Positions 1 to 57,371 of a DNA stretch of 57,371 bases are shown here, piece after piece; position 1 is the stretch's first letter, and each line of letters begins with the position of its first letter. The position numbers and the translations under genes were made by a program. The notes below the pieces were generated by a model. It was not told the DNA's origin. It saw only the letters and a program-made list of their open reading frames with translations, and did not search any database. The DNA comes from an uncultured virus (IMG/VR IMGVR_UViG_3300028797_000122) (Duplodnaviria; Heunggongvirae; Uroviricota; Caudoviricetes): IMG/VR virus record IMGVR_UViG_3300028797_000122. One strand, given 5' to 3'.

Positions 1-14
1 CAAAATGTATTTTA

Positions 15-323
15 ATGGTAAAATATGGGTGCAATATGCAGAGAATCACTACACAGTTATACAGGATAGCCAAATTTATAGGCATTTTGGGCATATTCAA
101 GGACTTCTTCGGCGATGAAGTCAAGCTGTCTAAACTCTACCGTGTTCTTATGGGCGCTTTGATAGCGTATATCGTGGGCAGGACTGCCTACATGTCGTAC
201 CGGGTGTTCAAGAACGGGTATGTAAAGGAGATTCAGCGTCGTGTGGACGACGATGACGAAGGTGGCGATTATGGAAATTACGGAGACAATGAAGGCGATG
301 CTCCGTTCCCCGAAGAAGAGTAA
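15..323 (+). CDS. hypothetical protein, hydrophobic segment and acidic tail
   Basis: ORF directly upstream of the AAA gene; start uncertain. Confidence 0.6.
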   Translation: MVKYGCNMQRITTQLYRIAKFIGILGIFKDFFGDEVKLSKLYRVLMGALIAYIVGRTAYMSYRVFKNGYVKEIQRRVDDDDEGGDYGNYGDNEGDAPFPEEE

Positions 324-332
324 GGTGCAAGT

Positions 333-1919
333 ATGAGTAGTAACAACGAGACTCCAAAACCACTGATTAAAGTAGATTTTAAGACTCTTGACGAATGGAA
401 GAAGTTCGGATGGAAGGAAAAGCTTGGCTGGGTACGTCATGTATTCCGTGACAATGTCGGTAACATCAAGGGCATAATCAGCGACAACCTGAATGACCTG
501 TTTGATGTCCTTCATGCGGCATCCAGCCGTGGCACGATATACAGGAAGATGGTGGACCTGGGCAAAATCACTATGTCTTCGACCAAGTTCCTGTCTGGCC
601 TTGAGGAAATCCTTACGAAGGAAACCCGTATCGCAAGTACGCAGTACGACTATATCCTTAAATGGGTCCATTGCCAGTCTATTGACGACTTGTTCATCAA
701 CGATGCCAGCATCAACTCGGATATCGTGAGAACATTCGCTGAGAACATCAAGAAGATTTCCGAGAGCGGGGCGTTTAAAATCAAGAAGATGGAGTACGAC
801 CCGAAGTCGAAAAGCAATGGGCACGACGTGTCTGTGAACTACCTCCTCGAATACACTGGTGACGTTCGGGATGCTGTGGGCATGGAAATTTTCGTCCACT
901 GTGCATACTTCAATACTACGGACAATGCGGCAAAGTCGGTCAACCTTTCTTCGAAGGGTTCGTTCCTGGTTGCAGTCAACATGGTCGGAAGCAACGCCCC
1001 GTATATTGACAAGATTGAAAACAACGGTGACGGGCTGTTTATTGTCTACCATTCTATGCTCATGGTGGCGCTGCAGAACTATGTCAAGAGCCTTGATGTC
1101 AGCAACAATTATGTGAAGCTCGACCCGTACGGAGACCTTAGGGCCACGTCCAGACGCCTCGTCCCGTTCAATATCGACAACTTCGACAAGGACTCCATCA
1201 TCACCGAGATGAAGAGGTGTCTCGAACAGGGTAAGCGCCGTGGATACATGTTCATGGGTGACCCCGGCACTGGCAAGACCGAGTCAATCCAGAAGCTGCT
1301 TGAACAGTTTACCGACATTCCTGTGTTCTGGGTGGACAGCTCGTCGCTAAGTTCCTATACGGCGATTCATGACGTGTTCAAGACACTGCATTACTTCCCG
1401 AAGTCAATCTGTGTTTTTGACGATATCGACGCCTTGGACCTCACGGCCAAGTCTGACAAGACTACCGCCTTTATCGAATGCATGGATTGCAAGGATGACA
1501 GCCTTGCCTACAACGGAATTGTCATCATGACGGTCAACGAGCCGACCCGAGTCCATTCTTCAATCAAGTCTAGGCCGGGTCGTATCGACAAGATTATATA
1601 CATCAAGAACCCTGAGTCCATCGACAGCGTATTCGATGTCATCACTCAGAGGTATGTCAGGGCGGACCACGAGATGCCGTCCAAGTTCAGCATGAAGAAC
1701 AAGAAGTTCGTGGCATGCATGCAGAAATGCATCGACGCCAACTTCACTCACGCCCACATCGCCGGAATCATCGATGACATCATCTATCTTTCCGAGACGA
1801 AGGGCGACGCTCTCATCAAGGAACTTTCAAAGAGAATCGACGACCGCATCATGTCCATCAAGTACGCCAACATGAAGACTAAGAACGGTTATTTCGAGAA
1901 GGGGAGCCTTTCGGACTAA
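333..1919 (+). CDS. AAA+ ATPase (C-terminal AAA domain)
   Basis: Walker A GDPGTGKT, Walker B CVFDDID, SRH SRPGRIDK. Confidence 0.85.
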   Translation: MSSNNETPKPLIKVDFKTLDEWKKFGWKEKLGWVRHVFRDNVGNIKGIISDNLNDLFDVLHAASSRGTIYRKMVDLGKITMSSTKFLSGLEEILTKETRIASTQYDYILKWVHCQSIDDLFINDASINSDIVRTFAENIKKISESGAFKIKKMEYDPKSKSNGHDVSVNYLLEYTGDVRDAVGMEIFVHCAYFNTTDNAAKSVNLSSKGSFLVAVNMVGSNAPYIDKIENNGDGLFIVYHSMLMVALQNYVKSLDVSNNYVKLDPYGDLRATSRRLVPFNIDNFDKDSIITEMKRCLEQGKRRGYMFMGDPGTGKTESIQKLLEQFTDIPVFWVDSSSLSSYTAIHDVFKTLHYFPKSICVFDDIDALDLTAKSDKTTAFIECMDCKDDSLAYNGIVIMTVNEPTRVHSSIKSRPGRIDKIIYIKNPESIDSVFDVITQRYVRADHEMPSKFSMKNKKFVACMQKCIDANFTHAHIAGIIDDIIYLSETKGDALIKELSKRIDDRIMSIKYANMKTKNGYFEKGSLSD

Positions 1920-1959
1920 AACATAGAACCTAGTTATTTAACTAGGTTTTTGCTATGTT
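1920..1959 (+). terminator. intrinsic terminator
   Basis: AACCTAGTT-ATTT-AACTAGGTT hairpin plus T run after the stop. Confidence 0.7.
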
Positions 1960-2011
1960 CTGACGGCATTAAACATTCATCAAAAAATGTGGATACTTGT
2001 GGGAAAAGGTC

Positions 2012-2019
2012 TATAAACT
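2012..2019 (+). promoter_or_regulatory. putative late-type promoter TATAAACT
   Basis: recurrent motif, 24 nt before the nrdD ATG. Confidence 0.55.
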
Positions 2020-2043
2020 ACAAGCACACATTAAGGAATCTGT

Positions 2044-4806
2044 ATGATTAAGTACGTAATTAAAAGAGATGGCCGACGTGCCAAATTTAATCCAGTTAAA
2101 ATTTCTGACGCAATCACGAGTGCTTTCCTCGACAAGGAGATGCAGGTCGGGAAGAGGGAACTAGAAAATCTGACCGACAAGGTCTGTGACAAGATTGAAG
2201 CCTCTACGGACAAGCCGACGGTTAGCGTCGAGACTATCCAGGACATCGTTGAAGATGTACTCATGTCCAAGGACAAGTACAAGGAAGTTGCCAAGGCTTA
2301 CATCCTTTACCGGGCGGAAAGAACCCGCAAGCGTGAATCCAAGAGCAAGATTATCAGCACCATTCAGGAAATCAAGGCTGCCGACCTCAAAAGTTCCAAC
2401 ATCCTCCGTGACAACGCAAATGAATCTGGTTGCACTCCCGCAGGAGCATACGGAAAAATCGCATCAGAGACCAACAAGACTTACAACTTGCTCAATGTCG
2501 TGGACCGTAACATCGCCGAGCTCCATTCCAAGGGCTACATGCACATCCATGACCTGAACCTTTACGACCTCACTTTCAACTGTCTTTTTGCCCCAATCGG
2601 GAAGCTGCTGGAAAAGGGCTTCGACTCTGGTACGGGCTTCATCCGTGCCCCCAAGTCAATCCAGTCTGCCGCATCTATCACCGCCGTAATCCTGCAGCTT
2701 CAATCTAACCAGCAGTTCGGTGGCATCGCTTCCGCAAACCTCGACTTCGAACTCGCCCCCTATGTGGACATGTCCTTCAAGAAGAATCTTGCGTGGATTA
2801 TCGCTTCCGAAAAGGTGTTGGGCGAAAGAAGTCTCGGTTTCGAGTCCTTCGATGACATCGACAATGCAGAAATCGAGAAGGAAATCAAGAAGGAAGCTCA
2901 CGCTATCCGCAGCCAGATGGCTAAGGACGGCCTCAGCCTCGACCAGCCGTTCAAGGATGTCGTCGCAAAGTACGACCGCAAGGCTGTCGTTCAGGCTTAC
3001 ATCAAGACCAAGGACGATACCTACCAGGCGATGGAAGGTCTCGTACACAACCTCAACTCATTGCAGTCCCGCTCTGGCAACCAGGTTCCGTTCAGCAGCT
3101 TGAACTTTGGCCTTGACACTTCCCGTTGCGGTCGTCTCGTTTCGAGCAACCTTATCGCAGCACAGATGGCAGGCCTCGGCGACGGACTTACAGCAATCTT
3201 CCCGATTCTTATCTTCAAGTACATGAAGGGTGTCACCTATCTCCCGGACGACCCGAACTACGATTTGAGGAAGTCTGGTATCGCATGTCTCGCCCGCCGC
3301 TTCTACCCGAACGGTGTCGCAGTTGACAACGAGTTCAACGCCCCGTACATCCGCTACGAATACAACGACGATTTCAAGCTTACCGATGACACCATTGTCA
3401 AGAAGATTGGTAGCGACCGTGTTGCCAAGTATAGTGAAGTCGCTTCCGAAAACGATGTCTATCCTCGCTGGGAAGTCCTTGTTGACGGCAAGTACTGGCA
3501 GATTTGTAAGGGCCGTCTCCAACGCATCATTCCTGAAAGCACGGTTTCCACGATGGGCTGCCGCACCCGTGTTATCGGCAACGTGAATGGCCCGGAACAG
3601 ACTGTTGGCCGTGGCAACCTTGCGTTCCACACACTTAACCTCCCGAAGCTCGCAGTCGAGGCTCATATCGAGGCTACGACGGAAGCTGACCGCATCAAGC
3701 TCTTCAACGAGAAGCTTGACCGTATGCTCGTTGTCGCAAAGAAGTCCCTTGAAGACCGTTTCGAAGTTATCGCAAAGAAGACGTACGAGAACTTCCCGTT
3801 CACGATGCAACAGGGCCTGTATCTCACGTCCGACGACAAGGTTCACGACATTCATGACACCATCGCAGAAGTTCTCCGTCAGGGTACTCTCTCCATCGGT
3901 TACATCGGCGTTTACGAAGCTGTTCTCGCACTCACGGGCAAGACCTGGGGCAAGGACGAGGAAGTGTTCGATGTCGGTTACAACATGATTAAGCGTATCC
4001 GTGACTTCTGTGACAAGACCCAGAAGGAAACCCACATGAACTGGAGCTGCTTTGCAACTCCTGCAGAAGCCGTCTGTGGAAGGTTCTGCAACATCGACAT
4101 GCATCAGTTCATGAGGAACGCCGCACTCGAAGGTGAATTGTTCACGAAGGAAAGTTACGATATTGAGGATGCAAATGCTTGCATTTCCGTAAGGAATGTC
4201 GCTACGAAGAACAAGGTGTCGATTCCTTATCCTGAACTTCTCGAAAACAAGTCTGCCTATGTTGACAAGTACGAATATTGTCATGATGGAAAGTGGGGTA
4301 TCATCGACTCCATCAGCAAGCAGAAGATTGGCGTCAAGTATTGGACCGACTTCGGTTACCACATGTGGGGCAAGGGCTACCTGACCAACTCCCATATGCT
4401 TCCGTTCAGCTTGAAGACCACGCTTGCAAACAAAATCAAGTGGGAAGCTCCGTTCCACAAGATTACCAACGCTGGGCACATCTTCTACCACAAGATGGAT
4501 GGCGACCTCAGCAAGAACCTCGAAGGTGTCGAACAGGCGATGAACGCAATGTACGAGGGAGGCATGGGTTACTTCACGGTGACCATGGATTCCGATACGT
4601 GCATCGCTCCGCAGCCTAATGGAAAACCGTGCGGATTCCACGGTGTAATCAATGGCCGTTGCCCGAAGTGCGGTAATATGTTGGAAAAATATATCATTCG
4701 TGTAAGAAGAATAACAGGTTATCTTACGGGCGCCCCGCAGAAGTCGATATTTGACGCCTGGAACCAGGGTAAGATAAATGAATGGGGTGACCGAGTGAAC
4801 ATTTAA
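2044..4806 (+). CDS. nrdD: class III anaerobic ribonucleoside-triphosphate reductase with ATP-cone
   Basis: ATP-cone VIKRDG, HIHDL, finger loop MGCRT, TPAE, TNSH, C-terminal Cys cluster and glycyl-radical RRITGYL. Confidence 0.97.
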   Translation: MIKYVIKRDGRRAKFNPVKISDAITSAFLDKEMQVGKRELENLTDKVCDKIEASTDKPTVSVETIQDIVEDVLMSKDKYKEVAKAYILYRAERTRKRESKSKIISTIQEIKAADLKSSNILRDNANESGCTPAGAYGKIASETNKTYNLLNVVDRNIAELHSKGYMHIHDLNLYDLTFNCLFAPIGKLLEKGFDSGTGFIRAPKSIQSAASITAVILQLQSNQQFGGIASANLDFELAPYVDMSFKKNLAWIIASEKVLGERSLGFESFDDIDNAEIEKEIKKEAHAIRSQMAKDGLSLDQPFKDVVAKYDRKAVVQAYIKTKDDTYQAMEGLVHNLNSLQSRSGNQVPFSSLNFGLDTSRCGRLVSSNLIAAQMAGLGDGLTAIFPILIFKYMKGVTYLPDDPNYDLRKSGIACLARRFYPNGVAVDNEFNAPYIRYEYNDDFKLTDDTIVKKIGSDRVAKYSEVASENDVYPRWEVLVDGKYWQICKGRLQRIIPESTVSTMGCRTRVIGNVNGPEQTVGRGNLAFHTLNLPKLAVEAHIEATTEADRIKLFNEKLDRMLVVAKKSLEDRFEVIAKKTYENFPFTMQQGLYLTSDDKVHDIHDTIAEVLRQGTLSIGYIGVYEAVLALTGKTWGKDEEVFDVGYNMIKRIRDFCDKTQKETHMNWSCFATPAEAVCGRFCNIDMHQFMRNAALEGELFTKESYDIEDANACISVRNVATKNKVSIPYPELLENKSAYVDKYEYCHDGKWGIIDSISKQKIGVKYWTDFGYHMWGKGYLTNSHMLPFSLKTTLANKIKWEAPFHKITNAGHIFYHKMDGDLSKNLEGVEQAMNAMYEGGMGYFTVTMDSDTCIAPQPNGKPCGFHGVINGRCPKCGNMLEKYIIRVRRITGYLTGAPQKSIFDAWNQGKINEWGDRVNI

Positions 4807-4825
4807 TGTATAACTCAATAATAAC

Positions 4826-4858
4826 AAAGCCGTTTGAACTTAGTTTCAAACGGCTTTT
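4826..4858. terminator. bidirectional intrinsic terminator
   Basis: 13-bp stem AAAGCCGTTTGAA/TTCAAACGGCTTT between convergent genes. Confidence 0.85.
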
Positions 4859-4877
4859 CTGTATATTCTAGTAAACT

Positions 4878-5645
4878 TTATTTGCTAGTATATGGAAGGT
4901 CATCGTTTTTCCATTCAGTTTTAAACCTATGCACATCACGCATGATTCTCCAGGCACATTGCTCTGGTTCGATTACGCTATCCATTCCAGCATTGTTATC
5001 TTCTTGACCCTCCGTGCCGTAGAAAACAGCTTTTACGTCTGCTGCGTCAGGGCCGTTCATTGGGTCAAAACTGTACAGGACTTCCTCTTTCTCTTCTGGG
5101 CTCACATCATCAAGGAAGTCGATTAAAGATGCGTAGCGTATTCCGCTGAGATGTGTTGAATAATTGTCATCAGGGGGCTCGTCCATTCCATGGTTTGGAT
5201 AAATGAAGCCCAAGCAGACGGTCTTGTACCATACAGTGCATTCGTGTTTTTCATCGTCATATTCCACCGTTACGTCATCATTTCCGCTACGGGATGCGAG
5301 TAACTGGTTTATGTGTCTGGCCAAGTTGGATAGTGACCTGTCTCGTACTTCATTGCTGTCAGCGTCCCAGTCTCCGTTCTTAAACAACCACTCGTTTCTT
5401 TGTTTCATGATATGCGGGTGGTCATGATACTCCATCGTCTTTTTAAAGAGAGGGTCTTCATGAAACGGCTTGCTATCTAATGGAAAGAATGCATAGCCAG
5501 CACCAGTTCCTTCCATAATGGATTTTTCGCTCGCTTCGCACAATACATTGAAACCTTCTTTTAGTGCAGGCAGTGCGTTCATGCAGTTGAACTTTCGGCA
5601 TACTCCTTCAAGGAACGCATTCATGGTCTTCTGATATTCTTTCAT
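4878..5645 (-). CDS. hypothetical late protein with shared N-terminal leader
   Basis: ORF with GGAG RBS and upstream TATAAACT. Confidence 0.75.
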   Translation of the reverse strand: MKEYQKTMNAFLEGVCRKFNCMNALPALKEGFNVLCEASEKSIMEGTGAGYAFFPLDSKPFHEDPLFKKTMEYHDHPHIMKQRNEWLFKNGDWDADSNEVRDRSLSNLARHINQLLASRSGNDDVTVEYDDEKHECTVWYKTVCLGFIYPNHGMDEPPDDNYSTHLSGIRYASLIDFLDDVSPEEKEEVLYSFDPMNGPDAADVKAVFYGTEGQEDNNAGMDSVIEPEQCAWRIMRDVHRFKTEWKNDDLPYTSK

Positions 5646-5679
5646 AACACTTACTCCGAGTGTTTGACTTTATACCAGT

Positions 5680-5687
5680 AGTTTATA
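5680..5687 (-). promoter_or_regulatory. putative late promoter TATAAACT
   Basis: motif 34 nt upstream of the ATG at 5645. Confidence 0.6.
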
Positions 5688-6366
5688 CATCCCTGATTTC
5701 CATAAGGGTTTCCACCAGGCTTCCATATTTCTTGCTGGTGGAAAATTCGAGGAGGCCCTTGGTGGTAGCGTCCAGTTCGTAACCACGGTCGTACATGATG
5801 TGGCACCTGAGGACTTCGCAAAGCCAGAATGCGTCGGCGATATCGTTCACAGGGGAGTCGTAGTTTCCCTTGAACTCCTCGGGGAACCATTGCGGATACA
5901 TTTCCTCCCAGGCTTGGCACATTGCTGGCTTGCCCGCCTTGCCGTTACCCGTTGCGAAATTCTTGTTCTGGTCGATGTTGTACGCTATGACTCCTATGCC
6001 CCGGTCGAATGCGGAGACTTTGAGGGAACCCGCAATCTGGGCGAGCTGCAGGATGGAGTTGGTGTCGCATGACTTTTGTTTAAGTTTACCGTAAGCTAAG
6101 TCTTCCATCGACATGTACTTAACACCTTCGGTATCTTCCATGAGGTAGTTCGTAATCCACGACAGGCGGTGGATGAGGCCTATCTTTGTCCAGTTCTTCG
6201 GCAGATGCCTGATGTGTATATTGTCAGTCTCGAAACAGCGTTTCTTTACCTGGTGGTAGCCATAGAACTGTATGTCCACGATGTCCAGATTCTTGTCCTC
6301 GTCGAGAGTCATGATGACCTTGCCGCTCGAATTCAGCGACTGGTCTATTCCCATTATTTTAAACAT
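5683..6366 (-). CDS. RuvC-like Holliday junction resolvase
   Basis: IMGIDQS, central E, K..ATGNGKAGK, DIADA acidic motif; start moved to MFKIMGID. Confidence 0.8.
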   Translation of the reverse strand: MFKIMGIDQSLNSSGKVIMTLDEDKNLDIVDIQFYGYHQVKKRCFETDNIHIRHLPKNWTKIGLIHRLSWITNYLMEDTEGVKYMSMEDLAYGKLKQKSCDTNSILQLAQIAGSLKVSAFDRGIGVIAYNIDQNKNFATGNGKAGKPAMCQAWEEMYPQWFPEEFKGNYDSPVNDIADAFWLCEVLRCHIMYDRGYELDATTKGLLEFSTSKKYGSLVETLMEIRDV

Positions 6367-6392
6367 TTGCAATCCATTAGGTTCATCTATGG

Positions 6393-6400
6393 TATAAACT
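6393..6400 (+). promoter_or_regulatory. putative late promoter TATAAACT
   Basis: motif 30 nt upstream of the ATG at 6431. Confidence 0.6.
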
Positions 6401-6430
6401 ATATTTAATTGGAATCCATAGGATATCAAC

Positions 6431-6778
6431 ATGAAAGTAAAAGCAAACGATTTGTTTGAAAGCTATCTGAAAACGATTTGTAATTCCCAGGCACAGTTCG
6501 AGGCAATCAACAACCTGCACAAGCTCTATTTCGAGTCCGATATGGGTAAGGAAGTGGAATGCGGTGATGATGCCGACTGCTGCAAAGGTGAATGCAAGGA
6601 CGGAAAGTGTGAATGCAAAGACGGCAAATGCGACTGCAAGGATGACAAGTGCGAAGGCAAGAAGGGTATCAACGAAGCCGTAGGTGAAGATGGCATTGAT
6701 ATCCAGGAAGAAGCAAGAAGGAACGGTCTCAGCGTGCCCGAATATCAGAAAGCGTTGGAGATGTTTACCAGCAACTAA
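6431..6778 (+). CDS. small late protein with Cys-rich CKDGKC repeats
   Basis: ORF, RBS AGGA, tandem repeats. Confidence 0.75.
   Translation: MKVKANDLFESYLKTICNSQAQFEAINNLHKLYFESDMGKEVECGDDADCCKGECKDGKCECKDGKCDCKDDKCEGKKGINEAVGEDGIDIQEEARRNGLSVPEYQKALEMFTSN
6590..6655 (+). repeat. ~3x 21-nt imperfect coding tandem repeat ([E/D]CKD[G/D]KC)
   Basis: gaatgcaaggacggaaagtgt / gaatgcaaagacggcaaatgc / gactgcaaggatgacaagtgc. Confidence 0.8.
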
Positions 6779-6789
6779 GGGGCTTTGTT

Positions 6790-8160
6790 ATGGATAAGAG
6801 AGGGTTTAACATTGGGCTGAACGGTCTCAAGGACAAATTCCCCGACAAGTTGATACTTATCGAGGGTTTGCAGCGTGCATTTAACCGTGAAGTCCCGTCG
6901 ATTTCGAGGGAGAACCTTGTCGCCCTGTATCAGAACCCTGCCCAGTTCATGGTGAAGAAGATACTTGCGGACGGCCTTTGGACGACTCAGCTCCATGAAT
7001 GGGCGGATAATGGCCTTGAAGACCTGCTTTACATCAATCCGATTTATCTGGGTGCCAAGAACGCCTATGGTGATACCGTGTTGATGAACCTTGTCGAGTA
7101 CGCTATCGGAAAGACGACGGAGCAAATCAATTTCGATTTCCTTAAAAAGCTACTTGAAAACCCGATGGTATTCGAGTACAAGATTAACGAGGACGGGGAA
7201 ACATGTCAGGAAAGCGTTTGGGATATCAAGGATGTGACCGGGCGCACTCCGATAGACTACCTTAGCGATATGGCTAGCGGAACGGGCACTTGTGCTGGAT
7301 GCGAACCTATCGTTGAACTTGCCCCTCTCATCGCTGAGTGGTCATCCATCATGCAGCAGGCACTTCCCGCTGAAGATGAAGGTGACATGACCGAAGAACC
7401 CGTTGAAGAAGAACAACCTGAGGAACAAGCACCTCCGACGGAAGATGAAATTCTTGCATCGATTTCTGAATACGAACTTTGCGATGGCGAGTGTAACCCT
7501 GGAGAAGATGAACCTCTTGCTGACATGGATGCCGCCGATGGAAGTAATCCAGACACGGGCATTGTCGATGAGGCTCCCGCAGATAACGGCGTTGATGAGG
7601 AACCCATTCCCGAAGAAGCCCGTGCCATGATTCACGATGAGGTCGGAAAGGACCCGTTCATCCGTGACACTGGAAATGTGGAAAGAATCGCTAGGGCTAA
7701 GCCGACGGTTACCGAATCTGTATCTGGGGACGCCCCGGAGTACCGTACCCCGACTTATGACGAGCTTAAAAGCTTGATTCACAAGTCTTCCGAGAATGAA
7801 CACCAGAAGTACCGCAACGACTGGGAACAGAACAAGGATGCCATCATTGCCGAAGACGAGCAGTTTGCCGATGATATCATGTCGGGTTCAGCCGTCGCAT
7901 TGACCAAGACGGGTGACGACATCGTCATCTACACGCCGCAGGATGGTGGATACTTCATCTGCGACCTGTACGTGGATGAACCATTGAGGGGTCAGGGCAT
8001 CGGTTCGGAACTGGTTCAGGAAGTGATTGACCGTGCGGGAGACAGTCCAGTATGCCTTTGCGTTGCGAAGGGCAATACGGATGCGCAGAACCTGTACGAA
8101 AAGTTCGGTTTCAGAAAATGCGGGGAAACCCCTGAGCAATACAAGATGATACGAGCCTGA
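6790..8160 (+). CDS. ankyrin-like motifs, acidic linker and C-terminal GNAT acetyltransferase
   Basis: GNAT motif A LYVDEPLRGQGIGSEL and N..AQNLYEKFGF; ank-like KNAYGDT and KDVTGRTP. Confidence 0.8.
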   Translation: MDKRGFNIGLNGLKDKFPDKLILIEGLQRAFNREVPSISRENLVALYQNPAQFMVKKILADGLWTTQLHEWADNGLEDLLYINPIYLGAKNAYGDTVLMNLVEYAIGKTTEQINFDFLKKLLENPMVFEYKINEDGETCQESVWDIKDVTGRTPIDYLSDMASGTGTCAGCEPIVELAPLIAEWSSIMQQALPAEDEGDMTEEPVEEEQPEEQAPPTEDEILASISEYELCDGECNPGEDEPLADMDAADGSNPDTGIVDEAPADNGVDEEPIPEEARAMIHDEVGKDPFIRDTGNVERIARAKPTVTESVSGDAPEYRTPTYDELKSLIHKSSENEHQKYRNDWEQNKDAIIAEDEQFADDIMSGSAVALTKTGDDIVIYTPQDGGYFICDLYVDEPLRGQGIGSELVQEVIDRAGDSPVCLCVAKGNTDAQNLYEKFGFRKCGETPEQYKMIRA

Positions 8161-8161
8161 T

Positions 8162-8428
8162 TTACTTGACCGTGGTTACATCGGTTCCATCAGGAAGGGT
8201 CTGAGTCATTTTCAGGCCCTCTTCTGTTATACGGATGTTGTTGTCCTTGTGTTCGTCGAGGGTTTCAAACTCGGCAAGGGACGGGGGTTCCTCGTCGGCC
8301 ATGTCAACGAGGTTTGCGTCGGGGGTGTTTTCCCCGTATACGGTGTTGTACAGGTCGCTTACCGTCTGTTTGTCAATGTCGTTGAGTTCTTCCGAACCTT
8401 CGATTGCTTCTAAAAAACTGCGTTTCAT
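8162..8428 (-). CDS. hypothetical acidic protein with shared leader
   Basis: AGGAG RBS, overlaps the upstream stop. Confidence 0.7.
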   Translation of the reverse strand: MKRSFLEAIEGSEELNDIDKQTVSDLYNTVYGENTPDANLVDMADEEPPSLAEFETLDEHKDNNIRITEEGLKMTQTLPDGTDVTTVK

Positions 8429-9249
8429 TTTGTTGTCTCCTTGGGGAACCCTTTCATGGTTATGACCCCGTTCTCGCTCAGCCTAAGCAGTTTGCTGTAA
8501 TCTCCTACCTGCCAATCTCCCGAATCGACGCCAGAGTGTCTAGGGTCTTCCCAGAACGACTTGGTGTAACCCTTTATGTTCGGACCCGGCTTAAATATAG
8601 AAAATACATGCGACCGGGTGTAGTTCTTCATTACATGGAGGATGGATTTTCCGCACAAGTCCTTGTTCTTGAATATCTTGTACCAGACAAGGTACTTGTC
8701 GTCGGGGTCGGTCACGTTCGGCTTGATGACGAGTGCGAACTCTCCACGGTTGAACTTCATCGTCCTGAGGTAGTCATCGTCGGTGAACCTGTGTCTCGGG
8801 AATCCTCCCTCGTTACAGTACACTGACACGACATACTTGCCGTTGCTCATTTCCTTGATTCGTTCAATCCATTCGGAGAAGGTGTACCCGTGGCAACCTC
8901 GTATTCCGCTCCCGTTCCACTCGCTGAACTTTATGCGTGAGAACTGGTATATGTGAATCATCTCGTGAAGGAGGAGCTGTTCAGCCTCGTGCTGGGTGAT
9001 GTTGTTGTAGAATGTGGAGAGCCTTATCCTGAATGTCCCGACGTACCACTCGTGGTTTTTCATCGTGCATTCCTTCGTGCGGCGTTCGTTTTTCCAGTAT
9101 CTTGCGTCTCCACCGAAGGTTTTTGCGTTTACGAGCTTGAACTCAATATTGGCAGGGAGCTTTCCCTTGAAGAACATGGCGTTAAACTTGTCGTATGACT
9201 CCCTCATCCATTCGATTGTCGGAACAAACATAACCCTTCCGTTCTTCAT
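8425..9249 (-). CDS. SprT-like zinc metalloprotease
   Basis: Y..FN..FF.G.LP, IRLS, LLHEMIH, HG..F. Confidence 0.85.
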   Translation of the reverse strand: MKNGRVMFVPTIEWMRESYDKFNAMFFKGKLPANIEFKLVNAKTFGGDARYWKNERRTKECTMKNHEWYVGTFRIRLSTFYNNITQHEAEQLLLHEMIHIYQFSRIKFSEWNGSGIRGCHGYTFSEWIERIKEMSNGKYVVSVYCNEGGFPRHRFTDDDYLRTMKFNRGEFALVIKPNVTDPDDKYLVWYKIFKNKDLCGKSILHVMKNYTRSHVFSIFKPGPNIKGYTKSFWEDPRHSGVDSGDWQVGDYSKLLRLSENGVITMKGFPKETTK

Positions 9250-9272
9250 ATTTCCCCCAGTGCGTACCTTAA

Positions 9273-9280
9273 AGTTTATA
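9273..9280 (-). promoter_or_regulatory. putative late promoter TATAAACT (divergent GATAAACT at 9293-9300 on +)
   Basis: motif 23 nt upstream of the ATG at 9249. Confidence 0.55.
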
Positions 9281-9323
9281 GGGCGGCGACCCGATAAACT
9301 ATTATAAAAAACGAGGAGTTATT

Positions 9324-10187
9324 ATGGCTAAATTTGCTATTAGCGTCAATGGTGGTGGCGCACTTGGTATTGGTCCCCTGCATTTCATGAGAAGGCTCGA
9401 ATCGGCTCTTGGAAAGCCGCTTACCGAGATGGCCGTTGCCTATGCTGGCACATCCACGGGCGCAATCATCGCAGCATGCCTGTCCGAGGGCATCAACGCT
9501 ACCAACCTGTTCGACCTGTACGACAAGAACCTTTCCAAGATATTCACCAAGTATTCGTGGTACAAGAGGTTGCAGCCTAGCTGTCCGACCTATGACAACA
9601 GCAACCTGAAGAAGCTGTTGCAGGAGAAGTTGAAGGGAAAGTGCAAGGACTGGAAAAAGCCTACCTACATCACGACAACTTTCATGAACGGAAAGTCCGT
9701 TGAAAAGGTATGGGATAACAAGGACGACCAAGACAAGTGGTTTGCGGTACTTTCTTCTACGGCGGCCCCGACATATTTCGATGTCCTCTCGAAGGACGGA
9801 AACTATTACTGTGACGGAGGCATGTGGTCAAACTCTCCGATTATGGTGCTTGAATCTGGTTTGAAGCGTGACTATCCTAACTGGAAGAATGTCAAGCTGC
9901 TCTCGTTCAACACGGGCATGGATACCCCGAACGATGACACCAAGGGAAACCGCAACTTGCTCCAATGGGGCGAGTACATCCTTGACAACTGGGTTGCAAG
10001 GGCTGGCAAGAGCGACCTCTTCGAAGCTCAGGCAAACCTCGGCAAGGAAAACGTGTACGAAGTGTCTCCTACGGTCAAGAAGAAATATAAAATGGATAAC
10101 CTGTCTTTGAAGAACGAGGTTATCCAGATTTGGGACAATGAATTCAACCGCATCGGTGACGAAGTGGTCAAGTTCATCAAGGGTTAA
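9324..10187 (+). CDS. patatin-like phospholipase
   Basis: GGGALG, GTSTG (GxSxG), SSTAAPTYF, DGG. Confidence 0.92.
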   Translation: MAKFAISVNGGGALGIGPLHFMRRLESALGKPLTEMAVAYAGTSTGAIIAACLSEGINATNLFDLYDKNLSKIFTKYSWYKRLQPSCPTYDNSNLKKLLQEKLKGKCKDWKKPTYITTTFMNGKSVEKVWDNKDDQDKWFAVLSSTAAPTYFDVLSKDGNYYCDGGMWSNSPIMVLESGLKRDYPNWKNVKLLSFNTGMDTPNDDTKGNRNLLQWGEYILDNWVARAGKSDLFEAQANLGKENVYEVSPTVKKKYKMDNLSLKNEVIQIWDNEFNRIGDEVVKFIKG

Positions 10188-10861
10188 CGCTTTGGCTGGG
10201 GATAGGTCACCTTCGAGTTCGAATGGATGTCGTATCCCCTCCATTCCATCCAGTAACCCATAATGTATTCTGAAAGATACCCGTAAAGGCGGGGTTCCAG
10301 TTTACCGTGCATCACGTCAACGGTGAACTTTTCCAGCATTGGGAAAAGGAACCTGGAGTAGTCGTCGACTACCCTCTTGTTTCCGATGAACATGTTGCAT
10401 CCGTAGTATCCACGTTCGGTAAGCATGCGGTTCATCATGTAGTCCACAAATTCGCTGGAATATCTGTCCCTAAGGTACATGAACCACTTGAACATCATTT
10501 CCTTCACGATGGTATCGGTGCTTGCGTTAGGGTTGTGCTTTTCCCTTGCAATCCATGACATGACGTTCGGCGAATACAGGTGGTTTGGGGACATGATGAT
10601 GTCGTGGCTGGACAATATGTTTTTGATTGTGTCTTCCTGGAGTAGACGGTCTGGCGTCTTGACATCTTCCGTGAAAAAGCGGCGATAATGTTCAAGGCCG
10701 ACGATGTCGGTGTTTACCTGTTTCCACAGCTTGTATAGACCTCCAAGCTCGCAGAAGTAATGGTGGTCAAGGTAGCAGTTGGTCAAGTTGTAGAAGGCAC
10801 GGGGACGGCCTACGCTGACAGGCACCAGTGTCGGGTCGAGTCCGCAAATAAGGATAAGCAT
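10184..10861 (-). CDS. DUF4422 family glycosyltransferase
   Basis: FCELGGLY, VGLEHYRRFF, CNMFI, R.YGYLSE; start MLILICG coupled to the upstream stop. Confidence 0.8.
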   Translation of the reverse strand: MLILICGLDPTLVPVSVGRPRAFYNLTNCYLDHHYFCELGGLYKLWKQVNTDIVGLEHYRRFFTEDVKTPDRLLQEDTIKNILSSHDIIMSPNHLYSPNVMSWIAREKHNPNASTDTIVKEMMFKWFMYLRDRYSSEFVDYMMNRMLTERGYYGCNMFIGNKRVVDDYSRFLFPMLEKFTVDVMHGKLEPRLYGYLSEYIMGYWMEWRGYDIHSNSKVTYPQPKR

Positions 10862-12339
10862 TAGAGTTCCTCCCTGCAAATAACGGTTCTTTCGGTTTCT
10901 TCCAGGTCGCTGAGGTCCTTGTTGAAACGGATGTGGGGTTGCAGTTTCAATTTGTACTTGTTGAACAGGAGCCATGAGCCGAAGGTAAATTCGCCTAGGT
11001 AACCGATGTGACGGAATTTCTTTTCCGAAACCGGGTACTTCTTCATGAATTTTCTGGTGTTCGGGAACAGCCATTCGCAATACTTGTCTATCAGCTCCTT
11101 CTTGGCGATAAACATGTTGCAGCAAATGAGCATGTCGTGATGCAGCCTGTCAAGGCAGAACTGCTTGAAACCGGGGGTTCCTTCCTCGACGATATCCAGC
11201 CATGCGTTGAACATCTTCGTATAGTGGGATACTTCGAGGAAGCTGTATGCGCTCCTTCCTTTGGTGTGCTGGTGGAATGCGACGATGGCGTCGTATTTTT
11301 CGAGAATTTCGAGGGCATCGCTTTTCGGGAGGATGTTGTACGAGCTATTTACATCGTAACTTCCGTTGTCCTGCATGACGAAGCATCTGCGGTAATGTTC
11401 GAGGCCGACATACTTTGCCTTACTGTGCTTGTGCAGGTAATACAGGGCCGTCAGCTCGCAGAACCACGGGTTGAACTTGTCGATGTTCGGCTCGTCGTGT
11501 TCCTCGTCAACAAAGAAGAATTTGCGGCACGGGTCGTTCTCGATGATTCTGGCAACACGGTTCTTCGTGGACGATACTACATAGACTTCCATTTCTTCGT
11601 CAGGGTCACCTTCTTTCTTCAACGGCAGTGCGTGTGAAATAGGAGGGAAGAGTTTGTCGTAATACTTTTGCACCGCCTCGATGATTGCTTCCTTGTTCTG
11701 TGGTTCTGGAAGTTCTAATGCGGGTGAGAGGTGCCTGATGTCCAGTTCGTAGTCGGCACATACAATCGCCATGAAAATGTAGGCGGTATCTTCGTTCATC
11801 GGAACCGTGTCGAAATCGAACTCGTGCATGAATGTGAACATCGTCGAGTCGGATGGCGGATACAGAGTGTCCTGCGGGCACACGATTTCGTAATACTTGT
11901 TAGACAGGTTCGTATCTTTCCTCTTCTCGGCAAGAGAGGAGAAGGTCGCAACTGGCTTGTCATCGTTCCGTGACACCTTGACCAGGTTGAAAGCTGCGGT
12001 GCAGATGCTTCTCGGGAATTTCTCGTGCATCCTGTACAGTCCTTCGAGGCAGTTCGAATCGTAGTTGATTCCCGACTTTACCGAAATTATAGGAAGTGAT
12101 GGGTATTCGTCCATCCCGTATACGATTGCCGCCAACGGGTCGTCCGTGGGTGCCATCAGATGGGTGCTTACCCTGTTCATTTCCTTGATTGCCTCGGGGA
12201 CGGTAAACCCTTCCGTTTCGGTCTGGATGCACAGAAGTACGTTGATTTCTGGATTCTTGTTCAGGATTGAGCATACTGTCTTGCGGCATTGGCCCAATTC
12301 ATGTTCTTTAACTTGCAAAACGGCGATAGCTTTTGTCAT
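10861..12339 (-). CDS. GT-like N-domain plus DUF4422 glycosyltransferase
   Basis: NPWFCELTALY, VGLEHYRRCF, CNMFIAKK...YCEWLF, R.IGYLGE. Confidence 0.82.
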   Translation of the reverse strand: MTKAIAVLQVKEHELGQCRKTVCSILNKNPEINVLLCIQTETEGFTVPEAIKEMNRVSTHLMAPTDDPLAAIVYGMDEYPSLPIISVKSGINYDSNCLEGLYRMHEKFPRSICTAAFNLVKVSRNDDKPVATFSSLAEKRKDTNLSNKYYEIVCPQDTLYPPSDSTMFTFMHEFDFDTVPMNEDTAYIFMAIVCADYELDIRHLSPALELPEPQNKEAIIEAVQKYYDKLFPPISHALPLKKEGDPDEEMEVYVVSSTKNRVARIIENDPCRKFFFVDEEHDEPNIDKFNPWFCELTALYYLHKHSKAKYVGLEHYRRCFVMQDNGSYDVNSSYNILPKSDALEILEKYDAIVAFHQHTKGRSAYSFLEVSHYTKMFNAWLDIVEEGTPGFKQFCLDRLHHDMLICCNMFIAKKELIDKYCEWLFPNTRKFMKKYPVSEKKFRHIGYLGEFTFGSWLLFNKYKLKLQPHIRFNKDLSDLEETERTVICREEL

Positions 12340-12386
12340 TGTCGCTCCTTTAATCGCAATTAAAATATATTTTTGAAGTCAAACTC

Positions 12387-12415
12387 TTGCCAACCGTTTT
12401 TAAATAATCTATATT
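12387..12415 (+). promoter_or_regulatory. sigma70-type early promoter
   Basis: TTGCCA-N17-TATATT. Confidence 0.75.
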
Positions 12416-12422
12416 GCATGAC

Positions 12423-13235
12423 ATGAAACAATATCTCGATTTACTCCAAGACATTATGACGAACGGCGTTGACCGTTCCGACCGCACGGGTACAGGTACC
12501 CGTTCCGTTTTTGGCCGTCAGTGCCGTTATGACCTCACCGCAGGATTCCCGTGCCTCACCACGAAGAAGCTGCACCTCCGTTCAATCATTCATGAACTCC
12601 TTTGGTTCCTTGCAGGCGATACCAATATCAAGTATCTCCATGACAACAAGGTGACCATCTGGGATGAATGGGCTGATGAAAACGGTGACTTGGGCCCTGT
12701 TTATGGTCACCAGTGGCGTTCATGGCCGACACCAGACGGAGGCCATATCGACCAGATTAAGAACCTTGTCGTAAGCCTCAGAAATAACCCAGATTCCCGT
12801 CGCCATGTCGTATGCGCATGGAATGTGGCCGAAGTTGACAAGATGGCATTGCCGCCTTGCCATTGCCTGTTCCAGTTCTATGTCGGTGGCGTTGGCGATT
12901 CTGGAAAGCGCAAGCTGAGCTGTCAGCTCTATCAGCGTAGCGCCGACACCTTCCTTGGCGTTCCGTTCAACATCGCTTCCTATGCCCTTCTGACGATGAT
13001 GCTGGCTCAGGTCTGCGACTACGAACCGTGCGAGTTCGTTCACACCTTGGGTGACACCCACATCTACCACAACCATTTCGAGCAGGTTCATGAACAACTG
13101 TCACGAACCCCGAAGGCGTTGCCGACAATGAAGATTAACCCGGATGTAAAGGACATCTTCGCATTCCGCTACGAAGACTTCGAGCTGGTAAACTATGACC
13201 CGTATCCTTCAATCAAGGCGCCGATAGCAGTATGA
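12423..13235 (+). CDS. thyA: thymidylate synthase
   Basis: [44 protein letters not shown]. Confidence 0.98.
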
Positions 13236-13855
13236 TTATCTCGATGATTGTAGCAATGACCCCCGATATGATTATCGGGAACAACGGTCACCTTCCTTGG
13301 CATATCGGCTCGGACCTGAGACGGTTCAGGCGGATTACGTCGGGACACCACATCCTTATGGGCCGTGTGAACTACGAGGATATCGGCAGACCGTTGCCTG
13401 GACGAACCAACCTCATCCTTACCCGTGACAAGGATTTCAAGGCAGATGGGTGCTTCACGGTGTCTTCCATCGAGGAAGCCATCAAGATGGCCGAGGCTGC
13501 TGGCGAGACCGAACTTTTCGTCATCGGAGGCGCCTCCGCTTACAGGGCGGCCATGCCGTATGCCGACAAGCTGTACCTCACAATCGTGTGTGCCAAGGTC
13601 GAAGGCACGGTAAAGTTCCCGCAGGAATGCTGGACTACCGAATGGAAGCAGGTCGGCAACAACGCCCACGGTCAAAGATACGAAATCCCCGTTGTCTATC
13701 CTGACTCTAACGACGACTTCAATACGCTGTATTGCACGTTCGTAAAGGATTCGTATTTCGACAAGACCGGGTTAGAACCTAATTACCTTCCGGCGTACGT
13801 TCCTGATTTTAAGGATTTGTACGCCGCAACAATTATGAATATGGAGACAAAATGA
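13232..13855 (+). CDS. folA: dihydrofolate reductase
   Basis: IG..G.LPW, MGR, PLPGR.N, VIGG. Confidence 0.93.
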
Positions 13856-14241
13856 ATCTAATTTACGTTTTCTTTATGATGCTGTTCCTTCACGTCCTTG
13901 ACGACTTTCACTTCCAGGGATGTCTCGCCAATTTGAAGCAGAAGTCTTGGTGGGAAACACACGCCCCGGACCCGATGTACAAGTATGACTGGATTCCGGC
14001 CCTTGCTGCCCATGTCATCACTTGGACCATGTTCATTATGCTTCCCTGCGTAATCTTCATGGATGTACCTGTCTGGCTTGTCGTTGTGCTGTTCGTCGCT
14101 AACTGCGCTTTCCATTTCTGGATTGACGACTTGAAGTGCAACCGCATGGCGTTGAACCTTATCGAGGACCAGCTTTTCCACCTTTCCCAAATAACCCTCA
14201 CCTTCCTCGTCTGCTGGAAGATTCCCGCAATGTTCGTCTAA
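13852..14241 (+). CDS. DUF3307-like membrane protein
   Basis: H.LDDF.FQ, HF.ID..K, DQ.FH with TM helices. Confidence 0.75.
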   Translation: MNLIYVFFMMLFLHVLDDFHFQGCLANLKQKSWWETHAPDPMYKYDWIPALAAHVITWTMFIMLPCVIFMDVPVWLVVVLFVANCAFHFWIDDLKCNRMALNLIEDQLFHLSQITLTFLVCWKIPAMFV

Positions 14242-14252
14242 AAGGAGATAAC

Positions 14253-15128
14253 ATGAGCCACTACACCACATACGTTGTCACGAAGACAAACGACAAAGAA
14301 GAACTTGACAAGCTGATGCTGCCGTATCATGAATACGAATGCACGGGCATGACCGCTTATTGCGTCTATGTAGACAAGACTTCCGAATTCCACACTGATT
14401 ATGATAAGAATAAAGAGGATTATGAGTCTCCCGAAGAGTTCTTGGAGTCGTGGTATGGTATTAAATCTGACCGTATCTATGAAGATGAACCTGCGGAAAA
14501 GCCAGAAGACTCGTATGCTGTCGTCAATAACGGCGAGGTCAAGAAGGTCTACACCTTTACAAATCCGAACCATAAGTGGGATTACTATACCCCGTTTGAC
14601 TGGGCTGGCTGCACTTTTGTTAAAGCCGGGGTTAACGTTGAAGGTGTGAAGGCTATTCAAAAATCTCAACTTGACATCGACACTTTCATGGATGCCAGAA
14701 AGAAGTATTTCAGTGAAGTGTACAACAAGTTGAAACCTTATTTCAAACCAGATTTCATTAGCTGGGAAGACGCACGTAAACAAAATGGAGATGACATTCC
14801 CAAGGCAAGAGAAGTCTACAACAATCAGCAGAGCGTCAAGGATATGATGGCTGGCATCGGCTCGACCGAACTGTTCCATATCAGATGGTCAATCAGTGTT
14901 GATGACATCGCTGTGATGACCGAAGAACAGTTTGTCGATAACAACATGCGTGAAGCAGCCCCGTTCTGGGCTATTGTCCTTCCGACGGGCGAATGGGTAG
15001 AACACGGCCACATGGGCTGGTGGGCTGTCAGCTGGGATGAAGACAAGGATTTCAGCAAGACCTGGACGGAAATCTGGAAAAAACTTCCTGACGACTGCTA
15101 TGTCTGGCGCTGTGATTGCCATACCTAG
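14253..15128 (+). CDS. phage hypothetical protein
   Basis: AGGAG RBS; MSHY...NP..KWDYY...GEW.E.G.MGW...DCH pattern recalled from phage proteins. Confidence 0.8.
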   Translation: MSHYTTYVVTKTNDKEELDKLMLPYHEYECTGMTAYCVYVDKTSEFHTDYDKNKEDYESPEEFLESWYGIKSDRIYEDEPAEKPEDSYAVVNNGEVKKVYTFTNPNHKWDYYTPFDWAGCTFVKAGVNVEGVKAIQKSQLDIDTFMDARKKYFSEVYNKLKPYFKPDFISWEDARKQNGDDIPKAREVYNNQQSVKDMMAGIGSTELFHIRWSISVDDIAVMTEEQFVDNNMREAAPFWAIVLPTGEWVEHGHMGWWAVSWDEDKDFSKTWTEIWKKLPDDCYVWRCDCHT

Positions 15129-15143
15129 TTTGAGGAACTGTAT

Positions 15144-15419
15144 ATGGAAAAGAGAAAAATCAAGCTGCTTGTCAGCGTAGAGTATCAGCCAGAACTTCTG
15201 CACAACATTAGAGATGAATCCAATAAACTGATTGACCAGGTTAATGAAGAGCCGACTTCCGCCGATATTGCTTTGATGGATGAAAAAATCAAGGACAGTA
15301 TCGAATGTGCGTTGGATAACCTGTTCGACGATGGATTTGATTATCCAGGCCGCAAGGATTATTTACTGAACCACGGCGACGCCAGATATAAAGTTGTTAC
15401 GTTTGTGAGGATTAACTAA
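15144..15419 (+). CDS. hypothetical protein
   Basis: ORF with RBS in operon. Confidence 0.7.
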   Translation: MEKRKIKLLVSVEYQPELLHNIRDESNKLIDQVNEEPTSADIALMDEKIKDSIECALDNLFDDGFDYPGRKDYLLNHGDARYKVVTFVRIN

Positions 15420-15432
15420 ATTCAATCGGAGG

Positions 15433-15711
15433 ATGAATATGAATACTGACAAGGGAACTATTATTGGTGAAAACCGAACATACCGTCTTCTCGACCTGTT
15501 CGCAGACCTTGCTGGCAGGGTGCATACCTACGGCCCCAACGCCGTAATCAGATTCACAGGTAAGGGATGGCAGGTGGAAGCCCGCAAGGCGACTCCTCCT
15601 GAACGCCGTCTGATTGGAATGGTGTCCGACCTAGTGGACGCATTGAAGCAATATCATCCAGACACGAAAGTCACTATCGTGGACGGACAGGGAACGATGC
15701 GTTTCGGGTAA
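15433..15711 (+). CDS. hypothetical protein
   Basis: ORF with GGAGG RBS. Confidence 0.7.
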   Translation: MNMNTDKGTIIGENRTYRLLDLFADLAGRVHTYGPNAVIRFTGKGWQVEARKATPPERRLIGMVSDLVDALKQYHPDTKVTIVDGQGTMRFG

Positions 15712-15714
15712 TGT

Positions 15715-16329
15715 ATGGCTAAGTATAACGAAAAGTGGAACGAGCATTGCGACCGTCTGATTAAGATTGCCGACTCAATCGAGTTGCACAAGCTTACCAT
15801 CCTTACGGGAAGCAACGCTTCTGGCAAGTCTGTGATACGCAAGATTCTGCCGAAGTACATCGCACAGAAGCTGAATCTCGACTCCCCAGAGCATTGCGTG
15901 TCGTCCCTTTCGTTCATGACGAGAGCAGGACTGAACTACGCATGCGGCATCAACTTTCTACGAGACAACGACTGGACTGCGACAAGCACGAACAGCGTGG
16001 ACAAGGCCAAGAATGTTCTGGGTTTCAGCGACAGGTTCCTTGTTCTTGACGAGGTTGAGCTTGGCATGGGGGAGGAACTGCAGCTTGCGTTCGCCCAGTA
16101 CATCAACTCGGTAAAGGAAAAGGTTCTGAAAGACAGTTACGGCCTCCTGGTCATAACCCATTCGAGAATCGTCGCAAGCACCCTGAACGAGGATGCCTTC
16201 TTCAACATTGACGGCTACGAGACGAAACAGGAGTGGCTTGACCGAAAGATTGAGCCTACCGACTTGGAGCAGTTCGAAAAGGATGCTATGGACCTTTTCT
16301 GTTGCATCCGTGACCGTTCAAAGTCTTGA
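15715..16329 (+). CDS. small ABC-type ATPase-like protein
   Basis: GSNASGKS, FLVLDE, ITHS H-loop. Confidence 0.75.
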   Translation: MAKYNEKWNEHCDRLIKIADSIELHKLTILTGSNASGKSVIRKILPKYIAQKLNLDSPEHCVSSLSFMTRAGLNYACGINFLRDNDWTATSTNSVDKAKNVLGFSDRFLVLDEVELGMGEELQLAFAQYINSVKEKVLKDSYGLLVITHSRIVASTLNEDAFFNIDGYETKQEWLDRKIEPTDLEQFEKDAMDLFCCIRDRSKS

Positions 16330-16354
16330 CAAGTTCTGCATTAGTAACTATATT
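16326..16354 (+). promoter_or_regulatory. sigma70-type early promoter
   Basis: TTGACA-N17-TATATT. Confidence 0.8.
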
Positions 16355-16384
16355 ATCCTTCGGACCTAAACCGAAGGATTTTTT
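16355..16384 (+). terminator. hairpin/terminator overlapping the predicted TSS and RBS
   Basis: ATCCTTCGG-7-CCGAAGGAT plus T run. Confidence 0.6.
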
Positions 16385-16386
16385 AT

Positions 16387-16788
16387 ATGGCAGTTATCGC
16401 AGTAGATTTTGACGGAACCCTTGCTCTCGGGGAAAGCTTTCCCGACGTGAACAAGTCCATCCCGAACCGGGTTCTCATCGATGCTTTAAAAAAGTTACAG
16501 AACCTTGGCCATAAGCTAATCATGTGGACCTGCCGTGAAAACTACGGTGGCCGCCACTACGAGGACGGTACTTACCTAGACGATGCCGTCCATTACTGTG
16601 AACAGCTCGGACTGAAGTTCGACTCCATAAACAACAATATCGGCGAGAAGGCTGGAGACCAGGGTATATATTTTGGCCGTAAAATCATGGCCGATATCTA
16701 CATTGATGACAAGAGCATGGTGGTTGAGCCGATAAACTGGGAATGGTATGTTGAGCATCTTTTGATGCGTTTTGGAAACACGCTGTAA
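16387..16788 (+). CDS. HAD-superfamily hydrolase (minimal, cap-less)
   Basis: AVDFDGT, WTCR, K..ADIYIDDK. Confidence 0.85.
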   Translation: MAVIAVDFDGTLALGESFPDVNKSIPNRVLIDALKKLQNLGHKLIMWTCRENYGGRHYEDGTYLDDAVHYCEQLGLKFDSINNNIGEKAGDQGIYFGRKIMADIYIDDKSMVVEPINWEWYVEHLLMRFGNTL

Positions 16789-16801
16789 CACGGGGGTTCC
16801 T

Positions 16802-17371
16802 ATGTACATGAGCGAAGACACTGAACTGAGAATAGCTGGGATTGAGGAAGAGTCGTTCGTTGACGGCCCTGGCATTCGTTTTGCCGTCTTCACCCAGGGT
16901 TGCAGCCACCATTGTCCCGAGTGTCATAACCCGGAGACCCACGCTTTCGGCAAGGGCAAAGTCGAGACTGCAGAATCCCTGCTGAAAATGATTGATTCGA
17001 ACCCGTTGCTGACAGGGGTTACACTCAGCGGTGGCGACCCGATGGAACAGGCTGTCCAGCTTCTCCCGTTCGCACACGGGGTTAAGCTAAGGGGTTTGAA
17101 CCTTATCATATACACGGGCTACTGCTACGAGATGCTCGTGTCCAAGTTTGCACATCCGGCGATGACGGAACTTCTTTCCTATGCTGACATCCTCGTGGAC
17201 GGCCCTTACATGAAGGACCTCCGTGACCTGTCGCTGACGTTCAGGGGTTCGTCAAACCAGCGTATCATTGATGTCCAGAAGAGCCTTGTAGAAGGGGAAG
17301 TCGTGCTTCATAAGATGCAGGTCGAGGAAATGAAGCTGAAGATGGGAGATTTAGGTAGATGGGGGGTTTAG
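16802..17371 (+). CDS. nrdG: anaerobic RNR activating radical-SAM protein
   Basis: VDGPGIR, CSHHCPECHN, SGGDP, RGSSNQR. Confidence 0.95.
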   Translation: MYMSEDTELRIAGIEEESFVDGPGIRFAVFTQGCSHHCPECHNPETHAFGKGKVETAESLLKMIDSNPLLTGVTLSGGDPMEQAVQLLPFAHGVKLRGLNLIIYTGYCYEMLVSKFAHPAMTELLSYADILVDGPYMKDLRDLSLTFRGSSNQRIIDVQKSLVEGEVVLHKMQVEEMKLKMGDLGRWGV

Positions 17372-17527
17372 GTGGTAGTGTCGGTTAGCGGATTGCTGTT
17401 TTCTATTGTTTTGGGTGTTATCGGAGCCATCATAGTGCTTTTGGTAACGGCAGGGCTGAGCCTTCTGTTCAAGACGCTCTGCAAGTTTTGCTCTTGGTTA
17501 AAAGAAAAATTTACAAAGGAAGTTTAA
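17372..17527 (+). CDS. small single-TM protein (51 aa, not in ORF track)
   Basis: GTG-started ORF filling the gap, long hydrophobic stretch. Confidence 0.5.
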   Translation: MVVSVSGLLFSIVLGVIGAIIVLLVTAGLSLLFKTLCKFCSWLKEKFTKEV

Positions 17528-17530
17528 TAT

Positions 17531-17713
17531 ATGCGTACACCACGAAAAGACATGTTTGTTTCCATATACGCCCTCGTCTGGGGTGTAACCGATATGGTTC
17601 TGTACTTTGTGTATGGCATGGATACGACGATGGTTTCAAATTGTGTGTTTATCATTCTGCTGATTGCTGTATTGATGTGCAGCCCTCTTATGCGATGGTT
17701 GAATAAAAAATAA
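17531..17713 (+). CDS. small 2-TM protein
   Basis: AGGA RBS, hydrophobic. Confidence 0.6.
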   Translation: MRTPRKDMFVSIYALVWGVTDMVLYFVYGMDTTMVSNCVFIILLIAVLMCSPLMRWLNKK

Positions 17714-17721
17714 AACACCCC

Positions 17722-17750
17722 TTGACAAGACTTTTTTAATGTTCTATATT
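17722..17750 (+). promoter_or_regulatory. sigma70-type early promoter of the NAD operon
   Basis: TTGACA-N17-TATATT. Confidence 0.8.
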
Positions 17751-17751
17751 T

Positions 17752-17781
17752 TCTCCTGTACAACCACAGGAGATTTCTTTT
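17752..17781 (+). terminator. hairpin/terminator overlapping the predicted TSS and the pncA RBS
   Basis: TCTCCTGT-6-ACAGGAGA plus TTTCTTTT. Confidence 0.6.
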
Positions 17782-18327
17782 ATGAAAAATAAAAACCTTA
17801 TCATCGTCGACATGCAAGTTGACTTCATCACTGGCGCCCTCGCCAATCCCAACCAAGAATGGGCACATACGGTAATCAAGAACATCTTCGAGCTACTCAA
17901 GAAATTTGATGGCAGGGTCTGGTTCACCCGTGACACTCATTCCATGAACTATCTTGAAACCCAGGAAGGCAAGAATCTTAAGGTTCCGCACTGCATCAAG
18001 GGCACTCCTGGATGGGAAATCATCTCTGAATTCCGCCCGTGGGTCAACGAACATAATGTCATCGATAAGAACACTTTTGGGTTCCCGTACTGGGGTGTTG
18101 TCCTCGGCGACCACGATACCTATTCTGGTATCGAAATTCCGCCGACCGAGGTCTACCTCGCTGGTACTGTAACTAGCATCTGCGTGGACAGCAATGCAAA
18201 CGGTGTCAAGACGGCGTTCCCCGAAGCTATCGTCGGCGTGTACAAGGACTGCTGCCTCGACGTCGACAAGAAACATCACGAAGCCGCATTGTTGGCAATG
18301 TCGGCAAAGCAAATCCAGATTCTCTAA
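17782..18327 (+). CDS. pncA: nicotinamidase (isochorismatase family)
   Basis: IVDMQVDF, RDTH, PHC..GT.GW, K, ICV catalytic/metal residues; operon context. Confidence 0.85.
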   Translation: MKNKNLIIVDMQVDFITGALANPNQEWAHTVIKNIFELLKKFDGRVWFTRDTHSMNYLETQEGKNLKVPHCIKGTPGWEIISEFRPWVNEHNVIDKNTFGFPYWGVVLGDHDTYSGIEIPPTEVYLAGTVTSICVDSNANGVKTAFPEAIVGVYKDCCLDVDKKHHEAALLAMSAKQIQIL

Positions 18328-18339
18328 AAAGGAAACATC

Positions 18340-18795
18340 ATGCTCTTAGATACATTAAACGACAAAATCAAGGAATTCATGAAAGCTCACGACACGGTAG
18401 GCCTGACTGCCCTCCGTACGCTCGTGTCCGACATCAAGAATGCGGCCATCGCTGCTCAGAAACCTGTTGACGACGCTATGTGTATCGCCGTTCTCGACAA
18501 GGCTATCAAGCAGAAGAACGAAACCATCGAAGGTTATGCCAAGGCTGGCAAGACCGAGCGAGCTGATGAAGAAAAGAAGACTCTCGAACTCTACAAGCAG
18601 TACATGCCTGCCCAGATGTCCGAAGACGAAGTTGTCGCTGAAATTGCAAAGGCTATCGAATCTACTGGCGCCTGTGAACAGAAGGATATGGGCAAGGTCA
18701 TGAAGATTCTTACGCCCATCATCAAGGGTCGTTTCGACGGCAAGGCTGCAAGCCAGTTGGTGGTCAAGGCGTTGCTTGCAAAGGCTGGTAAGTAA
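18340..18795 (+). CDS. GatB/YqeY domain protein
   Basis: K..MKA.D......LR, YMPAQMSE.E, DMGKVM, GRFDGK. Confidence 0.9.
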   Translation: MLLDTLNDKIKEFMKAHDTVGLTALRTLVSDIKNAAIAAQKPVDDAMCIAVLDKAIKQKNETIEGYAKAGKTERADEEKKTLELYKQYMPAQMSEDEVVAEIAKAIESTGACEQKDMGKVMKILTPIIKGRFDGKAASQLVVKALLAKAGK

Positions 18796-19850
18796 TGAAG
18801 AATTGGGTTTACATCGGCAGGTTCCAACCGTTCCACAACGGCCATCTTGACGTTCTGCACCAGATTATTGACAAGATGGACAAGAATGTGGACACTATTA
18901 CCCTTATCCTCGGGTCTTCCGATTCTGGAAGCCCTAGGAATCCTCTTGACTCGATTACCCGTTACGAAATGATTCAGTCTATCCTTGACAATGACTCGTA
19001 CATTGCCGAGAATAGGGTACGCTGTCGTATTCTCGTAGAGAGCATCCATGATTCTCCGTACAACTGGACCATGTTCGGAAAATGGCTTCAGTCGCAGCTT
19101 CGCCTTCATATGACTCTATGTGACAACATCCTTTGTGGCATGGAGTACATCAAGGAATATGCAAACCTTGTCGGAGTGCCCTATTGGCAGGCAACGGAAA
19201 ACGTACATATCCATGCGACGCAAATCCGTCAGGCCTTTGTCGAGAACGACACCGAGTACCTTAAAGCGAAACTTCCCGCAGGAGTTTTCGCCGACGAGGA
19301 ACTCTATGCACGAATCAAGGAACAAATCGTCAATGCCCGCAACTTGCAGCTCAAATACATCAAGGATTTGAACCCGAAGTACGCATCTGTCTACAAGACG
19401 GTTGACAACGTCGTCCTTTGCGGTGGTCATATCCTGTTTGTCGTCCGCAAGGATAACGGAAAGTACGCCCTCCCTGGCGGATTCCAGGACCCGACGGACC
19501 TTTCCGCACAGAAAGCTGCAGAGCGTGAACTGATGGAGGAAACCGGGTTGGATTCTTCCGATTGGACCCCGTCCGCATCGAAGAATTTCGACGCCCCGTT
19601 CCGTGACCCCCGTTCGAGCGAAAAGGTAAACGCAGAGACTACGGCGTTCCTTTACCGTATCAACCCGAAGTACCTGCTTAGCCCAAACGGCGTGATGGTT
19701 CCTCAGCTTCCGAAGGTGGTAGGCCAGGACGATGCAGCCGACGCTGTATGGCTCAGTCTGAATGAAGTTTGTGGATATCCTGAAAACAGGTTCCATGCAG
19801 ACCACAAGAAAATTATCTTAAACATGCTCGGGCTTGAACCGAGATTCTAA
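18795..19850 (+). CDS. bifunctional NMN/NaMN adenylyltransferase - ADP-ribose pyrophosphatase (NadM-Nudix, NatV-like)
   Basis: IGRFQPFHNGH, NPL, HATQIR; Nudix box PGGF...AAERELMEETG, RDPR, F.ADH. Confidence 0.92.
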   Translation: MKNWVYIGRFQPFHNGHLDVLHQIIDKMDKNVDTITLILGSSDSGSPRNPLDSITRYEMIQSILDNDSYIAENRVRCRILVESIHDSPYNWTMFGKWLQSQLRLHMTLCDNILCGMEYIKEYANLVGVPYWQATENVHIHATQIRQAFVENDTEYLKAKLPAGVFADEELYARIKEQIVNARNLQLKYIKDLNPKYASVYKTVDNVVLCGGHILFVVRKDNGKYALPGGFQDPTDLSAQKAAERELMEETGLDSSDWTPSASKNFDAPFRDPRSSEKVNAETTAFLYRINPKYLLSPNGVMVPQLPKVVGQDDAADAVWLSLNEVCGYPENRFHADHKKIILNMLGLEPRF

Positions 19851-19870
19851 CTCAAAAGGATGGTAATCAA

Positions 19871-21133
19871 ATGCTAGACCATTGGTGTATAGAAAGTCTG
19901 CTTGAGACAGACCTCTACAAGTTCAATATGGATAACCTGTACTTTACCCAGTACAGCGACTACACAGGAAAATGGGCATACAAGTGCCGCAACCGCAAGG
20001 ATGGAAGCGTCGTTGTCTTCACTAAGGAAGACGTTGCCGAAATCAACCGCCAGATTGACCACCTTTGCACCCTCATGTTTACCCAGAGAGAACTTAGCAT
20101 GCTCTTCGGTGAAGCTACCTGGCTTACCCCGTCGTTCAGGCATTTCCTGAGCATGTTCCATCTTGACCGTGACGAAATCCGTGTCGTGTACGACGAAAGC
20201 ATCGAGTCCAAGATGGCAATCGAAGCTGGTGGCGACCTCGACCCGTTGATGCGAAACACTTACTTCGAAATCTACGTTCTCGCCATTGTGAACGAAGTTT
20301 ACTTCTACCATCACAACAAGAACTACGCCGAACTCGAAGAGGAAGCAATCCGTCGTATCGACAAGAAGATTGCACAGCTTGCAAAGGGCGAATACGTTAT
20401 CGGCCCGTTCTCCGAATTTGGCCTCCGTCGTCGTTTCTCCCGCAAGGTTCAGGATTACCTCGTCCGTGCTTTCGCCAATGCCCAGAAGGCTGGTATTCTC
20501 GGTAAGTCCATCTTCCTCGGTACTTCCAATGTGTACCTCGCATTGAAGTACGGTGTGAAGCTTATCGGAACAATCGCCCATGAAGCTGTCGAAGCTATCG
20601 GCCAGGGCGACCCGATGTTCAACCCTGCCTACTCCAACCGTCTCATGATGGACGCATGGCAGAGACAGTACAAGGGCTGCAACGGTATCTACCTCACCGA
20701 CTGTGTCCGTACCGATACATTCCTCATGGACCTCACCCGTAACGATGTCCGTGTCTGGGATGGTTTCAGACACGATTCGGGCGACCCGTATGCTTGGGGC
20801 GAAAAGATGATTGATGCAATCCAGCGTCTCGGTGGCGACCCGATGCAGAAGACTTTGCTCTTCTCCGACTCCCTCGACTTCGAACGTGCAAGCAAGCTCT
20901 ACGCCCATTTCAGCCCTCGTGCCAAGGTAGGCTTCGGTATCGGAACCTTCCTGTCCAACGACTGCGGAGTGGAACCGCTCAACCAGGTCATGAAGCTCAT
21001 CGAATGCAATGGCCGTCCTGTCGCAAAGATTTCCGACACCGAAGGAAAGCTTATGTGCCGTGATGCCGGATATGTCGATTGGCTGAAGCGTACGCTTGAC
21101 TGGCGTCTTACCCACGAAGTTAAAAAATTCTAA
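19871..21133 (+). CDS. pncB: nicotinate phosphoribosyltransferase
   Basis: TDLYK, EFGLRRR, GTSN, GTIAHE, RHDSGDP, FSDSLD, FGIGT, AKISD. Confidence 0.93.
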   Translation: MLDHWCIESLLETDLYKFNMDNLYFTQYSDYTGKWAYKCRNRKDGSVVVFTKEDVAEINRQIDHLCTLMFTQRELSMLFGEATWLTPSFRHFLSMFHLDRDEIRVVYDESIESKMAIEAGGDLDPLMRNTYFEIYVLAIVNEVYFYHHNKNYAELEEEAIRRIDKKIAQLAKGEYVIGPFSEFGLRRRFSRKVQDYLVRAFANAQKAGILGKSIFLGTSNVYLALKYGVKLIGTIAHEAVEAIGQGDPMFNPAYSNRLMMDAWQRQYKGCNGIYLTDCVRTDTFLMDLTRNDVRVWDGFRHDSGDPYAWGEKMIDAIQRLGGDPMQKTLLFSDSLDFERASKLYAHFSPRAKVGFGIGTFLSNDCGVEPLNQVMKLIECNGRPVAKISDTEGKLMCRDAGYVDWLKRTLDWRLTHEVKKF

Positions 21134-21142
21134 GATAATCCC

Positions 21143-21171
21143 TTGACAGGAGTCTTTTAATTAGTTATATT
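21143..21171 (+). promoter_or_regulatory. sigma70-type early promoter
   Basis: TTGACA-N17-TATATT. Confidence 0.8.
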
Positions 21172-21199
21172 AAGTGACGGAAACATCCGTCACTTTTTT
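21172..21199 (+). terminator. terminator overlapping the predicted TSS
   Basis: AAGTGACGGA-AACA-TCCGTCACTT plus TTTT. Confidence 0.7.
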
Positions 21200-21213
21200 A
21201 TTAGGAGTAAATC

Positions 21214-21825
21214 ATGATTCAACACGTTGTTGGCGACATGCTCGATTTCAGTAAGGATACACCCGATATCATCATCCACCAGACCAACTGCGAAGGCAAG
21301 ATGGGTGGCGGTGTAGCCAAGGTCATCAAGGAAAAGTTCCCTAAGGTCTATGTGGAATATCTCGAATTTATCGCACACAATCTGTTCGAACAGCGGGATA
21401 CCATAGCTCTGCCGATAAAGTGCAGCAACCTGCTTGGAAGATTTTTTTACAGCGATGTTACTGTCGGTGACAAGAGCGTACTTTTTGTCGACCTGTTTGC
21501 TCAGGATAGTTGCTCGGAAGGAACAAGCTCGTTTAGCGAAAAGCGCTTTACCAGCTACGATGCGATGCACGAGGGACTGATTGATATCAGAAACATGCTT
21601 GTGTTTTCGTATCATGTTCAGAAGTTGCATGGCACCCGTCCTGTCAAAATCTGGATGCCAGAAAAGATTGGTTGTGTCAAGGGCGGCGGTAAGTATGAAA
21701 TCGTCAAGGCAATCGTCGAAAGCGTGTTCGACAATCCTAGCTTCAGCAATATGATTGACCTTACCCTGTTCACCTTGCCTGAAAAGAATTCTAACTTGCC
21801 TAAGGGACCTTTCGATGCGATGTAA
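21214..21825 (+). CDS. macrodomain protein (ADP-ribose binding/hydrolase)
   Basis: GD, HQTNC.GKMGGGVA..IK.KFP, LFAQ, P.KIGC..GGG. Confidence 0.88.
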   Translation: MIQHVVGDMLDFSKDTPDIIIHQTNCEGKMGGGVAKVIKEKFPKVYVEYLEFIAHNLFEQRDTIALPIKCSNLLGRFFYSDVTVGDKSVLFVDLFAQDSCSEGTSSFSEKRFTSYDAMHEGLIDIRNMLVFSYHVQKLHGTRPVKIWMPEKIGCVKGGGKYEIVKAIVESVFDNPSFSNMIDLTLFTLPEKNSNLPKGPFDAM

Positions 21826-22099
21826 GAATTGTCCCTACGAAGATTACGACTACCAGGAGAATTATCCGTGTTGTCAGCTCTTCGGCGATAACGAGGACTT
21901 TATCTATGAAAACTCCAAGGGCGAACTCGGATGCAAATACAACATGCGTAGTCTGCAGAAGTTCGTCCGGGAGCGAGAAGAGGACGAAAAGGTTATCGTG
22001 CAACAGATGGGAGATTTCGTGAAATGGTGCGAAGAGCACCCGAACCCTCCCTATGACGACCCAGAACCCGAGGTGAAAAATGATACGAGAAAAGAGTGA
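21815..22099 (+). CDS. hypothetical Cys-containing protein
   Basis: ORF, CxxCP. Confidence 0.65.
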   Translation: MRCKNCPYEDYDYQENYPCCQLFGDNEDFIYENSKGELGCKYNMRSLQKFVREREEDEKVIVQQMGDFVKWCEEHPNPPYDDPEPEVKNDTRKE

Positions 22100-22256
22100 C
22101 TTCAAGTGCCGCCACGACCTGCTTGAAATCTGGGAGTGGATGGAAGGGACGTTCATCAGGGAGTGCCTCAACAAGGGTATCGACCCAGACGATTTTGGCG
22201 AAATCGACGTGTCTTTCTCCGTCGCAGTAAAGCAAACAAGAAAACCTGAACCGTAA
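22080..22256 (+). CDS. hypothetical protein (58 aa, not in ORF track)
   Basis: GAGG RBS, fills the gap. Confidence 0.55.
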   Translation: MIREKSDFKCRHDLLEIWEWMEGTFIRECLNKGIDPDDFGEIDVSFSVAVKQTRKPEP

Positions 22257-22264
22257 CTAAAAAT

Positions 22265-22585
22265 ATGGCATTCCATCATCATTTCGGAACACATTACAGC
22301 ACGTTGAACCCAGTTCACCCGCTGAACCAATTTAATCCGGCAAGCCCGTACTATCACTTGTACCACAGCAAGAATGATGTGCTCGTCCAGCCACACCAGG
22401 CAGTATCGTTTGAAGCACAGGAATTTCTCGTCATGGGCGGTTGCTTCCTGACGGCAGTGTTAATCGTTGCCGCCATCGGAACCATTATCAGGCACAGAAG
22501 CAACAAGAAATTTGATGCTAAACTGAAACAGATTGAGAAACGCTGGAAGAACTCCCCGTTGAAACCCAAAATTGAAAGGGAATGA
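22265..22585 (+). CDS. hypothetical single-TM protein
   Basis: NP repeats (NPVHPLNQFNPASP) plus TM segment. Confidence 0.65.
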   Translation: MAFHHHFGTHYSTLNPVHPLNQFNPASPYYHLYHSKNDVLVQPHQAVSFEAQEFLVMGGCFLTAVLIVAAIGTIIRHRSNKKFDAKLKQIEKRWKNSPLKPKIERE

Positions 22586-22878
22586 GTATGCACCCGTACA
22601 AGATTAGAGTGTTCCTTGACCATAGCGGTGTCGTAACGGATTTCGTCATGGCGGACACCGAGTTCGAGACAATCGAGGCTGCCCGCCTGTACATCAAGAA
22701 GCAGTTCGACGATACCATCACAAATCTCGAAAATACGAACACGTCCTATACCGTGTCCTGTATTGCCAACAAGGACAGCATTGATATCCCACGGGGTTAT
22801 CAACAGGATTACGAATCCGTCTTTTACAAAAAGCTATTTACGGATAATTTCACGATGATTATGGAAATCATCCGATAG
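22582..22878 (+). CDS. hypothetical protein
   Basis: coupled ORF. Confidence 0.65.
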   Translation: MSMHPYKIRVFLDHSGVVTDFVMADTEFETIEAARLYIKKQFDDTITNLENTNTSYTVSCIANKDSIDIPRGYQQDYESVFYKKLFTDNFTMIMEIIR

Positions 22879-22890
22879 GAGACATGGACT

Positions 22891-23277
22891 ATGAATTACA
22901 ACTACAAAAAGAACATTGACAAGCAAATCATAAAGCTTCGCTTTGTTCATTCATACAAGGAGTATTATTCCTTGCAGTTCAAAACTACTGGATGGTTTGC
23001 CAAGTGGATTACCGTAGAAGAATACAATCCTACGATAAGCGCTGCCGATAAACCATGCGGAATAACATCGTATGGCAACTGGGAAAATCGTTGGTGGAAA
23101 ATCGAATCTAACGAGTACGGGAAGAAACTTCTGGACGAACTTAGGGCCAAGCTGAAAACAGTCGGCGACATTTACAGTACCTATATCGAGCCTGAAGAAA
23201 AACGCATGGCAGCCGACTATAAAAGATACGAGGAGTACTGGGATAAAATAAATTCAGTTAGCGCTATTATCAAATAG
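22891..23277 (+). CDS. hypothetical protein
   Basis: ORF with RBS. Confidence 0.7.
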   Translation: MNYNYKKNIDKQIIKLRFVHSYKEYYSLQFKTTGWFAKWITVEEYNPTISAADKPCGITSYGNWENRWWKIESNEYGKKLLDELRAKLKTVGDIYSTYIEPEEKRMAADYKRYEEYWDKINSVSAIIK

Positions 23278-23280
23278 TGG

Positions 23281-23309
23281 TTGACAACCTTTTCGTATTT
23301 ATCTATATT
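23281..23309 (+). promoter_or_regulatory. sigma70-type early promoter for nadE
   Basis: TTGACA-N17-TATATT. Confidence 0.8.
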
Positions 23310-23340
23310 TCCATTGAAAATATCAAAAACGAGGTATGAT

Positions 23341-24165
23341 ATGAATATGGCCGATACGGCGTATAAGAAACTCTTTGATGTTGCTAAAGAGTGCGACTTG
23401 ATGAAAGCTCACATGTTTAAATGGTTTGCCGAACACGGGTTTACCAAGGCTGTCGTCGGGGTTTCTGGCGGGGCTGACTCGACCGTTACTTGCAAGGTTG
23501 CTTGCGACGTGCTTGGCCCAAAGAATGTGTACGCAGTGAAGATGCCGAACGGAGTCCAGGCTGACATCGCCGACTCCAACAGTGTCGTTGAATTTTGCGA
23601 CTGCAATGAATCCACGATTAACATTTCCGATGCGTTCAAGGGCTTGAACGAACAGTTCATCAAGAGCGGTTTCGAACTCAACAGTGTCTACTCGACGAAC
23701 ACTCCCGCACGCCTCCGTATGGCTACTCTCTATGGTGTTTCCGCCATTGTAGGTGGCGTTGTCCTCAATACCTGCAACCTTTCCGAAGACTGTGCATGGG
23801 GCAACTTCTCCACGCTCTATGGTGACAACGCTGGTTCCTATGCATGTCTCCAGGGCTTTACCAAGACCGAAGTGCGTATGCTTGGCGAATATCTCGGCAT
23901 CCCGAGCAAACTCGTGTGGAAGACTCCTAGCGACGGCATGTGCGGCAAGTCCGACGAAGCTAGAATTGCCGAACTGTCTGGGGTGAGCAAATTTACTTAT
24001 GCCGAGTTCGACAAGTTCATCCGTGGATTGGAAACCTCTTTCAGCCGTAGCGACATGCAGCGTCTCATCTGGGGTTACAAGAAGGGCACGTTCAAGAATG
24101 AACTCGTGAACATCCCGCATTATACTCCCAAGCTTCCCAACGTATTTATCGACAACAAGTGGTAA
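23341..24165 (+). CDS. nadE: NH3-dependent NAD+ synthetase
   Basis: GVSGGADS PP-loop, N..ARLRM, NT.N.SE, TLYGD, KTEV, KTPSDG; no glutaminase domain. Confidence 0.92.
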   Translation: MNMADTAYKKLFDVAKECDLMKAHMFKWFAEHGFTKAVVGVSGGADSTVTCKVACDVLGPKNVYAVKMPNGVQADIADSNSVVEFCDCNESTINISDAFKGLNEQFIKSGFELNSVYSTNTPARLRMATLYGVSAIVGGVVLNTCNLSEDCAWGNFSTLYGDNAGSYACLQGFTKTEVRMLGEYLGIPSKLVWKTPSDGMCGKSDEARIAELSGVSKFTYAEFDKFIRGLETSFSRSDMQRLIWGYKKGTFKNELVNIPHYTPKLPNVFIDNKW

Positions 24166-24168
24166 ATC

Positions 24169-24621
24169 ATGAGCAGTCTTTATGTAGGAGAGATATCTCT
24201 CGACACGTTCAAGGAGGTGTGCGAACGCCACCATCTTGAAACCGAGACGCCATCAGAAGACGGAATGGGGTTGTTCTGTGCTGTCCTCAACGTGACGGAA
24301 GACGTGTTCATGCTTATCACGTACTCGGACGAGGCCGATGGCCGCAAGTACGTGAGCCTGTTCGCATCTAACCGCAAGACGGGTTCCACGCAGAAGATAA
24401 GTCACGTCCCTGCGTACCACAACAACCTCATCAGCGCAATCAGGACGGCAAACCGTTTTTACGACGACACCAAGGCAAGGGGGCTTGCAGTAGTCCCCCG
24501 CAAAATAAAGAAGGATGACAATGAAGGTAATGGTAACGGGCCACAGGCCAGAGAGAATAACGGGCAGGGAACAGGAAATCAAGGAATGGCTGACGAAGAA
24601 GGTCGAGGAACTGAAACCTAG
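24169..24621 (+). CDS. hypothetical protein
   Basis: ORF; 3' end overlaps the next gene. Confidence 0.6.
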   Translation: MSSLYVGEISLDTFKEVCERHHLETETPSEDGMGLFCAVLNVTEDVFMLITYSDEADGRKYVSLFASNRKTGSTQKISHVPAYHNNLISAIRTANRFYDDTKARGLAVVPRKIKKDDNEGNGNGPQARENNGQGTGNQGMADEEGRGTET

Positions 24622-25015
24622 CGACTGCATCTCCGGGATGGCCCAGGGTGCCGACCAGATTTATGCGGAGGTCGCTTATGAAAAGGGTATTCCTCTTATT
24701 TGTGCTTGGCCTTATGAGCGCAAGCTTCATCCTGTTGAGCAGAAGTATCACGACTATGCGGAAGTGAACCATGTTGCCTTCCACAAGTTCCAGCCAAGCT
24801 GCTATGCCACCCGTGACAAGTGGATGGTGGACAACTGCGACATCGTCCTTGCCGTATGGGACGGAAACCCTGTCGGCGGCACTTACGACACGATTGAGTA
24901 CGCCAAGCAGAAGCACAAGCACATCTACCTCTTCCCTTGGACTGCGGAATCAATCACTGAGATTATCCCGATGAACCCTCCGCAGAAAACACCCGACGGT
25001 TGGACCCTCTACTAG
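24521..25015 (+). CDS. SLOG-superfamily (YspA/DUF1273-like) protein
   Basis: VTGHRP, ISGMAQGAD, RDKWMVDNCD.VLAVWDG...GGT..TI.YA. Confidence 0.85.
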   Translation: MKVMVTGHRPERITGREQEIKEWLTKKVEELKPSDCISGMAQGADQIYAEVAYEKGIPLICAWPYERKLHPVEQKYHDYAEVNHVAFHKFQPSCYATRDKWMVDNCDIVLAVWDGNPVGGTYDTIEYAKQKHKHIYLFPWTAESITEIIPMNPPQKTPDGWTLY

Positions 25016-25024
25016 GAGCGAAAC

Positions 25025-25234
25025 ATGTCCAAGTTCAGCAAGAAGGAAAGGGCCAACATCGCCAGAGTCCGCAAGGAAATGAAGCAGACTCGGGAATACA
25101 AGGATTTGCTCGTGTTGAAGGAAAAGTTCAACCGAAAGGAAATAACCGAAACCGAGTATATCGAAGAAATGGGGAAACTCCTGAAAGGAATCCAGGAAGC
25201 CCCGCAACCAATAAATCTTAAAACATCAACTTAA
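25025..25234 (+). CDS. hypothetical protein
   Basis: AGGAG RBS. Confidence 0.65.
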   Translation: MSKFSKKERANIARVRKEMKQTREYKDLLVLKEKFNRKEITETEYIEEMGKLLKGIQEAPQPINLKTST

Positions 25235-25244
25235 TGGAGTAACC

Positions 25245-25715
25245 ATGAACAACCTCAGTCAACTCGAACAGGCAATCGCCATCCCCACCGCTATCGTAGC
25301 CGACCTCAACAAGGCGAAGGAATATATCGACGCCGACAAGAAGGATGAAGCAAAGCAGCTTATCGACAAGGTGGCAAAATTCATGCAGTCGCAGGCCGAC
25401 ATGGCAAAGCAGCAGTATGACGCAATCATGAAGAAGCACGAAGAGGCGATGGAAGTCATGAAGAAGGACAAGCACGTTGACATCAATGACCCGTTCATCA
25501 TGATGCTCAATGAAAGCACCTACACTTTCAAGCGCAAGGAATGGGATGCTGGCATCCGCTACATCCGTGACCAGGACAAGAAGACTGTCTGCCGTGCCCG
25601 CAACGTCGGTGGCCTCCTCACCGATATTGAAAAGACTGACCTCCAAGACCCGTTCGCTAGCCTCCAGATGCAGGCTCCCGCACAGCAGGCAGCAAGCCCA
25701 ATCATCAAGGGTTAG
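25245..25715 (+). CDS. hypothetical helical protein
   Basis: GGAG RBS. Confidence 0.75.
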   Translation: MNNLSQLEQAIAIPTAIVADLNKAKEYIDADKKDEAKQLIDKVAKFMQSQADMAKQQYDAIMKKHEEAMEVMKKDKHVDINDPFIMMLNESTYTFKRKEWDAGIRYIRDQDKKTVCRARNVGGLLTDIEKTDLQDPFASLQMQAPAQQAASPIIKG

Positions 25716-25718
25716 TCC

Positions 25719-25976
25719 ATGACCAAGAACGAGTTCGTAAAGGCTTGCGAAAAGGTCGGATGCACAGTTTCCGAAGGGAGGGTGATGCTCGGGGATATCC
25801 AACTCGGCTACTACTGGAACGACAGTTTCGATATAGTGGCCGACCCCAAGATTTTCAACCTTAGGGCAACCTGGAAGTACACCCAAGTCGACCTCAACAC
25901 TTTCAAGGTTCTCCTTAAAGACGTGGTCGACGGAATCAAGAAATCAAAGGAAGTCAAAGATGCTTCGAGAAATTAA
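25719..25976 (+). CDS. hypothetical protein
   Basis: ORF in operon. Confidence 0.65.
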   Translation: MTKNEFVKACEKVGCTVSEGRVMLGDIQLGYYWNDSFDIVADPKIFNLRATWKYTQVDLNTFKVLLKDVVDGIKKSKEVKDASRN

Positions 25977-26241
25977 CAAAGACTATGTCAACCTCAATCT
26001 AGTCGAGGTTGTGCGCCCGATTGAAACTGACAAGATAGTGACAGGCTACCAAATCATTTTGATATCGGGACGCAATTACACGGTAAGCAAGAAAGTAGGA
26101 GATTCTATCCGTCTCGCAATGAATGCCAGCAGTACCACGGTAGTAGGAAACGCTGCCAAGAAGAAATCAGATAAAAGCCTTCAGGAAGTCCTCCAAATGG
26201 CAAAAGCTGTTAACAACCCGTTGAAAGGTAAGTTGAAATGA
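25960..26241 (+). CDS. hypothetical protein
   Basis: ORF in operon. Confidence 0.6.
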   Translation: MLREINKDYVNLNLVEVVRPIETDKIVTGYQIILISGRNYTVSKKVGDSIRLAMNASSTTVVGNAAKKKSDKSLQEVLQMAKAVNNPLKGKLK

Positions 26242-26864
26242 GTGATTGGCTTAACAACATCAAGGCGTTCGGTGACACTAAGCTGGAACTCCGTGCAGTA
26301 ACCTTGTTCGAGGAGTTCAAGAAGGTTGTCATCAAGGCTGGGGTTGAAAATCCAGACGAGTATGCGGAAAACATGTTCGACCGCATTATGCACATCTTCA
26401 AGACCACCGAAAGGACATACTGCGTCGGTCCGCATGACGGCGTAATCGACTCGTTCTTCGGGCCGTACCGATTCCTTAGCAACTTCGAACCGTGTACCGT
26501 GGAATACGAGGGGATGACCTACAACTGTTCCGAAGCTGCATACCAGGCAGCTAAGACGACGGATGTTTCCCTCCGTATCGCCTTCGCTACGATGAACGGT
26601 TCCAAGGCGAAGTTTGCTGGCCAGAAACTCCCGATTCGAGCAGACTGGAACGATGTCAAGGTCGATGTTATGTACCAAATCGTGAAGGACAAGTTCTCCC
26701 GCAATCCAGAGTTGAAAGAGAAGCTCCTCAGTACGGGAACTCTCCAGCTCATAGAGGGCAACTACTGGGGCGACAAGTTCTGGGGTATCTGCAACGGGGA
26801 AGGCGAAAACCATCTCGGCAAGATTCTCATGAGGGTCCGCAGGGAACTGTCCAAACAAATTTAG
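26238..26864 (+). CDS. NADAR (YbiA-like) family protein with N-terminal extension
   Basis: FLSNF, SEAAYQA.K, R.DW..VK..VM, KF..NP.L...LL.TG...LIEGN.WGD.FWG...G.GENHLGKILM. Confidence 0.93.
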   Translation: MSDWLNNIKAFGDTKLELRAVTLFEEFKKVVIKAGVENPDEYAENMFDRIMHIFKTTERTYCVGPHDGVIDSFFGPYRFLSNFEPCTVEYEGMTYNCSEAAYQAAKTTDVSLRIAFATMNGSKAKFAGQKLPIRADWNDVKVDVMYQIVKDKFSRNPELKEKLLSTGTLQLIEGNYWGDKFWGICNGEGENHLGKILMRVRRELSKQI

Positions 26865-26876
26865 TTGGAGAATGTT

Positions 26877-27140
26877 ATGACCTACATTTATTGGGAAGAT
26901 GAATTCAAATGGGGCATGTACGGCGCCCATGGCAAGGATGGAACACCAGGAACTGGAATCCTCGTTAATCCGACCGCTCCGTTCAAGGGCGTATGCCAGC
27001 GTTGCGGTAAGCTAACCAAGGTTCGCCACTATCCGTATTCCCCCGCAGATAACAGCTTCGGCGTATATTGTGAACGCTGCATGAAGGTAATCGACGAGGA
27101 AATGTCGGCCCCAGACGAGTTTCCAGAAGAAGAACTTTAA
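26877..27140 (+). CDS. hypothetical Zn-finger protein
   Basis: CQRC...CERC. Confidence 0.65.
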   Translation: MTYIYWEDEFKWGMYGAHGKDGTPGTGILVNPTAPFKGVCQRCGKLTKVRHYPYSPADNSFGVYCERCMKVIDEEMSAPDEFPEEEL

Positions 27141-27161
27141 CCATCAACAAGGAGAAATACC

Positions 27162-27371
27162 ATGGCAAAGGAATTTGAAGTTACATACACGGTCAAGCGT
27201 AAGTTTACCATCCCCGATACGGCAACGGATGAAGAATACGATGCCATGAAGGATATGGTGGTCGCTGCCATTGCTAAGGACGGTGTCCAGGGTGATATCA
27301 AGGTAAAGCTCACCGATGCGCCTGACGAAATCAGGCAGAAGTACATCATCAACAAGGACTGTCAGGATTAA
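27162..27371 (+). CDS. hypothetical protein
   Basis: AGGAG RBS. Confidence 0.7.
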   Translation: MAKEFEVTYTVKRKFTIPDTATDEEYDAMKDMVVAAIAKDGVQGDIKVKLTDAPDEIRQKYIINKDCQD

Positions 27372-27391
27372 CTCTAAAAGGAAATATCTTT

Positions 27392-28030
27392 ATGGGAAAG
27401 CTACCCTACAGTAAAAAAGAAATCGAGGGAAGAATCGCCTCGTTCAGGTCCAATTTTGAAAAGATGTACAGGATTTTGTACGAGACGCAGTTTGTTCCTC
27501 CTAATAGTCACTCAAGGGACATGTTGTATGATGCGTTGGACCATGTGGAACGCTGGCTTCAATGGCATGCGAACGAGTTTGAACGTGAAGATATCTTCAA
27601 TGGAATCCGTAAAGCAATCAAGCGAGATGCTGAAAAATTTGGGTTTCCCGCCTATGTTAACAAGACTACATTTTGTGCATTACTGTACATTGATGAGCTT
27701 TCCTCCAAGTTGATTGACGGAACATACCACCTTGTTCCTATTCCTACAACATATGAAGAATTTCGTTGGTGTACTGGATATGAACCCGAGGATGGCATGG
27801 TATGTTTCAAGCTTGTTGTCAAAGACAATGACGGCAATCAGGTTGGCAATTATTCTTGGACGGAATGCCACAACAAGGAAAAGGCTGCAGAATGTAGGGA
27901 ACCTTGGATGATAATCAAGGATTGCCCGCCTAGTCGGAAACGCAATCTCCCGCCTACCGATGACATAAAGCCAGGAGATAAATTTTCTGACTATGACAAA
28001 CGGAAGCCGAATTATACTGACCTGTTCTAA
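27392..28030 (+). CDS. hypothetical protein
   Basis: ORF with RBS. Confidence 0.75.
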   Translation: MGKLPYSKKEIEGRIASFRSNFEKMYRILYETQFVPPNSHSRDMLYDALDHVERWLQWHANEFEREDIFNGIRKAIKRDAEKFGFPAYVNKTTFCALLYIDELSSKLIDGTYHLVPIPTTYEEFRWCTGYEPEDGMVCFKLVVKDNDGNQVGNYSWTECHNKEKAAECREPWMIIKDCPPSRKRNLPPTDDIKPGDKFSDYDKRKPNYTDLF

Positions 28031-28052
28031 AATACTGCTTTTGTAAATCTTT

Positions 28053-28086
28053 AATCCGCATCACTCCGATGCGGGTTTTCTTTTTA
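28053..28086 (+). terminator. intrinsic terminator
   Basis: AATCCGCATC-5-GATGCGGGTT plus T-rich tail. Confidence 0.75.
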
Positions 28087-28099
28087 TTTCTTGACCCCC

Positions 28100-28128
28100 T
28101 TGCAGCGACGGGAAAAATTATGTATATT
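28100..28128 (+). promoter_or_regulatory. sigma70-type early promoter
   Basis: TTGCAG-N17-TATATT. Confidence 0.65.
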
Positions 28129-28160
28129 TCATAAAAAATCTTTATAAAGGAGCGTTCGAA

Positions 28161-28574
28161 ATGAGAATCGTTAAAGTCTGTGCCGAAGTCCGCTACAAGC
28201 AGGATGCACATATCAAAACACCAGAGATGGATGGCTTCTACGAGGATTCCAACGGGGAGATGCCGTGCATGGAAGGCTCCTGCTGGCGCCCCGAAATCGA
28301 CGTAGACCGTGGCGTCATCCTCAACTGGACTCCCGGTACGGAAGCCCGGTTGAATTACAAGGTATGTGACTGCTTCTCGGCGGACGTCTTGGATGACGGC
28401 AATGTTATCGCCAATGTTGAGAACGAGTATGTCCCGAGCTTCATGAGCCCGAGAGAAGAAGGCTACGGCGACTACATCTGCATGAACATCAAGGCTGATG
28501 GAACCATCGAAGACTGGAACAAGTTGTCGTTCGACAAGTGGCTTAAACGTATTGGCAAGGATGAGGATGAATAA
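28161..28574 (+). CDS. phage hypothetical protein
   Basis: AAGGAG RBS; YKVCD, YVP, GYGDYI pattern. Confidence 0.75.
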   Translation: MRIVKVCAEVRYKQDAHIKTPEMDGFYEDSNGEMPCMEGSCWRPEIDVDRGVILNWTPGTEARLNYKVCDCFSADVLDDGNVIANVENEYVPSFMSPREEGYGDYICMNIKADGTIEDWNKLSFDKWLKRIGKDEDE

Positions 28575-29026
28575 TGTCGCTTGATATCATACTTAAATGG
28601 GGAAAGGGCCGTGGCCGGAAGTCCGACAGCCGCAACATCACCCACAATGCGGGCAAGATTGCACAGCATGTCGTTCTCTATGATTTTCAGGGCGAAGGCG
28701 AGGTTACACTCTATGACGTGCTGTGGAATCATGCCGACAAGAAAATGAAAGCGAGGGAACTCATCGAGGACCTCAGCAACGGGTTACGCCTTCTTTCCGA
28801 AAATGCCAAGCGTCTGAAACGGTACGAGACTATCGTCAAGAAGGAACCCGAGATTATTAACGGAAAGGTTACAATCAAGGAACTCCCTCAGTCCAAGTGG
28901 TACAAGTGGGGCAGCCTTGAAGAGACTGACCAGTACGGGAGAAGGTTCGGCTTAATCCCGTTCGTTGAAGACATCCTGCTTCTCTGCATCAAACATCCCG
29001 AAGCCGACGTTGAATGGAGCCGCTAA
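28574..29026 (+). CDS. hypothetical protein
   Basis: coupled ORF (MSLD..NITHN..WG). Confidence 0.7.
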   Translation: MSLDIILKWGKGRGRKSDSRNITHNAGKIAQHVVLYDFQGEGEVTLYDVLWNHADKKMKARELIEDLSNGLRLLSENAKRLKRYETIVKKEPEIINGKVTIKELPQSKWYKWGSLEETDQYGRRFGLIPFVEDILLLCIKHPEADVEWSR

Positions 29027-29027
29027 C

Positions 29028-29537
29028 ATGATTACTATAGAATATTTCAAGAAGGTCTGCAAAGACACCCTCGGGGAAAATAACTGCCGTTTCGAATATG
29101 TCAAGGACCCGCCTGATGGGGACATCTATATTGTTTCCGTTCAGTGCTGGTACAAGGACGAAAACACGCAGTTTCTCCGTGAAGAACGCAAGGTTGCTTC
29201 CATCTTCGTATACGAGGACGGTTCGTCTCTTGTTTGTGTCAAGCCGTATGGCAAGCACGATTCGTATGGAACCGAATGGCGTTTCAAGTTCAAGCGTCTC
29301 ATGAAGAAGCATACACTCGTGTATCGCAAGTACGACAGGCTTATGGAAGAGATGGCGATGGACTTCAAGAACATCTTTGCCAACACGGAAGAAAGCATCT
29401 ATTTCCTCTTCAAGACGATTTATGGAACCGAATGGGGGCCAGCTGCCTATCAGATGGCGTCGAACCTGCTCGAAACGATGCGCTTGCGTGACAGGAAAGC
29501 AACAATAGAAGGAGGCGACAATGCGCAATCTACCTAA
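29028..29537 (+). CDS. hypothetical protein
   Basis: ORF with GGAG RBS. Confidence 0.7.
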   Translation: MITIEYFKKVCKDTLGENNCRFEYVKDPPDGDIYIVSVQCWYKDENTQFLREERKVASIFVYEDGSSLVCVKPYGKHDSYGTEWRFKFKRLMKKHTLVYRKYDRLMEEMAMDFKNIFANTEESIYFLFKTIYGTEWGPAAYQMASNLLETMRLRDRKATIEGGDNAQST

Positions 29538-30006
29538 ATTCTATTACAGAGACCTCAAAGTCCGTGGAACCTGCTACCAGGCGTTGCCTGAAGTCGACCT
29601 CTTCGTCCGCAAGTATGTTGGAAGGGATGGATTCGAACGTGAAAAGTGGGTACGCCGACATCCGAAGACTGATGCCAAGTGGCGTTACCACCACATGGTA
29701 GAAGATGTTTTGACAACGGGAGGGGCGCCGACCCATCCTCTCATGATGAGACGCTATTTCTTCAAGCGCTGGTTCACTACCATGCAGAGTGAGTTCTGGC
29801 ATCACTTCCTAACTGAGTTCAAGCTAGGTATTTTGAAAGAGCTGATGCGTATGGTAAACCAATATGTGAATACGGGTAAGGTAGGCGATACGATGGCTCA
29901 AAAGGGAACCAAACTCGATACCGTATTTTCTGTCTTTATGCACTCAGCACAGAACGTTGCCTTAAAGAAAATGAAAAAGAACGTAGATTCAATTCCAGTT
30001 GTGTAG
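29521..30006 (+). CDS. hypothetical protein
   Basis: AGGAGG RBS. Confidence 0.7.
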   Translation: MRNLPKFYYRDLKVRGTCYQALPEVDLFVRKYVGRDGFEREKWVRRHPKTDAKWRYHHMVEDVLTTGGAPTHPLMMRRYFFKRWFTTMQSEFWHHFLTEFKLGILKELMRMVNQYVNTGKVGDTMAQKGTKLDTVFSVFMHSAQNVALKKMKKNVDSIPVV

Positions 30007-30041
30007 AAGCTCACCGTAATCGAATACCGCAAGGACTCTAA

Positions 30042-30653
30042 ATGAAAATCTATTTCGTTAGACACGCCCCCACTTCCGCAAACAGTACTGGCACGATGGC
30101 TGTCGGCTACGAGAATGCCGACATCACGCTACTGGACAAGCCGGACGACTGGGAAGATACTGTTGGTTGTCACATCCCCGCAGAAGCCCGCAGGGTTATC
30201 CTCAGTTCTCCTACGAAGCGCTGCGTCAGCACCGCAAAGATGCTGTTTGACACATATCCGACCGAGCTGACCGAACTTCTCGGTGAGTTCGACTGCAAGG
30301 CGCTCGGGAAGCTTAAATTCTGGGAGATATCCGAGACGGAGTTCACCCAGAAGGTGTTCCTGCCCGCAGCCACTATGGAAAGCCGTGCGAGGGCCATCCT
30401 GAGAGAACTCGTGAACAATGTACGGCACGAGGAACAGGTGGATTCTTTTGTCGCCATATCCCACGGTATGGTGATACGCTACCTGTACCATTTTCTGAAC
30501 GGCAACCCAGGCATTTCCGCCTACAAAGTAATCAACTCGGTCGGATTCCGCTTTTCAAACCTCGACCTGCTCGTGGTTGACACCGACAAGATGAAAACCG
30601 AGGATTACCACTGGAATAAGCCCATCGACCATGCCGGGGTAGTTGAACACTGA
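30042..30653 (+). CDS. histidine phosphatase (PGM family)
   Basis: FVRHA.T..N, SSPTKRC..TA, E, SHG. Confidence 0.88.
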   Translation: MKIYFVRHAPTSANSTGTMAVGYENADITLLDKPDDWEDTVGCHIPAEARRVILSSPTKRCVSTAKMLFDTYPTELTELLGEFDCKALGKLKFWEISETEFTQKVFLPAATMESRARAILRELVNNVRHEEQVDSFVAISHGMVIRYLYHFLNGNPGISAYKVINSVGFRFSNLDLLVVDTDKMKTEDYHWNKPIDHAGVVEH

Positions 30654-30666
30654 AAATGGAGGCAAT

Positions 30667-30885
30667 ATGGCCGCAACTGTATTTTGGATAGTGTTGGGCA
30701 TTGCTGGCGTTACTGGTATCGTCTGCGGCACCATGGTCACTATCAAAAAACTATCTTTCCGTTGCAAGCATCAATGGAAAACAGTCAAAGAAATCGACAT
30801 TGTTGCTCAGGGCTCCGTAATCGGCTACCGCTATATCCAGCAGTGTGTACATTGCGGGGCAATCCAGCATGTCGATTGCGACTAA
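30667..30885 (+). CDS. small TM/Cys protein
   Basis: GGAGG RBS; TM, C.H.W and CxxCG. Confidence 0.65.
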   Translation: MAATVFWIVLGIAGVTGIVCGTMVTIKKLSFRCKHQWKTVKEIDIVAQGSVIGYRYIQQCVHCGAIQHVDCD

Positions 30886-30896
30886 CGGAGGTAAGA

Positions 30897-31199
30897 ATGA
30901 GTAACTACAAAACTACGCTCGAAATCGTCGGCCAGCCAAACCGCAACGGTCGCATATACTCTGACGAGCTTCTTGCAAAGTACAACGAGTCCTGCCCGAA
31001 GGAAATGCGTTACGGCGACAGGGTGGTTGGCCACCTGGACCATGTGTCCTATGATGGAGAACGCTACATTGCCGCAATGACCCTCAACGAGAACATCGGA
31101 AATCCGCCAATAGGCATCCGAGGCGTTGCCGACATCTCCGAAGACGGAGAATGCCGTGCATTGAGCATCGAGTCGATAGATTTTATCAAGGAGAGGTAA
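30897..31199 (+). CDS. miniature degenerate prohead-protease (T4 gp21-like) homologue
   Basis: GGAGG RBS; NRNGRIYS..LL, GHLDH, IGIRG, SIDFI in gp21 motif order. Confidence 0.6.
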   Translation: MSNYKTTLEIVGQPNRNGRIYSDELLAKYNESCPKEMRYGDRVVGHLDHVSYDGERYIAAMTLNENIGNPPIGIRGVADISEDGECRALSIESIDFIKER

Positions 31200-31200
31200 C

Positions 31201-31458
31201 ATGGTGCATACCCCAGAAGAAGAGAAACTTTTAAAATACTGTGAAGCCAACAAGATTGATTTTGACGGAGGGTTTCACCGTTCGATGGTAATCCTTGCAG
31301 AAGACTGCTTCAATGAAATGAAGAAGCTGGGTGACAAGGCGAAAGTCCGTGATATACACAAGTATCTCGCAGCTGTCCATCTTGTGACCGTCGAACGGAT
31401 GGAAGCGGGTTTTAGGAAACATCTCGCCGAACTGGAACGATTGAACAAGGACTCCTAA
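31201..31458 (+). CDS. hypothetical protein
   Basis: GAGG RBS. Confidence 0.7.
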   Translation: MVHTPEEEKLLKYCEANKIDFDGGFHRSMVILAEDCFNEMKKLGDKAKVRDIHKYLAAVHLVTVERMEAGFRKHLAELERLNKDS

Positions 31459-31472
31459 TTGGAGGAAACCTC

Positions 31473-32234
31473 ATGAAAGATGACGACGATTATGTATTGG
31501 ATGAAACCGTCCAGATGTTCTGGCCCGTTTGTATTGAACCCTTAGATGAAGACAAGTGGTTCGACGATGACTACGACGGCCCTACCTACGATACCCCCGA
31601 TGAACAGATTCCGCTGCTTCCTGACCTGTTCGACAAATTCTCGACTTCGTGGCAGTCGATGCACAGCCCGTATGCCCCCGAGGATATCCCTAAGGGAGTG
31701 AAGGTGCATGGCATATTCTTCACGTTCGATAAGGAGCTTGGCGTGTGCGTATGTGCGAACTACAAGTTCTCGTACAAGCTTCTCCGTAGTTCGGAAGGGT
31801 TCAAGAAGGTAATCAAGAAGCTCGCCGAGGACATTGAAACGGGTTTCGACTCGTGGCTGAATACCCATTTCACATTCACGCATGAGGGCAAACGGTTCGA
31901 CGTAACATCTGGACCATCTGCAAAGCGTATCGTGGCCCCAGTGGAATGCCATGACCAGCTGTACTTCAAGTGGGACGATGTCGATGATGTAGGCGACGTG
32001 GAGATGGCCCTTTCCCACGATAACGACTGTTTCAACATCATCTGGCGACCGAAGGAACACAAGAAGACTCTCGACAGGGTTAAGAGGCGTCTCGAAACAT
32101 TCACTAAACTAGCGGTCGCCCGTGGTGTAAATCCCGACGAGGAGTATTGCATCATCGAGGACAAGAAGACCCTCGAAGCTTTCAAGTTCGTCAAGCAGCA
32201 CAAGAAACAGTATTTTTTCGGACATTTCCATTAA
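31473..32234 (+). CDS. hypothetical protein
   Basis: GGAGG RBS. Confidence 0.75.
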   Translation: MKDDDDYVLDETVQMFWPVCIEPLDEDKWFDDDYDGPTYDTPDEQIPLLPDLFDKFSTSWQSMHSPYAPEDIPKGVKVHGIFFTFDKELGVCVCANYKFSYKLLRSSEGFKKVIKKLAEDIETGFDSWLNTHFTFTHEGKRFDVTSGPSAKRIVAPVECHDQLYFKWDDVDDVGDVEMALSHDNDCFNIIWRPKEHKKTLDRVKRRLETFTKLAVARGVNPDEEYCIIEDKKTLEAFKFVKQHKKQYFFGHFH

Positions 32235-32244
32235 CGGAGTAAAC

Positions 32245-32709
32245 ATGAACATTTTTAAGGAATTTATCATCTATCTTGCAAACAAGTTCCAGGAACAGCC
32301 AAGCAAGGAAGTCATCGATTTGCGTAATCAGATTAAAGAAGCGAACAGCCTGTATTACACCTCCGCCGAGGAAAATACAAAGCTCCGCAACAAGCTTAGC
32401 CGACTGTCGTTCAAGACCACATGGTATGACCGTGACCATTACCCCATGCCATTAAACCGCCGCCTGATTGTACAGGGTAAAGATGGCAAGTATTATGTCG
32501 GAAGAACTATGAAGGATGTCCAAGGACGGACGGAATTCCATATCGAATACGAACTGACTCCTGTCAATCCGAAACTAATAGGCTCTGTCATGTTGGAAAT
32601 CCTTGGGATGTCTTCATGGGCGAAGCAATGGAAGGTCTTCGAGTTTCCTGAAGACAAGGAGTCAGAACCGAAGAAATCAGCCGAGGATTGCAAGATAGGT
32701 GCCCGATAG
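32245..32709 (+). CDS. hypothetical protein
   Basis: GGAG RBS. Confidence 0.7.
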   Translation: MNIFKEFIIYLANKFQEQPSKEVIDLRNQIKEANSLYYTSAEENTKLRNKLSRLSFKTTWYDRDHYPMPLNRRLIVQGKDGKYYVGRTMKDVQGRTEFHIEYELTPVNPKLIGSVMLEILGMSSWAKQWKVFEFPEDKESEPKKSAEDCKIGAR

Positions 32710-32717
32710 TATAAACT
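32710..32717 (+). promoter_or_regulatory. putative late promoter TATAAACT (probably leaderless gene)
   Basis: motif 6 nt before the ATG, no SD. Confidence 0.55.
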
Positions 32718-32723
32718 GTTTGC

Positions 32724-33545
32724 ATGAACAGGAAGGCACTTTTTGAAGAACAGCTCGTGAAAATGGGTCTCCCCCCGAAGACGAAGGACATGGTCATGAA
32801 ACTCAATGACGCATGTTTCAAGGAGCGGGATGACAAGAACCCGTGTATCGACGAATACGGGTTCTATAAGGACCCGATGTCTTGTGACATCGAGACGTTG
32901 AAACGGGCGTGGGACGAACCCATCAGGGAGGACAAGAACCCGTTTGAAATCAAGGAAGTCGACGGGCCTACCCACGACAAGCCAATCGGCGGTTACATCC
33001 CGATTAAATCACAGCAGGAAAAGGACGACGAGGAATACGCCGACGACCCGCTGTACCAGTTCTCCAAGCGTATCCGCCACGAGTTCGACCGAAAGAGCCG
33101 ATACAGACTTCCGTTCAGCGGCAAGTATCAAATGAATTACATCGTCGGCCCTGAGGTTGACGACCCCGAGAACCACATGTTCGACGGATTCCCTAAGACG
33201 CTTGATTTCATGAAGGAACACAGGGGATGGCTCTGCGGCCAGATTTCATCACACAGCATGCCTGAATACATGGGCGGCATGGTCAAGATGCTGATAGGCA
33301 GTTGGTATATCACCCTGCTCGTCGTGAAGGACCCAGATTCTTCTAGGGTGGACTACTGTGTGTACGGTGGGCCCATGCTCTACATGAAGCACGGGACGAT
33401 GTATGACGGAGACTGCCTTGCGACCAGCAATACAGACGACGTGGAAGAAATCAAGATGATTTGCCACAAGATTCTGCACGAGGCGTACGACAATGCGGTC
33501 AAGGCACAGTTCCAGTCCATCCGCAAGACCAGTCTCGACGTTTAA
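32724..33545 (+). CDS. hypothetical late protein with shared leader
   Basis: ORF; MNRKALFEE..MGL...CFKE. Confidence 0.75.
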   Translation: MNRKALFEEQLVKMGLPPKTKDMVMKLNDACFKERDDKNPCIDEYGFYKDPMSCDIETLKRAWDEPIREDKNPFEIKEVDGPTHDKPIGGYIPIKSQQEKDDEEYADDPLYQFSKRIRHEFDRKSRYRLPFSGKYQMNYIVGPEVDDPENHMFDGFPKTLDFMKEHRGWLCGQISSHSMPEYMGGMVKMLIGSWYITLLVVKDPDSSRVDYCVYGGPMLYMKHGTMYDGDCLATSNTDDVEEIKMICHKILHEAYDNAVKAQFQSIRKTSLDV

Positions 33546-33578
33546 TCGACATTTTACTCAAAATCTCAGTGGAACCAC

Positions 33579-33607
33579 TTGCCAAAGTGGTACAAAATAG
33601 GTATATT
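33579..33607 (+). promoter_or_regulatory. sigma70-type early promoter
   Basis: TTGCCA-N17-TATATT; ACCACTT/AAGTGGT inverted repeat over the -35. Confidence 0.75.
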
Positions 33608-33639
33608 TATAAAAAAAGTTTCATTACAAGGAGAAACCT

Positions 33640-33924
33640 ATGTTCGGTATCGAACCTAATCTTGACAAAGTGTTCGGCGGAATGTTGAAGCCGAAGCAGC
33701 AGAAACTCGTTGATTACACCCAGTATCGCATGGAACGTGATTCCGTCCGTTACGACATTTTTGGCCGTAGGGTGTGCAACTCCGCTCTTATGTGGCACGA
33801 AAGCGCCCGTTTCTGGTTTGACCGTAAGGAAAGAGTAATCATTCCTGAACTGAGCCCGTACATGGATGTCCTCGGGGCAAAGCTGTTCCCGGATACGTTG
33901 GTCCGTTTCGGAATCCATCCTTAA
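33640..33924 (+). CDS. hypothetical protein
   Basis: AAGGAG RBS. Confidence 0.7.
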   Translation: MFGIEPNLDKVFGGMLKPKQQKLVDYTQYRMERDSVRYDIFGRRVCNSALMWHESARFWFDRKERVIIPELSPYMDVLGAKLFPDTLVRFGIHP

Positions 33925-33941
33925 TCCGTTCGGAGGAACCC

Positions 33942-34679
33942 ATGGGTACAATCCACGAATACATGAGTGCATATCCTTACTACGACGAGAACAAGTGGAG
34001 TTGGTCCATCGAGAATCCGAATAAGGATAATGCCCTGTTCATGCGTTACCGTGCCAGGAAGGGTAAGGATTATCGCAACATGGACAAGCTTCCGTTCTTC
34101 GACTCAATCGAGAAGGATGCAAACCAGTTCGGTATGCGGTCGTGTACCTTTACCGACATCTTTGGCATTACCTGGAAGGGAACGAAGGGTTGCCACATGG
34201 TTTCCGATGACCCTGACTACGAACAGCACCTTTACTACTACGACGAGGAAAGCGACGGATACCTTGTCTCTGACGAGTACACGCAGGATAATCCGCCCGC
34301 TGATTTCGTTAAGTTGAGAAACCCTAGATGGGATATGTGGGTTGATGTCAAGGGTATCAAGACGCTCTACTACAAATGGGTTCAGAACAATAACCACCTG
34401 TTCAAGGATTCCGTGTTCTATGCGGAATACGATGACGGTACTAAGCTTTCGTTCTACGACGTTATAGGTCTGATGTACGGACTGAAACGTCTTCGTCCAG
34501 ACCTCTACGATGATGTCCTTCCAGAAATTGAACGTCATTTCGAGAACCTGCGTGATAACGAACGTCTTGAAGTCAAGGAGTTCTGGCCTGGGATGACCGC
34601 CCGTGAGTATTTCGAGAAATGGAACGAGGCCAAAGATTACTCTGAAAAGACTGGCGAGCCTATCGCTACGGACGCCTAA
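33942..34679 (+). CDS. hypothetical protein
   Basis: GGAGG RBS. Confidence 0.75.
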   Translation: MGTIHEYMSAYPYYDENKWSWSIENPNKDNALFMRYRARKGKDYRNMDKLPFFDSIEKDANQFGMRSCTFTDIFGITWKGTKGCHMVSDDPDYEQHLYYYDEESDGYLVSDEYTQDNPPADFVKLRNPRWDMWVDVKGIKTLYYKWVQNNNHLFKDSVFYAEYDDGTKLSFYDVIGLMYGLKRLRPDLYDDVLPEIERHFENLRDNERLEVKEFWPGMTAREYFEKWNEAKDYSEKTGEPIATDA

Positions 34680-34699
34680 TTACACTTAAAGGAAACACA

Positions 34700-35209
34700 A
34701 TGAAAACAATTCGTCACTCGGTTTTTGAAACCAATTCCAGTTCTTGCCATGTAGTCACCTTGCTGAACTCATACGAAATGGAACAGTTCAATAATGGTGA
34801 ACTGCTCGTCGAGTTCGGCAGAAGCCAAGGCGCAAAGATTGTCGCAAACTTCGTTGAGAAGTTCCGTTTTGGCTATGACCTCGAACACCTGCAATTCGGC
34901 TACGATTACAAGGAAGAAAAACCCACCTATTACGACCTTCCGAGGGAAAGCTTGGAGAAACTGAGAGATGCCTTGTGGGATTTGCTTCAGGAAGGCATGA
35001 AGACTCATATCGAGCATTTTGATGACAAGGTCGCCTCGATATTCTCTGATGCTGGCGTAACGGATGAATTGTACATCGAACGGGTTAAAAACTACATTGA
35101 AGACTTTGCTGGTGTATCTACCGTTAATCACCTCATGGAAGACATGACGACATACACGATGCCTAACGGCGAGGTCATGCATTTCAGTTGTCATGAGTTC
35201 GAGTGTTAA
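34700..35209 (+). CDS. phage protein (R..VFETNSSS.H type)
   Basis: N-terminal IRHSVFETNSSSCH motif recalled from large phages. Confidence 0.75.
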   Translation: MKTIRHSVFETNSSSCHVVTLLNSYEMEQFNNGELLVEFGRSQGAKIVANFVEKFRFGYDLEHLQFGYDYKEEKPTYYDLPRESLEKLRDALWDLLQEGMKTHIEHFDDKVASIFSDAGVTDELYIERVKNYIEDFAGVSTVNHLMEDMTTYTMPNGEVMHFSCHEFEC

Positions 35210-35210
35210 T

Positions 35211-35654
35211 ATGAGAACGTGGCTCCAACTAAGTATTCTCAGGAGTGCTGCTGACAACGGTTACCGTTTGGCTATAAATGGTACACTGATTGACCAGAAG
35301 CCTCCTTTTGGTTCGTCTGAGATTGAACTGAGCACCCATAAGCTGGCCGACCTTCTCGATATCGACACCCTCGTTGACATGCTTGATTACAAGAAGGAAT
35401 GCGAACGGTTGAAAACGCTCTTCTTCGTCTCCAACAGGGAGCTGTCCGACTGGGTTGACGCCAAGAAAGGACGCCGGATTCATGTGGTCAAGCCGAACCA
35501 GATGATTAACCAAGGAATATCCTACGAGAATTGGCCGTATTCGGAGGACACTGCGGAACTGAACGCCAGGAACGCTGGTGACATCTTCGTGGTTGAGGCA
35601 GGGTCCAGCACCCTGGAGCACCTGACCCGACGGGCGATTGGCCTGGATGTCTAA
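35211..35654 (+). CDS. hypothetical protein
   Basis: ORF in operon. Confidence 0.65.
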   Translation: MRTWLQLSILRSAADNGYRLAINGTLIDQKPPFGSSEIELSTHKLADLLDIDTLVDMLDYKKECERLKTLFFVSNRELSDWVDAKKGRRIHVVKPNQMINQGISYENWPYSEDTAELNARNAGDIFVVEAGSSTLEHLTRRAIGLDV

Positions 35655-35682
35655 GGTGACGCTTACTAAATATGGAGAAAAA

Positions 35683-35952
35683 ATGAAAAAGGTAATTCTA
35701 TTTATCATGGCTTTTGCCATGGCGGCATTTGCCGATATTAAACTGGACTTCCAGGTCTCGGTTAACCGCATGGGCTGTTCCCTCATCCAGTGGGTCGAAA
35801 ACGGCTATGAATCTGGGGTGAAGTGGAAGCACTACGGCAAGTTCGCCTGCAAGGAGGAAATCAAGGCTCCCGTCAAGATTGTCGGCCTGAAATTCCTGTA
35901 TGTCGGCGAGAACTTGAAGGGCGAGTACATTTACGTCTATGGCGAGGACTAG
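35683..35952 (+). CDS. secreted small protein
   Basis: Sec signal MKKVILFIMAFAMAAFA-D; GGAG RBS. Confidence 0.7.
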   Translation: MKKVILFIMAFAMAAFADIKLDFQVSVNRMGCSLIQWVENGYESGVKWKHYGKFACKEEIKAPVKIVGLKFLYVGENLKGEYIYVYGED

Positions 35953-36291
35953 ATGGCCACGATGATTCCAGACATAGCCTTGGAAACCACTCTTGAATGG
36001 CTGGCGAAGTTCAACCGCCACGAGTACTTCACCAAGGGACTCTACAAGAAGCTTCCTAAGTACAAGGAATGCGGTGTTCGCCGTGAAAAGACTGAAATCC
36101 AGGTGGCTTTCATCTGCAAGGCGTTGCAACTGAAAGGCATCTATACGACACCTTGCGGAGTCGCCTGGTCAAAGATATGGGACGATTCCAAGACGGTCGA
36201 TGATTACCTGAAACCATATCAGGATATCATCGACGGCTATGTGAAATGGTGTGAAGAGCAGAACAATAAGATAAGGGCTAATCATGGCTGA
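35953..36291 (+). CDS. hypothetical protein
   Basis: GAGG RBS. Confidence 0.7.
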   Translation: MATMIPDIALETTLEWLAKFNRHEYFTKGLYKKLPKYKECGVRREKTEIQVAFICKALQLKGIYTTPCGVAWSKIWDDSKTVDDYLKPYQDIIDGYVKWCEEQNNKIRANHG

Positions 36292-36496
36292 AACATGGCT
36301 TGGAACATCGAAGATGGAACAGGAGGCGAACTACTTCGCACACTGCCTGCTCATGCCCGAGGAGATGCTGATACCAGACTGGGAGAAGTCATCCAAGGAT
36401 TCCGCAGCGGTAGACAAGCTCGCCGATGAATACCATGTCACACGTACGACCATGCTGGTACGACTGAGTGGACTCGGCCTATACAAGGAGGACTAA
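36284..36496 (+). CDS. ImmA/IrrE-like C-terminal fragment
   Basis: E.EANYFA..LLMP...LA..Y.VT......RL; no HExxH. Confidence 0.7.
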   Translation: MAETWLGTSKMEQEANYFAHCLLMPEEMLIPDWEKSSKDSAAVDKLADEYHVTRTTMLVRLSGLGLYKED

Positions 36497-36497
36497 A

Positions 36498-36692
36498 ATG
36501 TCTGACGTAATTAAAGGATTGACAAACGACCTGCTTTGGAAGAATATCTACAAGTTCTCATCCAAGTGGAATCTGGCCATAATCTGCGTTGCAATCCCAG
36601 AACCCGTCGTCGAGCAGCTGAGACGGGATTTTTCAGCGGCCTATCCCGACAAGGATTTCGACACCGAGTGGGAAACCTGTATAAAGGAATAA
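36498..36692 (+). CDS. hypothetical protein
   Basis: AGGAGG RBS. Confidence 0.65.
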   Translation: MSDVIKGLTNDLLWKNIYKFSSKWNLAIICVAIPEPVVEQLRRDFSAAYPDKDFDTEWETCIKE

Positions 36693-36696
36693 TATT

Positions 36697-36978
36697 ATGG
36701 CAGAGTCGATGGATACCAAGATTGCTAAATACAACATACGTTCCCGTTATACATTCGCCATGCGCAACCTGATGATTGCTCAATCGGTTAACGAGAAGGT
36801 AAAGAATTTGAGGCATACAATAACAGGATTGCCTGTTCCAGACACGTTCGATACGAAACTTACGTTGCATACACCTAAGGATTGGATTGTCATTTGGTCT
36901 AAGGTCCACGTCAGGGTTAGTATCTATCTTGCCAACCTTCGGTATAATGCGTGTCTAAACAATGAAAACCGTCAATGA
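36697..36978 (+). CDS. hypothetical protein
   Basis: AAGGA RBS. Confidence 0.6.
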   Translation: MAESMDTKIAKYNIRSRYTFAMRNLMIAQSVNEKVKNLRHTITGLPVPDTFDTKLTLHTPKDWIVIWSKVHVRVSIYLANLRYNACLNNENRQ

Positions 36979-36990
36979 CGAATAAATCAC

Positions 36991-37064
36991 TGTCCCGTAG
37001 TTTAACTGGAAAAATGTGGCCCTCCGAAGGCCAAGACGTGCGTGTTCGAATCACGTCGGGACAA
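36991..37064 (+). tRNA. tRNA-Arg(CCG)
   Basis: acceptor TGTCCCG/CGGGACA, anticodon arm TGGCC-CTCCGAA-GGCCA, T-loop TTCGAAT; CCA not encoded. Confidence 0.88.
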
Positions 37065-37085
37065 CTTTAATACTTAGGTAGAATC

Positions 37086-37346
37086 ATGAAACCATCCGAT
37101 ATTCCTGTTTCCGCATCCGTGGTGCGACTTGCTCCAAGCATGAAGATGATTGGACAGAAGGTTGCGGAAAGACGCAAAAAGCTGATGATAACCCAGAAGG
37201 ACCTTGCCGAGATGGCCGGGGTTTCGTCAAGGATGGTAAGCATGGTTGAACGAGGGCTGGCGAACCCTACTGTAACAGAACTTAGCGACATGATTAAACC
37301 TATCGGGTTTGTAATCACGTTGCAGGAACGAGTGATTAACCCGTGA
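37086..37346 (+). CDS. XRE-family HTH protein
   Basis: RRK...ITQKDLAEMAGVS...VSMVERG.ANPT. Confidence 0.9.
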   Translation: MKPSDIPVSASVVRLAPSMKMIGQKVAERRKKLMITQKDLAEMAGVSSRMVSMVERGLANPTVTELSDMIKPIGFVITLQERVINP

Positions 37347-37508
37347 GGCAATTATGTGTGAATTTCTATCGTACCTCTACAATGAACAGTCATGGATACT
37401 CTGGATGGCAGCGTTCTGGGTTATCGGAGTGCTGATGGTTGTCATCGACTATTTTCAGAATAAAAACAAACCACCCAAGCCAAAGGAAACCCGCTGGCAC
37501 AAGGAATT

Positions 37509-37733
37509 GTGGGGTTAGAAACACTTATGGATGAACTGACTGATGAAGAAATCGAGAAGTATATCCCGTACAGAAAGGAAATACAGGATATTCTCGAAGA
37601 AGACGGCTTGGTTATAACCCGTATAGATGACAACGGGTCTGAAAACCTATGCCAATGTGCGACGGCTGAGGAAGTTTTTACTGCGGGTTGCCGATATGTA
37701 ATCGGGCGCATGAAACAGGAGGGATTGTTATGA
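37509..37733 (+). CDS. hypothetical protein
   Basis: ORF in operon. Confidence 0.6.
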   Translation: MGLETLMDELTDEEIEKYIPYRKEIQDILEEDGLVITRIDDNGSENLCQCATAEEVFTAGCRYVIGRMKQEGLL

Positions 37734-38005
37734 GACCTGCAAACTGGATTGAATTGGGGCAGAACGACACCGTGGAATTCGATGTCCACTGCGTGATGAA
37801 AAAGTGCTGGGCAAACGAGTTCCTGTCCATGCTGGCAGACATGCAGCGTCTCGGCGAGATGGGCTGCAGCAGGATGAGGGGCATGTATTGCGACGGCGAT
37901 GGCGACTTCCGTCCGAAGTTCCACCACAACCTTGAAGGGTTCACCGAGACCGAGCACAGGGTAAGCAAGGAAGACCCGGCCATTTGGTTCTGGGATGCTG
38001 GGTAA
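37730..38005 (+). CDS. phage hypothetical protein
   Basis: G.SR...Y.DGDGDFRP motif; coupled start. Confidence 0.7.
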   Translation: MRPANWIELGQNDTVEFDVHCVMKKCWANEFLSMLADMQRLGEMGCSRMRGMYCDGDGDFRPKFHHNLEGFTETEHRVSKEDPAIWFWDAG

Positions 38006-38024
38006 TTAAAATAGGAGACTGACA

Positions 38025-38585
38025 ATGGCGACGAAATCAAAAGAAGACTGGGAAGCCCAGATGGAAGCTCGACGGAAAGAACGTGAGGAGTATGACTTCA
38101 AAGAATGGGGATACCATGAAACTAAACTTGGCGAATTCCTTATAGACAGGTTGGCCCACAAGGAAAAGCCGAAAGACTTGTTCGATATGTGGAATGACCG
38201 TTCCACGGAGCAATTCAATCACCTTGCTTCTTTCGCAAGGCGTGTAGTATGCGGATTGAAAGCTGACGAAAGTGTGAAGGAAGAACCTGACGGCAAGACG
38301 ACTTACCAGTATTCATACAAGGATAAAGTTCTGTTGGCCGTGGTAATTTACAACGGGAATTACACCCTTCTATTCCCTTGCATGAACGACATCGTTGACG
38401 GCGACATAAGACGATATGCGGATAACCCGTTGTTCCCGTTCCTTAACTTCTTCCAGTGGTTCGACACCACCATATACGGACCACAACAGGGTCTGTATAG
38501 CCTATATTTCCGAATGCTCATGGGCTACCTTGTTTACAAGTTCCCTGAAACAAGAACCCGTTTCCTGCATGCACCAAAGGGGTGA
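38025..38585 (+). CDS. hypothetical protein
   Basis: AGGAG RBS. Confidence 0.7.
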   Translation: MATKSKEDWEAQMEARRKEREEYDFKEWGYHETKLGEFLIDRLAHKEKPKDLFDMWNDRSTEQFNHLASFARRVVCGLKADESVKEEPDGKTTYQYSYKDKVLLAVVIYNGNYTLLFPCMNDIVDGDIRRYADNPLFPFLNFFQWFDTTIYGPQQGLYSLYFRMLMGYLVYKFPETRTRFLHAPKG

Positions 38586-38587
38586 TT

Positions 38588-39106
38588 ATGAACGATAAAT
38601 ACCAGGAATTTCTACAAAAGCGCCATCCTGAACTCATAGCGGAGGCGGAATCTTTCATCAATGCCGATACGGAGGAGCCTAAGTCAAAGCCGAAGAAACG
38701 TACGAAAATGGACCGTAGCAGCTGGGAGTACATCTGCCGTTTGATGCCGAAGTTGAAGAACTTGGCACATGTCCGTATACCTGGTGGCGGAATGGGAAGA
38801 ATGGATGGGTGGTATGTATATACCGTAGCTACCGTCGGATGCCGTAAGGAGAAAGTGGGCATCAGTATCTGGGCGCACGATTACAAGTGTGGCAAGCATT
38901 TCACTGAAAGGATTCCTCTTACGGGCAAGGAGCATTTTCTCGAATTTTATACGAGGTTCGGCAACGCCTCCACATCGTGCTACCAGAGCATGACCAACCT
39001 GCCTGGTCATAAATGCATGGATGGGCACGGTAACGTATATCCTACTGACATACCTCACAAGAGAAAAGAAATCTACCGATATCTTGGAATAGAGACAAAG
39101 GAGTAA
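38588..39106 (+). CDS. hypothetical protein
   Basis: ORF in operon. Confidence 0.7.
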   Translation: MNDKYQEFLQKRHPELIAEAESFINADTEEPKSKPKKRTKMDRSSWEYICRLMPKLKNLAHVRIPGGGMGRMDGWYVYTVATVGCRKEKVGISIWAHDYKCGKHFTERIPLTGKEHFLEFYTRFGNASTSCYQSMTNLPGHKCMDGHGNVYPTDIPHKRKEIYRYLGIETKE

Positions 39107-39108
39107 AT

Positions 39109-39426
39109 ATGGGTGTAGATTACAAATGGGGCGGAAGCGCTGGCGGAATGCGTTTTGGACAGGAAATCGACCAGGTCGCCAAGGTATTTGGCGGCAAACG
39201 AATCGAGGGAAGCAAGGGACCCAATAGGTACGGGCTTCCAGACGGGACAAACCCGTGCGTCGTGAAATTCTTCGACCACCTGTACGGACCGCTGAGCGTT
39301 GAAGAGACAAAGGAAGTATGGAAGGAGTTCCAGACGCATCCCGAAATCGAGCAGATAATGCCCGAGATGTGGAACGAGTTCAAGTGCGACGCAATGTACG
39401 ACGAAGAGTTCGAGTTGAGTTACTAG
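39109..39426 (+). CDS. hypothetical protein
   Basis: AGGAG RBS. Confidence 0.7.
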   Translation: MGVDYKWGGSAGGMRFGQEIDQVAKVFGGKRIEGSKGPNRYGLPDGTNPCVVKFFDHLYGPLSVEETKEVWKEFQTHPEIEQIMPEMWNEFKCDAMYDEEFELSY

Positions 39427-39453
39427 ACAGAGAAGATTTAACAAAAGGCAATT

Positions 39454-40197
39454 ATGAGCAATTTCAACCATCCGTATATATACGAAGGCGGCGAATACAA
39501 TCATCTGACTAGCCAGAACGAATGCCGTGTTGTGACCGCTACAAGGAAGCTTGGAGCCCGTTTCTACAACCCTATGCGTTACGACATGCTGAAACAGTGG
39601 CTTCCACACAATTACGAATGCCCTGACAAGGAGTGCATGATTCATGTCATCGCCTGCCCGTGCATCATGTGGAATGACCTCGGTGAAGACAAGATGAACG
39701 AAAAGTTCAAGTTCTGTGCCTGTATCGAACCTGAAATCGACATGACCAAGTTCAGCCCGTTGTGGCATCGTGTCGGCAGGAAAACATTGTTGTTCATATT
39801 TGGTTCCCCGATGTATGAAATCGCCCAATGCTCTGCACCTAACGGAAAGTGTTTCTACTCGATGATATTCCAGGTGGACGAGGAGGCATACGAGCATCTC
39901 GAAACCCGTGCAGGCTCGTTCGCAAACCTCCCGATAGGCTCGTCCATCAATGCCTTCATGGCTGCTGTCAGGCGGAACCCGTTAAGGCCCCATCCGTTCA
40001 AGAATGCAGTCCCGCCCGTTGAAGTCAAGACGCTAGCGGAGTTCATCGAAGCGAAGTACCCGGATATCATGAAGGAATACAAGGAAGAGCTGAAACGGAT
40101 AACCAAGCTTTCATACGAGAGCCTTCCAGGGGAAATCACCAGTTTCAAACAAGGAAATGAAAATGCAAGTAACATCGACGATACAGTTCAAGTTTGA
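39454..40197 (+). CDS. hypothetical protein
   Basis: ORF in operon. Confidence 0.7.
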   Translation: MSNFNHPYIYEGGEYNHLTSQNECRVVTATRKLGARFYNPMRYDMLKQWLPHNYECPDKECMIHVIACPCIMWNDLGEDKMNEKFKFCACIEPEIDMTKFSPLWHRVGRKTLLFIFGSPMYEIAQCSAPNGKCFYSMIFQVDEEAYEHLETRAGSFANLPIGSSINAFMAAVRRNPLRPHPFKNAVPPVEVKTLAEFIEAKYPDIMKEYKEELKRITKLSYESLPGEITSFKQGNENASNIDDTVQV

Positions 40198-40588
40198 CCC
40201 AAACAAGGAATACAAATGTCCCAAGGACAAGATTGATGCCTTGGTCGAGTTCATTACAAATCATGTGCAGGAATGTCCAGCGCACTGGATTATCATGTCT
40301 CCAGAATTAGTGTCCGTGCTGATGACGGCGAACGTGTTGGCTCCGAAGCCCGTTGTTTCCAATACCAGTGACACGGGTAGGGAATTTATGTTCCATCCAA
40401 CGAACTCGGCGGTTACACTTAATCTTTACGCATGTCAAGGAGAAATGAACGCAGTGGTGTTCCCCGACTATTCAGACAGCCTTTACATCCTGAACTGTGG
40501 ACATCCGAAGGATTTCATCGGCGACATGGACGCTGGGTCAGGCTGGGAAAGCAATGATTCAATCAAACTCGCAAGGAGAATAATATGA
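40157..40588 (+). CDS. hypothetical protein, possible major-capsid (gp23-like) fragment
   Basis: AHWIIMSPELVSVL resembles the gp23-family (G/A)N(W/F)IIxS..V..xL segment. Confidence 0.45.
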   Translation: MKMQVTSTIQFKFDPNKEYKCPKDKIDALVEFITNHVQECPAHWIIMSPELVSVLMTANVLAPKPVVSNTSDTGREFMFHPTNSAVTLNLYACQGEMNAVVFPDYSDSLYILNCGHPKDFIGDMDAGSGWESNDSIKLARRII

Positions 40589-40932
40589 TTGAAGAAGCCA
40601 AGGATATTTTTCGTGACGAAACCTGCTTCTATGTAATTGCCGCAATCAAGAATGGCGATGGCGGGTTCATTAAGTTCTGGAAGTCCAAGGCGTCTGGTGG
40701 AGAATGGGTTGACGATATTGCCAAGTCCAAGCACTATACGACGCTCGGTGTCGCTGCAAGGGAACTCCGTAATGAAAACGGCTATCTCAGATACTGGGGA
40801 AAAGTTCCGATGATACAGACGCACGGAGATTCCGTCCGTTTCTCCGTATGCCATGCAAGGGCTAATGTAGTGGTCGTGAAGGAAGAAAAGTTTAACGTAG
40901 ACCGTGCAAATGCACAGGAAAGGGGAACATAA
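40585..40932 (+). CDS. hypothetical protein
   Basis: AGGAG RBS. Confidence 0.7.
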   Translation: MIEEAKDIFRDETCFYVIAAIKNGDGGFIKFWKSKASGGEWVDDIAKSKHYTTLGVAARELRNENGYLRYWGKVPMIQTHGDSVRFSVCHARANVVVVKEEKFNVDRANAQERGT

Positions 40933-40933
40933 T

Positions 40934-41260
40934 ATGATTGAAAACAAGGAAGAATACAGGTGTAAACGGTCAGAACTTTCATCCAAGAAGGACGAGCTTA
41001 GTGAAAGTATCGATATGGTCGATGCCGTCAGGGAAATGCTGAAAACGTACAATGTTCGGCGGTTGTCCGCATTGAAGGCGAAGCTTGAACAGGACTATGA
41101 TGCGGTCGCAGATGAGTACTACAAGTTCATCAAGGAAGAAAATGAAGTCTTTGACGAAATCTGCAAGAAGTTCAGCGCCAACCAGATTGAATGCTGGTTT
41201 GTACAGGGGCGTGACGTTGTTGACCTTGTAAATTCATACCTGTCCGGCGAACTGAAATGA
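40934..41260 (+). CDS. hypothetical coiled-coil protein
   Basis: ORF in operon. Confidence 0.65.
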   Translation: MIENKEEYRCKRSELSSKKDELSESIDMVDAVREMLKTYNVRRLSALKAKLEQDYDAVADEYYKFIKEENEVFDEICKKFSANQIECWFVQGRDVVDLVNSYLSGELK

Positions 41261-41395
41261 GAGAAGCCATGTCGGAAGAACTGGAAGAGGAACGCTACCG
41301 TGAGCAGCGGATGCGTGAAGAAGCCGAGGCGGAGGAACAGTTCTGGCGTGAAGCCATGCTGAACTACGACTATGAGCGTGGTGACTGGAAATACT

Positions 41396-41426
41396 AAAAA
41401 GCTCTCCGATTTGGAGAGCCTTTCCT
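41396..41426. terminator. bidirectional terminator
   Basis: AAAAA-GCTCTCC-GATTT-GGAGAGC-CTTT between convergent genes. Confidence 0.65.
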
Positions 41427-42224
41427 TTATTCATCGTAGTCGTCGAAGAACAGTCCGTACTCCCTCATCCATGCACGGGCCCCGATTTGGTCGGCCCGTT
41501 TTTTCATTTCCTTCACGTTGAAGTTGTACACGTCCCACCAAGGGATTTCAACAAGGAGGAACGGCGATTTTGCACCCATAGCTTCTACGCAGAGCTTGTA
41601 GAAGGCGTTGTCGGTCCCGTTGGTAGCGGACGATATGATTATCTTGTTGAATACCCCGCAGGTAATTGTCGGGAAGAATGCCTTGACTATGTGTTCCTGT
41701 TGTTCCTTGGTTGCGAACGCAAAGTCGTCTAGGAACATGTAGTTGACACGGGGTGTTATCAAGTAGGTTTTACTGGAATCTTCTACGTTATCGAGTGTAC
41801 CGTATGACTTTGCTACGATAACGGAGTCTGTTGTAGTGTTTCTAATCTCGCCCTTATTGAACTTGATTGACAACCCGTCATTGTACCATTCCGCAGGAAG
41901 GTTTTTTAGAGAGAAGGCGATTTTACCCACTATTTCGCATGCCCTTGCCAGCTTGGTTGAAACGACCGTTATCGTAACACCTTCCTCGAACAGCAGCTTG
42001 TGCATGATGAACAGCGTCGCTTCAAGCGTGGAGCCAGACTGTCTCGGCTGTTTCAGAATCAGGTTTCTCTTGTTGCCGCAGATTGGCGGAAGCTGCATAA
42101 GGGTCAGAACCTTCCGTTGGTAACCCCTCGTGGACATGCGTTCTGTCCCGTTGCAGTTCTGTACATAGGTGAATTTCGCAAGGTCGAAAATGTTGTCCTT
42201 GCAGTTAAGGAATGATTTACTCAT
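41427..42224 (-). CDS. terminase large subunit ATPase-domain-only homologue with degenerate Walker motifs
   Basis: YQ, PRQSGST, FLDDFAF, IIISSATNG.N.FY, IPWWDV, REY; no nuclease domain. Confidence 0.8.
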   Translation of the reverse strand: MSKSFLNCKDNIFDLAKFTYVQNCNGTERMSTRGYQRKVLTLMQLPPICGNKRNLILKQPRQSGSTLEATLFIMHKLLFEEGVTITVVSTKLARACEIVGKIAFSLKNLPAEWYNDGLSIKFNKGEIRNTTTDSVIVAKSYGTLDNVEDSSKTYLITPRVNYMFLDDFAFATKEQQEHIVKAFFPTITCGVFNKIIISSATNGTDNAFYKLCVEAMGAKSPFLLVEIPWWDVYNFNVKEMKKRADQIGARAWMREYGLFFDDYDE

Positions 42225-42303
42225 ATTGTACCCCGTATGTTAACCAGCAGACGGAATTGCCGACTGGCCGAAGCATAATTAAAGTATATTTTCACGATTT
42301 CCC

Positions 42304-42332
42304 TTGACAGGAACGGGTTTTTGAGCTATATT
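42304..42332 (+). promoter_or_regulatory. sigma70-type early promoter
   Basis: TTGACA-N17-TATATT. Confidence 0.8.
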
Positions 42333-42349
42333 GTCGAACGAGGTATATT

Positions 42350-42769
42350 ATGAGAATGCCTAGATTTTATTACATAATGAAGCACAAGTTGCATGCGTTC
42401 GTCGCCCGCAACTTCACTGGATGTGCATACTGCAACGAAAAGAAATTGTGGAAGATGTTCGGCGAAAAGTGCGTCCCGCTGGACAACTTCAATACTCTGA
42501 TGGATAGCGTCCCGGTCGGAGACGGCAAGACAAAGTACGCCTGCTACTTCTACCCCAAGCAGCGCTGCATCGATGTCAACCGAGTGGACGAGAACGGGAA
42601 GTACATCACTGTCGAATCAATCTTCGTACACAACTGCCCCGAATGCGGAAGGCCATTGCCGTATATGCTCGGTAACAAGAAAAAGAAGGAAAAGGTGGTC
42701 ATCGCTTCGACGCCCAAGGGCCCTAACGTGTTCTACAACATGTGGAAAAAGGCGGTTGGAACAAGATGA
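42350..42769 (+). CDS. Zn-ribbon protein with terminase-like C-terminal peptide
   Basis: CAYC...CPECGRPL; tail VVIASTPKGPNVFYNMW. Confidence 0.7.
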   Translation: MRMPRFYYIMKHKLHAFVARNFTGCAYCNEKKLWKMFGEKCVPLDNFNTLMDSVPVGDGKTKYACYFYPKQRCIDVNRVDENGKYITVESIFVHNCPECGRPLPYMLGNKKKKEKVVIASTPKGPNVFYNMWKKAVGTR

Positions 42770-43011
42770 AGACCAAGATTATCTATAAGGGTTCCGTCTG
42801 GCGGAGCTATTACTGCGAAGTCAACCTGAAGCAGTTGAGCAAGGAACTTGCTGACAGGCTGATGGACTCTTCCGATATTTCCACTTGCCTGAACACCCAT
42901 ATCATCAACAAGGAGTTGACTCCTGACGATGTGGTAAAACTTATCGACTTCCTCAAAGAGAAGGAAGTTTGGAACAATGTGGCCCGTCTGGTCGTAAATG
43001 AAGATAGTTGA
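42766..43011 (+). CDS. hypothetical protein
   Basis: coupled ORF. Confidence 0.65.
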   Translation: MKTKIIYKGSVWRSYYCEVNLKQLSKELADRLMDSSDISTCLNTHIINKELTPDDVVKLIDFLKEKEVWNNVARLVVNEDS

Positions 43012-43013
43012 TT

Positions 43014-43235
43014 ATGAAAATCATGTTGCTGTGGCTTAAAGTCGTATTATTCTGTGTAATCCTACTGCTGCCGACGATTATCGGAGGGGTTACTGAAACT
43101 ACTAGGATTCTTAGCAAGCAGATGTCTATGCTGATATTCCTTCCGATACAGTTTTTATGGGTTCCCGTGCCTTTCCTGATGTTCAGGAAATCTTCTAAGG
43201 ATATTGACGAGTTGCTGAAAAGGTTTGAGGACTAA
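43014..43235 (+). CDS. small 2-TM protein
   Basis: hydrophobic helices. Confidence 0.6.
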   Translation: MKIMLLWLKVVLFCVILLLPTIIGGVTETTRILSKQMSMLIFLPIQFLWVPVPFLMFRKSSKDIDELLKRFED

Positions 43236-43237
43236 AA

Positions 43238-43771
43238 ATGAAAGAAGAACTTACATACGAAGATGTCATGCGCTATATTGAACAGCTTGTCGTTGGAGCT
43301 GACAAACGGACGATGAACAAGCTCATCGACGAAGCCCAGTCGGGACTTGGACGCATATACGAAAACGAGTCAAAAGCAATCGAGGAGAAGAAGGAAAAGA
43401 AGTTCCTGCTCATCATCGACAGTTTCGCCCCGCTTGCCGAATGTCTCGAATCCGGCGCCGAAGTCGACGAATATTCAAGCAACATCGCCGTCCGTGAAGT
43501 CGCACGGGAATACTTCTACGGCAATGACGACCTGACCCCTCCCTTCACGGATAGAACTTTCGGGAAAGGCAAGCCAGTAGACCATGACTGCATGGTATAT
43601 GCGGTAGACATTCTCCGTAAGGCCACTAAGCACCCTCGCCTATGTGCGTATTGGCAAACCAGCGTGTGCTACTCCGACGAAGGCGTCAAGCACCTTAAAT
43701 CCCTCTTCGAGTACATGTACACCGTCATGGACAACGCATGCACATGTTACAGGAGAAAAACAGCGAAATGA
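43238..43771 (+). CDS. hypothetical protein
   Basis: GAGG RBS. Confidence 0.7.
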   Translation: MKEELTYEDVMRYIEQLVVGADKRTMNKLIDEAQSGLGRIYENESKAIEEKKEKKFLLIIDSFAPLAECLESGAEVDEYSSNIAVREVAREYFYGNDDLTPPFTDRTFGKGKPVDHDCMVYAVDILRKATKHPRLCAYWQTSVCYSDEGVKHLKSLFEYMYTVMDNACTCYRRKTAK

Positions 43772-43799
43772 GCATTGAAAATTTTAATGGAGGTATGTT

Positions 43800-44249
43800 A
43801 TGACCGAACTGGAAGGATGGCTGTCTCTTGTACATCCAGAGATACTTGTGGAATTTGACGAGGCAGTGCGTAATGACAAGCACTTTACCAAATTGCCCCC
43901 AAGCCCCCTGTATTTCGCAATGAAGAAATCTATCGACGAGCTTATCGGAGAATCTGGAATCGAATTTGAGCAGCGTCCCCTTGGCCCGGAAATTAACCAT
44001 TGCGTCGGATATTACTACAATGACGAGCTCGTCTTCAAGTATTGCATGCTGTGTATCAACGGAGGTCATAACCCAAGGATGACTTACTGGGATGACTTCA
44101 CGAAGCATACGAACACGGAAAAGGAAGGCATATGCTACAACAGGGGTGCTTGCCATGAAACGACGGACACCCACAAGTTCATCGGTGCCATCAAGCTCAT
44201 AATCAAGCAGATACAACAGAAAGGCAAGACAGTCGATGAAAAAGTTTAA
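43800..44249 (+). CDS. hypothetical protein
   Basis: GGAGG RBS. Confidence 0.7.
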   Translation: MTELEGWLSLVHPEILVEFDEAVRNDKHFTKLPPSPLYFAMKKSIDELIGESGIEFEQRPLGPEINHCVGYYYNDELVFKYCMLCINGGHNPRMTYWDDFTKHTNTEKEGICYNRGACHETTDTHKFIGAIKLIIKQIQQKGKTVDEKV

Positions 44250-44380
44250 TCCGTATCACTACGCATTGGCACTCATCTTGCCTGCAAGGCATAAGATGGC
44301 CGCCCCATCGTGCCGTATAGTTCCTATGCAGTACTCAATGAATCCGGGCAAACAGTATCACCGGGTAGGATGAGGATATC

Positions 44381-45280
44381 ATGCACTTCAAGCAAGAGTT
44401 CAAGTTCAGGCTTGGCGACAGGGTTATCTACAAGGACCCGACATCTGGTGAAACCGAAGAAGTCACCATCCGTCAGCGAACCCTCAGGATAGACAAGGAC
44501 GGTCAGAAGGTGTCCTATGTGTGCAGGGAAGGAAACCACAAGCATGTCTCCTACTGGGATGAAATGGCCGAGGAGAACCTTTCCTTTGCGGGTGAAAAAC
44601 ACGGAACCGACGTGGTCGATGGTGACATCCTTGACGGACTCGGTGAACACCTCGAAATAGGCGACACCGTGTTCTATGACGTGTATTACTGTGCCAATGG
44701 CATCCGTGTCGAAGACCGTGTTCCGAACGTCGATTTTACCTTTGCAAAAGAGCTTGAAATAGACCACTTCAAGATTGACTGGTATATCGAAGTAGGGTTC
44801 AAAGACGGTAAAGTGGTTGACGACGTTGATAAAGTGTATTACGAGAAGTATGTACACGGAAAGCTGACTTTCGAGGACTTGACTGTTGGCGAAAAACGGT
44901 ATGGAATGCAAAAGGGGTTCCCGTTGCGGGAATGGGCTAGGAATACCCATAAGACCATCGGAGAGAACTTCGCTCAGGAGTATGTCGCAGCCCTTTCAAG
45001 ACCGGGATATGAGTTGATTGGCAAAGATGACGCCAAGAAAGCGTGGAAGTCTCGGAACGAAGGTGAACATGACTTCTATGTCATCAAGCGGTGGCTGACC
45101 CATCTGGGCAAGTTCGACGAGGTTGTTAAGCTTATGGACGAACGAAAGTCGGAACCGAAGCAGAAACCCAAGCCGACAAAGAAAGCCGTCAAGAAACAAA
45201 AGGATTCAAGCATTGACGACATCATGGAAAAACTGAAATCCGACCCGAAGCTGCTCGCCAAGGTCAAGAAAATGCTTTAA
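44381..45280 (+). CDS. hypothetical protein
   Basis: GAGG RBS, 299 aa. Confidence 0.75.
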   Translation: MHFKQEFKFRLGDRVIYKDPTSGETEEVTIRQRTLRIDKDGQKVSYVCREGNHKHVSYWDEMAEENLSFAGEKHGTDVVDGDILDGLGEHLEIGDTVFYDVYYCANGIRVEDRVPNVDFTFAKELEIDHFKIDWYIEVGFKDGKVVDDVDKVYYEKYVHGKLTFEDLTVGEKRYGMQKGFPLREWARNTHKTIGENFAQEYVAALSRPGYELIGKDDAKKAWKSRNEGEHDFYVIKRWLTHLGKFDEVVKLMDERKSEPKQKPKPTKKAVKKQKDSSIDDIMEKLKSDPKLLAKVKKML

Positions 45281-45291
45281 GGAGGCATCGT

Positions 45292-45717
45292 ATGGAAGAA
45301 CAGGAAGAAAAAGAAGAAAAGGAAGTGTACAGGGACAGACCAGACTTGGTAGAAGCCCTGAAGGGAACGTATATCCGTCCGTTCATAAAGATTGATGATT
45401 GGAATGGGCAAGAATCCGATGCTTTCGCCGAAATACGGTCGATTTCAGAAGTTGTAGGCCAGACATCCGTGAAATTGATTCTTAGAAAGGTATCTTTTGC
45501 TAGGAGTCAGAACCATACCGTAATCACCTCGGAAGACGAAACTCCATGGTGGATGTTCAAGAAGAATGCAGATGATGAACTGACTGTCGAGATGATACTT
45601 GCCCACAGGATTCAGGTGTCCCGTGAAGAACTGGTCGAATTTGCCAGGAAGACACTACAACAGTCTTTACAGGTGATGGAAGACATGGGGATAACCAAGG
45701 CGGAACTGCTGAGGTAA
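45292..45717 (+). CDS. hypothetical protein
   Basis: AGGAGG RBS. Confidence 0.7.
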   Translation: MEEQEEKEEKEVYRDRPDLVEALKGTYIRPFIKIDDWNGQESDAFAEIRSISEVVGQTSVKLILRKVSFARSQNHTVITSEDETPWWMFKKNADDELTVEMILAHRIQVSREELVEFARKTLQQSLQVMEDMGITKAELLR

Positions 45718-45720
45718 GCG

Positions 45721-45990
45721 ATGACCGACATGACAATCAGACTGTATATCGAAGGCAATTACCTGTGCGGCAGACTCTCTATCAATGAGTGGAATGCCCT
45801 GTTTGCTCGTTATGAAAATGACCCGAACTCGAAAATCATCGACCACCTTGAGGATTCCGAGAACGACCGAGACTACGCCGTTATCGAAACCACGTTGCAA
45901 ACCGTGCTTGACAAGGGTGCCGTTATGGACTTGCAGTTCCTTAGGGCCGTAAAAGAGGGCGACAAGTGGCAAACCAAATGCTTGCACTAG
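45721..45990 (+). CDS. hypothetical protein
   Basis: GAGG RBS. Confidence 0.65.
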   Translation: MTDMTIRLYIEGNYLCGRLSINEWNALFARYENDPNSKIIDHLEDSENDRDYAVIETTLQTVLDKGAVMDLQFLRAVKEGDKWQTKCLH

Positions 45991-46022
45991 AGTGTTTACA
46001 AGCCCTGAGGTAAGCGATGAAG

Positions 46023-46054
46023 AAACCCGCTTGCGAATTGAGCAGGCGGGCTTT
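46023..46054. terminator. bidirectional terminator
   Basis: CCCGCTTGC-7-GCAGGCGGG flanked by A/T runs between convergent units. Confidence 0.7.
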
Positions 46055-46057
46055 GGT

Positions 46058-46696
46058 TCAGTGTGCTCTTATGAAGTTTAAAATCTGGGCTTGATGGGTT
46101 TTACAAAAATACTCGGGATTTGGGTTAAAACTATTTTGTATCTTACCTCGTTCGGTGTCATCAAAGATTATTAAATGGGTGTCATCGGTATATTTTAAAA
46201 ACTCCTTATATTTGGTTATTAAAACAATTTTATATTTAGTATTCAAGTTTAAAATTTTCTGCTCCTTTTCAAAAGTATAATCAAATAAGCTCGGTTCATT
46301 TCGTTCATACTCCCCAAGAATAACAAAACTAGGGGGCTCGTTCATTCTTTGTAATCTGCTTGTATATTTGTCAACTACATATTCCCATATTTTATCATAC
46401 CATACATCAAATCCTCTTACCATAGGAGTTGTTATGTCTTTATCGAAATAATAATGTGTATAATGAACGTCTACTTTATTGTCAATTACCAACTTAAATG
46501 TATTTAATGGATTCGGCGACTCGTTAAATTCGGACTTTTCTATTTCAAAGTTATTGAAATTTATATTATCCCAATCCTTTATCATATTGTACATACTATC
46601 AGCTAATATAGCACACCAAATAAAAGGGTTAGTAAACTGTAATCCATTAAACTTATAGAGAAATCCGCCAAGGCAATTATTTGACACCACATTCAT
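46058..46696 (-). CDS. DUF1919-like polysaccharide biosynthesis protein
   Basis: VVSNNCLGG.LY...GL.F..PF, HY.HY, R..RM. Confidence 0.75.
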   Translation of the reverse strand: MNVVSNNCLGGFLYKFNGLQFTNPFIWCAILADSMYNMIKDWDNINFNNFEIEKSEFNESPNPLNTFKLVIDNKVDVHYTHYYFDKDITTPMVRGFDVWYDKIWEYVVDKYTSRLQRMNEPPSFVILGEYERNEPSLFDYTFEKEQKILNLNTKYKIVLITKYKEFLKYTDDTHLIIFDDTERGKIQNSFNPNPEYFCKTHQAQILNFIRAH

Positions 46697-47138
46697 TTTG
46701 ACCTATCAATGCCTCCCTAAATTTACTTGAACTATAATCATGTTCCCTTTTGTTGTAATAAATTTTTATTTCTGGAATATCATGTCCCGTATGCGGGGTT
46801 CCTTTATATTCTTCCCCAACAAACCTAATAGTTGGCTTGATTATCTTTAACATATTTTCCAAATCACGCTCAGTATCAAATGGAATAACCATATCGACAT
46901 ACTTATTGGAAGTAACTTGAATCCAGCGTTCAAATGTTGTTTGACATGGTTTGTTCTTGTTTTTACGTGAAATTGTTGGGTCGGTTAAAAGACCCACTAT
47001 TAAAAAATCACAATTATGTTTTGCCTCCATGAGCATAAGGTCATGGCCACAGTGGGGTCCCAACTCAAATGTGCTACACGTAAAGCCGATTACTTTACCT
47101 TCCTGCTTTAATTCAATAATTTTATCTAAGCAATCCAT
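46677..47138 (-). CDS. glycerol-3-phosphate cytidylyltransferase-like (TagD/RfaE family)
   Basis: GFT.S.F...HCGH, LIVGL..D, K..P....ER, VD.VIP, R.H..SSS. Confidence 0.85.
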   Translation of the reverse strand: MDCLDKIIELKQEGKVIGFTCSTFELGPHCGHDLMLMEAKHNCDFLIVGLLTDPTISRKNKNKPCQTTFERWIQVTSNKYVDMVIPFDTERDLENMLKIIKPTIRFVGEEYKGTPHTGHDIPEIKIYYNKREHDYSSSKFREALIGQNECGVK

Positions 47139-48153
47139 ATAATTCGATAATCCTCTCAACGGTTTTTCCTTTTAATTGTTTATCAGCGTATTTATAAATA
47201 CGAATCCAATGCGATAGTTCAGAAAGTAAACATAGAGTTTTCATTTGCGAATAGTTATTGAGTAAGGTATCGTATTCTAGTCTTCTATCATAACGGTTAA
47301 ACGAATGTAATAACTTCCCAATATCTAAGATGTATGATGAAAACAAGTTATCATCAAAATTTGGGTCAATAAGATATACGTTGCCACATACGAAAAGTAT
47401 GTTATCTACGGTTAAGTCACCATGAGAAAAACTCCGCTTCGATTCGAACTCCTTAGCGTGTGTCTTGAACAAGCTTAATATACCATCTTTATCCTCTGAT
47501 GCTATGTCTACTATATTCTCTAGGTGTACTTTGCATCGCTCGATATAGCTATCAAATGAGGCGTTTGATATACTGGGTATAGTTTTCTCTCTGTTTATAA
47601 CCTTATCAATTACGTCAAATACGTTGAAGCCATCATCATCCTCGTTGAGATATTCCATGCATATAGTTTTCCCAATAACACTATAAATTTTAGGTACCTT
47701 GAAGAATGTTTTTGCGACTGAATACCATTTAACCGTTTGTGCGGTATTTTCGGCTGTTTTATATACTTTATTGTCACGTAGTTCAGTCACCGCTCCACTC
47801 AAACCGCCTTTAAATTGTTCGAAAGTCAAGTTTAAAAATTCTTCGGGTTTATATGCTTTATCATCTATATAATATGATGCTAATTTTTTATCGAAACTTA
47901 ATTCCGTGTATTTGCAGTTATGCTTTTTAAGCCATTCCTCTATTTGGCTGTAGTACTTTAGCTTGGCCTCTTCTCGTGTTGTGCAAGACAGACTTCCTCT
48001 GGCTGTGATGTAATAAACATCCCAGCCTAAATCATATAACTCATTTAGTTTTTGTATCAATGCCTCGTTCGCCCGAGCATTTTCAAAATCACGATTTATG
48101 GTAAATGAAACACAATCGTCTATATCTACGACAATGCTATGCGGATATGACAT
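47122..48153 (-). CDS. HAD phosphatase (capsule type) fused to an APH/choline-kinase-like phosphotransferase
   Basis: VDIDD, TARG, YIDDKA; HGDLTVDNIL, LIDP. Confidence 0.8.
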   Translation of the reverse strand: MSYPHSIVVDIDDCVSFTINRDFENARANEALIQKLNELYDLGWDVYYITARGSLSCTTREEAKLKYYSQIEEWLKKHNCKYTELSFDKKLASYYIDDKAYKPEEFLNLTFEQFKGGLSGAVTELRDNKVYKTAENTAQTVKWYSVAKTFFKVPKIYSVIGKTICMEYLNEDDDGFNVFDVIDKVINREKTIPSISNASFDSYIERCKVHLENIVDIASEDKDGILSLFKTHAKEFESKRSFSHGDLTVDNILFVCGNVYLIDPNFDDNLFSSYILDIGKLLHSFNRYDRRLEYDTLLNNYSQMKTLCLLSELSHWIRIYKYADKQLKGKTVERIIELYGLLR

Positions 48154-48154
48154 A

Positions 48155-48790
48155 TCAACCTCCTATTATTATCGGTGCGTTATACGCATTCAACTTGTAA
48201 TGGTCTATAAATGTATCGAGCCCAGTAAGTTCGATAATATGGCCAATACAACGGCGTGGAGCTTTATAAATATTGTACACCTCTGTGTATTCGTTTAAAA
48301 TAGAAAATAACCATGAGCAATAGAGGTTAAATATCTCTGCTTTACCAACGAACATATTGTGCTGGCAACTTTGTTTAGCATTAAGTGCTTTCATATATGA
48401 TTTTACACAACTTGGGCATATATATCGTAATGCGCAATACACATGAAAGACTTCATTTTTAAGACCCCCAAATCCAAACCCCCGGTCCAAATGCCATAGG
48501 CGTGTATTGGGTTCTAGTCCAGTGCGGTGGACTATGATGTCATATTTATTCAATTTTTCGTTCATCTCGGATTCGTTTATATCGAACGCTTTCCTGTATT
48601 GGTCTAGCCCAAATACTTCTGAATTGGTAACATTTTTGTATAGATAATATAGTCCAGTCAGCTCACAGTACCATGGGTTTAATGAGTCAATGTTTTCCTC
48701 AGTATGGGGCTTATCAACATAGTAATGCTCAGTTTTATACTTTCGGCTGATGAATTTTTTATTGCTTGGTCCTGAGGTAAAAATTATCAT
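48155..48790 (-). CDS. DUF4422 family glycosyltransferase
   Basis: NIDSLNPWYCELTGLY, GLDQYR, NMFVGK...YCSWLF. Confidence 0.8.
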   Translation of the reverse strand: MIIFTSGPSNKKFISRKYKTEHYYVDKPHTEENIDSLNPWYCELTGLYYLYKNVTNSEVFGLDQYRKAFDINESEMNEKLNKYDIIVHRTGLEPNTRLWHLDRGFGFGGLKNEVFHVYCALRYICPSCVKSYMKALNAKQSCQHNMFVGKAEIFNLYCSWLFSILNEYTEVYNIYKAPRRCIGHIIELTGLDTFIDHYKLNAYNAPIIIGG

Positions 48791-48798
48791 ATTTCCTC

Positions 48799-49842
48799 CT
48801 AAACTCTAACGGCACCATTATTGGAATACGGCGCCCAATATATTTTGTAATTTTTCATTGTTAGCCAAGCGCCAAAGAAAAACTCGCTAATATAGCCGTT
48901 TATTCTTCTGTTATTTTCAGTAAGAATTACCTTTTTATTGTATTCGGCGAATGTATTGAAAAGCCAATTAAAGTACTCATCAATAACCTGTCTCTTACCA
49001 ATCATCAAATTTCCTTGACAATGCCATTGCCCATATAAAAACTCATTGAAAAAATTAGCAACATCATTTCCGTACATTTCACGCACAGTGCCGATGAACG
49101 CAAAGAAGTCATCTTTTTTGCCGTTTCGTATCGGCCAGGTGAAAATATGCGAACCATTTCCATTTGGATAATGTTCTTTGGCACAAATCACGTCGAAGTC
49201 AGTAAGTATAGAGGAGATTTCTGCTTCGCCCAATAAATTATGCTTGGTTGAATCAAGGAAAAAACGACGATATTGTTCTAGTCCGACGATATTTGCATCG
49301 CAGTGTTTCAATAAGTAGTATAATCCGCTCAGCTCACAATACCACGGATTTAATGTATCTATATTGTCTCCGTCATGGTGTTCATCTATCAAATACTTCT
49401 CACGGATAGTGTCTAATGGACGAAATTCATTCTTGCTACTACCGACTACATATATTTTAATGTTTGAGTGCTTGTCTGAATCATGATTTGCAACAGTGGT
49501 GGTATCCATTTGTTTATTCTTAGAATGAATCTTTAATTTAAACTCCTGGAATTGTCGTTCATGCCAACTAAGTTCATCGTCACTTAACTGTATATAACTA
49601 TTATGAAAGCTTGGGTCAGCGTAAGTTGGTGAGGCATGAGGTGCATCCTTCATGCGGTTAATGATGTTATCTAGCTGAGACCCAGTGCCAAAATGGAACT
49701 TCGGCATCTCTCTTTGTCTTGCCTCAAATGCAGCAGCATCCTGTTCAACCTTGGTCGGTAGTTTAGGGTTTGTCACGGCGGGTACGCCAACATGAGGTGC
49801 ATTACGCATCCTGTTCAGGATGTCTTCAAAAGACGTTCCCAT
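48799..49842 (-). CDS. DUF4422 family glycosyltransferase with repeat-containing N-terminal extension
   Basis: GDNID.LNPWYCELSGLY, VGLEQYRRFF, R..GYISE. Confidence 0.82.
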   Translation of the reverse strand: MGTSFEDILNRMRNAPHVGVPAVTNPKLPTKVEQDAAAFEARQREMPKFHFGTGSQLDNIINRMKDAPHASPTYADPSFHNSYIQLSDDELSWHERQFQEFKLKIHSKNKQMDTTTVANHDSDKHSNIKIYVVGSSKNEFRPLDTIREKYLIDEHHDGDNIDTLNPWYCELSGLYYLLKHCDANIVGLEQYRRFFLDSTKHNLLGEAEISSILTDFDVICAKEHYPNGNGSHIFTWPIRNGKKDDFFAFIGTVREMYGNDVANFFNEFLYGQWHCQGNLMIGKRQVIDEYFNWLFNTFAEYNKKVILTENNRRINGYISEFFFGAWLTMKNYKIYWAPYSNNGAVRV

Positions 49843-49874
49843 CTTTACGCTCTCCTTAAAATTTTCTATATTCT

Positions 49875-49886
49875 AGTTTATAAACT
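49875..49886. promoter_or_regulatory. palindromic bidirectional TATAAACT promoter
   Basis: AGTTTATAAACT, 32 and 28 nt from the divergent ATGs. Confidence 0.6.
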
Positions 49887-49914
49887 GATATCGTAACAAG
49901 GATTTTTACCACCT

Positions 49915-50274
49915 ATGATAGAGACGCTTTGCTGGCTTTCCGGCATCCTCGGGGCATTCTTCTTCGCCATCAACCTTGCACCTCAGATAGCCAAGTGCTA
50001 CCGTACCAAGTCCTGCGGGGGAATCAGCCGCATGTTCCTGGTATTCGCCTTCTGCGGCAACATTTTCAGTGCGATTTTCGTGCTGTACACGAACCTGAAG
50101 ACGGGGCTGTGGCAGTATCCAATCTATTTCAATTACGGCGTGGCCACGTTCCTGACGGCGGTGCTCACGGTGATGAAGGTCCGTTACAGCCTCCGTTCCG
50201 CCCATGTAAGGAACACGATACCCATAATGGGTTACGACGGCTCGTTGGAATACCTTTACGACGAAGCGGCTTGA
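49915..50274 (+). CDS. PQ-loop / SemiSWEET-like 3-TM transporter
   Basis: LAPQI.K.YRTKS..GIS plus TM helices. Confidence 0.8.
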   Translation: MIETLCWLSGILGAFFFAINLAPQIAKCYRTKSCGGISRMFLVFAFCGNIFSAIFVLYTNLKTGLWQYPIYFNYGVATFLTAVLTVMKVRYSLRSAHVRNTIPIMGYDGSLEYLYDEAA

Positions 50275-50299
50275 CAACATCCATTGAATTGTGTATATT
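50271..50299 (+). promoter_or_regulatory. sigma70-type early promoter
   Basis: TTGACA-N17-TATATT. Confidence 0.8.
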
Positions 50300-50307
50300 T
50301 AACTGGC

Positions 50308-50583
50308 ATGAAGAAGCTGAAGAAATACCTTTCATTGATGGATGTCCCGTACACCGAGAAGGACAGCGGTGGCAAGCCGATGGTCCAGTTCGAGTACATG
50401 GGCGTCGTTTACGCCATCCTGCGGTCCGCATCTGGCAAGGACATGTACTGTGTCCTCATGGGTTACAACACGAAGGCTCCGAGCGGGCTCGTGATGGGGT
50501 TCGATAACTTGAAGGAATGGGTACACCGCCTGAGGTATCCAGAAGATTTTGAACCGGGATTGGTCGACCCCCTTGACATGTAG
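50308..50583 (+). CDS. hypothetical protein (probably leaderless)
   Basis: ATG 8 nt after the -10 box. Confidence 0.65.
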   Translation: MKKLKKYLSLMDVPYTEKDSGGKPMVQFEYMGVVYAILRSASGKDMYCVLMGYNTKAPSGLVMGFDNLKEWVHRLRYPEDFEPGLVDPLDM

Positions 50584-50601
50584 CTGTGAATTGCGTATAT
50601 T
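50573..50601 (+). promoter_or_regulatory. sigma70-type early promoter
   Basis: TTGACA-N17-TATATT. Confidence 0.8.
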
Positions 50602-50630
50602 TAGGCTATGTCCACCAAATGGAGATAGCT

Positions 50631-51062
50631 ATGGATAAAACAGAAGATGAACAGCCGTGGTATGCTGGCCACCGTCTTCCCCCAGAAGTTTTCGGGAAGG
50701 TTGCGGACGAATTTTCTGCCGCCCATCCCGAGCTGAAGTGCGAGATACCTGGGCCTAAATGGAAGTTCTGCGAGCGTGACGAGATGTCGTTTCGCATTGA
50801 CGGCGATGCATGGGTGCATGTGACGACTAAACGGTTCCACCCAGGCAACGACATGCATAGTAACGATTGGGTAGACCGCATAGCTATCCGTGACACCCGA
50901 AAACGGCTGCTTGAAGGCCAGCTGACATATCATAACGCACTGACTGCCGAAGATTTCAGAAAACTTCTTGATGGCCTGTTAGAGGGCCCGTATCCTGGCA
51001 AGCATCATCGGCTTGCCGACAAATATCCACCACACGGAGATATACCATGGCCGAACAGATAA
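50631..51062 (+). CDS. hypothetical protein
   Basis: GGAG RBS. Confidence 0.7.
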   Translation: MDKTEDEQPWYAGHRLPPEVFGKVADEFSAAHPELKCEIPGPKWKFCERDEMSFRIDGDAWVHVTTKRFHPGNDMHSNDWVDRIAIRDTRKRLLEGQLTYHNALTAEDFRKLLDGLLEGPYPGKHHRLADKYPPHGDIPWPNR

Positions 51063-51316
51063 AAGCCCGTTGCGACAGCAACCAATTCAACCATTGGGGC
51101 GCCACCGACGACCCCAAGGACCTTACGGTCGGCAAGGAATACGATGTCGACTTCGTAGTAATCCACGACAGTTACACCCAGGTCTACCTCGCAGGTGACT
51201 GCCATGCCTACAACTCGTGCAACTTCTCCTTCTTCGACAAGTTCGGGGATGAAATCGACATTGTCGATTACTTCAACCACCAGCTCGGCATACACAAGTG
51301 TTGGCCAAAGAAGTAG
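51047..51316 (+). CDS. hypothetical protein
   Basis: GGAG RBS; LTVGKEY.V motif. Confidence 0.7.
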   Translation: MAEQIKARCDSNQFNHWGATDDPKDLTVGKEYDVDFVVIHDSYTQVYLAGDCHAYNSCNFSFFDKFGDEIDIVDYFNHQLGIHKCWPKK

Positions 51317-51319
51317 AGC

Positions 51320-51526
51320 ATGAGCGTAAAATGCAAGAAATTCCAGTGCTGGACGTGGAGTCCGTTCATGCTTGTCGGGATTTCCCCGAAGATTGAATAC
51401 TATTGCGGGGAATGCGGCAAGTACAACAAGGGCCGTTTCAACACCAATAGCTATGACAGGGCGGGCGGCCACCTTAAATGCGCCCATTGCGGGACGGAAA
51501 ACATAATTCCCGTCTCGGTTGTCTGA
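51320..51526 (+). CDS. small Zn-ribbon protein
   Basis: CGECG...CAHCG. Confidence 0.7.
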   Translation: MSVKCKKFQCWTWSPFMLVGISPKIEYYCGECGKYNKGRFNTNSYDRAGGHLKCAHCGTENIIPVSVV

Positions 51527-51537
51527 CGAGGTGCCCG

Positions 51538-51774
51538 ATGCCAAGACACAAGTACGGAGTAGACCTGTCTGAACGCTTCAAGGAGTATAAGCCATACTAC
51601 CGTTACATGAAGCGTTGCAAGGGTTTCCGTGAAGCTCTCATGCATGGCGGAGCCGTAGTGCATGACTATGACTTGAATACGACCATGCATCTTAGGCTGC
51701 GAAAGGACGGCAAGACCATCTACGACGATGCCGCATGGTATTTCTTCGAACACACGCACGATGTGCTAACATAA
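51538..51774 (+). CDS. hypothetical protein
   Basis: GAGG RBS. Confidence 0.6.
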   Translation: MPRHKYGVDLSERFKEYKPYYRYMKRCKGFREALMHGGAVVHDYDLNTTMHLRLRKDGKTIYDDAAWYFFEHTHDVLT

Positions 51775-51798
51775 CAGGTAATTCAAAGGAGATTGACT

Positions 51799-52314
51799 AT
51801 GTTCTATATCGAACGAAGCGTACAGGGCCCTCCCCTGTGCAGCGACATCCACGACTGCTACGGCATGAAGGAAGACGGCGAGCTTGGCTGGATTCGTGAC
51901 GGCCTCCGTGCCATCGGGTTCGAGACCAAGATTGAAGCGGAAGATTTCGCAATGACCCACGGTTTCAACCTCTGGGTTCCAGCCAGCGAGTACGACCCAC
52001 GCTACCTCATCGTCGAGGAACTCCGTGTTCCCGAGATTGGCGACATCGTCAAGAAGTACAACGCAAGGCTCTCCGTAGGCATGTTCGGTGGCGGCCCCGT
52101 CATCTCGTGGGGCAACGAGAAGTACTTCATCAAAGTCGTGACCAACACCGACGTGGACAGCTCCCCGTCGAGGAATCGGCCCGAGTACGTCTATGTCGTA
52201 GGCGCCCGTCTCATGGACACCGAAAGCAATACGGTAGTCGACGAGGTTTTCAACCCGACCTACAAACAGATGGAAGAGTTCGTCAACAAGTGCGTCACGG
52301 AACACGGGGTGTAA
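51799..52314 (+). CDS. hypothetical protein
   Basis: AGGAG RBS. Confidence 0.7.
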   Translation: MFYIERSVQGPPLCSDIHDCYGMKEDGELGWIRDGLRAIGFETKIEAEDFAMTHGFNLWVPASEYDPRYLIVEELRVPEIGDIVKKYNARLSVGMFGGGPVISWGNEKYFIKVVTNTDVDSSPSRNRPEYVYVVGARLMDTESNTVVDEVFNPTYKQMEEFVNKCVTEHGV

Positions 52315-52316
52315 CC

Positions 52317-52580
52317 ATGGCGAAGAAACCCATCGAAGAACTGGTCGATATCCTGAAAGGCCATATCGACGATAAGAACCTGAGCGGTGGCAGCGACCGT
52401 CTCCACATCACCGTCACGACAGAGGTGGACATCATCATCGAGATGTTCGGACCCCTGTATGAAGTGTGGATTCAGAACCATGAGGAAGGCGAGGGCTGTA
52501 CCGTGGCAAGGAACGAAGACCGATTCCGGGTGGCATCATTCATCCTGTCGGTATTTTCATTGAACGGGGTGAAGAAATGA
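52317..52580 (+). CDS. hypothetical protein
   Basis: ORF in operon. Confidence 0.65.
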   Translation: MAKKPIEELVDILKGHIDDKNLSGGSDRLHITVTTEVDIIIEMFGPLYEVWIQNHEEGEGCTVARNEDRFRVASFILSVFSLNGVKK

Positions 52581-52930
52581 TGAACTTCATCCGATTCGAG
52601 TATCTGCTTGCTGCGGGAATGGTAGTCGAGAATGTCGAGCGAATCACGATGTCCGAATTAAACGAGTTCAGGCTGAAGGTGCAGCAGGAGTTCGACAGGC
52701 GCCATATCGAGGCGATGTTCCTGTTCAGCAGCAAGTATGCCGAGGAGGCGATGCTCGACTACCCCGGCCTGTTCCAGTTCGAGGACAGCGCATGTACGGC
52801 AATCATCAGGAAGCCTGGGGTTGACAACCAGAAGCTTATAGAGAAGTTCTTCGCCTACCTGTCCACTGACGACCTGGGAGCAATCATCGCCGTCGCCAAG
52901 GAACACTACACGACCGAGGGATTTGAATAA
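52577..52930 (+). CDS. hypothetical protein
   Basis: coupled ORF. Confidence 0.7.
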   Translation: MMNFIRFEYLLAAGMVVENVERITMSELNEFRLKVQQEFDRRHIEAMFLFSSKYAEEAMLDYPGLFQFEDSACTAIIRKPGVDNQKLIEKFFAYLSTDDLGAIIAVAKEHYTTEGFE

Positions 52931-53292
52931 TGACCACGAACGCACCGAACAAGTACAGGCTCAATCCGTTGAAGATGCCTCCTGATGCGTTCCCAGCAGC
53001 GCCTCCCCCGAAGAACCGTGTTCCGTTCTTGGACATATTTGCACTGCAGGAGGAAGTCAAAAGGCTTCGCAAGGAAAACGAGAATATCAAGAAGGGATTG
53101 CCAGTATGGCATAAGGCGTCTGGTCTCGACAATGTCGGCGACAACACATGGTGCATCCTGTACAGCAAGCTACATGGCATTGGAATCGGGTATTGGAGTC
53201 CGTACTACGGATGGATGTTCTACAAGGAGAACCTCATCCAGACGGACAGTGTGACCCACTGGATGCCATTCCCAGATGCACCAAAGGATTGA
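52930..53292 (+). CDS. DUF551-like protein
   Basis: C-terminal VTHWMPFPDAP. Confidence 0.7.
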   Translation: MTTNAPNKYRLNPLKMPPDAFPAAPPPKNRVPFLDIFALQEEVKRLRKENENIKKGLPVWHKASGLDNVGDNTWCILYSKLHGIGIGYWSPYYGWMFYKENLIQTDSVTHWMPFPDAPKD

Positions 53293-53294
53293 TT

Positions 53295-53540
53295 ATGCAA
53301 TTCAGAATTATCAAGGAAACGATTGAAAAGGACGACGGTTCAACCCAAGTCTTTTTCTACCCGCAGAAGAAGGGATGGTTCTTCTGGAACTACTTCTACT
53401 ACTATAACGGAACCTGCCCGTTTGAATACCGTTTCGTGACCGCTGATGAAGCCGAGCGTTTCATCGAAAGGGAAGTCAAGAACAGCAGTTCTTCGGCTAC
53501 CATAGTCGTGAAGGAATTTACAATCAAAAACAGTAGGTAA
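53295..53540 (+). CDS. hypothetical protein
   Basis: AAGGA RBS. Confidence 0.65.
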   Translation: MQFRIIKETIEKDDGSTQVFFYPQKKGWFFWNYFYYYNGTCPFEYRFVTADEAERFIEREVKNSSSSATIVVKEFTIKNSR

Positions 53541-53543
53541 AAC

Positions 53544-54065
53544 ATGGAACTTACCGAAGAACAGAAGAAATTCAAGGAGGAGTCGCTCGAACTCCTCAAA
53601 CAGTCCAACGATGCCGACTACAAGGCGTTCCTGAAGAAGGTTGACGAAATTTCCAAGCGCAATCTCCCCCTCGATACGAAAATCGAGTATGTTACTGGCC
53701 GTTGCTGCGGCTTTGAAGGAATCGGCATCATCCTCAGCGGCGTCATCAGGTGGAAAGACCAGGTCATACTCGCCCGTTTCGACCGTCCGATGCGTACCAA
53801 GCGTGAAGGCGGGGAATGCCACGCATGTGTAGACGTTTTCTCGCTTGGCCGTGCGACGCTCGAACTTGAACCTAATCAGGGCGAGTATGTCATCTTCGAG
53901 ACAACAATCGGCGACAAGGATGCGTTCTGCAAGATTGTCAACAGCATGTGGGACTACACAGACCACCGTGGATACCTCGTCGAAGACCCGCATAAGATGT
54001 TCGGCGTGAAATCAAAGGCGGATGTACCCGATTTCGTTGAAACCAGTAACGTGCGAGAGGACTAA
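53544..54065 (+). CDS. hypothetical protein
   Basis: ORF in operon. Confidence 0.7.
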   Translation: MELTEEQKKFKEESLELLKQSNDADYKAFLKKVDEISKRNLPLDTKIEYVTGRCCGFEGIGIILSGVIRWKDQVILARFDRPMRTKREGGECHACVDVFSLGRATLELEPNQGEYVIFETTIGDKDAFCKIVNSMWDYTDHRGYLVEDPHKMFGVKSKADVPDFVETSNVRED

Positions 54066-54066
54066 T

Positions 54067-54891
54067 ATGACACTTGAAGAACTGTATCGGTGCTTGGGAA
54101 GTTATGTAGAAAACGGCTATGGTAAACTGACAGTTTACGCCGAGAACGGCTTTGGCGAAGGCGGTGAGCTTAATGCCATAACTTTATTGAAAGACGGGGA
54201 GACCATAGTTTTAAGGGAAGATTTTGGTGGCCCATTCTTTGAAGGGGGTTTGTATGATGTGGACGGCAAGTCGCCATTTACTGCTAAGAGGGCTACTGGT
54301 GACGAGGGCCCAGGAGTGCATCCAAATCAGTATATTCTTGAACGAGAAGAAGGAAACGGGATGATGCATACCATTGCTGACATTCCGAAAAATGCTCGTT
54401 TCACGGGAAATGTGGTGCCTATAACAAAGATTCAGAAAGATGAAAACCTACAAGGGGTTCATTGTATGAAATCAAATGAATCATCAGTAAATGATGTCAG
54501 CTGGGACACTATCTTCGCTGAGGTTGTAAAAAAGCATAAGGATTATCTCGCAACAGATTTATCTCCTTGGCTGACCGAAACATATAGCAAGGCGGAAAAG
54601 AAAGAGTATGTGAGATTGAAGTCCCAGGCCGTAAGTATGCCCCAGGATGAAATCTATAAGCATCTCGCCGACAGCAAGATTTGGCAGCGAGTTTCAAGAG
54701 AAGAAATGAATCGCCGTAACGACAAAAAATATAGAGCCCCTAAACATCCGGGACACGAGTATTATGAACCTGAGGCATGCCCGTGGTGTGGCCGGGAAAG
54801 TCTTGAAAAGCAAGAAGACGGCAACTACCACTGCACATGGTGCGGTTATGACCATCTGAAAGAACGAAATTCATATAACTGGGACGATTGA
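54067..54891 (+). CDS. hypothetical protein with C-terminal Zn ribbon
   Basis: CPWCG...CTWCGY. Confidence 0.7.
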   Translation: MTLEELYRCLGSYVENGYGKLTVYAENGFGEGGELNAITLLKDGETIVLREDFGGPFFEGGLYDVDGKSPFTAKRATGDEGPGVHPNQYILEREEGNGMMHTIADIPKNARFTGNVVPITKIQKDENLQGVHCMKSNESSVNDVSWDTIFAEVVKKHKDYLATDLSPWLTETYSKAEKKEYVRLKSQAVSMPQDEIYKHLADSKIWQRVSREEMNRRNDKKYRAPKHPGHEYYEPEACPWCGRESLEKQEDGNYHCTWCGYDHLKERNSYNWDD

Positions 54892-54901
54892 TTCTCTGTA
54901 T

Positions 54902-54941
54902 AAAAAATTAGGGCGGTCATGCTATGATGAACGCCCTTTTT
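54902..54941. terminator. bidirectional terminator
   Basis: AGGGCGGTCAT-6-ATGAACGCCCT with A/T tails. Confidence 0.7.
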
Positions 54942-54952
54942 CGTAACATTTT

Positions 54953-56734
54953 TTAGAATTCTATCTCGTCGTCTTCACTTGTGTACGGGTCCCTTTCATT
55001 CTCGTGCTCGGTGTAGTAATCTTCCTCGCTCGGGTCGCCTGGGTTGTCGGGGTCATATTCTTCTTCAGATGTGCGTACACGGCCTCCGTAGGTCGGTGCT
55101 TCGTCTGGATACAATGCGGAGTATATATCTTCCTCGGACGGGGTGTCATCTGCGGTTTCGGCTGTACTTGCTGGCAGCCATAGTATCTTGGTTACAACCT
55201 GGAATGGATGCCCTGGCCTATGATATTCTTCAAAACCTAATATATTACCGTTTTCGTCTGGCTTGATGCTATCGAAACTCATGTGATGAATTTTTACACT
55301 TAACGGATTAAACGGTGGAGTCGAATATCTGGTAAGTTTCGACACCTTGTACTCATTCGGCTCCCTAGCGGCAAAAGCCCTGGCTTTCTTGTACATAAGC
55401 ATGAAATCATCGTACGTTTGGTCACGTCGTATTCCCAATATGTTTTCAAGGGAATTAGAGCGCATCTCACCAATACATCCTACATTGGACCCTTCTTTTT
55501 GGAGGGGGACGGAAGTATCAAAGGCATCTCTCGGTACCCAGATGTACTTGGACGAGCTGTAGTTAAACCCGTCGTGACAACCAAAGCTGAATCCCCATGA
55601 GTTTCCATTTTTGTCTTCAGGGATGCTGTCATAATTTACGGATTGCACCTCGTTGGTATCAGTATCAATGAGGGGCATCTTATATTTTTTAATTGGACCT
55701 ACATCGCCATAAGCTTCCATATCGTCATGCATTTTCAGGAAATCGGCGTAGCTCACATTACTGCGTTTGCCTAAAGTTGAGCTTTTATAGTGTGATGTAT
55801 AAACGTCACCCCTTTCATCGACATCTGGTTCTTGCAGTTTTCCAAACGAACCTTCGAGGCAAACCTTTGTTATATTCCCGACCGCTTCAAACTGATTCTT
55901 GCTAAGGCCAAGCTTGGCTACGTTTTCCATGAAAATATTGAATCTCTTATCCATTGTGTTACCATTGGTACTTTCACCCAATAGTTTATAACCTGTCGGT
56001 TCCGATGGAGTAAGGAAGTTCTTGATGGTGACTCGGTCGCCCATGATTTCTTTAAGACGGTTCAAGTCTGGGTTCATACCCATCTTTGCAATCTGGTTCC
56101 TTGCCCACATGTTGTACAGGTCTTCATATACGACGAAGCTTAAACCTTTGTCGAACCGGGGCCACCTCTCAAAATTCCCGTAGAAGCTCGGGTCGATAAT
56201 ATGGCGTACGGTATTACTGCTTGGACGGTGGATTTCTCCCCACATGAGCTGCTCGATGTTGATGTCCTCGGGAGAAATACTCTCATGCGCCATGACTACA
56301 TCGGCATTGTTCCGCACATCAAAGTCGTCTATGCGGTATTTTCTCAGGTTTTCTGGGGAACAGTCGAGGGAAACTATCAACGGGCGAAAGGCATCGTATC
56401 CTCCGTTGCCGAATGGCTTGTTCATCGAAAACCATATACAATTAGATTCCCCGTTGTCGTTAATACGGAGTCCGTTAGTCAGTATGTCCCTGATGTCATC
56501 ATTGTCCAATCCCGTCATGTAGCCGCAAATGTGGTACATCTTCGGGTAGCTTGCTCCGTCTACCGACTCCTTGAAAATGTGCATCTGTTGCAGATGTTCC
56601 TTCGCTTTCTTCTCGGACTTGTGCGAAGACAGGATTTTGCCCGTTTCGTGGCTCTTTATGACCCACTCGGCGAGTTCACCCTTGGAGTTGCGATGCCCTT
56701 TAATATGGCAGACGTATTCGTATAGAGGTTGCAT
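54953..56734 (-). CDS. multidomain late protein with ADP-ribosyltransferase-like domain, internal leader, duplicated C-terminal module and acidic tail
   Basis: 593 aa ORF after TATAAACT; YH...I...GL...IWFS...ISPEDI pattern. Confidence 0.6.
   Translation of the reverse strand: MQPLYEYVCHIKGHRNSKGELAEWVIKSHETGKILSSHKSEKKAKEHLQQMHIFKESVDGASYPKMYHICGYMTGLDNDDIRDILTNGLRINDNGESNCIWFSMNKPFGNGGYDAFRPLIVSLDCSPENLRKYRIDDFDVRNNADVVMAHESISPEDINIEQLMWGEIHRPSSNTVRHIIDPSFYGNFERWPRFDKGLSFVVYEDLYNMWARNQIAKMGMNPDLNRLKEIMGDRVTIKNFLTPSEPTGYKLLGESTNGNTMDKRFNIFMENVAKLGLSKNQFEAVGNITKVCLEGSFGKLQEPDVDERGDVYTSHYKSSTLGKRSNVSYADFLKMHDDMEAYGDVGPIKKYKMPLIDTDTNEVQSVNYDSIPEDKNGNSWGFSFGCHDGFNYSSSKYIWVPRDAFDTSVPLQKEGSNVGCIGEMRSNSLENILGIRRDQTYDDFMLMYKKARAFAAREPNEYKVSKLTRYSTPPFNPLSVKIHHMSFDSIKPDENGNILGFEEYHRPGHPFQVVTKILWLPASTAETADDTPSEEDIYSALYPDEAPTYGGRVRTSEEEYDPDNPGDPSEEDYYTEHENERDPYTSEDDEIEF
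55983..55990 (-). promoter_or_regulatory. internal TATAAACT promoter
   Basis: 28 nt upstream of the in-frame ATG at 55954. Confidence 0.5.
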
Positions 56735-56761
56735 AGGGGAAACCAGATAGTTTTCCCCTAC

Positions 56762-56769
56762 AGTTTATA
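56762..56769 (-). promoter_or_regulatory. putative late promoter TATAAACT
   Basis: 27 nt upstream of the ATG at 56734. Confidence 0.6.
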
Positions 56770-56771
56770 TC

Positions 56772-56951
56772 TCAGGATAACGCCTTGCTGATGATATCCT
56801 GTGCGACTTCAATGCATGCATCGCCAAATCGCCATCCGTTGTTGATGCGGTCTTCAAACCTGTCGGCAATGTCCAATGCGTTGTTGCAGTTAGAGAGTTG
56901 CTTAATATGGTACGAGACCACGTTCTTGTATTCCTGATAATCCAAAGCCAT
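56772..56951 (-). CDS. hypothetical protein
   Basis: GGGG RBS, MALDYQE. Confidence 0.6.
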   Translation of the reverse strand: MALDYQEYKNVVSYHIKQLSNCNNALDIADRFEDRINNGWRFGDACIEVAQDIISKALS

Positions 56952-56962
56952 TGTAATTTCCC

Positions 56963-57262
56963 CTAAAACTGGCATGCCTTGCGTTCGACACGATATTGGC
57001 CGTCGTTTGCATACTGGTATTTCTCCCTCGTAAGTCGGGAGCCGTACTCACTGGTGATACTTTCGACAATGACATTCTCCGTGTTCATTTCGAATTTAAG
57101 GTCGAAATCGCAGTTGGTCTTGGCGATTAGGATACCCTCATGGTAGATTAACCCCTGGATGCCTTCTGCCTTGCATTCGCATCCTCCGAACATTCCAAGG
57201 ATGCTTACTAACAGGCAGAGTGCCCCCAGAAAATACATGACTCGTTTTGATTCCTTGCTCAT
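56963..57262 (-). CDS. hypothetical membrane-anchored protein
   Basis: AGGAG RBS, N-terminal hydrophobic helix. Confidence 0.65.
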   Translation of the reverse strand: MSKESKRVMYFLGALCLLVSILGMFGGCECKAEGIQGLIYHEGILIAKTNCDFDLKFEMNTENVIVESITSEYGSRLTREKYQYANDGQYRVERKACQF

Positions 57263-57371
57263 ACTTTATCTCCTTTTATTTCAGTTACGTCCAGTTCATA
57301 CCATTTGCTGTCTTTTTTATTTACTACCTTAATCTGCAATGTCTTGTCGCTATCGTCAGATATGTCATACT

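Follow-up and report, generated by a model that had tools for sequence, protein, structure and literature searches.

A predicted deamidating NAD+ salvage gene set in a T4-like jumbo phage from the cattle gut

The source of the four NAD+ genes described here is a complete 422-kb T4-like jumbo phage from the cattle gut; the window analysed comprises 57,371 nucleotides (IMGVR_UViG_3300028797_000122). The genes for PncA, a NadM-Nudix fusion, PncB and NadE, which the initial annotation placed at 17722–24165, are all found there on the plus strand (Table 1), and the gap between pncB and nadE, given earlier as about 2.2 kb, measures 2,207 bp. The attribution of this DNA to a phage is borne out by a complete virus record (422,150 bp, direct terminal repeats, 100% complete) that encodes major capsid, portal and terminase proteins. 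The genome exceeds 200 kb and contains PncB, NaMN/NMN adenylyltransferase and NadE genes, the size and gene content of an “NAD-jumbo phage”.

Table 1. Features of the NAD+ gene block and its neighbourhood
Feature	Coordinates	Strand	Evidence
Sigma70-type promoter of the pncA-yqeY-nadM-pncB unit	17722–17750	+	TTGACA-N17-TATATT; in 3/3 distinct relatives
Hairpin, 3' arm carries the pncA ribosome-binding site	17752–17773	+	Conserved
PncA-like nicotinamidase, 181 aa	17782–18327	+	PF00857, 82 bits (cut-off 27)
YqeY-like protein, not an NAD enzyme	18340–18795	+	PF09424, 134 bits
NadM-type adenylyltransferase-Nudix (ADP-ribose pyrophosphatase-like) fusion, 351 aa	18795–19850	+	PF01467 and PF00293
PncB nicotinate phosphoribosyltransferase (by family), 420 aa	19871–21133	+	TIGR01514, 343 (cut-off 269.55)
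Second promoter and overlapping terminator-like hairpin closing the pncB transcript	21143–21201	+	Both kept in 3/3 distinct relatives
Macrodomain-like protein, possible ADP-ribosyl hydrolase	21214–21825	+	Weak DarG match, E 1.5e-6, residues 2–51
Four small ORFs, no known family	21815–23277	+	No Pfam match; variably present in relatives
Promoter preceding nadE	23281–23309	+	In L024; not found in L025/L026
NadE, single-domain NH3-type, 274 aa	23341–24165	+	PF02540; TIGR00552, 118 (cut-off 63.65)
YpsA/SLOG-like protein	24515–25015	+	PF12694, 20.8 bits, below cut-off 26.2
NADAR protein, ADP-ribose-handling family	26238–26864	+	PF08719, 94.5 bits; TIGR02464 above cut-off

The genes are arranged as a pncA-yqeY-nadM/Nudix-pncB unit with nadE separate and downstream, and nrdG and nrdD, which serve nucleotide supply, adjoin the block. 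The earlier description of pncA, NadM-Nudix and pncB as one operon holds in that they share one promoter-to-terminator unit, but yqeY, also inside it, had been overlooked. The sequence TTGACA-N17-TATATT, present at 17722, 21143 and 23281, occurs 76 times in the genome, 73 of these within 200 bp of a gene start, as opposed to a mean of 1.2 and a maximum of 4 in 20 shuffles. The hairpin at the head of the unit overlaps the expected transcription start, and in the relatives L024–L026 its stem is kept while the loop varies. Between pncB and the macrodomain-like gene lie a conserved terminator-like hairpin and another promoter. The nadE start is the ATG at 23341, not the TTG at 23281; the claim that this gene has its own promoter is upheld in the window and in one of three distinct relatives but not in the other two. 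The “early” timing given to these promoters would follow from their host-sigma70-like consensus. Contigs from four metatranscriptome runs (three studies) map on the region, and the pieces listed touch all four genes, but they are no evidence of transcription or timing, since the coverage extends to flanking genes and carried-over DNA is a possible source.

PncA possesses the isochorismatase fold with an Asp-Lys-Cys triad and an Asp/His/His metal site, the sequence signature of a nicotinamidase. Residues D10, K96 and C134, which we take to be the catalytic triad, and D51, H53 and H70, presumably the metal site, are invariant in its relatives. The best PDB match is the Pyrococcus pyrazinamidase/nicotinamidase (1ilw, E 1.4e-8), while among family models the protein passes the broad isochorismatase family only, with no match to an NCBIfam nicotinamidase (equivalog) model. 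The NadM-Nudix fusion shares domain architecture and motifs with the bacterial enzymes of Synechocystis (2qjo, E 1.4e-18) and Francisella (2qjt, E 1e-17), both deposited as NMN adenylyltransferases, but it is divergent, phage-borne and paired with PncB. Its best NCBIfam model, PRK05379, scores 128 bits against a cut-off of 397, every curated cut-off is missed, and the best named cellular protein among the 120 matches listed is 36% identical; the GRFQPFHNGH motif and the Nudix box are conserved in relatives. According to PMC3376133, NadM enzymes may act on both NMN and NaMN or be adapted to NMN.

PncB is, by family assignment, a nicotinate and not a nicotinamide phosphoribosyltransferase: the profile comparison proposed to separate it from the NadV/Nampt clade places it with PncB, as PRK05321 is also above its cut-off and all six PDB matches are NAPRTases (best E 1.5e-70). 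Its nearest named homologues, at about 50% identity, come from cellular organisms (Butyrivibrio, Treponema, Bacteroidales). NadE, in which no glutaminase domain was found, belongs to a divergent clade mostly from gut phages and metagenomes. Its best PDB match is 6kv3, and the top four matches span E 1.6e-20 to 3.2e-18. The SGGxDS motif, T144, E149 and D205 are conserved in 120–121 of 121 aligned sequences, and the catalytic residues described in PMC12143786, which are common to all NadE, align to D46, T144, E149, K175, S197 and D205. The motif residues of PncA, NadM-Nudix and NadE are thus conserved, in line with the initial impression of intact catalytic motifs. All four genes are under purifying selection, with dN/dS against three relatives of 0.11–0.29 for pncA, 0.12–0.14 for nadM, 0.12–0.20 for pncB and 0.09–0.16 for nadE (0.09–0.29 overall), and contain no stops.

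The macrodomain-like protein has no Pfam match, but its gene is present in all three relatives with dN/dS of 0.24–0.27; none of the four small ORFs was found by tblastn between it and nadE in L025 and L026. The YpsA/SLOG-like protein is 81–90% identical in relatives, and the NADAR gene has a dN/dS of about 0.1. Adjacent genes for PnuC (TIGR01528, 97.9 against 42.45) and an HTH-less NadR lie at C1 64,649–66,478, 258 kb from the block; the NadR-like protein matches positions 64–407 of 411 of NF005988, below cut-off, and the pair also occurs in a complete relative (G002), where NadR is 89% identical. A monocarboxylate-type MFS transporter and the NAD-dependent ligase LigA are encoded as well. The reported lack of a Prs in the window extends to the complete genome, where neither PF14572 nor PF13793 (Prs/Adps) was found, with controls detected in 14 of 14. 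Pfam, PHROG and NCBIfam scans that covered almost every one of the 335 ORFs of at least 130 aa (the exceptions including a 1,372-aa ORF and the thyA/DHFR-like ORFs; many structural ORFs with PHROGs only) and a minority of the 226 shorter ones revealed no ADP-ribosyltransferase, sirtuin or KptA, LigA being the sole NAD consumer found.

The gene order is syntenic in three other viral contigs, and a second viral scan with NadM-Nudix as query returned only the same four contigs. In the suggested survey for co-occurrence, 76 other viral pncB loci were compared, and 69 of them have both pncA and nadE at a distance of no more than 10 kb; the sample, taken from the best 80 of 208 relatives, is redundant, with 67 loci in one cluster. 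A PF01467 protein is present in all 24 hand-picked pncB phage records; the best models are of NadD-, NadM- or NadR-type, so that different enzymes occupy the adenylyltransferase position. The related NadE clade (35–44% identical) accompanies NadD-like enzymes in the largest cluster, a pairing that would favour NaAD as the NadE substrate. All four genes are also present in two cultured phages, Sinorhizobium phage Phosso (PV764938) and Agrobacterium phage Atu_ph07 (NC_042013), whose PncB is about 31% identical to that of the present phage and above the TIGR01514 cut-off. Both encode an isochorismatase-family PncA-like protein, NadE, and a NadM-like adenylyltransferase and a Nudix protein as separate genes; the Atu_ph07 NadE is encoded in a 561-codon frame at a distance of 89 kb, and NadR and PnuC are further reported for this phage (PMC6102473).

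The probable host is a Fibrobacterales or Fibrobacter-type bacterium, as suggested by the identity of the phage ThyA (84–91%), NrdG (about 60%) and YqeY (about 51%; 50–53% in five of five genomes) to proteins of that family. NadA and NadE are each present in 34 of 34 genomes of the family, PncC/CinA in five of five and a NadD-like protein, below cut-off, likewise in five of five; the Prs match is weak (E ~1e-6). PF04095 (PncB/Nampt) was found in one of 91 genomes and PF00857 (PncA) and PnuC in none of 34, many of these genomes being incomplete MAGs; the controls, E. coli and B. subtilis, carry both PF04095 and PF00857 genes. What is new here is that the probable host family has de novo synthesis yet almost no nicotinamide salvage, and so the phage would supply the missing route. 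A host origin of pncB was rejected, the family being without it bar one genome (G083, L108), whose pncA-pncB-NadD/Nudix cluster is 35% identical to the phage version. SIR2-type NADase defences occur in the probable host lineage, namely Thoeris (G060), DSR2 (G057) and SIR2-HerA (G067, G023) in at least 4 of 34 genomes, together with two large SIR2 proteins. Strong SIR2_2 matches occur in 6 of 34 genomes (TIR, SEFIR and RES lay outside the search) and DarT in one of 34; a conserved sirtuin-like gene shows weak PF13289 matches.

It is likely, judging from these gene families, that the phage brings a deamidating NAD+ salvage route, giving the infected cell a capacity that its host lacks. Transcribed from host-RNA-polymerase-type promoters, PncA would convert nicotinamide to nicotinate, PncB would combine nicotinate with host PRPP to NaMN, adenylylation to NaAD would fall to the NadM domain or to host NadD, and phage NadE with NH3, or host NadE, would complete NAD+; the chemistry expected is that of the bacterial PncA-PncB-NadD-NadE pyridine nucleotide cycle. 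The Nudix domain would split ADP-ribose to AMP and ribose-5-phosphate, which could reach PRPP only via host Prs, and the separate PnuC-NadR pair would add nicotinamide-riboside salvage. In an infected Fibrobacter-type cell, itself limited to de novo synthesis, the NAD+ pool would thereby be sustained, serving phage functions such as the NAD-dependent ligase and, probably, offsetting host NADases as well. The suggested escape of deamidated intermediates from NADases would leave the final NAD+ unprotected anyway.

The label “third NARP” first given to this set is not tenable: NARP3 is already PnuC plus NadR (Yan et al. 2026, Sci Adv, PMC13464706), and gut jumbo-phage clusters of pncA, pncB and nadE with nadM or nadD were mapped by Li et al. 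2024 (Microbiome, PMC11662467, Fig. S7) from sequence. Their livestock-gut jumbo phages Kuafu_71, Zhurong_5 and Kuafu_19 likewise have clustered pncB, nadD or nadM, and nadE, with pncA labelled in both maps of Fig. S7; the present phage differs in its NadM-Nudix fusion, its separate nadE unit and its probable host, Fibrobacterales, a word absent from the main text of PMC11662467. The PnuC-NadR pair elsewhere in the genome is of NARP3 type, whereas 17722–24165 contains no pnuC-nadR, no transporter and no ribosylnicotinamide kinase and would follow a deamidated route. Like NARP1 (Adps + Namat) and NARP2 (Nampt + Nmnat, KVP40; Osterman et al., bioRxiv 10.1101/2024.02.11.579819), the block joins a PF04095-family phosphoribosyltransferase to a HIGH-type adenylyltransferase and would rebuild NAD+ from nicotinamide, and like NARP2 it depends on PRPP. 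In contrast to both, its phosphoribosyltransferase is PncB, so that PncA and NadE are needed. It has neither the Prs-like Adps nor the Namat of NARP1, and apparently no Nampt/NadV, while the NadM-Nudix architecture would correspond to the NARP2 NMN adenylyltransferase, which is Nudix-fused in some phages. A literature search, with most subscription papers outside it, found no tested deamidating anti-defence route, and “NARP4” only in an unrelated preprint.

An anti-defence function of the four genes is plausible, at slightly less than an even chance; the block would then be selected mainly as a fourth NARP that recycles both products of SIR2/TIR NADases, with the macrodomain-like, SLOG-like and NADAR neighbours mopping up ADP-ribose derivatives. 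This is compatible with salvage and differs in purpose. It agrees with the Thoeris, DSR2 and SIR2-HerA of the probable host family, with the conservation of the ADP-ribose-handling neighbours in all three relatives, and with the fate of released nicotinamide, which a host without PncA or PncB could not reuse. Strong SIR2_2 and DarT matches are nevertheless few, and none of the 76 other viral pncB loci has Macro or NADAR beside it as far as single-sequence profiles, which have low reach, could show. NAD-depleting defences also work in E. coli and B. subtilis despite their salvage genes, four steps plus host PRPP require more ATP than NARP1 or NARP2, and nicotinamide removal could relieve product inhibition of sirtuin-type enzymes. 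On the other side, NARP3-type pairs like the one in this genome counter Sir2-HerA (PMC13464706), and such a role of jumbo-phage Macro, NADAR and Nudix proteins was predicted by Iyer et al. 2021. A purely auxiliary metabolic module without anti-defence role, scavenging the nicotinate, nicotinamide and nicotinamide riboside that rumen fluid and housekeeping NAD turnover provide, so as to raise NAD+ for a large burst, is a tentative alternative. The de-novo-only host, for which Li et al. state a like complementarity in the case of Kuafu_19 (PMC11662467), the ligase, the MFS transporter and the adjoining nrdG and nrdD all suit it, and the sirtuin-like host gene could give steady nicotinamide; it leaves the Nudix fusion and neighbours unexplained, and NARP2 and NARP3 look equally metabolic, yet counter defences.

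An unlikely variant is a Francisella-like order, in which NadE would convert NaMN to NMN as an NMN synthetase and NadM would adenylylate NMN, bypassing NaAD. According to PMC3376133, NadM replacing NadD accompanies NMN synthetase in Francisella, but archaeal NadM works with conventional NadE. The Francisella enzyme is the fourth-best PDB match of the phage NadE, although the top four scores do not discriminate; members of the NadE clade are accompanied by NadR-type NMNAT domains in some phages, against 17 of 24 records with NadD-like enzymes (five scanned, the others near-identical), and the phage retains NadE though its host has one. That the block belongs to a cellular genome, arrived recently as a passenger or is decaying has a negligible probability; the cellular nature of the nearest named PncB homologues is outweighed by the completeness and structural genes of the virus, synteny in the three viral contigs, GC3 within the range of the phage genome and purifying selection, which refute it.

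As a sequence observation, the block is one well-supported addition to the published catalogue of such gene sets. It is conceivable, though we would not call it probable, that the pncA-pncB-adenylyltransferase-nadE set, widespread in phages, constitutes a fourth pathway of NAD+ reconstitution that experiments have yet to recognise and that matters most in salvage-less hosts; that in Fibrobacterales-like hosts NADase cleavage is otherwise a dead end; and that the present phage stacks the set with a NARP3-type importer and ADP-ribose-removing enzymes. For the NadE clade, a role as NMN synthetase is conceivable in some phages. Should the route prove to counter NADase defences, NAD+-rebuilding phages would outnumber the NARP1–3 counts, the route would be common in gut phages, and gaps in host salvage would predict which route a phage carries, a question that the full sets of Phosso and Atu_ph07 make testable now. 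For rumen microbiology, the finding suggests that a major cellulose-degrading lineage has a jumbo phage which may rewire the vitamin B3 metabolism of its host.

In the NAD block of this jumbo phage, pncA, NadM-Nudix (an adenylyltransferase fused to a Nudix domain) and pncB closely follow one another with yqeY among them, the intergenic gaps being 12, -1 and 20 bases, while macrodomain-like, SLOG-like and NADAR genes adjoin the block. PncB scores above the curated cut-offs of TIGR01514 (343 vs 269.55) and PRK05321 (393 vs 379) and its six solved relatives in the PDB are all nicotinate phosphoribosyltransferases, so at the family level it is PncB and not NadV/Nampt, in agreement with the initial annotation. 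NadE exceeds the TIGR00552 cut-off and no glutaminase domain was found in it. NadM-Nudix remains below all PRK05379 cut-offs despite its whole-length alignment with the Synechocystis and Francisella enzymes. PncA, whose sole family assignment is the broad PF00857, possesses D10, D51, H53, H70, K96 and C134, as expected for a nicotinamidase, residues which we take to have their usual roles. The four proteins are 68–88% identical to their counterparts in three distinct viral relatives (L024–L026; L023 is an identical copy), with no stop codons and dN/dS of 0.09–0.29. The set is real, intact and located where it had been placed.

Coordinates of the features discussed (window positions unless a locus, L, or the phage genome, G000, is named)
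Feature	Coordinates	Strand	Remark
PncA-like	17782-18327		PF00857 (broad family); best PDB match a nicotinamidase
YqeY	18340-18795		
NadM-Nudix	18795-19850		full-length alignment with Synechocystis and Francisella bifunctional enzymes
PncB	19871-21133		TIGR01514, PRK05321
NadE	start 23341		ATG preceded by GAGG site; TIGR00552
pnuC-nadR pair	G000:C1 64,649-66,478 (L004:11252-13078)	-	HTH-less; copy of the TTGACA-N17-TATATT motif in front
Hairpin before pncA	17752-17773		
Hairpin with T run	21172-21201		
MFS transporter	L013:1345-2469 (G000:C1 210,345-211,472)		
NAD-dependent ligase	L006:7081-10055	-	apparently split
NrdD	2044-4803		920 aa
Patatin-like phospholipase	9324-10187		
DUF4422 and glycosyltransferase genes, with one UDP-galactopyranose mutase gene	10187-12339, 48802-49842; L005:7177-8430, 17589-19392		several
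tRNA-Arg(CCG)	36991-37065		single tRNA gene in window
RNA-repair genes	L004:9585-10775, L006:12961-14295, L020:7274-8692, L020:14023-15063		RtcB, TROVE/Ro60, CCA-adding-type polymerase, Thg1

The window occupies positions 304,729–362,099 of one contig of 422,150 bp, which bears direct terminal repeats and is recorded as a complete virus. PHROG scans revealed a T4-like major capsid protein, portal, large terminase, baseplate, tail tube, primase, helicase and late sigma factor. A cellular origin of the contig is rejected on these grounds, and the phage origin is borne out. The genome also encodes an NAD-dependent DNA ligase and a class III ribonucleotide reductase (NrdD). A trypsin-like peptidase gene lies between the adenylation/OB and BRCT parts of the ligase, and models match NrdD in several pieces, which suggests an intein-type or similar insertion. 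The patatin-like phospholipase resembles CBASS effectors (109 bits against a cut-off of 200; PADLOC 125 bits). IF3, PTH2, ClpX, DnaJ and two HSP20 genes are found elsewhere on the phage, and GC content is low (34–38%) in the part of the window that runs from 46 to 50 kb.

TTGACA-N17-TATATT sites precede pncA, the macrodomain-like gene and nadE. Genome-wide, the strict motif has 76 matches, 73 of them near gene starts, vs 1.2 expected from block shuffles; it clusters where the genes are small and is scarce across the structural region, a distribution that fits transcription by the host polymerase, presumably early. A loose promoter scan of the NAD region gave 12 sites, about the 10.7 expected by chance. 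A promoter motif in front of nadE was not found in L025 and L026, which also lack the small ORFs present between the macrodomain-like gene and nadE in the window. The pncB transcript probably ends at the hairpin with a T run, which is conserved in the relatives. The other hairpin, likewise conserved, hides the pncA ribosome-binding site and should fold in read-through transcripts, not in those from the pncA promoter.

A PncB alignment search returned 208 viral relatives. Among the 76 of the best 80 that lie outside the phage's own clade, pncA was present within 10 kb of pncB in 72, nadE in 72 and both in 69. The set is redundant: one cluster holds 67 of the 76 loci, leaving about seven independent cases. 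Where flanks were full, both genes were near pncB in 53/55 loci. A PF01467 protein occurred in all 24 hand-picked pncB phage records (23 above cut-off); the best models were NadD-like, NadM-like or NadR-NMNAT-like, all under cut-off, and CoaD in one of 14 scanned. Stand-alone NadR-type NMNAT domains take the adenylyltransferase slot in L132/L136 (L231, L232), L142 (L230, L234) and L160 (L235), lying in L132 between pncA and pncB-nadE, and these phages are candidates for an NMN-synthetase route. PncB matches were found in 14 deposited phage records. The cultured Sinorhizobium phage Phosso carries nadE, pncB, Nudix, adenylyltransferase and isochorismatase-family genes within 6 kb; in Agrobacterium phage Atu_ph07, which encodes these functions too, nadE lies apart from the others.

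The host probably belongs to the family of a Fibrobacterales MAG, as judged from ThyA, NrdG and YqeY similarity and from near-identical contigs in a bovine gut run. The phage gene that we take, from its motif, to be thyA-like is 90% identical to that of the MAG vs 78% for the next organism among the matches listed, and 84–91% identical in at least 66 of 91 genomes sampled from the family; NrdG (59–61%) and YqeY (50–53%) matched in 5/5 genomes. PF04095 was detected in one of the 91 genomes. In a hand-picked sample of 34 (28 closest by ThyA, six with long contigs), NadA and NadE were universal, and PF00857 and PnuC were absent (0/34 each), indicating that the host makes NAD+ de novo; it apparently cannot salvage nicotinamide, nicotinate or the riboside. 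In each of five of these genomes, PncC/CinA is accompanied by a NadD-like gene that scores below cut-off and by a weak match to the Prs family. The lone PncB (L108, G083:C105:4526-8224) sits in a pncA-pncB-NadD/Nudix cluster adjoining an HD gene, and could belong to a mis-binned phage or to a mobile element. NADase profile searches of the host genomes, covering SIR2_2 and DarT, gave strong SIR2_2 matches in 6/34, called by PADLOC as Thoeris, DSR2 and two SIR2-HerA, with weaker DSR2-like scores for the other two, and DarT in 1/34.

Judged from gene content, the set is likely to be a working deamidating salvage route, in which nicotinamide would be converted to nicotinate, NaMN, NaAD and NAD+. 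PRPP would be drawn from the host, whose NadD and NadE could serve as back-up; a profile search found no Prs or Adps, extending the reported absence of Prs from the window to the complete genome. NadM enzymes are in some cases bifunctional or NMN-adapted (PMC3376133). Formation of NaAD before amidation is tentatively favoured for the last two steps because the related NadE clade pairs with NadD-like enzymes. About 258 kb from the block lies a pnuC-nadR pair, also present in a complete relative (NadR 89% identical), and both salvage routes would thus be brought by the phage. The best model of the MFS transporter is an L-lactate monocarboxylate transporter (219 bits, cut-off 320); nicotinate import by it is a guess.

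As to purpose, Iyer et al. 2021 (PMC7824862) interpreted NAD synthesis in jumbo phages, along with Macro, NADAR and Nudix, as countering NADases. Counter-defence is here a tentative reading, close to an even chance. Against a strong effect of this kind, NADases still protect model hosts that have their own PncA and PncB, the four-gene route is long and costly, and shielding of the intermediates would leave NAD+ itself exposed. Plain metabolic supply is a serious possibility at somewhat less than even chance, and the two purposes are compatible. Literature searches yielded no study in which a deamidating route had been tested experimentally against defences.

The set is of a known kind. Its presumed novelty does not hold, as such clusters appear on jumbo-phage maps in Li et al. 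2024 (PMC11662467), which covers 174 NAD-jumbo phages: Kuafu_71 has a pncB-nadD-nadE cluster, whose labels run 'nadDnadEpncBpncA' in the text layer of Fig. S7, where Zhurong_5 is given 'pncApncB' and, interleaved, nadE/nadM, and host complementarity is reported for Kuafu_19. Nor is the name "third NARP" available, NARP3 having been defined as PnuC+NadR by Yan et al. 2026 (PMC13464706), the same gene set as the distant pair of this phage. The terms pncA, pncB and nadE are absent from the main text of that paper, the accessible text of Osterman et al. (bioRxiv) does not use pncA, pncB or deamidation, and a 2026 review (PMC13728456) describes, in its available text, NARP1 and NARP2 alone. What is added here is the context of the probable host, apparently without salvage and with NADase defences present, the co-occurrence of a NARP3-type pair in the same genome, and the cultured Phosso and Atu_ph07, which bring the anti-defence question within experimental reach.

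Follow-up and report, generated by a model that had tools for sequence, protein, structure and literature searches.

A maintained, lysine-less paralogue of the large terminase in a T4-like jumbo phage, a candidate decoy for terminase sensors

The 57,371-nucleotide stretch analysed here (the window), from an uncultured virus of the Caudoviricetes (IMG/VR record IMGVR_UViG_3300028797_000122), encodes on its minus strand (41427..42224) a protein of 265 amino acids, P0001, that profile, PDB and Foldseek matches identify as an ATPase-only paralogue of the T4-type large terminase. This pseudo-terminase is real and conserved, and T4-like jumbo phages have several lineages of the kind. P0001 is read here as a maintained pseudo-ATPase that works by binding, most likely as a counter-defence decoy for terminase sensors, a reading given a probability of about 0.4. 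Nearly all tailed phages have a terminase, and it is one of the main targets of bacterial immune sensors with broad range; a dead copy, if it blocks such sensors, would show how a phage can evade detection through a protein that it cannot change, and a decoy would separate binding from activation in the sensor Avs2. If P0001 instead restrains the large terminase (TerL), it would be a natural regulator of the packaging motor. In either case, P0001-type genes readily receive the annotation 'terminase large subunit' and can mislead phylogenies built on terminase.

The open reading frame is uninterrupted and stops at TAA. Alignment to terminase profiles, proposed as a check in the initial annotation of this DNA, gives matches to PHROG terminase families (E 3e-12) and to T4 gp17 in the PDB (E 6e-8). 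When a predicted model of P0001 (mean pLDDT 67, pTM 0.70) was searched with Foldseek, the closest match was the ATPase domain of T4 gp17 (E 9e-14, TM 0.67). A Pfam search with the exact P0001 protein gave no match; Terminase_6N is detected in its homologues, and an ESM Atlas search returned Terminase_6N clusters only. P0001 thus has the gp17-type ASCE ATPase domain, and it resembles that of T4 gp17 (PDB 2O0H, 2O0J) in fold, adenine motif, Walker A arginine and the point at which the lid ends. Unlike gp17, P0001 and its family lack the Walker A lysine and usually also the catalytic glutamate, have an altered motif III and no C-terminal RNase H-fold nuclease domain, and are second copies beside an intact TerL.

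Searches recovered 37 homologues of P0001 at 49-95% identity, and the residue counts below use the 35 sequences that cover Walker A, with P0001 included and three fragments left out. The adenine-binding motif R33-G-Y-Q36 (42117..42128, minus strand; T4 R140 and Q143) is retained, with R in 34/35 and Q in 35/35. Walker A (residues 61-66; 42027..42044, minus strand) reads RQSGST against RQLGKT in T4 gp17, which places Ser65 at T4 K166. The initial annotation had described this replacement of lysine by serine, and it holds throughout the family, where the position is Ser in 34/35, Ala in 1/35 and Lys in 0/35; across 15 coding sequences the Ser65 codon is TCC in 12 and TCA in 3. Walker B (YMFLDDF, with D166 and D167; 41721..41741, minus strand) reads FLDDFAF against YIDECAF in T4 gp17, with Asp167 at the catalytic glutamate (T4 E256). 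The change from Glu to Asp, claimed together with the loss of lysine, is present in P0001 but is not fixed in the family, in which the residue is D in 27, E in 5 and N in 3 of 35, as against Glu in 70/70 full-length terminases (a set chosen by its Walker A motif, so that a lysine count in it is circular). Conservation in homologues, another suggested check, therefore divides the two substitutions: the lysine is lost in 35/35, and the change from Glu to Asp, not being conserved, is not a defining feature. In motif III, the coupling motif (41616..41633, minus strand), SSATNG stands for TTTPNG of T4, with Ala at the T287 position, which is Ala in 27 and Thr in 8 of the 35 family members and Thr in 70/70 full-length terminases. 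The translation agrees with the earlier description of this motif and of an end just after REY, the C-terminus lying eight residues past it.

P0001 is very probably a non-hydrolysing pseudoenzyme, to judge from these motifs. Its presumed inactivity rests mainly on the loss of the lysine, because the change from Glu to Asp in lambda terminase (E179D) is, in the accessible part of the source, lethal and yet leaves weak ATPase activity (PMC6379665). That residual activity would suit a non-canonical but active ATPase in which Arg61 replaces the lysine, as would the invariance of Arg61 and the catalytic Glu kept in 5/35 homologues. Such an enzyme is nevertheless very unlikely in a family that has lost the lysine in 35/35, lets the Glu position drift among D, E and N, and has changed the motif III Thr to Ala in 27/35.

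The source is a large gut phage, with a virus record of 422,150 bases that has terminal repeats and is rated 100% complete; among 88 proteins scanned are those of T4-like head, portal, sheath, tail tube and late sigma genes. An intact TerL of 554 aa, with RQVGKS, LYLDEF and a nuclease half, is encoded at 277683-279347, 67 kb from the P0001 gene, and its ATPase domain is 24% identical to P0001. A nuclease profile built from 67 sequences found no nuclease-only ORF in the whole genome (best other match E 0.19), and no separate nuclease domain was found at loci L002-L026. No fused ATPase-nuclease form of P0001 was found among longer proteins, in a weak search, or among 50%-cluster representatives. 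The alternative raised in the initial annotation, that P0001 is the true packaging ATPase with its nuclease encoded separately, therefore fails, since the genome has an intact TerL and no free nuclease half, and a split terminase is ruled out. Read-through of the stop is likewise rejected, as the gene ends with TAA in some loci and TGA in others at the same place.

Homologues share their length and stop position with P0001, and the P0001-type gene has the same position and an orientation opposite to its neighbours at 25 loci, a count that includes several duplicates and two loci identical to the window; L016, unlike the other loci, has a same-strand ORF behind the gene. Three related records long enough for both genes carry a P0001-type gene together with an intact TerL that has about 90% identity to the TerL of the window phage, and two short related records hold the P0001-type gene only. 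Both complete genomes of the clade carry the gene, as do the two long fragments that include TerL. Comparison of 15 distinct coding sequences in 105 pairs gives a dN/dS of 0.31, with 0.19 in residues 1-66, 0.40-0.46 in the middle and 0.14 in residues 195-265. A dN/dS above that of TerL (0.34 versus 0.07, in one genome pair) would suit a pseudogene in decay or one half of a split terminase gene; either is exceedingly improbable given the purifying selection, the intact frame, the common stop position and the complete TerL. A pseudogene is accordingly rejected, and the earlier proposal of a maintained pseudo-enzyme is supported.

The central segment of the protein (residues 116-195; 41640..41879, minus strand) has a mean pairwise identity of 0.52-0.59, as against 0.87 at both ends, and is swapped between alleles by recombination, giving mosaic alleles. 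Retained across the family are R33, Q36, R61, G64 and T66, together with the Walker B aspartate in 33/35. An Arg-Gly pair conserved in terminases at T4 245-246 has been lost, in a region where the alignment is uncertain. We take the arginine of this pair to be the trans-acting finger, with the same reservation about the alignment at the site.

Related jumbo phages have at least two further lineages of ATPase-only copies without the lysine, and these often lie immediately before TerL. Among 149 distant matches, selected by likeness to P0001 and including 28 without a readable Walker A (many apparently from inteins), the nuclease domain is missing from 8/9 lysine-less and 31/112 lysine-bearing proteins (Fisher p 5e-4); one of the eight, P0168, is a spurious pattern match in the tail, so that the true count is 7 and the p value somewhat weaker. 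In one lineage the lysine-less domain is fused to a ribbon-helix-helix (RHH) domain (Pfam RHH_1 in 3/4 scanned). This family comprises 16 loci (L176-L191, around 3001-4000) and 9 distinct proteins, none with the lysine, and 9/9 are encoded just ahead of TerL in the same orientation, the contig of L186 holding only the start of TerL; at four of the loci a degenerate 234-aa copy or a 95-aa fragment lies between the fusion and TerL. The RHH-fused copy is a candidate autoregulator. In a second lineage the lysine is replaced by tyrosine (L263 1369-2595; L264 1408-2862; L239 3408-4301; two with unrelated C-terminal extensions), and the copy precedes TerL at 4 loci but is distant from it in 2 genomes; none was found in a 91%-complete relative. 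The huge phages LR756500 and LR756504 also carry lysine-less copies. Terminase matches are single in CBB, Lak-A1, LR756502 and Hallingskeid, in searches that miss weak copies, and another search gave a 235-aa terminase-like match in CBB. The same kind of search in T4 gave only a weak match to vs.8. A 558-aa full-length terminase, P0069, has RQSGVN as its sole, apparent, Walker A-like match.

In the tree the lysine-less lineages fall apart from each other. An approximately unbiased (AU) test with a fast search rejects grouping the P0001 family with the RHH-fused family (p 0.003); descent of the P0001 family by duplication from the TerL of its own phage group is not rejected (p 0.30). These lineages bear on a second function for P0001, that of restraining or regulating the terminase of the same phage, in which an inert subunit would bind TerL, the small terminase or the portal and delay cutting and packaging to a late stage, or cap the motor ring. 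The 9/9 RHH-fused proteins and the copies at the four K-to-Y loci, all encoded immediately ahead of TerL and in its orientation, speak for a brake, as do the strong conservation of the lid and P-loop ends (dN/dS 0.19 and 0.14) and the loss of the Arg-Gly pair. The P0001 gene itself lies 67 kb from TerL, lacks a late promoter and encodes a protein of 24% identity in the ATPase domain, and the AU test separates its family from the RHH-fused one; for P0001, a brake is rather unlikely.

The expression signals of the gene suggest pre-late timing. Its promoter-like element AATATACTTT (42281..42290, minus strand) resembles a class that also precedes the gene for the late sigma factor, and a variant of it is present at 15/15 loci checked. 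Genes of the structural region have the late motif TATAAACT upstream, with 54/65 genome matches preceding the start of a gene; it is also present in the operon that runs to TerL. The P0001 gene has no late motif (score -0.3, against 11.6-21.9 at the training sites). Its upstream region scores 12.4 for the other class, a value reached by 4/2000 shuffles and below the training range of 20.6-25.5; the scoring matrix was trained without the P0001 gene, and the first pattern was written with that gene in view. Because the late motif is absent and a weaker variant of the late-sigma-gene class is present, expression before the late genes is inferred. Contigs from two RNA libraries span the 5' part of related alleles, and contigs cannot show transcription. 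Elsewhere, many genes in G000 1-28000 have TTGACA-type promoters upstream, and the upstream regions of non-structural genes are enriched in a GGTTATCACCCT-like motif.

Between promoter and start codon lies a conserved 5' leader with a short hairpin (42244..42267, minus strand) and weak covariation: the outer 6-bp helix is 98.5% paired with one compensatory pair, a level reached by 34-40/500 shuffles, and the inner helix as drawn is unsupported by covariation. The initial annotation had described a lone minus-strand gene with a terminator. The neighbours are indeed on the plus strand and the hairpin (41401..41419; z -4.5 on the minus strand) is real, but it is bidirectional, being listed for the plus strand too, and is seen in 5/20 loci read past the stop.

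The case for a decoy combines these observations with what has been reported on Avs2. According to the accessible text of the source, the ATPase domain alone suffices to activate Avs2 and Upx (PMC13601566). The available part of a structural study, on an Avs2-trypsin structure with terminase in T4 numbering, describes K166 as holding ATP1 and E256 as bonded to ATP2, and reports that both bridging ATPs promote Avs2 activation (bioRxiv 10.64898/2026.08.25.746987). The residues altered in P0001 are, on that partial description, those that hold the bridging ATPs. In the proposed mechanism, a protein with the terminase fold but neither the Walker A lysine nor a nuclease, kept by purifying selection beside an intact TerL, would be made before the late genes and therefore before the real terminase. 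It might then enter the pocket in which Avs2-type sensors take up terminase; lacking K166 and, in most members, E256, it could not form the two-ATP bridge, and the sensor would therefore be occupied without firing. The position of the gene in an accessory region, 67 kb away from TerL, also speaks for a decoy.

Of the contacts given in the accessible part of the structural description, those with the Avs2 TPR are kept in the P0001 family (R162 35/35, Q163 35/35, an acidic residue at E198 35/35), and those with the Avs2 C-terminal domain (E227, D242, R245, N247, S275 and S276) fall in its most variable part, where the residues of P0001 do not mimic the phage's own TerL. This map fits a protein that binds Avs2 without activating it; it would also fit sensor avoidance, or a conserved lid face that binds TerL. 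Co-folding of P0001 with residues 585-1239 of a Fibrobacterales Avs2 lent weak support to binding, scoring 0.53, against 0.00 for the best control, with at least 35% of contacts common to the runs and a partner pLDDT of at least 75. The mark for a pass is reached by 116/157 solved complexes and 2/215 mismatched pairs, and passing scores of 0.60 or under comprise only 18/157 solved complexes and both passing mismatches; since like complexes are already solved, the pass may reflect likeness only.

The choice of a Fibrobacterales sensor follows the likely host. A CRISPR spacer in the Fibrobacterales genome G049 matches window positions 33036-33065 at 29/33 bases and a second spacer matches at 27/33, the remaining 24 spacers having 9-13 mismatches; six other short DNA matches to genomes of the host order all lie outside CRISPR arrays. 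The thyA-folA pair of the phage (window 12456-13855) has 90% and 57% amino acid identity to a Fibrobacterales pair, the 90% being that of thymidylate synthase to one in a Fibrobacterales genome. Avs2 was matched in 13/151 Fibrobacterales genomes, 7 of them strongly, with long matches, and 1 above the cut-off, and its presence in the order supports the decoy reading. Avs3a was found in 0/151, in a search whose control likewise matched nowhere, and Avs1b gave short N-terminal matches only. At L168 517-6092, a Fibrobacterales Avs2 of 1239 aa, with a shorter N-terminus than most homologues, is followed by an AAA ATPase gene, behind restriction-modification-like genes.

Several points count against a decoy. 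Free-standing domains of terminase type have until now proved to be activators of sensors: in the accessible text of PMC13601566, T4 vs.8 and EcAvs2 together are toxic, truncation to the ATPase domain leaves activation of Avs2 intact, and Upx still responds to most Walker B mutants. Overall identity between P0001 and its own TerL is only 24%, the promoter score of 12.4 lies below the training range of 20.6-25.5, and Avs2 occurs in only about 5% of sampled genomes of the host order, while a P0001-type gene is present in all four TerL-bearing records of the clade. The copies of related phages, in tandem with TerL and carrying a DNA-binding domain, point to terminase regulation. Beyond P0001 itself, it can be tentatively suggested that T4-like jumbo phages have repeatedly made dead decoys, dropping the lysine so that the pocket of Avs2-kin NLRs is filled without the ATP bridge, and tuning the recombining segment to the sensors of their hosts, as a viral pseudo-PAMP antagonist would.

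A further reading, a nucleotide binder repurposed for something other than packaging or Avs (as a sensor, as a sponge for adenine-nucleotide signals or as a host-takeover factor), is unlikely. Retention of R33, Q36, R61, G64 and T66 and of the Walker B aspartate (33/35) would agree with it, the RHH fusions show a dead domain serving as a regulatory module, and the variable, recombining segment fits sensor escape as well as decoy tuning; the changes in P0001 may also help to avoid triggering Avs2. Against such a binder, no ligand or partner points to one, and the neighbouring genes are unannotated.

P0001 lies outside the working TerL family and is not an orthologue of vs.8. Like P0001, T4 vs.8 is a stand-alone terminase-ATPase homologue outside the packaging genes, of unknown function; unlike P0001, it keeps RQSGKS and DE, and membership of P0001 in the vs.8 family is ruled out (hhalign probability 3.3%). 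The available text of PMC13601566 models vs.8 in the Avs2 pocket and reports that it activates EcAvs2. The phage proteins Ksap1 and Ksap2, described in the accessible parts of PMC11564622 and PMC13601566, are non-terminase activators predicted to use the same pocket, and such proteins may, as the authors of the latter suggest, be anti-defence factors; they have at most weak structural likeness to terminase, whereas P0001 is a clear terminase paralogue. Terminase genes split by introns or inteins, like the P0001 gene, have an ORF with the ATPase part only, but they keep the lysine and the nuclease part adjoins (L191, for example), neither of which is true of P0001. Stand-alone terminase ATPase paralogues are thus already known (vs.8). 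No description of the lysine-less, ATPase-only form was found in the literature searched, which covered main texts mostly outside subscription journals, and the accessible parts of PMC5737356, PMC11564622, PMC13581612, PMC7824862 and PMC13728456 do not describe such copies; the vs.8 alignment and phylogeny in the supplements of PMC13601566, outside this search, may bear on novelty.

The conserved upstream neighbour of the P0001 gene is a divergent, Cys-rich gene of 139 aa (42350..42769, plus strand). Its C-terminal tail (42689..42766, plus strand) corresponds to terminase motif III and the next helix (E 1e-6 against a terminase ATPase profile; best E 0.35 in a reversed-ORF control), with an intact STP-G, and is found in 6/17 loci and missing from the other allele type. 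The 95-aa gene at L176 (3953-4240) has the same motif III-helix region plus the lid. The P0001 gene lies in an accessory region that also carries genes for NAD synthesis, and the NAD-related genes at window 17782-26864 encode an isochorismatase-family protein, a Nudix-cytidylyltransferase fusion, nicotinate phosphoribosyltransferase, NAD synthase and NADAR. Together these presumably form an NAD reconstitution pathway. A block on the minus strand at window 46058-49842, with a GC content of 0.34-0.38 against 0.47, encodes DUF1919, a cytidylyltransferase-like protein, a 343-aa protein and two DUF4422 proteins, and is probably a recent acquisition. Two further DUF4422 genes lie at window 10184-12339, and a tRNA-Arg (CCG) gene at 36991-37065.
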